Shown: positions 1 to 48,078, numbered from the stretch's first letter. The stretch: DNA of 48,078 nt from Chlorokybus atmophyticus (GCA_009103225.1 RHPI01001292.1:417633-465710), one strand, 5' to 3'. The notes: generated by a model not told the origin, from the sequence alone. Made by a program: numbers and translations.

Positions 1-1410
1 TGTAGCTGGGCGTACAACTTGTGTTCGCGCAAACGCTGCAACACGCGCCGTAGAAGTGCCACGTGCTCCTCCTTTGTTGTCGCGTACACCAAAATATCGT
101 CGAGGTACACGAGGACTCCCTTAACAATCAAGTCAGCAAAAACGCTGTTCATAAGCGTTTGAAATGTTGCCGGTGCGTTCGTAAGTCCGAAGGACAAGAC
201 CAACCACTCGTAGTGCCCATAACGTGTGTTAAAAGCTGTTTTCTCCACATCCTCGGGCGCGATGCGGATTTGATGATAACCTCCAGCAAGATCAAGTGTT
301 GTGAAGTACTGCGCACCTTGCAATTGCTCCAGCAACTCGTCGATACGTGGGAGTGGAAAGCAATTCCTCTTCGTGATGTTGTTGAGAGCTCGGTAGTCGA
401 CGCACATGCGCAAGCTCCCGTTCTTCTTTCGTACAAACAAAATAGGTGCACCATAGGGGGACTTACTAGGCCTGATGTAGCCTCTTTTCAGCAAGTCCGC
501 CACCTGCCTCTCGGCCTCTTCCAGTTCCAAAGGTGACAACTTGTATACGGGTCGATACGGTGGCTTGTGCACGCCCTCAATCAGCTCCACACGGTGGTCT
601 ACGCTCCGTGGAGGTGGTAGACCAGATGGAAGTCCGTCCACCATGATATCTTGGTATTCTTTAACAAGTTTACACACCTCGGGGTCCATAGTAGCCGTCT
701 GAACATCGTCACTCAGCTCCGGTGCTGACTTTGCAGTGTTTTCGCGCACCACGCACAACCATGCAGCCTTTGCCTTCCGTGGAGACAATAACTTCCTCAA
801 TTGCACATAAGAGATCTGGGCAATTGTCGTACCACCCAATTGTGCGTGCCGCGCCTCGATGACGTCCGATGCAGCTTGAATGGACTCTCCACCGTTTCGC
901 TCGATGGTGAACACGCGCTTCCTCCAATTTATGGCTGGATTATGTTGCCATAGCCACGGTAGTCCCAAAATCCCATCAAACCCGTTCCGTAGGGTGATGC
1001 AGCAAAATCGCATGCTCTCCTTCATCTTCCCAATGCGAACGCACAACTCTTTGGTCATAAACGCAGCGCCATCACCTCCAGAGGGTGGCTCTCCATCAGC
1101 GAGCTTCACTTCACCTCCACGTAATGACGAAAGCCAACCGTAACGCCGCGCGATATCAATACTCATGAAGTTGCTGTTGGCATCGCTATCAATCATAAGC
1201 TTACACTCTCTCCATCGTCCTTGGTCATCGCAAATGTGTGCTCGAAGCCCGAAGTACTTTGTTGTCTCCTCGTTTGCATAACTCACCACCATTGGCGCGT
1301 TCAAAGCCATCTCCTCTTGCTTCTTTAATGGAAATGTCACAGCATCCGTCCGTGCATGAGGCTCCTTCCTATCCCCAGCAGTAGCCTCCTCACCTACTGG
1401 GGGAAGTCGT
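1..1410 (-). CDS. pol: Ty3/Gypsy pol (protease + reverse transcriptase), truncated by the window edge
   Basis: Manual translation of the minus strand is open from ~1410 to 1: protease region KLMIDSDANSNFM (1196-1170), then RT motifs RPSKSPYGAPILFVRKKNGSLRMCVDYRALN, FGLTNAPATFQ and VLVYLDDILVY (~90-115). Protease-RT order and motifs are Gypsy type. The frame is -1 relative to gag and overlaps the gag end. Confidence 0.93.
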
Positions 1411-2422
1411 TTTCCTGCTCCACGCCATTTTGCTCCATGGTGTTGACGCGACGATCACGGCGAGGGTTGCCATCCGGTGTTGGCCTTTGCGTGCTTCGTT
1501 TGGGGCATCCGTACGCCAAATGCTCCGTCGACCCACACGCATTACACTTGCGCACACCTTTACCTCTTTCACCACGTCCGCCGTGCTTCGCCTCACTTCC
1601 ATGCGTGTGTATGGCACCCACCTCCATTGGTGCAGGCCCAGAGTCAGCTCCACCTCCATTGGCAAGTGCTGAACTTGGTTCTCCTCGTCTCCATGCATGT
1701 TGAAAGCCTCCCCGGGGCTGATCACCATGCCTTTGCCTCCAGTCAGTGTTTCTTGTGGTGGACTTGAAGTACAACGCGTCGAGACGCTCCGCGATGCGTA
1801 TAGCCTCCGCGAGTGTCTTCGGGTCCCGTAGCTCCACTTCTTTACGCCCCAAAGGTTTTAAACCACGTGTATACCTGTCCAACTGCTCCTCCTCGGTCAT
1901 ATTGGGTATGGACATCACCAATCGCTGAAACGCGGCCGTGTACGCCATCACCGACCCCATTTGCACAAGGGCTGCAAGTTTGTCGCGTGCGGCCTTCACG
2001 CTCTCAACGGGAACAAATTGATGCCTGACCTCCAGTGCCAACTCTTCCATGGTGGTCAATGGTAGCGCCAACCCGTTTGCAACACGCGTACATCGATGCC
2101 TCCACCACACAAGTGCTGCACCTTCAAGCAATGTCGCTGCAACCTCCACGTGCAGATGCGTGGGCACCTCCGTGAGCTTCAACCAAGACGATACTTGAAA
2201 AATCCATTCATCCACTGCATCTCCATCACGTTGACCCCTGAATGGCTTGGGCTTTGGCACCTTCACATGCACGCGCGAGCTTGATGCCATGGGAATTTGT
2301 ACACGCGCCATCGCATGCTCATACGCCTCGCGTTGTGCTTGTGCCGCCGCTTGAGTGTGATGAAGCTCTTCCCTCAGTGCCAAGATGGCAGCTTGAAGCT
2401 CTTCCATGCGAGCATCCTCCAT
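1394..2422 (-). CDS. gag: Ty3/Gypsy gag (capsid domain + CCHC zinc knuckle)
   Basis: ORF 1394..2473, first ATG at 2422. Capsid-like VPKPKPFRG...W...LLEGAALVWW, QMGSVMAYTAAF and PAPMEVG motifs; zinc knuckle CNACGSTEHLAYGC. Confidence 0.92.
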   Translation of the reverse strand: MEDARMEELQAAILALREELHHTQAAAQAQREAYEHAMARVQIPMASSSRVHVKVPKPKPFRGQRDGDAVDEWIFQVSSWLKLTEVPTHLHVEVAATLLEGAALVWWRHRCTRVANGLALPLTTMEELALEVRHQFVPVESVKAARDKLAALVQMGSVMAYTAAFQRLVMSIPNMTEEEQLDRYTRGLKPLGRKEVELRDPKTLAEAIRIAERLDALYFKSTTRNTDWRQRHGDQPRGGFQHAWRRGEPSSALANGGGADSGPAPMEVGAIHTHGSEAKHGGRGERGKGVRKCNACGSTEHLAYGCPKRSTQRPTPDGNPRRDRRVNTMEQNGVEQENDFPQ

Positions 2423-2502
2423 CTCCACTAACACACTACACTCCGCTTCCGAATGAAAAGTGTAAACGCCCACACACTTCCTCTCTCACCTTCGTAAACC
2501 GT

Positions 2503-2514
2503 GCTCCGATACCA
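2503..2514 (-). promoter_or_regulatory. Primer-binding site (initiator tRNA-Met type) of the Gypsy element
   Basis: Minus strand TGGTATCGGAGC, 2 nt after the LTR end ...CGTCACA; matches the common TGGTATCAGAGC PBS at 11/12. Confidence 0.85.
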
Positions 2515-2516
2515 GT

Positions 2517-2623
2517 TGTGACGGTGCTCGTGCCTTGTCACCTGTGAGTTGGTCCAATCCACAACCCTCTCACCAAGACACGGTATTCACACCGGAACCT
2601 TGCCCCCTCTGCCAAGCACACAC
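2517..2623 (-). mobile_element. Gypsy 5' LTR, partial (runs into N gap 2624-3142)
   Basis: Begins TGTGACG on the + strand immediately beside the PBS. Confidence 0.8.
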
Positions 2624-3142
2624 NNNNNNNNNNNNNNNNNNNNNNNNNNNNNNNNNNNNNNNNNNNNNNNNNNNNNNNNNNNNNNNNNNNNNNNNNNNNN
2701 NNNNNNNNNNNNNNNNNNNNNNNNNNNNNNNNNNNNNNNNNNNNNNNNNNNNNNNNNNNNNNNNNNNNNNNNNNNNNNNNNNNNNNNNNNNNNNNNNNNN
2801 NNNNNNNNNNNNNNNNNNNNNNNNNNNNNNNNNNNNNNNNNNNNNNNNNNNNNNNNNNNNNNNNNNNNNNNNNNNNNNNNNNNNNNNNNNNNNNNNNNNN
2901 NNNNNNNNNNNNNNNNNNNNNNNNNNNNNNNNNNNNNNNNNNNNNNNNNNNNNNNNNNNNNNNNNNNNNNNNNNNNNNNNNNNNNNNNNNNNNNNNNNNN
3001 NNNNNNNNNNNNNNNNNNNNNNNNNNNNNNNNNNNNNNNNNNNNNNNNNNNNNNNNNNNNNNNNNNNNNNNNNNNNNNNNNNNNNNNNNNNNNNNNNNNN
3101 NNNNNNNNNNNNNNNNNNNNNNNNNNNNNNNNNNNNNNNNNN

Positions 3143-3481
3143 AGCTCTTCCCTCAGTGCCAAGATGGCAGCTTGAAGCTCTTCCATGCGAGCATCCTCCA
3201 TCTCCACTAACACACTACACTCCGCTTCCGAATGAAAAGTGTAAACGCCCACACACTTCCTCTCTCACCTTCGTAAACCGTGCTCCGATACCAGTTGTGA
3301 CGGTGCTCGTGCCTTGCTACCTGTGAGCTGGTCCAATCAACAACCCTCTCACCAAGACACGGTATTCACACCAGAACCTTGCCCCCTCTGCCAAGCACAC
3401 ACACGCGCCCCGCCACTCACGTGCGCACGCGCATGCGCTCGAAGCTACACACCGACTTGTGTAGCGCCTTGGATCGTCACA
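3143..3481 (-). mobile_element. Second copy of the gag start + PBS (3282-3293) + candidate complete 186-bp LTR (3296-3481)
   Basis: 3143-3402 repeats 2364-2623. The LTR candidate has a perfect 7-bp terminal inverted repeat TGTGACG...CGTCACA. The right boundary cannot be confirmed without the 3' LTR. Confidence 0.6.
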
Positions 3482-5454
3482 CAAGCAAGCATACACCGGT
3501 GGGCACACGCTAGCAACCCTTGCTAACCACCACCAAGCTTGCACACAAGAAACTAGGGAGCTAAAGGTTGTATTGCAAATTGTAGAATGTCACTTTTATA
3601 CCTACCAGTCTGCACATGCTACTGTCTAGACGATTCTAGCGCTAGACGGACCTAGAAGCTAAGATATTCTTGCAGAATCTTGTAGTACACTTCTAGACCT
3701 TTTCAACGCACCAAAGATCTCCTAATTTGCTGCTCATATGGTCAAGTTATACTACTTGGCGCCAGGCCCTTCCAGAAATCTGGTCGAGCCCTTCTCGACT
3801 GGCCCTCCGTTTTCTGGCACCTTCCGGACTGGTCTTGGGGCCCCGGTCGATATCCGCGGCAGTCTCATAACTCGCCGATATCCGCCACAAGTCATTAAAA
3901 ACATGTACCTTACAAATAAGGCCTAAAACGGCCATGAAAATCACAGAATTTGGCCTTGACTGTTACAATGCTTATCTATTTGTACGCAGCAGGGATATCG
4001 ATAAGCGCTCGGCATGGCCTAAATGAACTAGGCCACCAATCCAATGGGGCCACACCAAGTAGGCAGCGCGTCGCGCCCATGGATTTTGCATCCTGGGCTT
4101 TAAAGCAATTGCACTCAACGACTGTGCCATGATTGTGTTTGTGTAAAAGCCTCGCGCCGAGCACGCGCGTTGATGAAACTTGCCTATCTGACAAAGTGCG
4201 TGGAAAAAATTTCAATTTGAATTTCACCGATTCCTATTCATCCCACGCCCACGAAGTCAACCCCAGCCATTCTTAAGGAAGTGTCCCCCCCAATCGTGCG
4301 ACGCGCTTTAAGGGAAACACTACTCACTTCAATGCAGCTCAAATGAAATAGCAAAAGCTATCTTCTGGCAAATGCAGTTGATTGCAAATATGTATATATG
4401 TACACTTACAAGGACAACTCCCCTTCAGAGCTTTGAATCAGTGCAAGATGGTTTGTAAACATTAAGCGCATGAACACAAGCTGCTACTTCTTCACAAGGA
4501 CTGCACACGGCTAACTATAGGTAAGCATGTCGCTGTCGGTCGTGGTTTTTGGGTGAGCCGCAGCACGACACAGCACCCACCCAGGCCCAGCGGCCAAGCG
4601 GAAGCCTAGAGGCCACCTCCTCACAGCCGCCAGCTGCAGGCGTGCAGCAGTACGAGGCAGGCAGCTGCTGCTGCGGTGTTGCACAACCGTGGAGGAAAGT
4701 CGGACTTGTGGTGGCAAACGCAGCACAAGCAGAAGCCAGCGGCCCGCCACTGCCGCTGCTGCTGCCGTTGCCGTCGTCATAGTCACAAGCTGCAGGCCAG
4801 CTCGCCACCCTCGCTGCCCTCGCCGCCGCCCCCACCACGCCACGCTATGGCACAAAACAGCACAACAAAGTCTCTACACTGCAAGCATGGGTACCATGAC
4901 TGCACGCATGGGAAGGGCGTGAACACGAGAACAACAGAAGTTTGCGCCAAGCTGCTGTAGCTGTTGCAAGCTACATTGTATGATAGTCGACGGCAGTCGC
5001 AAGCAGTAGCAAGCAACTGTAGCAGGCAGCAGCAGGCAAAGGCGACGTCGGTAGGGGGAGGGGGGGGGAGCTGCCCTCTCGCCCAGCATGCGCCACATGT
5101 GTACCCCTTGCTGTTCGCGGCTCTGCAGTGTCGGCGCTTTGCATGTTGTGCGAAGCTGTCCAAGGGCCCCCCTGCGCGTTGAGCTTGCACGCGGGAAGGG
5201 AGTGTGACAGCGCAGTACAGTGGGTGAACCACGAGTAGCTGCGGTTGTGTATGCGAGCACTTGCCATTACGAACCACATCCGCTTGTGCAGCACCAATGC
5301 GCTATTGGCGCATTTCAGCAGTTACAAGTACATGGCTACTCACAATACTCGAAACTACACAACATGTATCATCCGCTATACATAGATCGTGGATATCTAC
5401 AGCTACAACCAACACGTTAATATCGCGCATATCCTTTGAAGATGCGCAACAGCT

Positions 5455-8400
5455 TTACCGCTGCTGCTTTTGCTTGTGGTAATAACTGCAATGCATACAA
5501 ATACTTAGCAATGTTGGAAACAAACACGCCCAACCCCTCCCCACCCCGTCAATAGCAAATGCATGCAACTATTACTCACACAGTGACGGGTATGCCGTGC
5601 CTCGTTAGACACTTGCGCACGATGCGTTCGGTGGCGTACCAGTCCCCGATGCGCAGCATATGCACAGTGGCTGTCATAAGCACAACATCAGAGACGATCA
5701 CAAACCACATCACAGCCCCAATCACAATAATACACGCACCCTTTTTCTTGATTGCGGCGGCCGCCAGCCTCCGCAGCGCGGCCTTGAGTGCATCCGTCAG
5801 CACGTCGCTGCGCGGGTTACCGGCGTGCCTGCGATCGTACCGCTGCGCCACCGCCAAAGCAGCATACACCTCCACCTTACCTGCAATTGACACACAAACA
5901 CACACAAGATGAGGTGGGATGAACACGCAGTGTGGCTTCACACACACACACACACACACACACGTACACTATACTGTACGACAGTCGTTGTACCGTCTAT
6001 GGGTGTGGGGACGAGGTGTAGGTCCCCAACATGGAGATCCCCGGCGGTATGCGCGGACTCATAAGCGGCCTGCAGGCCCGCGAACGCGCGGTCCCACGCA
6101 GCAAACATGCCTCCTCGGCCCCACGCCCCCGAGTTGTCCACCACACTACCACCACAATGACCATCAACACGCACGCAGGCAGGCAAAAAACACACACACG
6201 TCCGCGCACCCATTCACCTGCACGCGCACGCGCTCAACACACCTAACAACAAATGCCGGGCCATCGGTGGAGTCCACAAACGGCTTTGTGGCATCCCCGA
6301 CAACGTAGTTGATGTCCACTTCCTCCTCTTCACCCCCTCTCTGCTCCTCCTCCTCCCCCTCTTCATTGGTGAGCGGCAACGCGCAGCTGCTGTAACCCAA
6401 CGCTTGCCACTTGGACGCAAGGCGCGCGCGCTGATCGGACTCCCTCTCCACATCCGTCATCTTGCGCTTCTTCGGCGGGGGTGAGTGCAAGTGATAGTCA
6501 TGGAGTTGGGCTCCTCGTCGAGTGACCAGCGTCGACACAACGTCACGCATGCCCCCCCTTTGTGTCGACACGTACTCCTCTATAGCCGCGCGGTCAATCG
6601 CATAATCCTTCCCCTCAGAGTATTGCACGCCGCCAACATGTGTTGGACGCTGTTGTTGTTGCAGTTGTTGTGGTTGTAATTGTTCTTCGCGTGGTTGTGC
6701 GTAGGGTGCAGCCAGTATAGTTGTGATGAAAGACGCTTTGCCCCGCATCGCCAACGCGCCCTTCACGCTCTCAAACATTGCCGCCGCGTCCTCGACTTGC
6801 GGTTTATACCCTTTCAGGTGTTTGTGTGCCGCATACTGCACCATGTGCTGCATCTCTTCCGTTGATAGCTCCGACACAGCATCGGCATTGTTACTAGCAA
6901 TAGCGGGGCCGAGGATGTTGGAGCCGATGTCGGCGAGTGCGAGTTTGCGTTGGGCACGCGCGAGGATGACCTCCTCGAGCGTGTGGGCCGCAATGATACG
7001 CAGAGCCAACACTGCTTTGGATTGGCCTAACCTGTGAGCACGCTGCAATGCATTTATGTCGGCGTGCGGGTTCCAATCACTCTCGTAGAACACCACCTGT
7101 CGCATGTGTGTGCGTGTGAGTTTGCACGCACATGCGCGCATGTGTGCGTGTGTGCGTGGGTATGCGAGCGCATGCATGCATCTGCATGTTTGTGCATGCA
7201 CGGGCATGCGTGCGCGTATGTGCACAAGTGCATGTGTACATGCGTGTGCGTGCGCGTCACATCGGCTGAGAGGGTGACATGACCACCCCACCCACAGAGA
7301 TGACGCAAACATATACAACACTTCATCTCCAACATACCGTGTCGGCGGCAGTAAGGTTGATGCCAGCAACACTGGCACGCGTGCTGAGCAGGTACACCAT
7401 AGGAGCAGGTTGGTCCGGCTTCTTGTGGTTGTGGTTGTCATTGTTGTTGTTGTTGTCATCCAACATATGGCACTCCTCTGCCCGTACGCTCCCGTCCAGG
7501 CGCTCATACGGCCACCCGCGCAGATGTAGATAGTCCTGCAGGATGTCGAGCGTGCGTGTCATCTGCGCGAAGAGCAGCACCTTGTGGCCTTCTGTAGGGT
7601 TGTTGTTGTTGTTGCTGTTGAAGAGGAGGGTGAGGAGGGAGTCCAGAACCAGGAGTTTCCCGGACACGCGAACCAAGTGCTCACCCAACTCAAACGGCTC
7701 AGGCTCGAAACCAGGGAACATGTACGGGTGGCTGCAAGCCTTGCGCAGCTGCATAAGCTGCGTGACGATAACCAGATGTTGTAAGAGCAAAACACACGCA
7801 CACGTATCAGCACGCTCGCGTGCACGCACAGATTGTTTTTATAGACACACACGTGCACACGTGCACACAAACACACAGAGAAAGACAGGAACATACAGCT
7901 ATACCGTGTTTTGCGACGTTGTTGCCTTGCCACCGTTTCTCATGATACTCGGAAGCTGCCTGAGCAGGATACTCCTATACACCTCAGCTTGCATCGGCAC
8001 CAACGGAGCATACCTAACAAGATAAACCACCGTCAAGCACAACAACACAATGTCGAGACCTATCAACGACACCATGAAACGATATGAACACAATTGCCAT
8101 ACAGTGTGACTTCAGCGAGTGGCGGGAGGATAAGCTGTCCCCCTCGCACGAGCTCATCTTTGCTTCGCCTCAGCACAAACGCTCCCAAACACTCTTTCAA
8201 CTCATCCGCATGCTGCTCGAACGCTTCCACGAACATCTCCTCATCATAGAATATGTTGGGATTCATGAAATGCAGCAGCGCAAAGAGGTCGCTCAGACTC
8301 CCGTTGTTGATGTTGTGTTGCGTGGTGGGCGTGGCGGTGATGAGCACGCGTCGCGGGATCATGTAGTCCAACATGAGGGTTGTATAGAGTCGACCCGAGG

Positions 8401-9617
8401 GGTTTTTGTGAAGGCGATGGGCCTCGTCGATGATGGCGCAGCGCCATCGGAAGCGAGAGAGGAATACTGCATCGTGCATCGCGAGCTCGTAGGAGGTCAT
8501 GAGGACATCGAAGGGAAGGACGGGGTCTTTCTGTTGGGATGTTGATGTGATGATGCGTGCGTGCGAGCGTGCGAGCTGTGCGAGCGTGTCAAGGAGTTAT
8601 ACCGGGTGGCCTTACCTGTTGCGATGTGGGTTGGGAGCGGATATGTTTGACCAGTGCCTCTCGTAGGCGGTATCGGTGCAGGCGATCCCCGACATACTTG
8701 AGTCGACGCACGTGCGGCGCCCACCTCATCAGCTCCCCCTCCCACACGTCCACCACAGAAACAGGACACACCACCACTGCACACACATACACGTGTATGA
8801 ATACACCCACACACCCCTCCCACCACACCCACACACCCACACCCACTCACAGAAGGGCCCCCGCTGCTGCTTCACAGGGTGTTCTCTGTCCGTCAAGGCA
8901 CTGTTGTTGGCACCACTGTCGTCGCGGTCGTCCACTTGAACGACATCGTCCTGTGTCTCGGACAGCATGTGCGCCATCATGGCCACCCCCAGCAGCGTCT
9001 TCCCGGTCCCCCCCTCGTCCGCGACCATGGGGTTGACTCCCGCGCGCAATCGATCCATCAGCCAGGCCAGTCCCTCGCGCTGGTGGGGCTTCAGGAGGGC
9101 CACCACGCCCCAGCCCCAGATGCGCCAGCCGGAGGAACCGAGAGGGGGGACTACGGAGCTGAGAGAGAGTGTGATGATGATGATGATGATGATGATGATG
9201 GTGATGAGAGACAACAACAACAGATTCACACTATCAAGAGTGCTGTTGGCGCAGCTGTTGAGAGCTTGCGTGAAGCATGCACGGGCACAGTCATTTTGGC
9301 GTGGACAACACAGCGATTGCAGAGAGTGTTGAGCGGACAGGAATGCTGCTCCGCTCGCAATGTGCCAAACGAACGACTGCACGGAAACCCAACGGCATGC
9401 ATTGCGGTCTTTGGTAACGACATTTTTCAAAAAACATAGCTACTATATGTCACTGAAACAACACCCAAACAGGCACAATACCCTTGATAAACCTAGCGTT
9501 ACCCTGTCTGTGTATGTAAGTTTGCCGCCCCATTGCTCACCTGCATCGCCTGGCGACGCGTCCCAGCCATTCCCTATACGCAGCGGGATCGTCCACAGGC
9601 TTCCTCAGCGCACCCAT
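5455..9617 (-). CDS. CHD1L: CHD1L/ALC1-like SNF2-family chromatin remodeler with C-terminal macrodomain (multi-exon)
   Basis: Spliced fragments give [12 protein letters not shown]...ADEGGTGKT (motif I), IIDEAH (II), ITATP (III), the CHD1L-typical [32 protein letters not shown] (VI), and macrodomain segments [22 protein letters not shown] and [19 protein letters not shown]. Probable ATG at 9617 (exon 1 ends 9541 and splices in phase). The last exon 5485-5455 encodes [10 protein letters not shown]. The start codon is less certain than the body. Confidence 0.9.
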
Positions 9618-11761
9618 CTCGCCACCCCCCGTCTCCTCGCCCTCTGCCGCCGCCGCCGCCGCCGCCGCAGGTAGGCGGCGGCATGCGCCACGTGGCGCCC
9701 AATGCATGCGCGAAAAGGTGCGGGGCATATTGCACTCGAAGTGTAAAGTTTCATGTGAAATGGCTGAGTAAGCTGTTTGCTCTGTGCTTGCGCCACGTGG
9801 CACGTTCATGTCATGAGGCGGAGGCGGAGGCGGGGGCGGAGGTAGTCGCATGCGTGGCCAATGCGGTTGGCTGGCAGCAAATACGTGCGCGGGAGAGACC
9901 AGCGCATGAGTGCTTGACCGACTCAAGTGTGAGGCGCGTGCATTTGATTGATTGTCACATGTGTCCATGGATGGCTGTGCGACGTACACCCACAGACGGG
10001 TGACAGCAAGCCATCACCAAGTCCATCTCCATCTCTGTGTTCTGCACCTGTTCGTGCTGCAGGAGTATGAGCCGGGATTACAGCATCTGCAATGGTGTGG
10101 ACGCTTGTTGTCAGAACTGCACGTCACGCGAACGTTGCGTTGCAGCATACAACGGCTGGTGTTTGGTCAAGGTGTCCAGTGCAGAGTTGGTTTTACCAGA
10201 GATGGGGCCTGCAAGGTGGGGAGCCCATTGCCTCTTATGCTTTACAACGCTTTACATGTCAGCTGTTTGCCTTCAAATTCACCTGCAAGCCCAAGTGCAC
10301 ATTCTATCACGGACTCGCTTTTTCTAGGGCATGAGTGCAGGCAGTTTGGCAAGTGTTTTCTTTGTGAAACAATGTAACTACGCATGGTTATTGCACAAAG
10401 CCAGGCTTGCAGTCGCGTTCAGACAGTGTGTGGGTGTACATGTGCGCAAGTGTGTGTGCGCTCGAGCGCATGTGCACGCATGCGCACGGGGATGTTTGCG
10501 ACTGCATGCCAGTAGCTGGTGTGCTTCACAGTCTATAAGATGACCAAGCGTGCACGCGCTGTTGTGATCTGCATCATGTTCGGTGCGGAGTACTGCATCA
10601 GTGAAGCATGTACAACAAAACAGGTATTTGAGTTAACAACCGTGGATCTCGAAGCGGACAACTCAGTTGGCATGACACCGTCTTGTGACTAACTGCTGGT
10701 GTGACTAGCGCCTCCTGACTGATAATGGCTGGTCGAGTTCGAAACCGCAATGCATTACATGGGAAGATACAAAGATCCGATAAGACTCTGGTGAGACCAC
10801 AGCAAACAATTGCCAATCTCAGCAATGTGGCGCTGTACAGGTGAGGCGCCGCTCTTGTTGTAGCATTCCCTCTTTGCCAAGTGTGTTGCTACTCCGGTTG
10901 TTGCCTAATGGTAACATAGCGGTATTTATAAGTAGTGTTGTTTGAGTCTAGGCAACAGGCAAGTTCATACCGCAACTCTGTCATGATTGTGTCTTTGCAT
11001 ATACGCGATGCACACTGCCTCACATAGCACCCACGCATTGCCCTTGTCACTTCTTCAGTTATTGCAGGCCATGTCTGTAGTGCAACCTTACCTGTGATGT
11101 GCATGTGTCACAGCATACTGGTTGAGAGCAGGTATCCAGTGCTGCCAACTCGATCACAAACTTGCCTGCATTCGAGTCTACTTGCAGAGCTGTTGCCAAT
11201 CAGACAGTCTTGTTGTTAACAAAGCGAAAAGCAACCGATGCAGCACACTCCAGGTTGGCAACAGTTGCAGACAGTGCATTGCGGCCTGCCACTTTGGCAA
11301 CATGCAGATAAGGCAATGCATGGGAGACAGGCAGGAGGGGCAACATCATGTACACAAGCAAGCACGTCATGTACACAAGAGGGTATTCAAGTTGGTTCAA
11401 ACGGTTACAAGGGGGAGTTTCCTACGCTACCACACACTCCCGACACGAACAAACCGCTACACAACTGCCGTGTCTACATCTTCTTCATACATATATGGCA
11501 GGATTGACATCCTCGAGTGTGGTGGGCCAAGTCTCCCCCTTGTGGGAACATGAACTCAACATGTGTACACGCGGCGGGGGAGCAGTGTGTATGTGTATGT
11601 GTGTGAGGCGCATCCGTGGCGCTCTCCCCGCCCAACAATAGGCTAACATAAACATGGAAGAATGAGGGTGTGACGTGGTCTCTTTCTGTCAATGAGAGCG
11701 GGCCTTGTTGTTTCATACTTCACACAGGCACGGATGGTCTTTCTCTCTCTGTGTGACAATC

Positions 11762-14700
11762 TTATGGTAGCTGCTCTTGAGCAGCAAAGGGAATGGAGAA
11801 GCATAGCGTATCAGCCTGATACATGCCTTCCCCGTGTCCACCCTGCACGCACGCGAAAGCGTTGTCCTCACCCCCAAGCACGAAGCCAACATGCTGGTAG
11901 CGTGCGGGCGTGACGGGCGTGGCGAGAGCCCACACGTCGGACTCGACGTGGTACTGCCACAACTCGTCGATCTCCTGGCGGGCGTCGTTGGACCCGCCGT
12001 GCACGAGAATGTAGCCAAGGGCGGGGTGCGCGAGGGACACGTGGGCGAAGCGGCCCGCGCCAATGCCCGTGAGGAGGGCGAGTGTGTCGTCCTGCACGCG
12101 GTACGCGAAGAAGTCATCCGAGTAGGTCCCGATTGTGGTCACGCCGCCGTAGAAGTACACAGTGCTCTCGTATACGGCCGCAGAGTGGCCGAAGCGCTTG
12201 CCCGCAGGCGCGGCGTCGTCCAACATCACGGGGTTGAGGCGTGTCCACTCGTTGTTGGCGATGTCATAGGACCAGAAGTCATCGAGGATGTCACGACCGG
12301 CACGCCCACCATAAACCACCATCACGCCTTCTTCAGCCACAACCGCGGCGGCGTGGTCGAAGCGCGGGGCGGGAAGGCTGCTGTTGCCACGCTGTTGAAC
12401 AAACTCCCAGGTGCTGTTGGCAAAGCTGAAGGCCCACACGTCGCCAAACACGTACGTGCTGCGCTCCCCGCCGTACACGTACATGGTGTCTTCAAACACC
12501 ACCGCTGTGTGCGAGTAGCGTGGTGGGGGCGCGGGGCCCTGTGTGGCCACCTGCTCCCATGCGCGACCCATCCTGAACTGAACCTGCATGTCCGCCACGC
12601 TGCTGCCATTCACCCTTGCGGTGGACACCCACACAGGCTGCAGCGCAAGGTTCACCTGCACGCCAATACAACTCATGAGTCAAACTAACAAGATGAGAAG
12701 AACTGCTCGAGACAAGGACAGACACTATACAACAACACAACAACGTGTCTTACCTTAGCGACGCTGATCTCATCCCAGAAGGCGTGTGCTGGGAGGTGGT
12801 TGGGTGCATCAGCGGCGTCATCAAAGCCAGCAATGCCGGCGCTGAGGAAGACCTTGTCGATGGTGATAGCCTCGGGCTTGGTCATGACCACAACGCCATC
12901 GATAAGCAAGGTGGTGCCGGTGGAGTTGCTGCGCACCTCCAGCTGGCGCCATCCCGCTGATCGACCGGACTCAGTCGAGAGCCATGGCGAGCCTGTGGCA
13001 TACATGCTGGCCGTAGAGAGCGTGTACACGCCCACAGCGGTGCTGTAACCAGGCTTCTCACCGGGAAGCAACAAGCGCTCCCCATCGGCGGTCTCCGTGC
13101 ATATATCCCAGTCAGGGCTGATGAAGTGGGACGCCGTGCTCGAGTCCGAGTCGTAAAATTGAGCCCTCATCACAAAGCTATCCATGGGCTCGATGGTGGC
13201 CTCAAGTGCTCCCGCCTCGCCGTGCTTGGCGTAAAGGCTGAACTCACCCGTGCGAGGAAGCTCTTCGCTCACCATGAAGTTGTCACCCGAGGCGGGGTTA
13301 ACACCACACGGAGCTGCGGGAACCAACGCGCCGGTGTCACCGGCCTCGAAGCCCTCATAGAAGGCGAACACGGCCTCAGGTGTTGTGGGGTTGCTCATGT
13401 GCGGGTTGCCATAGTACATGTGGAGCTCGGCGTCGTCCGTGGCGTCCATCATGGGGATGGCCACCCAGTAGACTGTGTCGGAGGAGCCGCACGTCCATGG
13501 GTCCACATAGTACGCGAGGGTTGTGGACACGCCGTCGATCTTGAAGGCAACATCCATGCAGTCTTGCGCCATGACACGCTTCGACACCATGTCAGACGTG
13601 TCAATGTGGATCTCCAGTGTGGCATCGGCCATAAGGTTCTCAGACACTGCAGCAATTGGCAAACACGATTAGCAGTGAGTCCACACAAACAGCACAGCAA
13701 GTAAGTCAAATGAGGCGTTTACTCACCCTGGAAGGCAATTGTCTTCTTGTAGTAGAGGGTGTCATCTGCAACAGATGAGCCGGGCAGCATCCACATATCA
13801 TTGAGGTATGACTTGTCGTACGCAGCTCCGCCGAACACGTACACGGCGTCGGTATACACAACGGCGCTGTGCTCGAAGCGCTTGAGGGCCATGGGGAGCT
13901 CCCCGGCGTCATCAGTGGCAACCTCAGCCCAGTCCGCCTCGATCACGTGCAGGTCCTCGTTGGGGGCAGGCACGCTCACGGCGTCTGTGGCAGCGTGGAA
14001 GGTCATCGTCATGGGGCCGGTGGTGGGTGCCACCAGCGTGAAGCGGTACATGCCGTGGCCGATGGACATGACCTCGCTGCTGCTGTTGTTGGACAAAGAC
14101 ACAACAAGGCCGCTGGACACGTCACGGTCATCGATCACGTTGCCCTGTGCAAAAGATACACATTGGTAAAGAGCGGATGCACATCTTGAAGCAATATATC
14201 AGCATAACATTGAATCAACATCAACATGTGACATGCATACCGCAGCGTCCTTGGCGATGATGTCAATCGTGAAAGGGATGCCAGCAGTGGGTTGAGGGAT
14301 GTCACCCACAAGCTCCCACATGGCGAGATCTCCCGCGGCGATGTTAAGGACGAAGGGCTCCATGTTGAGGGGCTGGTCACCTTGTGCGCCGAGGAGCACA
14401 ACATTGAGGAAGTACGTGCCGGTGGTGCTGATGTCATAACCTGCGCGCCACACATCTCCTGGGCACGGGGGCTCGAAGGCATGGTCTGTCACGTACAGGC
14501 CCTCAGGGAGGTCTAGACCAAGGAGGGAGCGGCGCTTATCAGTGTTGTTGGAAACGCTGCCATAGCACGCGTCCTGGTCGGGGCAGACAACAGCGGGGGC
14601 ATGTTGGACAGCGGGTTGCTTGTCGAGCAGCGGGTACTCCACGCTGCCGTGCTCGTCAGAGAAGTACTGAACAGAGAACTGCTCGGTGGTGATGGCGAAG

Positions 14701-17700
14701 CGAGCATCGCGGCCGAGATAGCAGTACTTGCAATCGTCCTTAGCCTGAATTATGACGGTCTGCTCAAAGTCGCTGCCGGCACGCGCATGCATGAGGCCGC
14801 TGCCGCGCACGACACTGTACTTGGCGCTGGCAACACCCACACCAACCTCAGGGAACGCAAGCTCCACGGGGCTGTCGGCCATCCACTCAGGGGCGACGGG
14901 GGCGTTCTGCGGGTTGAGCGTGCCCTCAAGGCAGGTCTTGGTGTAGTCACCGACCCAACAATCGGAAGCGTAGCCCTTAGCCACCTCCCCGGCACCCTCG
15001 TTTAAGCTCCAGTAAGCAGCGATCTTGTCCAGCTCCATGTATGGCGGGCAGTGCATCGTGTCGGCGATCTCCTCGGCCGTGCGGGCAACCTTCCACAGTT
15101 TCACCTCATCGATGTAACCGGTGAAGCCCAGGCCGATGTTGAGAGGGGCATGCAGGTTGTTGCGAGCCACACGCCTGGCGGTGTCAAAGGTCATGTCCGC
15201 AGCCTGCGCGCCGTTGATGTAGAGCGTGAATGTGGTCTGGTTGTACACAGCGGCCACGTGGGTCCACTCGTTGGTGTTGGTGTAGTCCACGGTGATGGTG
15301 CGCCACTCGCCGTTGCCAACATACACATTGGCGATGAGCTCGGTGAAGTCAGCGTTGAACTTGAGGTCGTAGCTCTTCGAATCCGAGGCAACGTTGTCAT
15401 GGCTCTTCTTGTCCAGCACGTAGTGGAAGGCATGCGTGGCAGCTTGTGCCTGTAGCAGCTTGCGACCGCCAGCCTCTGGTGGAGGAGGAGCTGTTGCACA
15501 TACAGACACAAACACGAAGTCAATACGTCACACAAACACAGTTGCACACGACACAATATAGACACACAGCAAGGCAAGAGTGGAACCTGGCGTGGGAGGG
15601 GGAGGTGAGGGTGGAGGGGGGCTGGGAGAGGGTGGAGGGGGGCTAGGTGGTGGAGGTGAGGGTGAGGGCGGGGGTGGGGAGTTTGGCGGCGGGGGAGGTG
15701 GTGAGGGTGTGATGATGGCCTCGGGCTTCACCCAAGCTTCCATGGTGAGACCGTGCGTCGTAAGGCCAAGCTGGCGGGCATCAGGGACCTCCACGCTGCT
15801 CTGGCCGTTGAAGTACAGAGAGCTGCCGGCGGCAACCTCCACGCACACGTCCCTGAGGAACGGCTGCGGGCCGCTCGTGGTGTTAATGGTGCCCGTGAGC
15901 ACATACTTGCCCATCACCTGAGGTGTGTACGTCACGAGGTACTGGCCGTTCTGCATGTCCTCCACCTCCGCGAGGATGTCGTGGGGGCCCGTGAGAGACA
16001 CGAACACGCCATCACCGCCTATGGTCCTCGGGCAACCGGCGGCGTCGCGGGCCTGCACTGTGAATGTGGTCTTCACGCCAGCGGCGTTGGCAACACCGAA
16101 GGCGTCGGCGGGGTCGGAAGTGGTTGTGTCGGGGTCCGCAGCGCCGGGGATGATGGGGGTGACAAAGGTGCCTGCGCACTGGTCACCAAGTGCGACGGTA
16201 ACATTCCAACCGGTACACGCGTTGGGCAGCGGGCTGATGTACACGCCATAGGTGCCGTCCTGGCTGTCGTAGATGCCGGCAGCTGTGGCAATGTTGTCAG
16301 AGCCCGCGAGCGTGGCGATTACGGAGAAGTCCTCTCCGCCATTGAGCCGCCGCGCGTAGCACTTGGTTCGGGCAGTAATGGTAAAGAGAGCAAAGGTGCC
16401 TGACTCTACAGAGATCAAGGCGGGACCAACCAGCTCGGTGGCCGCAGCAAAGGTGAGGTCATCATATGAAGCGTTGGCCCACAGGTTGCCATTGCTCATG
16501 ATGAGTGGTGCGATGTCAGCGCTGTAGAATGCAGGGAAGTCCCCAACACTGGGTCCGTCACCCTCGGTCATGGCCCAATAGTGGGTCATGTAGTCTGAGC
16601 GCATGGGGGAGGTGGGGCTGCTCTCGGGTGTGGCCCACCCAAAGTGGCTGATCCTGCCGGGGCACCGCACGCGCTCCTTCATCAAGAAAGCGGGCGTAAA
16701 GCCGGCGCTGGCAAGGCCGTCAGGCATGAAGCCTGCAGGGAGATCAGACATGTCCACATCGTGCTCATCTCCGCGCAGAGCCTCGTCCGTGATGCCAACA
16801 CCCGTGATGAGGCCGTTGAATCGTTTTGTCTCCTCGGGTGAGCCTTCAGGGAATTCCTGGCCAATGAGGAGGGGAGCGTCCGAGAATACAATGGCGCGGG
16901 CCTCGTCCATGATCATCTGCTTATCCTTGAGGATGCCATCGACGTAGAAGAAGAAGGTGGCCCCATCGGGGGTGAAGATATACGAGGCTGCGATGTGCTG
17001 CCACATGCCTTCCAACACGGTTGCACGCCACGACGCAACCTCTCGGTACACCTCGCATGGCTGGCAATCGCAGTCAGTGTACACCGCCAGGTAGACGCGG
17101 TCATCGTGGATGCCGAAAGCCACTGAGGAGTGACCATCTACAAGCACACGCACAAGAGTTAGTGGTTGGGGAACTTAAGCCACACATCCATTGCGCAGCT
17201 ACACAGTTAAGCGGGTACTCACCGGCAAGAGGCTTGGCGAGGATGGCCTGAGGGCCAGCAGTGGAGTAGGGATAGATCCATGCCTCAACAGTGAAGCTCT
17301 CTGTGGGGAAGGATGCCTCGGAGGAGACAGTCACGCTGGGGTCAAGGGTGAAGTCGATGGCGTACTGGTTGGTATAGTACTGCGCTTGGATCTCAATATC
17401 GTTGAGGGCGCGAGAGTAGATGCGCAACTCGTCCATGCGGATGTTCAGCCCTTGCAACACCACGCCTCCCAGGTAGAGAGCCTGCATGCCAGAGTTGGTG
17501 AAGGGCACGAAGGATGCGTTCCCTGCCATCATGCCGTTGATGTACACCATCTCGCCGTCCATTGCGGACACCGTGCGCGTGACCATCTGGTATTTGCCAG
17601 CCACAACGCCCAAAGATGCCAGGTTCTGCGCAGCACCCATCTGCAAGCAACAGTCACCTGAGGTTCCATCCGTGTTGTACCAAGAATGCACGCTGTGTGA

Positions 17701-20700
17701 GCAACAAGAGAATGGGTGCTTACCATCTGGTCGTACTCAATCGACATCCACATGGAGATTGTGTAATCGCCCTCAAGGTAGTCCATGGGGGTGGGGAAGG
17801 TCATGTTGGCATCACCGGTCTGAGGGCCCATAATGATGGCGCCGTTGTCGATGGCGTTGCGGTCCTTTGTGAAGAACGACAGCGCATCGTTGTCGCCGAT
17901 GACGTATGCGGCGTGCCTTTCGTTGCCGGACACATCCACAATGGTGATCACTCCGTCGGTGGCCAGGGCGTCAGCGTTCAGGTTGAACGTGTAGTGGGCT
18001 TCAAGGCCTGAGCTCAGCCCGGGCTTGACCATGTACTCCACTCCAGACGCACCCAACTCGGTGGAGCCGGTGAGCACCATCACAGAGCTGACAGGGCCGG
18101 CCGGGAGGGGAGGCTGCGTGAGCTCCACGCGACGGCCGTCGTGGGTGATGGCATCAATAGGGATTATGTGGAAGCTGCTGGTGTCGTTTTGGGTGATGTC
18201 TCCAAACACGGCGGTCAACCACTTGCTGGGAGCGAAGTTGGTGCCCATGAGCTCGACGGTGTTTCCGTCCTTGGTACCCTCAACAACTCCAGATGTGAAG
18301 ATATAAGCAGGCTCCCACGCACCCGTCGACTGCACAGTGTGTGCATCCATGACTTCCAAGTCAGCGGGCATGCTGGCGGAAGAGGTAGTCTTGCCATCCT
18401 CAGAGACTTGAGAGAATTTGTAGTATGCAACAAGGTCAGCCTCGTCGCCCTTGAGTGCGGCGAATGTGTACATGGCCACCTCGTCCGCATTTAGGCTCCT
18501 GTTGAACACCTTCACCTCGTCCACCATGCCCTTGAAGAACTCTCCGGGCGTGGCGGGGTCCATGCTCTTGTAGTCCTGGCACACGCTGAAGGTGCCCGCC
18601 ACATCGGGAGCGCACACTGTGGTGAAGCGGCCCGCAAGCTCGTTGTCAACATAGAACCTGCCCTCACCGGAGCCGTCCACGGTGACGAACACGCTGTGCC
18701 ACTGCTCGGGGGCAGCTGTTGCGCCAGTCTGTAACACATCCCAACATGATCAGCACATGCGTGTTTTAAAGATGCTGCATGATATCACTGGAGAACAGAC
18801 GAACAGACGAACCTGAATGACATCCAGGATGCAGTCATCGTAATAGAAGAAGCGCTGGCCGTCGTACATGATGAGAGCGGAGTTCTGCTTGCCGGTGGCC
18901 GACTCGAATGAGAGCACACTGGTCGCATGAACCTCATCAGGCAGAATGGGTCGCTTGAAGCCGAGCTTGTCACCCTACCACAAAGACACATAAACATCAG
19001 CACACTGGGTGCATATGTGTACATGTGTTGGGAGGGGTTCCCTGAGGATAAGCACTCACCAGCATGGAGCGTGCGCGTGTGTTAGCTGCGGGCTGCAACT
19101 CGGGCATGGCGTGCGGGAGAACCCACGCGCCCACAGAGTAGCCGTCAGTGCCGTTCAAAAGGGCATTGACCTCAGCGTTGGCCGCGGTGGCGTAAGAGCC
19201 CACACCGTCGCAGTCCAATGCAGCCTCCGTGACCTCCCATGGCACGCCGTATGCGAACAGAGGGTTGCTGATGAAGAACTCAGAGGGGCGGGGGTTGGGG
19301 AACGCTGCCGCGGGGCAGCTGAGAGTGCGGTCATCAATGCGGGTTGGCATGGACTTCCCGCGCGTGTCGCCGATGTACGTTGCCAAGGCGTCGCGCTGGC
19401 ACACACGCCTCTTTGAGATGGACCCAATCAAGCTTGTGGAGGCAGCATCACCCACGGCTGAGGCATCAATGCAACCCTCGGGATACCAGTCACCAAGCAT
19501 GCTGCTGGCATTTTGCTGCACGTTGCAAGTTGCAGTCAGTAAAGTGATTGTGTTGTTGTGTAGAAGTGCAAGAAGTGTGGTAGGTGACTCAGTCTACACA
19601 CCTCGCATGTAGTCCAGTCCTGGTATTGCACCGACCAGCCCCAGCCGCAGTTGAGCCACTGAGAGGGTGCAAAGTTGAAGCCGATGACCGACACCTCTTC
19701 ACCACCGCCCATTGAGCTCCGAGGCATGTCAAAGTCGGGAGTTTTCTCCTGAAAGCAGTAGCAGCATCAGCAATGTGTGTGCATCATTGCTGAAGATGTG
19801 CACATGCGCCTCAGTGTATGCGCGTTTGCGTGCATGTGTGCTCTTGTCATCTTACCAGCACATCCTGGCCATTGATGACATAAGTCCAAGTTGGTTGCCA
19901 GGGCACAGCGTAGAATTCGTATGTGGGGTCGGCGGCAAGGGAGGTGGCAGAGGCGATGCCGGCAGGGGCGTAGTCCTTGAGGCTGTTGGTGAAGCGCATG
20001 TGCGCTACGAGCGTGTATCGCGTGTGGTCCCACCGTGGTGATAACGGGTGATCAAACATGGTCTCAACGAGGTCGCCACTGGACAACATGCCGTTAAACA
20101 CTCGCAACTCGTCCATCAGACCCGTGAAGTTGCCGGTTGTCACCTTGACAACCACTGCAGAACGCACGATACAACATTTGAGTAACCAGTTGTTGTTCTC
20201 AAATGTGATACAAAGGAAGAGACATTGCATGTGTGCTCACAGTTAAAGGTGCTTGGAATGACTTCAGAGGTTTGCACTCCTTGCGAGTAGACAGCAATGC
20301 CATCAACATAAAACACAAAGTCGGTGTTGTGGATGGCGAGCGCAACGAAATGCCACTCGTTGGCAGCGTTGATGGTCTCGCTGCCACCTTGCGGGCTGCA
20401 CAACCACCAACAACACGCATGAGATACATACATACATCAGTGCCGCACACAGCATGAGAGGCGTAACAGACGTTGTTACCTGTCCTGGCCGGGAGTGGCG
20501 AAGACAAACATGCCATATTGGTAGGAGATGGTTCGTGTCAAGCCGATGCCGCCTGAGATGGTGAACAGCAGCTGGTTGTCGTTGTCATTGTTGGGAAGGA
20601 CCCACGCAGTAAAGGTGAGAGCGCGTTCAGTAGCGGCGTGAATCTGGCCACCTGCTGGAATTGTGAGCTCAATGGTTTCCGCGCCCGTGAGACGCACGAC

Positions 20701-23700
20701 CTTCTCCATGAAGATGTCGGTGGGGGCCGCGTTGACCACCATCCCGTCGTTGGAGATGGACAGACCCGCGAGCTCATTGGCGAAAGGCACGATGGGGCTC
20801 TCCTCGCAGGTGGCTGAGGCGAAGCCGGAGGTGTATACGTATGTGTCCTGGCGCTCGGTGTTGGGGTTGCTACGGAAGAAGCCAGCAGCCGCAATCGCGG
20901 TGACCACATCATCGAGCGTGAGGACATTGCCGTTGGCATCAGCGACCTGTGCGGAAGCAAGGCCACCAAGGGTGCTGTCGGTCCAGTGGAATGGCTGGTT
21001 CAGGCTCATGTACTGCAGCACGGGGTCGTGGAAGTAGTCATCGTAGAAGCGTGGGAACTCGTTGGTGGCGCGAGCCTGGTATGGCATTGCTATGGTGCTT
21101 GAGTCTGATGCGGATATGGCGCAGGACAGGAACGGGCTGCGTGCGATACCCACGGCTTTGATGGATGCTGTGTTGGGCTCATTGACGTGATACATGTTCT
21201 TCCCATCTGGCGCGGTCAGCGTGGGGGGCATGAAGGGCGCAGGCGTGTAAGCATACTTGGCATGCGTTGGGAAAGAGGTCCCTGCGAGGGAGAGCCAGTG
21301 GTGTTATTCAGACTCAATAGTGCCTTGTGTGAGCAACAAGGCTCTAATCATAGGCTACCACTTACCGCTGAAGTAAATCCTGTCGTTGTCCACATCGGTG
21401 GTGGCGGTGACATTCTTGGCCCAGTTGCGCATGCCAGCAGTGTAGCCGGCCTTGTCGGTGACATACCCAAGGATGGCAGGGAGGTTGGCTGGGTAGTCAG
21501 AAGCGCGGTCAAAGGTGGGATCCTCCATCTGCAGCGACCGACATGTAAGGTTGTTATCTCCAGGGTGACCCTACAAACTGATGTACAACATGGCAGAACA
21601 AACTACCTGCAGCAGGCTGCGGCGGCGGCCTCCAGCCTCAGGTGGAGGAGGTGATGGATGGGGAGGAGGAGGGCGGGGAGGCGGGGGGCTCGGCCTCGGG
21701 GGAGGTGGGGGGCTGGGAGTCGTCACAGCTGCAAGTGTACATGTAAGTCAGCATGTTGTTAGCTGGTAGTTTGTTGGTACCGATCACACAACAAGGAAGC
21801 ATCATGCGGCACTGACCTGGAATGCCCTCCTGGCAGGGGTTGTTGAAGCGGGCCCACAGGACGCGGCCGGCAGTGTAGTCAAGCTGAGTGCCGCGGGAGG
21901 CCTCAAGCTCGCGTGATGGTAAAAACAGTGGCATCCTGAACATGATCTCTTGGATCTCAGGCGTAGCCACGAAGCGGTTGTACACAAGGACCTCATCGAT
22001 GAACCCGTCGAAGCCCACAAATTCAAGACTGGGGCACGCCAAACCGATCTTGAAACTGCAGCAGCTGTCCTCGACGGAGTTGTCGGCCTCGGCGTAGCCA
22101 CTTGGCGGCAGCGGGATCATGGGCGTGCATATAGGTGCCGGGGGCGGGGNNNNNNNNNNNNNNNNNNNNNNNNNNNNNNNNNNNNNNNNNNNNNNNNNNN
22201 NNNNNNNNNNNNNNNNNNNNNNNNNNNNNNNNNNNNNNNNNNNNNNNNNNNNNNNNNNNNNNNNNNNNNNNNNNNNNNNNNNNNNNNNNNNNNNNNNNNN
22301 NNNNNNNNNNNNNNNNNNNNNNNNNNNNNNNNNNNNNNNNNNNNNNNNNNNNNNNNNNNNNNNNNNNNNNNNNNNNNNNNNNNNNNNNNNNNNNNNNNNN
22401 NNNNNNNNNNNNNNNNNNNNNNNNNNNNNNNNNNNNNNNNNNNNNNNNNGGGAGGGGGGTGGGGGCGGGGGAGATGGTGAGGGTGGAGGAGGCGGGGGAG
22501 AGTATGGAGGGGGCGGGGGCGGGAAAGTCAGAAGCCTGAGAGCATGATGACAGTTAACACCCAGGCATGCGTGGGTGCCCAGGCATGGGTGTATTATCAG
22601 CACACGCTCACCTTCGGCCACCGGCTTCAGGCGGGGGCGGTGATGGCGCGGGAGGGGGTGGGGAGCTGGGTGGCCTGTTGAGGCACATGTTGGGGTACAT
22701 CTCCGTGGAGAACTCAGCAACCACTTGTCCGTCAACTGAGTGTCACAAAACGGCATTAGAGACATTGCTTGTAGGGCACTAGGACACATACAAATATAGT
22801 TGGCACTCACCGTTGAGAGCGCCAGTGCCATCCTCCTCAATGGAGACCATGGCGTGGTGCCACATGTAAGACTCATATGTGCAGTTGGACCAGAAGCGGT
22901 CGGTGCCATCGTAGACACCAAAGCGGTGCTCAGAATTGTGCCAGAGCAGGACAAGCTTGCACTCGAAGCGGATGAGGACCTGCTCCTGGGCGGGCTCGCG
23001 CTCCTTGATGGCCAGCTGTATGCAGTAGAAGGGCGTGGCGGTGATGAGGTAGTTGTCAAAGGCGTAGAAGCAGACCTGCGCGAGGGAGGGGCGGTTATCC
23101 ACGTCGGGTGCGTCGGGGCCCCAGTGGAAGTCCCGGCTGCCCTTCTGGCCCAGCCCGCTGCTGCTCACACCCATGTCCGTGAAGGGCGCAAGGATGGCCC
23201 CATCGGGCAGGCCCGTGGTCTGGATGGACAAGTCCGTGCACGCATCGGTGTCCTCAGCAATGACCGTGAAGTCGAAGCTCTCACCGCGATATTTGGTGAT
23301 ACGGGGCACATTGTACTCGTTGAGGCCGAGGGCCGCTATCCACTTCTCCACGCCGGGGTTCTTGTTGGCATCGTTGGTCACGATGAAGAGGGGCAGCTCG
23401 TTGTCCTTGCAGGCGGAGGGGATAGGGACAACCTGGCCGTTCTCGCTGGTGCCACAGTCAAACTCACGCCCGCTTGACTCAGGAGGCGGGTCACAGAAGG
23501 TGTAGTTGTTGGCGCCCATTCCACAAATTGTGCATTTCTGCTGGCCGTAGATGCCGTCACTGTCGGCAAAGGTTATAATGCCCGCCACGTTGGTGATGCA
23601 GTTGCCCCCGCAGAAGTGCAGGTTGCCCGGGTACAGGTAGAGCATGAAGTCGAGGGGCACCTTCACCTTGTCATCGTCCACCATCACCACCATGTTGTAC

Positions 23701-26449
23701 AGGCCCATGCGCAGCATCTCGTCTTGCTGATCCTGCTTCCACGTCTGCCACACCACTAGTCCGGGCACCTTCGCGTCTGGTGCGAAGGACAGCGACGTCT
23801 GGGGGGTCTGGAAGGGCGTGCGATCATTCGGGCATCCATCGGGTTGCCCATTGCCATCCCTGTCCTCGTTGTACATGAACTGCACGAAAGAAAAGAGAGT
23901 ATGGGTGTGTGCATGCGTGCGTACGGAGAAGGTTGTGTATCACTGACCATTGCAATACGACAACAGCAATGCACACAGCCAACAACAGCCATGATGATGA
24001 TGACAGACAACACAACGTACGCTGTCGCAGTCAAAATTGCCGTAGCGAGCCTGACTGCGGAAGACGCCGTCGGCCTTAGAGCGGGTGATGCCGCCCATCT
24101 CGGTCTGGTCGCCGAAGCGGAAGTTGAGGGCGAGGTTGTCCTGGGGGTCGAGATCATATGCAGCGATCTGGAAGCGCGCGTAGTTGGGATACTCAATGTG
24201 CATCACGGGCAGCACGGGAATCTGCGACACGATCGGGGACCGATTGCCGTCTCCTGTGACCAGCACCTGCACTTCCAGCCTGAACCGCCCCTCCGCATTG
24301 TTATTTAGCAGGTAGTCCAGCTCCGTCGGACACACGCCCGGGTTGTTGTTCCACGCGACGCCGCACTCGTAGATGCGGTCTCCACCTGTGAAGTAGGCCG
24401 TGTACATCGGCGCGCCCGTCCCACCATAGTTTGTAGGGGGAGCCGTCTGAGGCCTGGAGGGCAATGTGTTGATGCTCATGCGACCTCACGCCAGCAACAA
24501 GCATGACGACACAACGATTGTGATGACATGTGCGCTTACGTGTAGGTCTTGGTCCACTTGGAGAAACCACGAACGTAGTTGCCAGTGATGAGGTTGCTCG
24601 TGGTGTCAACGGTGTCGAGCTGCATGATGACGTTGTCGGCCCCACCATCGCCATAGAAGAAACCGTACACCTGCACGCAGCGACTGTTGAGAGAAGGGGT
24701 ACTGTGTTGTGTGCATCAGCACTTGATGTCGAGTTGAGTGCGTACGTACCTGAGACCAGGGTGCGCAAAGGTTCTTGTTGGTGACATACGCGTTGTTGGC
24801 AGACCCGCAATCAGACGGCAGCTGGTTACCCGGTCCAGGATAATCGCAGTGGAAAGGTGTCGGGCACTCCGTCACGATGCTTTGATCCTGCACCACACCC
24901 ACAAGTCAGCACCCAACACATTTTCATATACAAGACTAGTGTCATCATCACGCACCGCGTACACAGAGTAGGGAAACTTGACGTAGAACCAGGTCTCCTG
25001 CGGCGTGAAGTTGGGGTTGATGTTCTGGCAGCCGGCGCCGTTGGAGGCAAACGTGGATCCGGGGGGGCAGGTGAAGCAGCCAGGTTGGCCAGGGACACAG
25101 TTGCTAGGCGTGCGCCAGAAGTTTTCTGTGCCATGCCATGACAGCTGGTCGTCAGGGTCCGGGTACGTGGCGCTGTTGGTAATCTGCCACTGCTCCCTGA
25201 ACCATTTGCCCCACTCATAATTACGACGGAACGCCGCACGGAATGTGAACTCCACGTCGAACGACTGGTCGGGGTTCACCCCGCCCACCGGCGTCCAGCT
25301 GATTGTTCCATAGCGAAAATGTGAACCTGCTCACCACACAAAGGGCACAAGGGTTACACCTCACTCTCAACCCATCAGCAAGCATTCCCATCAAACAGCG
25401 CACAAGAGTGGTTGCTTGTGCAGAACCTCCTGAAACCCAACTCACAAGTGCACAGACCACACATGCACAATGCAACACCAACCACACTCCTTGCCCCCCA
25501 CCCCCGGCCTACTCACACACTCATGCAAGGATGGCCTTAGGGTAACAGAAAGTTGGCTTGCCACTGCTAGTACTCAGTTGAGCATTGGGATTTGCTGACG
25601 GTCACTCACCATGCAACTGCAATGGTGTGCGTTGTGTGCAGCTATGTGATGCTTAGTGGGTGGGTGNNNNNNNNNNNNNNNNNNNNNNNNNNNNNNNNNN
25701 NNNNNNNNNNNNNNNNNNNNNNNNNNNNNNNNNNNNNNNNNNNNNNNNNNNNNNNNNNNNNNNNNNNNNNNNNNNNNNNNNNNNNNNNNNNNNNNNNNNN
25801 NNNNNNNNNNNNNNNNNNNNNNNNNNNNNNNNNNNNNNNNNNNNNNNNNNNNNNNNNNNNNNNNNNNNNNNNNNNNNNNNNNNNNNNNNNNNNNNNNNNN
25901 NNNNNNNNNNNNNNNNNNNNNNNNNNNNNNNNNNNNNNNNNNNNNNNNNNNNNNNNNNNNNNNNNNNNNNNNNNNNNNNNNNNNNNNNNNNNNNNNNNNN
26001 NNNNNNNNNNNNNNNNNNNNNNNNNNNNNNNNNNNNNNNNNNNNNNNNNNNNNNNNNNNNNNNNNNNNNNNNNNNNNNNNNNNNNNNNNNNNNNNNNNNN
26101 NNNNNNNNNNNNNNNNNNNNNNNNNNNNNNNNNNNNNNNNNNNNNNNNNNNNNNNNNNNNNNNNNNNNNNNNNNNNNNNNNNNNNNNNNNNNNNNNNNNN
26201 NNNNNNNNNNNNNNNNNNNNNNNNNNNNNNNNNNNNNNNNNNNNNNNNNNNNNNNNNNNNNNNNNNNNNNNNNNNNNNNNNNNNNNNNGGGGGCGGGGGG
26301 GGGCTTCAAACGGGGTGAGTTGTGAGAATTCAGGTGTGAAATACACGCAAGTACGCACCTGCTGTGAGCTGCAGGAGGCCTAGGAGAAGCAGCCCCAGCA
26401 GCGGCCAAAGGCGGGGCGCCATTGGCGGGCCGCACCGCAGCAGCCTCAT
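11762..26449 (-). CDS. Giant secreted multidomain protein (signal peptide, LamG/ConA-like x6 or more, IPT/TIG x3, filamin-type Ig, Kelch, DUF2341-like, Ser-Pro rich), about 3,500-4,000 aa, >20 exons
   Basis: Exon 1 (26449-26359) encodes MRLLRCGPPMAPRLWPLLGLLLLGLLQLTA and splices in phase to 25326 (GSHFRYGTISWTP). Long minus-strand ORFs with GT..AG junctions follow down to the stop at 11762. LamG motifs: FTVEAWIYP, WQHIAASY, EWTHVAAVY, FTGYIDEVKLW, MDELRIYSRAL. IPT motifs: VSVIGFNFAPS, VELMGTNFAPS. Filamin: TFTVQARDAAG...GGD...VEDMQNGQYLVTYTP. DUF2341-like: DVAF...LAYYVDPW...YWVAIP...MYYGNP. Kelch: PRYSHTAVV..MYVYGG. Length is estimated; gap 22150-22449 lies inside a Pro-rich exon. Confidence 0.88.
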
Positions 26450-27890
26450 GAGGGCGATGGGGAACTAGACCGTCAGGCGATCCAGGCGGGTGACAGGGCG
26501 GTCACCGCCGATCCATCTGCCCCTGCGGCGGCAGGAGGCAGCCCGCACACCAGCGGCGATCCCCCTGCTGAGGGGGTGGGGGGCCGCCTGCTTCTCGCAG
26601 AGCCTCTTCTGTGCTTCCCCCTTTCCTGGAGAAGAGCAGCGCCTGCCCCTCTGCCCTACCCTCTCCTCGCACTGCGGCCGCCGCCGCCGTCGCCCCCCGA
26701 CGATCCGCCTAATGCCCACAAGCAGCAGGGCAAGCCTCTGCCTGGCCCCCTCTAATAACTAACTTGCCACCTTCGCAACTAACTGCCCGCACCTGTTTTT
26801 CTCTGCTCGGTTAGGTCATCCAGCTTACAGCCGCTTGAGTCGCGGCGGGTGACTGAGATAAGCTTCCTGGTTAAGACTCGCCCCTACACTAACCGCAGTT
26901 TGGTGCTGATATCAGAATCTGGCAGGCGATACTGGTAATGCCTGGTGGACATCCGTCCCCAGCTAGCTACAACTAACGGCCGATCGGTTGGCATGGTTCA
27001 TGAATTGTGGGTTATGCAATGCTGCTGCGTGAGGATTGGGAGGCTTCGTGCTTTGTGAGAATTGTCTCATGAGGGCGCAACGACCGTGGCGGCTTATGCC
27101 GCAAGTTATGCGGCGAAAGCTGGTCAACGTGACTGGGGGAAAGCAAAAAGTTAAAGAATTCTTCAACGTGTCACGTGACCTTGGCCACATGGGCCAACGA
27201 TAGTTCAAGATGTGCAGCGATTGTGCGCAATGGCATTACTGATCAGCAGCACTGCTTGCACTCATGTGAACAGTTGCACTCTTAACAACTATTTGGAGCA
27301 ATCACGAACGATAGATCCTACCAAACACACATGCTTCATGGTGGGTATGGTGTGTTTTGCAGACAAAACGAGTATTGTAGCAAACGAGCACATGTAAGTT
27401 GTTAAGATCACTTGCGTACTTCAGGGTTATGTTTTAGTATTTGCATATGTCATTTAGATTTACGGTTTTGATGATTTATATATGAGTTGTGATACACATC
27501 ACAAAGTTGTAAACGCGTTGTACATAATACTTGCTGTATTACATATGCACGCTTGTTTCGCTTAATCATAGCATGTTTACCAAATTCAGCATGTTATATA
27601 CTTTTGCTGTATAAGTAAGTTGTAATGACAGCAACGCTATGCATACATTGAGCGACCTAATAATCGATGCACTTAACATCAAACTGTGAATTTAAATTCC
27701 CTATAAAATTTAATCTTTACCAATTATTTATTAAAAGCTATGGATACATGTGTGATGTAATAACTGAGATTGATATATTATCGCACGTGTCAGTATGCGA
27801 GAAGCATAGGTGTTGCTTGCCTTTGCAATTATGGCAGAATATACATGAAACTCATGTGAACAACGCATGCTCATATTTTTGAAATATTCA

Positions 27891-28358
27891 CTATTTAGGT
27901 AACCACTTAAATCGTATTGCATTTTTCAACATCATAATACAATGATTGCATGTGTACCGTGTTAAGGTACTTGAAGTTTGCGTATAATGCCTCAACATGT
28001 TAAAATTAAAATATATATTTAAAATTCGAAATACATCAAAAGTTGACAACTCATCACATTTACATTTACATTTACAGCAAATGTTCATTTCTTCTAATGA
28101 CATCAGCAAGTCGACATAAACTTTTGCTACAACTCCATAATCTTCCATCGCGTTGCAACTTTATAAGACTTTAGATGGTGGCGCGTGCATAAAGGGCAAC
28201 AGCACTTGCCAATGCGCATTCCATGATTTTAAGAGTTGTGCAGCATCATCTCTCTCACTTTGCACTTCGCAAAGGGTGCGCAAATTATCATGATAACAGC
28301 GTCGAGTATTGCGGTTGCTGACAATCACAGCATCTTTTGTTGCGTTGAAGTTATTAAA
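27891..28358 (-). pseudogene. Decayed reading frame of unknown origin in an AT-rich island
   Basis: 65 open codons (28358-28164), one TAA at 28163-28161, then in-frame continuation into ORF 27891..28148. No family recognised. Confidence 0.35.
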
Positions 28359-30856
28359 CTATGGATGTCATTTGCTGGATGGGCGACAACTCCGCGCATG
28401 TAACATACATGTGGTGAGGCTGCATAACTGCTATGTTCTTTTGCCTATAGTAGCGATTTTTGCTACCATGGCCTAGTGATTAAGGCGGCCAGTGTTATAG
28501 CGCAATAGAATTGCAACTTCTCGCTGTTACGAGCATGTATGTAATTAGCATGTTGGGTTATGTGTACTTATTGTGTCATCAGCCGCAATTATATTAATGA
28601 ATAATACTCATCGCTTTGCCATCAATAATCACACAGTTGCGACTTGCAACAGCTTTTAGTACCTTTTGTATCTTTTTGTACCATGAAAGCTACGCAAAGA
28701 AGGCGTGTGTCATTATGATCATATTTTCAGATTGCTGTTGATGCTGATTGTGAGTGCAGTGGTAAACGTGCTAACCTTAATAATAATAACAATACGCATT
28801 ATTGCGTACAAGTGAAAAATGCTGACGCGTTACACATGGGTACGTATGCATGCATACCATACAAGGAGCACATAAGAGTTAATAGAGTGCAATAGCCATA
28901 ACGCAAGTGTTATAGGCGTTAATGACACCGGTACTATATCAAATACGCATCACATGCACATGCACCGGTGCTTATTATATGCATCTGTGGATGTACTTAA
29001 TTTGTATCAAACATGCTACATGTATAGCAAGTTTGGCGGTATTTGTGCTCGACATGCGCTGGCTATGTTTTAATCTTGTGCTAATGACACACTTTTGCAG
29101 TGGAGATGTGCTTAAAGCTGAGTAAAAGTGGAACGGTGACTACATGTACCAAGCGGTTCATTTGTTGATGAAGTATTGGTACTTATTTTGATACATAATA
29201 TCACTTGGGCATGACTAATGTGTGTAACATGGCCTGCATGAGGTTGTAATATATTAGAATGTAATACATCTGAATAAAAATGTACTTAAGTCCATGTTAA
29301 TGGGACTACATGTGCTTGAAGTAAGTACACCCGTGCTCAATGTCCATGTGCACATGAATGCAAAGAACTTGGCTCAACGCATTGATCTAAGAAATTAGGG
29401 ATATTGGCATGCTTGTCTTACTTCACAATTGAACCCATGCAACGTAAACGGCATCTTGTATGTTTGCAATTAAGTTGTTGCGCGCAATCGATTATCGGAT
29501 AGGCCAAATATGTGCAAATGTGAAGAATGAAGAATGCACAGGTCCATTGCCATTATTGCATCATCATGCATGCACACAAGAGCATTAGCTGTTGCTAAAG
29601 GAAGGTCACGTACACTGTGTATCAAATAAAGTAGATGCTGAGGACAATATTGCAACATACCAATCATAACCGATTGTTTTATTTATTATTATTTATAGCC
29701 TCCCGCGTGTGAGTGTGTTGGAATGATTTCTATTATCCCCTGCGTTGTCATAGCCTTCTCTCTCTACCTGAAGTGCTTTTATACGTGCGTTGCATGGTTG
29801 ATGTGCATGTTAGTCAGTTCGCGGTATATGCATATAGTGCTTGGAATGCTGGCTTATGCAAAACAATTATAACCAACATGCACACCGCGTGCGCTGTGCC
29901 CTTCATTTAATATGGGAGAACATTAATTGCTGCGGGATGCGACAAATGCGCTATTGTTTGCCAAGCGCATGTCAAATAACTTGATGGTTGCTGAGCATTG
30001 TATAAGACGTCAAGAGACACAACATGGTGTGCTGTAGTGATTGAGAGTGCGTGACAATAAACGAGTTTCATTAGCTCAGCACAATGAGTTGCTAAATGTG
30101 TCGATTGGATGCTACTTCCCATGGGCACATCGTGCCCACAAGGTATATATATATAGCATCTGATCATGAACTTTGCTAAAAAAGCAATACATGCACTGCA
30201 ACAATGGTATTTGGCAATCGTCGTACAATAACTGCATGTGCAACACTATAATGAGACACAAATAACGGTGTGTTTCATCTCTTCGTATTTTCCAATGTTA
30301 ATAGATGGGGCGTGTGTGCATATGTGAGAACTTTGTGCACATGTACATGTTTCAACCATTCTTCACACCATGTTTGTCTTTAAAAATAGGTTCTTGTCTT
30401 AATATAGCTAACAGGTCTTACTTGAAAGCATGTGCAACATTCACATCCAGTAGCATAATCGCGTATGCATTAAGAAAAAAAGTAAACAATACTGGCAACG
30501 ACTCAGTTTGAACGCGATTATGATGTTACCAAAAGGTGACTTTTGGGAGATAAATCTTTGCTTACCATTCAACAGCATGCTTCATTGCATAAATGAAAAC
30601 GTTGCAACTTCCATGATTGTGTTAACGTGAAGTTTATGGCTGAAAGTTGTATTGTTGTTTATGTTAATAGGCGTGGAAGCGTGGAGCGGGGCGCGNNNNN
30701 NNNNNNNNNNNNNNNNNNNNNNNNNNNNNNNNNNNNNNNNNNNNNNNNNNNNNNNNNNNNNNNNNNNNNNNNNNNNNNNNNNNNNNNNNNNNNNNNNNNN
30801 NNNNNNNNNNNNNNNNNNNNNNNNNNNNNNNNNNNNNNNNNNNNNNNNNNNNNNNN

Positions 30857-30904
<48 letters not shown>

Positions 30905-31588
30905 TGCTAGGGGACGGGCTGAGTCATGCATCGAGGTTAGGCTGGGGCTTGATTGCAACCAGCAACGGGGAGTATGTTGGTGTGGTAAATACTTTTCTTC
31001 TAAGGCGTATATTATAATTTATCAACACGAGAGTGTAATTAAAGGTAGCGCAACTCAATAGCATAATTGGCCCGCCTCCCCTCACCCACCCTCCACCCCC
31101 ACCCCCACCCCCAATGTGCACCCATAGAATGAAGTACATCATGAAATCCCACATTAACCACAATAACATTGGCATACTAGTTTTGCATGCTTCCTTTCGT
31201 TGTGCTTTGTACAGCTCGCAGTGTCACGGAGAAGTGCATGCACATGGCTTGACGTTTAAGGACCATGTATGGTCCTTTCACGGACCCCGCGGACCATACC
31301 TGGTCTGTACCTAGCAAATTCAAATGTCAATACATGTTTACTTGTGTGCATTGGCAAAAAACTGGTACTTTGACTGCCACTTTGCTTTGCTGCCATTTCC
31401 GTATGCTTCCGGTGGTTGGGCTTTGTACAGCTCGCAGTGTTACAGCAGTAGTGCATATGTGTGCGTTAACACCATTGCAAAAGATCGTGACAAGCGCAGC
31501 GACAGCAGCAGGCACACGCATAGTCACATGCACACATGCACATGCGCAAAGACCAAGAGGTTTTTATAACAATCCTCCGGGTCCTAAC

Positions 31589-32095
31589 TGTCACGAATTG
31601 GGATAGATTGTGGCAGACCTCACTCATGGTAGTGTTTTTAACTACCATAGCCTAGTGGTCGGGCCCCACTTGTTATAATGGTAACGGAGCTTGACGTCTC
31701 AGGTTCAATTCCCGCAGGGGACTGCCGCAGATCCAAGGCAAAAACAAAACATTTGACGCGGCTTGCTCTAGGCTGGGTACGGGATCACGACCTGCGCGCC
31801 GAGCCAGTTCAACCTAAGGCCGCATGAGCGGTTGCGCTGCGATGTCAGGTCGCGCGGTGAGGATGGCCATCCGGTTGGTCATGACCGTTCGTGGGTCGAA
31901 TCCTACAGGCCGCGGGCAGACCGATCGTGGTATGGTCGCGAATACGGCGACGTGGGCTAGTGCCTCATTGGATTATAAGGAACTCATAAGTTAAATTGGG
32001 GAGGAATGCCACGAATTGGGATAAATTGTGACAGACCTCACTCATGGTAGTGTCTTTTACTACCATAGCCTAGTGGTCGGGCCCCAATTGTTACA
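31589..32095 (+). mobile_element. TRIM-like non-autonomous LTR element (507 bp)
   Basis: Two 89-bp direct repeats (31589-31677, 32007-32095; 7 mismatches by eye) with TG...TA/CA ends. PBS-like TGGTAACGGAGC at 31679-31690, PPT GGGGAGGAA at 31998-32006, 5-bp flanks CTAAC/CCAAC (TSD, 4 of 5 match). No ORF. Confidence 0.88.
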
Positions 32096-32735
32096 CCAAC
32101 GCGACCCAGGGCAAGACGCCAGGCCTGGTCTTCAAGCTCGTGAACAACACCAACTTCAAGGCGCTATACTCGATGCTGAGCGACATTCGCTAATACAACC
32201 ATGAGCTCCTCAAGGCGCTGAACTACCGCTACCGTGGCGAGAGTGACTCTCAGGGCATCATGCACTGCGTCGTGAAGCCGCGCAACGTGATGATCAACGA
32301 CGAGCAGCGCAAGCTTCGTCTCATTGACTGGGGCCTGGCGGAGTTTCGCCACTCGGGCAGGATGTACAATGTGCGTGTGACCTCGCGCTACGTCAAGGGA
32401 CCCGAGCTCCTCGTGGACCTGCAAGACTACGACTACTCCCTCGATCTCAGGTCAAGGCAAGGAGCCATTCTTCTATGGGCATGACAACTATGACAAGCTT
32501 GTCAGGGTCGCCAAGTACCTCCGCACCGATGACCTTTACGCCTACCTCGCCAAATACGCATCAAGCTTGATCCCAACCTCGAGGCCCTTGTCGGACGACA
32601 CTCCAAAAAGTCGTGGACAAAGTTCGCCGACGCGGAGAGTTAGCACCTTGTGATACTTGATGCATTGGACTTCCTCGACAAGCTGCTTCAATTCGATCAC
32701 CACCACAAACAGCTCATGTCCAAGAAGGGCTCAGG
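32096..32735 (+). pseudogene. CKA: Casein kinase 2 alpha catalytic subunit pseudogene fragment (intronless)
   Basis: Encodes [49 protein letters not shown] and ALDFLDKLL.FDH, which are diagnostic of CK2 alpha. HRD is mutated to HCV; there are in-frame stops, frameshifts and a deletion of the WSLGCM segment. Confidence 0.9.
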
Positions 32736-34884
32736 TGCGTGTATCCACTCAATCGCTGGCAGTGCTGGGATAACGTTCACACTTGCACATTAACTACTCC
32801 ACTTGTAGGAGCATCCTTGGGTTGCACCTTTCCGCGCAGCTGAGTGATGGCGACATAATCTTGATCCGTCTGTACAAACATGTAAGGGATAGGTTGTCGT
32901 CACTGCTGCCCCCCCCCTCTCTCTCTCTCCCCCTCTCTCTCTCTCCCCCTCTCTCTCTCTCACACACAGTGTGCAGAATCAGCAAACAGCTTGGGTTAGG
33001 GGCTTGAGAGGACGCACTTGACAAGCCAGAGGTGGCTGGATGTCAGCGGGGTGATGATTCCAAGACATGGAGCAAGACTGGCATCATGCTAGCAGACCCC
33101 CCACATCCGCAACAACATCGCCAACCACTGCCTGATCTCTTGTTTTACTATAGAGCCAGGCAGCAGCCAAGTAATGGCAACGCTAGCCAAGTGCACCATC
33201 CTCCGAGTCTACACTGTGTGTTGTACAGCATTACAGTACAACAAGTGTGTATGCTTGTTATGTGTAGTGCCACCCTTTGCTTCTGGTCGTTTTGTGTGAA
33301 AACATCATATTATTATCAAGTTACAACACGTCCCGCACTCTGAACGTGGCACCCTCATCTGTGTTATCGCAACAACAGCACGAAATGCGCGATATTGGAT
33401 GTGGGGCGCAATGTTGTCGCAGGATGTTCGCATTGGCAGGAGGCTGCGGCTTACGGCATGGCGCGTATGCGGTTGCTGTATGCAGTAAGCCCAACGCTCG
33501 AGCTCCCTATGAGGGTATAACCACGATTCAACTCATACAATATATATACAAGTGGCTGGCTGAACTCAATGTAGGCCAAACAAGCCAGTATTCGGTAGGC
33601 CCGCAGCCCTCGTCAATGCTGAACTGCCACACATTTATCAAGTCTTGGTAGGCATGGAGGCGATTGAGGAGTGGGTACCTGCACACGTGTATCGGGAGGT
33701 CAGATGGGTGGTAGCCCACACTTGCGCACATATGCAAGCTTACACACAGTATGCAGGCATGCACGCACACAGACTTCTTATGCTTGTTACTTGCCCTGAG
33801 GGTTGTTTATGTCAACCGCTGTCGTCCGCAGTGTCAAGTTCAAGGCTGCCGGCGTCAATGTGGGCCTCTTCTGCACCAGGAGTGCCGCCACTGCTGCAGC
33901 TTGTGAAGCTGCGGCTGACGTCCCATGTCCCACACCACGAGTGCAGTTGGACCACTGCATCTGGACACAGCCGTTGGGTATAAGCGTCCTGCATATTCAC
34001 GTCATGTCAATGCAGCTCTGTCATCTACTACTGGATTTGTGCGACGTGTGAGCAGCCATCATACCTGGTGCCATAGTGTCGAGCTTGCTTATGAGGGGCC
34101 AGGGGTGGTAGCGTCTCCCCGCCAGATCACAGAGCAACAGACTGCCACCAAGCTGAAGGTCTCAATGCGGAATGCGACGCTTGCTGAAAGGTGGGGTCTG
34201 CCTGTAGCTGCACAAGCCACGATAAGCAACATGCGTTGTTGGTACGCATGTCGAGAGTGAGCGTCGATCAATTGTTCGATGGTGTGACGACATCTCAACT
34301 CAGCCATCTCACTGCGCAGTGTCACGCCCACCAACGCTTCAAGTGTGGAACCTCCGGTGGCTTGTGACATCAAAAGACATGTGCTCAACAAACAAGGATG
34401 CGCAACACAATGCCGAATAGTAACTCGTCTTACTTACTCACCCACTTGGCGGGCTTCGTTGCCCGCAGCCGTCTCATAAAGCACCTCCCGGTTGAGGTAC
34501 ACCTCGTCGATGGCTTGGCCAATGACGCGCTGCATCGAAACATCGGCTCTGCAAGGCAGTGAGATTCGCGGCATGTAAAGTGAGGTGAGTGATTGGTTGT
34601 AAAACACGACAAACAACAAGCAGACTGCAAAGTGTACATGTATGCATAGGGTTATGTCGATTATGATTATGTTACAGTTGGTGTTGGCGTATGCTTGAAT
34701 ACCCTTGGTACACGCCGCCTCCGGTGGCAGTGTGAAAAGACAGGAGTGAGCTCGGTGCAACGCCGTGAACCTGTACATACGTGCACACGGTTGACTTGCG
34801 CGTGCCCATATGCTGGCTCGCGTGCGTGGGCTTGTGCATGTGCACATGCGTGCACTCGTGTGCATGCGAGCTGCTAGGGGCACG

Positions 34885-37800
34885 TGTTGAAGGACTAGCA
34901 TGCACATGTAGTTGAGGCAAGCATAGACACACAGAGACAGAGCTACCGCCACCAGAGCATACACAAGTCACATCACATTCATCTATTACAAGTTGTCCGC
35001 CGGTTCTTATACCAGCCAGTTACACACACGTCTACGTTTGCAAGCACTGCGTAAGCTATACTCAGCCTTTTGACGCGCTCTAAGCTGTGTTGTCTTTCTT
35101 ACAACCAGAGCTCTTCAACAAGCGCTTACACGCCCAATATGAGTAAGTATACGCGGAGATACGAAGCAATTAGTAAGGCTCATGTCTGGTGTCCAGAGTC
35201 TGGTCCGACGACGCCATCTTGCTAAGTCCGGACCTAGTGCTCATCCTTACGACCTTCTACTCCGATGTGGAGGGTCGATGCTGATCGTATGTAGGAATGA
35301 CTCTCAACACTCCCACGCGAGCAGCTTGACCTCCGACGCTTGCTCCTGTAGTCAAACACAGATGCCAAGTCCTGCGCAACAAGTCTTGAACTTGAGCGGT
35401 GACAATGGCTTTGTCATGAAGTCCGCCAGCATGCCCTCAGTGTTGCAGTACTGGAACTCCACCTCCTTCCTTGTGACTTTGTCACGCACAAAGTGATGCA
35501 TGACATCAATGTGCTTCGTCCTTGCCGAGGCGATGGGGTGCTTCAACAACTTGATGGCTCCTTGGTTGTCACAGTTGATGACGATGCACGCCATAGGGTG
35601 CTCCAAGTCTGCCATGAGCTTGCGAAGCCAGAGTGCCTCCTTCACTGCTGCTGCCGCTGCCATGTACTCAGCCTCTAATGTAGATGCTGCTGTTGTTGGC
35701 TTCAGCCTGCTGTTCCAGCTCACCACGCCTTTGTTCAGCTTGAAGACGTAGCATGTGGTGGACATCCTGCTGTTGAGGTCACCAGCAAAGTCCGAGTCGC
35801 AGTAGCCCTCCAACTCAGTGCTCCCGCTCCCAAACTTGATGCCAATTGATGCGCTCCCAGCAACATAGCGTAGTACTCCCTTTGCTGCTCTCCAGTGCTC
35901 CATGCTCGGTGCAGACATGTAGCGAGCAAGTACTCCCACATCATGTGCAATATCGGGACGTGTGCACACTGCCAGGTAGAGCATGCTGCCTACCAGCTCA
36001 CCATATGGATACTGAGCCTTGTCGAGTACCTCCTCATCCTTTGCCTTGATGAGGGCAATGCCAAGTGCCAACGGTGTGGTCTTGGTCTTCGCTTCAGTGA
36101 GCCCAAAATTGGTGACGAGTCTTCTCACCATCTGCTCCTGACTGATCTTGATTGTGCGAGCCGCCCTGTCGCGCTCAATCACCATGCCAAGGAACCACTT
36201 GGCCTCTCCAAGATCACGAACTGAGAATGCTTGCTGTAGAGCAAGTTTCGTCTCCTGCAGGTGGTGCACCTGCCCGGCGGTGATGATGATGTCATCAACA
36301 TACACGAGCAGCCAGACCTTGTTCTCTGCATGGATGAAGAGCCCAGGGTCTGCAGAGGATGCGGTGAAGCCAAGTGCCTCCAGCTCCTTGGTGAGCTTGA
36401 TGTGCCACGTACGCGGTGCCTGTCGCAGCCCGTACAGTGCCTTGATCAACTTGCACGCTGTGCCTCTCTCCCCTTCTTCATATCCAGATGGTTGCTCGAT
36501 GAAGATCTCCTCCTCCAGCTCTCCGTAGAGGAAGGCAGTCTTCACATCCAGGTGATGCAGCTCTAGGTCTTCAGCAGCAACTATAGCTAGCAGTGCACGG
36601 AAGGTGGTATGCTTACTTGCAGGTGCAAACACTTCGTTGAAGCCCACACCTTCCTGCTGCAAGAAGCCCTTTGCCACCAGAGTTGCCTTGTAGCGCTCAA
36701 TGTTGCCCTGACCATCACGCTTCACCTTGAAGACCCATTTCACTGGAATGGTCTTCACTCCTTGCGGTAACTGCTCCAGTGACCACGTGTTGTTGGCATG
36801 GAGTGACGCAATCTCCTCGTCCATAGCACGCTGCCATTGCTCCGCATCTGGTGCTAACAATGCCTCCTCGTAGGTGCTTGGCTCCTCATTGTGCACACTG
36901 GCCACGTGTGCCTTGTGTAAGAAGTCAGGTGCCTTTCTCTCCCTCATTGGGTATCTCCTGCTGCAGGTGCGACTGCTTGTCTGCTACAGTAGAGTCCTGC
37001 TCACCCTTATTGTCGATGATGGCCCTGCCTGCAACTCCACCTTTCGTAGGAAGTTCCTCCGGCTGTGCTTCATCTTCATCTCGAGGAACGAAGCCTGCTT
37101 CTGGTTATGATAATCCCTCGTGAAAAACCACCTCTCCGCTCACGATGATCTTCTGAGTGTCCTCGAGCAAGATCCTGTAAGCCTTGGAACCCGGTCCATA
37201 GCCAATGAAGATGCCCTTCTTGCTGACCGGTTCGAACTTGTGCCTGAGCTGTTTAGGCACTAGTGCATATGCCGTGCATCCAAACACACGCATACCACTC
37301 ACATCTGGTGTGGCATCATAGAAATGCTCCCACGGAGTCTTCTGCTCTTAGCTCACCGGAGACCTGTTGCGGATGTAGTTGGCAGTGAGTACCGCCTCCT
37401 TCCACAAACTGTCTTCCATCTTTGTGTCGTTGAGCATGGCTCGAACACGCTCCAAGAGTGTCCTGTTGAGGCGTTCAGCTGCTCCATTCTGCTGCGGGGT
37501 GTAGGGTGCCGTTGTCTCGTGGCGTATGCCCTTGCTGGCGAAGAACTCCTTCAACTCCTTGTTGATGTACTCCCCTCCTCGGTCACTCCTCATTGCCTTC
37601 ATCTTGTTGCTAGACTGCGTCTCCAACAAGGCCACAACTGTGCGCACAGCTCTAGCAACTTCTGACTTGAGCGTCAATGGAAAGATGATGGACAGCTTGC
37701 TGTAGTCGTCGAGGAATGTAGCAAAGTACCTGGCCCCTCCCTTCGCCACAATGCGCATAGAGCCACAGACATCCATGTGCACAAGCTCGCAAGGATGCTG

Positions 37801-39786
37801 ACTGCTAGAAGAGGATGATGGGAATGGCATAGCATGCTGCTTTGCAACCAGGCATGGTTCACAAAGTGCACCTGATGATTTTTTGAGTTCTTCTGTGCTG
37901 AGATGGATGCCCTTGACCATCTTCTCAGCGACAAGGCGAGTGAGGTTGACGTAGCTGAGATGCCCGAATTTCGATGCCACAATGTTGGCGACTCCTTGTC
38001 CTTCACCACCATGGCTTGAATGTCAATGTCCTTAGGGTGCTGCTCCACGTGGTAGAGCCCTCCCGGATCAGCGATTCCAACCATGTGCACGACCCCATTA
38101 AGGATGACTGAGCAGCCACTCTTCCGAAATAGGATCTCCGCGCCTAAGCGCTCCGCAACCCTCAGAGAGAATAGACTCGCAATAGCCTTAGGAACATGCA
38201 GGACGTTGCGTAACAACACCTCGCGTAGTGTGTTATCAACCTTGCACTGGAGTCGTACGTTGCCAACTCCCTCAGCCACCAATACTTCGCCACCGAAGCC
38301 CGCCACCTTGATTGTGGACGTCAGCTTCCTGTAGCCCTCCATCACCTCCTTGTTTGGTGTGAGATGACGATCGCAGCCAGAGTCCACCACCCAGAAAGCT
38401 GTGCCCGCCCTCGAACTGGATGCAGTGAAGGCGACATGTTTCTCCTTGTGTTGGTGCTCGTTGCCGCTGTTGCTGGTGCTTGCTCTAGGTTGCCCCTGTT
38501 GTTTCTTCCTACAGTCCTTCACAATGTGCCCCTTCCAACCACACCAGTGGCATGTGAGGTCTTTGTGACGAGGATTGCCTGGCTTGTTGCCCTTGTACTT
38601 CTCTTCATGGTTGCTCTTCTTTGCGTGCTTGCCGGTGTAGAAGGCGACGGCATCCGCTTGCTCGTCCTTCTTCACAACCCTCTGCTCCACGGTGAGCAGC
38701 TTCGGTAGCACATCGTCCAACGTCAACTCCGATGATGACGTCTCCAGCAGGGTTGCGACGACCTCGTACTCTGCTGGTAGCCCTGCAACAATGGCCAGCA
38801 CAACCTCCGTCTCCCCCATGTTGTGGCCGACGTTGATGGGGTCCGCCCACAGCTCTCTCGCGCGCGCAACATACTTTGTGATGGGTTCTGCTGCCTCCTT
38901 CCTGAGTGCGCTCAGCTGCTTGCGTAGCTGCAATTTTCTGGCGTTGTTTTTGGCTCTGAAAACGACTGATAGCTTTTCTCAAGCTTGTCTACCATCTTCA
39001 CATGCAGTGAGCATGGGAAAGTGATGCGGTTTACAGTTCAACACAAGCAAAGAGTGTGCTTCTGCTGAATGCTCTGACCACACAGTGTTCGCTCCTAGTG
39101 GTGGTGGTGGTGCCTTCGGATCAACGTACTTCCACACCTTCTTATGGATGAGCAAGGCCTTCATCTCCACGCACCATGTGTTGTAGTTGTCGGTGTCTAG
39201 CTTTGCAATTTGCCCCTTGTCGTAGGTCGCCTCCATCTTTGTCGAGCCTGCCTTTCTTGCAGTTAACACCCAAGGCTCTGCTACTAACAAGCTACCGTAG
39301 TGTAGAACTACTATGCACACAAGCTAGTCTCACACTCCTCAAGCGTAGTGTGGGCCCATAACCTGTTGAAGGACTAGCATGCACATGTAGTTGAGGCAAG
39401 CATAGACACACAGAGACAGAGCTACCACCACCAGAGCATACACAAGTCACATCACATTCATCTATTACAAGTTGTCCGCCGGTTCTTATACCAGCCAGTT
39501 ACACACACGTCTACGTTTGCAAGCACTGCGTAAGCTATACTCAGCCTTTTGACGCGCTCTAAGCTGTGTTGTCTTTCTTACAACCAGAGCTCTTCCAAGC
39601 TCTTACACGCCCAATATGAGTAAGTATACGCGGAGATACGAAGCAGTTAGTAAGGCTCCTGTCTGGAGTCCGGAGTCTGGTCCGACGACGCCATCTTGCT
39701 AAGTCCGGACCTAGTGCTCATCCTTACGACCTTCTACTCCGATATAGAGGGTCGATGCTGATTGTATGTAGGAATGACTCTCAACA
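34885..39786 (-). mobile_element. Full-length, inactivated Ty1/Copia LTR retrotransposon
   Basis: LTRs at 34885-35309 and 39364-39786 (TGTTGA...TCAACA), perfect 5-bp TSD GCACG on both sides, PBS GGTTATGGGCCC (39363-39352), PPT-like GCGTGGGAG (35318-35310). Domain order gag-PR-IN-RT-RH. Confidence 0.97.
35352..39236 (-). pseudogene. gag-pol: Copia gag-pol polyprotein, disrupted
   Basis: Zinc knuckle CHWCGWKGHIVKDC, protease WVVDSGC, integrase HMDVCG/LDDYSK/RSDRGGEY/PQQNGAAER, RT LLVYVDDII and RNase H. Lesions: TGA at 38981-38979, 1-nt frameshift at ~37970, TAA at 37350-37348 and 37107-37105, and a further frameshift before the RT ORF 35352..36947. Confidence 0.93.
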
Positions 39787-42657
39787 GCACGTACGTGTGC
39801 ATGCGTGTGTACGCGTGCGCATGCACGTACAACAACTCAACACAAAAACTTACCAACTGTAGCATGGCTCGTCCTTCATGCGTGCTCTCACCATCCACTG
39901 CCTCTTACATACGACGATCACGCCATGCACACAGCAAGCAGGCGCACTGAGTTGCCCACGTGCACACGTAGACTATCACGCGTATTGCCTCACCAACATC
40001 AGCAGCGGCACAACAACGAAAGGTATACAAGTCTGACATTGCATACACAGACACCGCGGCTGTCCAAGCCAGCCACAGCACTCTTCAACACGTCGGTGCA
40101 CATCGCGCTGCCACCCTGCCTACACAACGTAACACAACACAACAGTTGTACGCGTCTCAACGTCACATCATCGCAGTGAGTGTTGACAACGACCATAACA
40201 AGCACGAGCACGACAACGACCACGACACTGACAATGACAATGACAGCAACGAAACCAATGACACTGACTACAACAGTGACGACGACGACAGCGACAACGA
40301 CAATAACAACAATAGCAGCAGCAGAAGTTACGCACCACAACAACAACAGTAGCGCCAATAACAGCAAACAGCGGTGCCGGGTGCGTACACCTTGCTGGTT
40401 GACCATTGCTAACTGACCAGGGCGAGGCCTTTGGCAGCTTATCGGCGGCGGTTGCCTTGTCCTGGGCCTTGAGGAGGTCGTTCAGGCCAAGCGCTAGCAC
40501 CGTGTGACTGCATGCTGTTAGGGCGCTGCTTGCGCTGCATGCTGGGAGGGCGCTGCTGTGATAACAAAGTTGACACAAGGAGAGTGACAACCACAAGTGC
40601 CTGCTGCGTTCAGTGCACACCGGCAGCGGCTCTTGTAGTTCCCATTCTGTTTGTACCCATGTCATGTATCGTCGCTAGTGTTTGCTGCGAACGCAGCTTG
40701 CTATTGTGCGAAGGTAATGTATACACATACACACGACGATGCATTGAGTCGCAAGTTTAAAATATACACCTGCGACTCGCAAGTACTCTGAGCCGTTTCG
40801 TCAATGTGTATATGTTCTCAGTGCCCAGCACTGCAATGTACACTAACGCTACCCGTGCTGTGCATCCTGAAAGTGTACTGATACACTGTTCTTTGAGAGA
40901 TCATATAATTTGGTTTACAGCATACTTGTAGTATGCGTGCGTGTCACAACGCATCTGATGACATTCTGCGGAAGAACCATACCCAAACGTTTGCGGATGC
41001 TTGGGCACTTGCGGGAAGCATAGTAGACACTACACTTATGCCCATCAATTGCAACACTCAGGGTTCCTTGTGCCAACCAAGCAAAATGCATACCTAAAGT
41101 AGTAGTACTCTTGTATTAAACATTACAGTTCCTGGAACAGACCATTGCCCATGAAACAACAGTATTAACGCAAGTAACAACAACAGTCATGGTGGCAATG
41201 TATCGTGAAGAGAGCGGTCATACCGCTACAGCCGGGCATACCACCAAAGCCAAGGCTGTGACCCACTGCGCCTTCCGCACCACAACCTTTGACCCCTGCT
41301 CACACAATGCTGAGCTTGAGCGCCCGCAATCGCACCACACGCAATAGCAAAGAGGGATTTGCACCTTTGCTGCAATGCTTTGCTACGCATTGCTTGCGTG
41401 CCTGCAACCTGAGTTTGCTGAGTGCCGTAGGCTTGCATTGTATGTCGAGGAGATTGACGAGCAAATGGAGGACTCGACAACAACTGAGAATGCAAGTGCT
41501 TGACGACAGAGCAAAGCAAACTAATGCTGCTGTCTGGTCAGGTATGTAAAGGGTTGGCCAGCAGGATCGCACTCGAGCACACATGCGTCCGACTTGAATT
41601 GCGAACGCATACCACGCATGCTGCAATGCGAGCGGGTGTTATGTATCGCTCGCCACGTTTATGCGATTGCGATCAGGCGCCTTTCAAGTTGCATACAGCA
41701 ACACATGCCGAGCACTCTCTGAGTATCTGCGATCTGCTCGTGGCGGCATGGAATGGCAACTCTATTGTCCAGGCGCTCTTGGCCAGCATCCTTCGCTCTG
41801 CAGACAGAGCAGTTAAAAGCATGTTATGTGCCACTGGTGGTGGTCTCTCACTCTCACTCCCGCTTACCGCGTGCATTGAAGCAACAGCCATTCTGAGCAG
41901 CCCGACGCTATGTCGGCTGCCCAACAACACAGGCAACATGAGAACGTGCCGTCCACCTGCGCGTCATGTGTCCTGGTAGCAACAAGCTGAGATCTGAGTG
42001 TTCTTCAGCTCTTCATGCCTGCAAGCGCGAACAGAACTGCTGCCATTGCTGAGCACGGCAGCGCTAGAGTGAGGAAACGCGGCATTCGGGGAAGGGCTGC
42101 GCCCAAGCATGACATAGTGGAAGCCCTTGCACGTGCACACAAGTGGTTGTGTGTTGTCATCATCAGAGTTCCCACAAGAATGCACACCAGTACAGGTACA
42201 TTCCTGAACAACCATGCACGAGTGCATGCGCACAACTATGAGCAATAACATCTGTGATCGCATGCATGCAGGTGGAGACAGAAGCGTGAGGTGGGGGACA
42301 AGTTGCATGCGGGTTGCACGAGCTTATGCGTTCATCAGGCATGCAAGACTGGCACACACGGCGGACTGGCGGCATAACAATGGACTAGCTTGGCTAAGGC
42401 GGCAGTGCGAAACTCTTCCCAGGACCTGATGGATGGCAACGTAGTCATCTCGACGAACGAGCAAACCGTGCCCAATAGCATACCAGCTGGCGACGAAAGC
42501 TCTCTCGACCACGTAGCAGCATCGCACGATGCGACCGCCGCCGTCATGCCCTCCGTCCACCAGGGCCAGTTTCAGCTCGGCCTGGCTTGTGCGCATGGAC
42601 ACACACACAAACGCACAGTTCGCACAAGCCGCACTTCATTTTCAAAGTCGGGTGTTG

Positions 42658-42669
42658 TTTGGCGCCAAA
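42658..42669. promoter_or_regulatory. Palindromic E2F-binding site upstream of PCNA
   Basis: TTTGGCGCCAAA is a perfect palindrome containing TTTSSCGC on both strands, ~310 bp upstream of the PCNA ATG. Confidence 0.7.
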
Positions 42670-42976
42670 TATTGCGCGGGGAAGGAAATGCGCGGTGCGA
42701 TTCATCAGGCAAGTTGCGCGGCCGGGCATCGCCCCGGTATGAATTTTTATTAGGGTTTGTGCCTTGGCTGAAAGCCCAGCTCATTGTTGGCGCCACGTGT
42801 ACCTCACTGCCTCCACCGCCGCCGCCTCCGTCCCGTCGTGGTCGCTGTGCTTGCGCCTGCGAGTGTCTTGGACTGAAGGAGAGGAGGCTTGCTGCTTGCG
42901 TCGACTTCAGTGTCGGGGCCCACAGCAGCAGGTGGCAGAGACAGAGTGTGTTTGAGAAGAGCAGCAGCTGCACAAG

Positions 42977-44309
<1,333 letters not shown>

Positions 44310-45538
44310 ATATGTACAGTATTGTTTGTTACCGTTGAGCTCATGGTCATTAACGTATACATCAGCCAACAACGTCAATGGGTGGCGGATGGAAATAAGC
44401 CTACACTGCACCCTGCCATGCGAGATGCCAGTCAGCATCGCTTACATGCCGGTGCTCAGCTGAGTGCATACGAGATAGTATGCTAGGTTGCACTGGGCTT
44501 CGCGTAGATAGCTGTCAATCTGCATGGCCAGCATTAGCTGAGGATCACCTCGCAGCACTTTCTTGTTGCACGCGTGCTTGTGGTCAGGGTGGCAATTGGA
44601 TGTACATGGCCGATTGTCAGAACCAAGGGTACTACAAAAGAAATTTTCCATTTTTAACCACATGCGCGCTGAACTGTGTATGCAATACAGAACATATATT
44701 CTGTATCAGTCCAGGACATAAAATGCACACAAGCTGGGGAGCGTTAGCATTCATGTGTACTGGGTGGGCAGATTTGCATGCTACTGCACATGCAGTTAAT
44801 TGTGTGCAGAAGTGCAGAAAACGATGCTGCACACTGTGAGCAAACATCACCAACTAGGCACATATCTTATGCAGTAGACGCGCGCATTGAAGCAGTATTG
44901 TAGATGATGTTGTGTGTGGGTGATGGTGGCCAGGATGGGGGCCCACGCACTGCTGCGCAAAGTGCATGTGTGCTAAAGAGGGGACGGAATTTTCCCTCAC
45001 CATTCACGCACCAGTACTGCTGGAACGTGACGAGCAGCTGTACATGAGTGGCACACACGCCGCAGGGTGTGTCCATTCAGGCGTGTGCGTATGCAGGCGC
45101 GGGCATGCGCACATGAGCGCCCTACATAGAAAAGCAGTCACTGCGTGCGTGTACATCACACCTGTCGAGAACTTCCAATACCACTTCAGACAGCACTACC
45201 ACTTCTGGTAAAACCTGCCTGTATACAACCCTTGCAGCTGCTAGAACATCCAGCAAGCAAAGTCATCTACTACACATATATACACGCACATGTATACACG
45301 CACATGTGCGTACAAGTACAGTAACTGTAATAGAGACAGATCAAGGTCTTCGTGTATTGTCAGGTTTGATACAACTTTGCTACTCACAGCTATACAGAAT
45401 TACTGGCAAAGTGTTTTGGTGCCCATACCTACTGGGAAAACCAACACCACCACGACATGGTGTCGAACAGAGGGGTAGTGGGAGAGGCCAGGTAGCAGGT
45501 AAGCGTGAAGCGGCCTAGCAGATGGATGGTTGAATAGC

Positions 45539-46081
45539 TCACAAGTCCAGGCCGCTGTCGTCCTTGTCGTACTTGGGCAGGTTAGCCGTGTAGAAGAGGG
45601 CCCAGACGGCGCCGAAAACGCCGGCTATAACCCAGATGAGGACGGGATCGGAGAGGCCCAGAGCCTGCCCGGTTCCCTCGCCGTACAGTCGGTCGTCCAC
45701 GACGGCCAGGGCGGGGTGTGCCGCCACCAAGGTCACCGCAGACACCGCCGCCGCCGCAACGCTCTGCTTGGGGGCAGCGCTGCAGCTCACTTGCATGCGG
45801 GCAGCTGCACACACGCAAACACAATGTCAGCCTAACCCAACGTAAGGACGACAACAACAACGACAACAACTCTGACACCCACAGCCTCCATCACAGCAAC
45901 AACTACAGCCTCAACAAACACGGCAACAGCGGCTGCGACAACAACATCACCAACCAGCAGCACAGCCACCAAATCCGCTCTCACCTGGCCGGCGGACGGC
46001 GCTCCGAGCGGGGAGGGCGGGCCGCAGGGGGGCGGCCGCGGCCCTGCAGGTGACGGTGGAGATGGCGGTGACAGCCTGCAT
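45539..46081 (-). CDS. psbW: Photosystem II reaction centre W protein, nuclear-encoded precursor (2 exons)
   Basis: Exon 1 (46081-45985) is a transit-peptide-like MQAVTAISTVTCRAAAAPLRPALPARSAVRRP. Exon 2 (45804-45539) has a lumen signal ending ALA, then VVDDRLYGEGTGQALGLS, a transmembrane helix and the C-terminal DSGLDL typical of PsbW. Confidence 0.92.
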
Positions 46082-46173
46082 GGTCGCTGAGCTGCTTGAG
46101 CGGTGGAGGACGACGGCGACAGGGGCGCTGACGACAACAGCAAGTACAAATATGCCTGTGCACAGCGTTAGAC

Positions 46174-46184
46174 TAGGGTTAGGG
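46174..46184 (-). promoter_or_regulatory. Telo-box-like interstitial telomeric motif upstream of psbW
   Basis: TAGGGTTAGGG (CCCTAACCCTA on the psbW strand), ~93 bp upstream of the psbW ATG. Confidence 0.4.
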
Positions 46185-47011
46185 AGGCAGTGTTTTTTGC
46201 AAGATACAGCGGAATACTCTGCAATTCCGGTCTTACAGTGTAGTGGTTCAGTTACCCTTATATCAGCTGTGACCTGCGCGACTTAAGAGCCCTGATACGC
46301 GCGGTCCTGCGCTTATGACGAACAAGTGTAATCGCTGATGTATTGGGTCTTCCGCGGCGCGTCCCCTCGAGCGCTCATTGGTCGAGGGGCGGACGAGCGG
46401 TCGACTCTGACGCTTGCAGGGGATAAGGCTGACCCGCGGCAAAGGACGCGCACTCTCGACGGAAGGTTACAGTAGGGCTGTAACCTTTCGCTACAGGAAG
46501 GGAGGTAGTACTAACTTACGTACCGCAATCTACCTTGACTGTTTAAGTGCAATGCCGACGGGCGTTAAGTCGTGCGATGTTGTCGATGCAGCGCGTTCAC
46601 AACGCGTGCGCCGCATCACATGATCACCGCCGTCGGACGGGTCATCGCGGCTCACAACCTGTGATCCATGCATGCGATACCGGTAGTGCATGCGCATGTA
46701 CAAGCGTTTATGTTATGACTTACTTTGATACAAGTCCCCCTCTAGTCAAGCCCCCCTCAGCAAAAAGGGGGGGGGGGGCTGTAAGCAAAAGGGGGGCTCT
46801 ATCAGAGTAAATACGGTAAGCTTCCAATGTGTATATAATTTTAAGCAATAGGTCCGCCTGCTTGCCTTACTGCTTGCATGCATGCACGCCTTCACCATCT
46901 TTTTCGCCTTGCACGCAATTAGACACAAGAATACAGAGGAGGGCTGGTCGTCGGCGTTATCGTCATTGTTGGTATTGCTGTCCACTCTACCTACCACACA
47001 CACCTGACCTA

Positions 47012-47544
47012 TGTTGAGATTCGGACAAACCACTACACATGCGCATGGATCTGGTGTAAGCATTGAGACTCACATGCTACATCCTGAGCATACAAACATT
47101 CACAGCAATTGCCTCACAAGAACATACACGCGCTACTTTGTGTCCCCTACAAGCTTAGATCACCATGAATTCACGCGCTTTTGTACCCCCTTAGTCTCTA
47201 CACGTTTACTCTAGCAAGCACCACGTAAGCTATACTCAGCTAAACGCGGCGCGATTGAATTTACCACGTAGCTAGCCTCACACGCTTTCTAACAAGCTAT
47301 GCCACGCGCCATACACTAAACTACACACGGAGTTCTTGCCATCCTTCTGAGGCTCTGAGCTGCGCCAGACCTAGCCAAGTCCGGAGTCTTCAGGCTTGCT
47401 CACACTCCGCGTCGCACACTGTTCAGATATCTGCCAGCCTGGACTCACAATTGCTCGATATCAGTCCTTATACTATAACCACTAGTACACCAAGGACTTA
47501 GCCATTTCAAGCTGACCGAACATGTCCATAAAATGCACTCAACA
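47012..47544. mobile_element. Solo LTR-like remnant related to the Copia LTR
   Basis: Ends TGTTGAG...CTCAACA. Shares GCAAGCAC..CGTAAGCTATACTCAGC and AAGTCCGGA with the Copia LTR, and its terminus AATGCACTCAACA resembles AATGACTCTCAACA. Flanks ACCTA/GTGCA do not form a TSD. Confidence 0.55.
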
Positions 47545-47900
47545 GTGCAACTATGCAAGCCAACTTCTAACACTCCCATGCGGGCAGCTTGGAATGCTGC
47601 ACTTTACATCTTCAAATCTTCGTCTGGGTAGTCACCATCTTCAATATGCTCCCGCTCCTCTCATGAGCACCTCCTTGAAGCTCAACAACTCAAACCTTTG
47701 TTGTAGCTTACATGGTCCTTCATGCTGCCTCCTGTTTGTGCTCCCACGTGCAGTACCCCTCTGGCAACATCCTGTACTCCTCTTTGCACAACTACAGCTC
47801 CACCATGCTTCTCCTCCTTCTCCTTGCTAACGCCACAAGCTCTTCTGGGTCCCACGGGCTCCGGAACCTTCTTTCCCCCCGTCTTCTGGCATTCACCAGC

Positions 47901-47991
47901 TATAATGGACCACTAGGCCACAAAATTACGGAGTGTGTCTTGTGGCCATCGTGGCGTTATTATCCGGTCGTCCCATGACATTCCCCCCCCC
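47901..47991 (-). mobile_element. Short LTR-like sequence (47980-47901) preceded by a polypurine tract (47991-47981)
   Basis: Minus strand reads GGGGGGGGGAA then TGTCA...GCCTAGTGGTC...TTATA, then GC-TGGTGAATGCC. Shares its terminal architecture and an 11-bp block with the TRIM LTR. Confidence 0.45.
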
Positions 47992-47993
47992 AC

Positions 47994-48023
47994 TTAGGGT
48001 TAGGGTTAGGGTTAGGGTTAGGG

Positions 48024-48064
<41 letters not shown>

Positions 48065-48078
48065 GGTTAGGGTTAGGG
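47994..48078 (+). repeat. Telomeric repeat array (TTAGGG)n
   Basis: 13 TTAGGG units plus one TTTAGGG (48042-48048), running to the window end with the G-rich strand 5'->3' outward. Confidence 0.97.

Follow-up and report, generated by a model that had tools for sequence, protein, structure and literature searches.

Gene structure and product

The window that we analysed, a stretch of 48,078 nt from Chlorokybus atmophyticus, a streptophyte alga of an early branch, carries one intact 23-exon gene for a secreted, acidic protein of ~420 kDa without a membrane anchor. The gene structure is our own splice model, which was checked against the public models P0001 (Chrsp115S01666) and P0130 (Chrsp115S00763) and against colinear tblastn matches of homologues. 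Its features are as follows.

11762..26449 (-): whole gene, 23 exons; CDS 11,811 nt including 300 N; stop codon TAA at 11762-11764
26359..26449 (-): exon 1, start codon(s) and signal peptide; identical to the P0001 N-terminus
25327..26358 (-): intron 1, 1,032 nt as assembled; holds gap 25667-26288; GT..AG, phase-1 join
24021..25326 (-): exons 2-5 (25326-24956, 24887-24750, 24670-24540, 24453-24021); family alignment
23028..23879 (-): exon 6, first part; Cys-rich segment and putative cadherin-like beta-sandwich units, residues 389-672
22674..23027 (-): LamG1 N-terminal half, end of exon 6 plus exon 7 (22735-22612); self-profile, residues 673-769
22451..22676 (-): Ser-Pro tract 1a, GGRR/LL, and tract 1b into gap; intron 22611-22536 splits RR/LL
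22150..22449 (-): assembly gap in the coding Pro-rich loop of LamG1; CCN-rich flanks, homologues unbroken here
21817..22149 (-): exon 8 after the gap; end of Pro-rich loop and LamG1 C-terminal half, CCSFKIG...FDGFIDEVLVYNR; self-profile
21607..21728 (-): exon 9, Ser-Pro tract 2, ending EAGGRRRSLLQ; canonical splice sites on both sides, frame-preserving join
21100..21261 (-): TIG-like unit 1; self-profile E 9e-19
20066..20730 (-): LamG2, exons 11-13; self-profile E 1e-27
19626..19927 (-): TIG-like unit 2; self-profile E 4e-20
18474..19245 (-): LamG3; Pfam Laminin_G_3 E 7e-16, self-profile
18189..18344 (-): TIG-like unit 3; self-profile E 4e-20
17428..18083 (-): LamG4; Pfam E 2e-12, self-profile
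16761..17412 (-): LamG5; Pfam E 1e-10, self-profile E 7e-54
15897..16403 (-): filamin-like units 1 and 2; Pfam Filamin E 2e-11, 45 bits, self-profile
15705..15836 (-): LamG6 N-terminal strands, up to MEAWVKP; self-profile
15444..15704 (-): Ser-Pro tract 3 inserted in LamG6, ending PPPPEAGGRKLLQ; interrupted by intron 15586-15491
15063..15443 (-): LamG6 C-terminal part; Pfam Laminin_G_3 E 9e-19
14514..14537 (-): fifth basic-Leu-Leu tag, DKRRSLLG, no preceding Pro tract; aligns with FRKLLS (P0100) and SRRHLLG (P0002)
14004..14285 (-): filamin-like unit 3; self-profile E 5e-13
13767..13877 (-): Kelch blade 1, apart from the other five; Pfam Kelch/attractin-type on ORF 13722-14198, self-profile
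13321..13542 (-): DUF2341; PF10102 E 1.3e-13, 51.6 bits against a cutoff of 23.4
12754..13374 (-): seventh ConA-like jelly roll, after DUF2341; AF2 pLDDT 82, pTM 0.85, Foldseek
11885..12571 (-): Kelch blades 2-6; PF24981 E 1e-42, 147 bits, self-profile

The introns are canonical (GT..AG) and, intron 1 excepted, 68-141 nt long. The product has ~3,936 aa, of which ~101 residues are unread when the 300 N are counted at assembled length; the part that was read has a mass of 416 kDa and a pI of 4.5, as computed from the splice model. The read product has the signal peptide as its sole hydrophobic segment and no transmembrane segment, consistent with the secreted, non-anchored protein of ~400 kDa that had been predicted. 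Exon 1 contains two candidate start Met codons, at 26449 and 26422, the latter of which aligns with M1 of a paralogue.

Two assembly gaps interrupt the gene. At intron 1, the donor CAG/gtgcgt (phase 1, after exon 26449-26359) and the acceptor cag/GTTCAC at 25326 join exons 1 and 2 in frame to give ...LQLTAG-SHFRYGTISW. P0001 uses the same join, and the paralogue P0100 reads ...LQLAAA-SHFRYGTISW at this junction, with zero extra residues. The gap at 22150-22449 has CCN-rich, Pro-coding sequence on either side, and homologues run unbroken across it (q743 to q799 for P0100; q763 to q817 for P0002). This continuity supports the order and strand of the flanks; the length and frame of the gap are not given thereby.

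The public annotation is cut at this second gap into P0001 (786 aa), which is 100% identical to the first 786 residues of our model, and P0130 (3,012 aa), which is 99.8% identical to it. Two genes, one for a secreted N-terminal protein and one for a LamG/Kelch protein, would accord with these separate models and with the unread stretch between them. However, the end of P0001 is a TGA read within the gtgagc donor of intron 7, P0130 has no signal peptide and begins at an internal Met (position 22120) in the middle of LamG1, and neither the paralogue nor the homologues of five further genera are split, each being one protein that continues through this point. A two-gene arrangement is thus highly improbable. 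The single minus-strand gene of the original prediction is borne out by its canonical introns, by agreement with the public models and by end-to-end colinearity with P0100 and P0002.

Domain organisation and a conserved algal family

From its signal peptide, the protein proceeds through a SHFRYGT-type domain, the Cys-rich/cadherin-like segment, LamG1, three sets of TIG-like unit, spacer and LamG, then LamG5, two filamin-like units, LamG6, a third filamin-like unit and a Kelch propeller of 1+5 blades, which is interrupted by a DUF2341 and ConA-like insert. Matches to Laminin_G_3 (in five stretches of P0130), Filamin, DUF2341 and Kelch/attractin-type models passed Pfam gathering scores, and family self-profiles recovered six LamG domains, three TIG-like units, three filamin-like units and Kelch blades 1+5. 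The modules listed in the original prediction (at least six LamG domains, three TIG-like units, filamin-type repeats, a DUF2341-like domain and a Kelch propeller) were all recovered in this way. The TIG-like units had zero Pfam matches when the entire window was scanned; the homologous unit in paralogue P0135 passes PF01833. The N-terminal half of LamG1 shows the conserved pattern WHHAMV...VDG...YPNxC.

Exons 2-5 encode the SHFRYGTISW N-terminal domain and a region that is conserved in the family alignment (FTGGDR, LLNNNAEGRFRLE, GDGNRSP, EMGGI). The domain weakly resembles SIBA-E_N (PF24907), which was matched by six of seven family members (best E 4e-8); this gene itself scores 17.8 bits, below the cutoff of 28.1. 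The AF2 model of the domain was poor, and no fold could be assigned with confidence to the first 670 residues. For the Cys-rich segment (residues 389-672), Pfam returned zero matches and a HMMER search gave 80 hits, with repeated matches to query residues 207-324; its sequence pattern suggests cadherin-like units.

The model of the seventh jelly roll matched GH16 glucanases, ERGIC-53/legume lectins and CBM66 (VIA Z 12-14.7). With GH16 laminarinases/lichenases and the Crh5 transglycosylase among the top structural matches (Z ~14), the protein might be envisaged as an enzyme, with GH16-like glycanase or transglycosylase activity in this domain, or oxidase activity in the Kelch propeller, and with the remaining modules directing it to the wall. 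However, in an alignment of the module from 14 family sequences, Glu is invariant or nearly so at no position, and the family thus does not preserve the catalytic pair of GH16 (ExDxxE). Non-catalytic lectins and CBMs match the domain equally well, and the Kelch matches point to propellers of the attractin/KLHDC type rather than to galactose oxidase, which has extra domains. An enzymatic role is therefore very unlikely.

The gene falls in a family that is conserved among early-branching green algae and is uncharacterised. This family includes at least three Chlorokybus paralogues, and it is also represented in Mesostigma, Chloropicon, Cymbomonas, Pyramimonas and many uncultured algae. In tblastn comparisons with P0100, P0002, P0003, P0004, P0005, P0016 and P0102, homology was colinear from end to end for P0100 (Chlorokybus, 3,807 aa) and P0002 (3,956 aa), and partially colinear for five other giants, one of them an MMETSP transcript-derived protein. 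The colinear homologues Chrsp29S04595 of Chlorokybus (P0100), Mv15517 of Mesostigma (P0002), A3770_04p31030 of Chloropicon primus (P0081) and CYMTET_42744 of Cymbomonas (P0005) share with this gene the SHFRYGT start directly after the signal peptide, the identical domain order and the split Kelch propeller with its DUF2341/ConA insert; P0100 and P0002 also have Ser-Pro and GGRRLL cassettes at matching positions. Yet these four are only 28-56% identical to this protein, and the Chloropicon and Cymbomonas members lack its long Ser-Pro tracts. Paralogues and relatives additionally carry PA14, GLEYA and SUEL-lectin domains. All relatives found are named 'hypothetical' or 'LamG-like jellyroll fold domain-containing protein', and a literature search for the DUF2341/LamG/Kelch combination found nothing relevant. 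The architecture was originally described as unrecognised, which holds in that no characterised protein shares it, but it is not unique. The giant algal relatives give family membership and no mechanism.

The giant surface proteins of bacteria and archaea (e.g. P0111, P0113) have LamG_3, DUF2341, Ig-like repeats and a presumed surface/adhesion role in common with this protein, but they match only 1-7% of the family profile and lack the N-terminal domain, split Kelch and Ser-Pro cassettes. Our search found zero close bacterial relatives of the DUF2341/ConA module, and the prokaryotic derivation of modules that had been suggested was not upheld. Members of both green lineages (Chlorokybus, Pyramimonas) carry DUF2341, as do uncultured ones, so a transfer, if there was one, must be very old.

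Ser-Pro tracts and the basic-Leu-Leu tag

As predicted, Ser-Pro tracts occur in three places; they form four segments (residues 765-814, running into the gap, 1028-1066 and 2747-2801), located in LamG loops or linkers. No YXY Tyr cross-linking motif was found alongside them. In-frame intronic or low-complexity sequence could be mistaken for coding sequence here: TGG/gtgaag and ctacag/ could splice tract 3 out, as an initial splice model did, and the CCN-rich sequence is free of stops in every frame. However, the flanks that would otherwise be lost (AWV-K/S/W-P... and GGR-R/K-LLQ) are conserved protein in P0100 and P0002, and AWVxP is the usual LamG strand in the other LamG copies of the protein. 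Tract 2 is an exon of its own with canonical sites, is conserved in P0100 and P0002, and cannot be removed without breaking the frame; the tracts are also present in the public models, exon 9 being included in P0130. It is thus extremely unlikely that they are non-coding.

The tracts are real, but 'native HRGP tracts', as they had been called, describes them only in part, since they are expansions of Pro-rich linkers already in relatives. Such loops and linkers may have been expanded to Ser-Pro(3-6) tracts in the Chlorokybus/Mesostigma lineage, where they would be expected to be hydroxylated and O-glycosylated to form stiff rods.

The tracts end in GGR(R/K)(x)LL(Q), a motif that recurs across the family, including paralogues P0135 and P0107 and many uncultured members. 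R[RK]x?L[LM] was found 4-6 times per Chlorokybus/Mesostigma protein, compared with 0.1-0.2 expected from shuffles. Among 10 members compared, the tag lies at five aligned positions, with site 1 (RR[R/H]L) kept in eight and site 2 (GGRRxLxQ) in seven, even in members without Ser-Pro tracts. At the third site, this gene has a degenerate version, RARSML: the LamG3 loop after AWVLP reads TRARSML, where P0100 has RRRSLL and P0002 has GGRKLL. The original prediction did not include this tag.

RRLL and RKLL are the motifs at which subtilisin-like proteases cut off the pro-regions of type-1 pectin methylesterases in the Golgi (PMC4008260, PMC7694680). By analogy, the tag is a candidate cleavage site; the tetrapeptide core is shared, and both are secretory-pathway proteins of the streptophyte lineage, although the protein families differ and here there are multiple candidate sites, after Pro-rich tracts and partly in folded domains. 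GGR(R/K)(x)LL(Q) would then be cut by an endoprotease of the secretory pathway, as RRLL/RKLL are by subtilases, and cleavage would yield a mature product of several fragments. Two tag sites are inside LamG sandwiches, site 1 between conserved Cys, so the fragments could remain joined. The family variants GGRRLQQ and RRRLAS are a poorer fit to the subtilase consensus, and RxLxQ/E is also similar to aspartic-protease motifs known from other eukaryotes.

It is possible that GGRR(x)LL is not cleaved, and instead marks the end of a hydroxylation/glycosylation zone, serves as a binding or sorting motif, or forms a turn that returns the loop to the LamG core. The tag invariably stands where an inserted tract rejoins a folded domain, Gly-Gly ahead of the basic pair suggests a flexible turn, and certain variants fit protease consensus motifs poorly. 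In contrast, it is kept at site 2, in a linker, and at site 5, neither of which has a LamG core to rejoin, it occurs in members without Pro tracts, and it closely matches the streptophyte processing motifs RRLL/RKLL (PMC4008260). We consider cleavage the likelier reading and its absence rather doubtful.

Comparison with known systems and proposed function

In animals, attractin and MEGF8 mosaics (best Kelch model PF24981) likewise combine a secreted or ecto-domain Kelch propeller with lectin-type modules. Their companions, CUB, EGF, PSI and C-type lectin domains, are wholly different from those found here, and their propellers are not known to carry an insert. Volvox Algal-CAM, pherophorins and land-plant LRX proteins are examples of chimeric extensins or HRGPs. 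Long chimeric extensins are known in green algae, and like these green-algal and plant proteins (PMC10762512), this protein is secreted and combines Ser-Pro(3-6) tracts with folded binding modules; however, its tracts are short and inserted into linkers and into loops of LamG domains within a very large lectin-type mosaic, with no long extensin domain and no YXY cross-link motif, and they end in the conserved basic-Leu-Leu tag.

A role in the wall, scales or adhesion, as originally predicted, is plausible, and we propose an extracellular matrix or adhesion scaffold. The seven ConA/LamG-type jelly rolls, DUF2341 and the propeller would bind wall or sheath glycans or partner glycoproteins, and the Ig-like units would act as spacers. 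The PA14, GLEYA and SUEL-lectin domains of relatives were counted for this glycan/adhesion theme. Chloropicon, which is not known to bear scales, has the family, so a role restricted to scales is improbable.

Sib proteins have a type I membrane topology, a VWA domain and a tail that binds talin; FUS1 and GEX2, like them, have a transmembrane anchor. Rather than a structural wall or sheath scaffold, the protein could be a FUS1/GEX2-like adhesin with filamin-like Ig units for cell-cell or gamete recognition. This would fit its filamin-type Ig units and invasin-like matches (Pfam), the weak GEX2 N-terminal Ig match of paralogue P0135 (E 8e-5, below cutoff), and a weak resemblance to Dictyostelium SibA-E adhesion proteins (PF24907; PMC3279395, PMC9197732) in the ~30 residues that follow the signal peptide. 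However, this protein lacks a membrane anchor, VWA domain and talin-binding tail, there are several paralogues per genome, and in this gene both the GEX2 and SIBA-E_N matches fall below curated cut-offs, which makes a recognition adhesin unlikely. We therefore favour, with some confidence, a glycan-binding matrix/adhesion scaffold that is proteolytically processed from a single secreted gene product of ~420 kDa.

Gene structure across two assembly gaps

The giant Chlorokybus gene is read on the minus strand, its start and a (TTAGGG)n telomere being about 21.5 kb apart, and it is flanked by an SNF2-type helicase gene and by LTR-retroelement remains. Because such remains surround it, we place the gene in a transposon-rich subtelomeric region.

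Features of the window around the giant gene
3-2485, minus strand: remains of Ty3/Gypsy-type gag and RVT_1
8066-9439, minus strand: two ORFs with an SNF2-related helicase domain (E 3e-21 and 3e-6), probably exons of a neighbour gene downstream of the giant gene
11762-26449, minus strand: giant gene
34437-38978, minus strand: retroelement remains, with Copia-type gag, Pol_BBD and RVT_2 at about 35355-38978
47995-48078 (window end): telomere repeat (TTAGGG)n and one TTTAGGG unit

The gene was modelled with a codon-score and splice-site dynamic programme and then curated by hand against the paralogue. A version with a homology bonus over-extended several exons through weak sites, which were mended by hand, and one acceptor was set to 17137 rather than 17122, following the public model P0130 and the Chlorokybus paralogue P0100. 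The resulting gene has 23 exons; every intron is GT..AG, and all except intron 1 measure 68-141 nt. Its CDS of 11,811 nt encodes 3,936 residues, 101 of them X, and the in-frame reading through 300 N carries no meaning.

Two public models cover pieces of this gene. An exon matches the EukProt/JGI protein Chlat1 Chrsp115S01666 (P0001) at 98% identity, and residues 1-786 of our model are identical to it. From residue 925 to the end, our model is 99.8% identical to P0130 (Chrsp115S00763, 3,012 aa), the sole difference having been an acceptor 15 nt upstream, which has since been adopted. P0001 ends at a TGA read within the donor of intron 7, and P0130 starts at an internal Met at 22120, in the middle of LamG1; the public split is located at 22120-22735 in the window. 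Both the end of P0001 and the start of P0130 are artefacts of the assembly gap. Since our model agrees with the two together, the practical point is that the public annotation cuts one gene into two at this gap. The original prediction of a single minus-strand gene was thus borne out by the match to P0001 and P0130, and likewise by colinear homologues.

The gap at 22150-22449 has Pro-coding, CCN-rich flanks on both sides, with the N-terminal half of LamG1 upstream and the C-terminal half downstream. These halves are contiguous in homologues (q743 to q799 in P0100, q763 to q817 in the Mesostigma protein P0002), which supports order and strand over the gap; its length and frame are not readable. 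Even if the gap is given zero length, the LamG1 loop already reaches its length in the relatives, and homology leaves no space for a missing domain.

The other gap (25667-26288) falls in intron 1. A classic signal peptide is encoded by the preceding exon (exon 1, 26449-26359), whose donor is CAG/gtgcgt in phase 1, and the acceptor cag/GTTCAC at 25326 restores the frame to give ...LQLTAG-SHFRYGTISW. At the same junction P0100 reads ...LQLAAA-SHFRYGTISW, without additional residues, and P0001 uses the identical exon 1-2 join. Judged from these junctions, the gap appears to hold no hidden exon. Two in-frame start codons lie within 26422-26449. P0100 has its first Met opposite the second of them (26422, MAPRLWPLLG...), which may therefore be where translation really begins.

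Domain content and relatives

The original prediction listed LamG/ConA-like, TIG-like, filamin-type, DUF2341 and Kelch modules, and this inventory proved right almost item for item by Pfam matches above cut-offs, family self-profiles and a fold model. Laminin_G_3 (PF13385) scored 260 bits over five stretches in P0130 (cutoff 27.6), with exon-level matches as well, and the self-profile counted six LamG copies, of which LamG1 and LamG6 are each broken by a Ser-Pro tract. DUF2341 (PF10102) reached 51.6 bits against a Pfam cutoff of 23.4, and Kelch of the attractin/KLHDC type (PF24981 / PF01344) 146.9 bits against a threshold of 50. The filamin/ABP280 repeat (PF00630) matched in one unit (45.1 bits versus 26.9); of three filamin-like units in total, two are known from the self-profile only. 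The self-profile also found three TIG-like units, every one ahead of a LamG. Since these three had no match to IPT/TIG (PF01833) even at E 10, and the homologous unit of the Chlorokybus paralogue P0135 passes it (21.8 versus 20.9), we use the label "TIG-like" only.

By self-profile the Kelch propeller has six blades, one at residues 3287-3323 and five at 3663-3891. The exon that separates blade 1 from blades 2-6 is predicted to fold as DUF2341 plus a ConA-like jelly roll (pLDDT 82, pTM 0.85), the latter resembling GH16 glucanases, ERGIC-53/legume lectins and CBM66 with Z of 12-14.7. Despite this similarity (Z ~14), no invariant or near-invariant Glu, such as the GH16 catalytic ExDxxE motif would require, was found in a 14-sequence family alignment of the ConA-like module, which argues against a GH16 active site. 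A sub-threshold Pfam match to the clostridial neurotoxin receptor-binding N domain was also seen (P0130 473-536 and P0100 1253-1294, E 0.02-0.03); a toxin relationship was set aside, since the match is below cutoff and reads as generic LamG-like jelly-roll similarity.

The N-terminal part is less clearly assigned. Its first 670 residues have no confident annotation, with cadherin-like sequence patterns visible, and the upstream exons (19000-25500) gave no Pfam matches at E 0.01. SIBA-E_N (PF24907) scored 17.8 bits in the window protein, under the cutoff of 28.1, and matched in six of seven relatives (best E 4e-8). An AF2 model of the N-terminal 365 residues, made with 7 sequences, had a pLDDT of 46 and was left out of the fold search, and PDB sequence searches with the N-terminal profile, the DUF2341 exon and residues 389-745 returned nothing usable. 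The part of the protein that can be read amounts to 416 kDa, with a pI of 4.5, 65 Cys and 22 N-glycosylation sequons. Apart from the signal peptide it has no hydrophobic segment, as expected of a secreted protein lacking a transmembrane helix.

Seven giant proteins were colinear with the window by tblastn.

Giant proteins colinear with the window
P0100, Chlorokybus paralogue, 3,807 aa: covers window 25360-11783
P0002, Mesostigma, 3,956 aa: covers window 25330-11831
P0003/P0081, Chloropicon, 3,414/3,440 aa
P0005, Cymbomonas, 3,150 aa
P0102, Pyramimonas obovata (MMETSP transcriptome), 5,078 aa
P0004 and P0016, uncultured, 3,645 and 3,970 aa

A three-way alignment spans the signal peptide to the C-terminus, and full-length colinear homology with a shared domain order unites the giant protein with P0100, P0002, P0081 and P0005. 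In this family the signal peptide is followed immediately by a SHFRYGT(I/L)SW domain, in whose alignment (A1) S5, F7, R8, Y9 and T11 are invariant, and by self-profile the 1+5 split of the Kelch propeller by the DUF2341 and ConA-like insert has equivalents in P0100, P0081 and P0004. The public model of P0100 (~3205-3212, versus window 13560-13727) is short of some 45 residues that link Kelch blade 1 to DUF2341 in the giant gene and in Mesostigma, and it may have missed part of an exon here.

Profile and HMMER searches revealed at least three Chlorokybus paralogues (the giant gene, P0100 and P0135). Members with organism names come from Mesostigma (P0002 and P0107), Chloropicon (two), Cymbomonas and Pyramimonas, and many others are metagenomic, with 107 sequences in one cluster. 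No land-plant, core-chlorophyte or Mamiellales protein was among the named-organism matches, most matches carrying no name. Some members carry extra PA14, GLEYA or SUEL-lectin domains, additions that would fit a glycan-binding or adhesion theme.

The proposed derivation of modules from prokaryotes is the part of the earlier interpretation that found no support; the feature itself is real, with its modules as listed. A pattern and tblastn scan of bacterial and archaeal genomes detected no relative of the DUF2341/ConA exon, and the next-best profile matches, bacterial LamG giants, covered 1-7% of the profile. As members of the two green lineages alike carry DUF2341, any transfer would have to be ancient. 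Family members are all unnamed or "hypothetical", and literature searches for this combination of domains and for "RRLLQ" retrieved nothing relevant. The gene falls within known kinds, giant lectin-repeat adhesins and chimeric extensins; the family is undescribed, though its sequences are public.

Ser-Pro tracts and the basic-Leu-Leu tag

Ser-Pro(3-5) repeats of extensin type occur at residues 765-814, 1028-1066 and 2747-2801 of this signal peptide-bearing protein. A first splice model treated tracts 2 and 3 as introns. It was ruled out by frame, by agreement with P0130, and by tract flanks that are kept as protein in P0100 and P0002, where, for example, MEAWVKPEAIITPSPPPP...PPPPEAGGRKLLQ aligned to MEAWVSPRGVTPSPPPP...PPEQSGRRRLL and IEAWVWPGEVTPLPPSPP...PPAGGRRRLLQ. 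Tract 2 is an exon of its own with canonical splice sites, and the frame is lost if it is removed; the public models also retain the Ser-Pro tracts. On this comparative evidence, the tracts are coding sequence. The YXY Tyr cross-linking motif was found neither in nor adjoining any tract, where only a single Tyr occurs (PPPPPPYSPPPP).

Every Ser-Pro tract terminates in a basic-Leu-Leu tag, GGR(R/K)(x)LL(Q). The giant protein has four R-(R/K)-(x)-L-L motifs (0.1 expected), and the pattern R[RK]x?L[LM] occurs in 4-6 copies per Chlorokybus or Mesostigma protein versus 0.1-0.2 expected from shuffles. P0135 and P0107 have the tag too, as do many uncultured members, and across the family it occupies five positions in the alignment. 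Of 10 members, 8 retain site 1 (RR[R/H]L), which lies between the conserved YPNxC and CCSF, and 7 retain site 2 (GGRRxLxQ), which follows NNPC; some of the latter are without long Pro tracts. Introns also lie in or beside these cassettes: intron 22536-22611 divides RR from LL at site 1, intron 21529-21606 comes right after LLQ at site 2, and intron 15491-15586 breaks up tract 3. Their positions may bear on how the cassettes originated or expanded.

In plants, subtilisin-like proteases cleave type-1 pectin methylesterases at RRLL and RKLL and so remove their pro-region (PMC4008260, PMC7694680). In the giant protein, such motifs lie in loops and linkers of a secretory protein, as would be expected of a substrate of an RRLL/RKLL-type (S1P/SBT-like) subtilase. 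Their likeness to these motifs leads us to read the tags as candidate endoprotease sites. The enzyme could belong to a class other than the subtilases, and a purely structural role, in which the tag would not be cut, is a live rival to the reading as protease sites.

Proposed maturation and role in the algal matrix

These results show that the giant protein is a conserved, acidic, secreted and anchor-less mosaic of lectin-type and Ig-type modules. We infer that it serves as a matrix or adhesion scaffold binding wall or sheath glycans, and that it would carry short glycosylated Pro rods and be cut into several pieces, possibly still associated. Chloropicon is not known to bear scales; if it has none, the scale-specific role that the original prediction had allowed for is unlikely.

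It is conceivable, and we suggest it only tentatively, that the Pro-rich and GGRR(x)LL(Q) cassettes serve as maturation sites built into the protein, with cut fragments that stay attached as hinged rods. For an RRLL-type secretory protease, the giant precursor would offer four or five cutting points. As two of them are inside LamG beta-sandwiches, and site 1 is in a loop with conserved Cys on either side, the fragments would be held by strand complementation or a disulfide, and the outcome would be glycosylated rods hinged within lectin domains. If true, the RRLL/RKLL processing code of land-plant wall enzymes would have served matrix proteins already around the base of the green lineage, in a family that we did not detect in land plants.

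Hardly anything is known about which proteins make up the extracellular matrix in the earliest-branching streptophytes, and a review of green-algal matrices lists wall-protein composition and function as open questions (PMC10762512). Long chimeric extensins have been reported from green algae (PMC10762512); the giant protein fits this loose class, but differs in having no Tyr cross-link motifs and in extensin-type tracts nested within folded domains. Through its tags, a connection with the RRLL/RKLL protease code that wall proteins of land plants use becomes testable. The family comprises conserved, multi-copy, secreted lectin-type mosaics of 3,000-5,000 aa in Chlorokybus, Mesostigma and several prasinophyte-grade algae, and the giant protein is a concrete candidate for a sheath, wall or adhesion scaffold in these algae.
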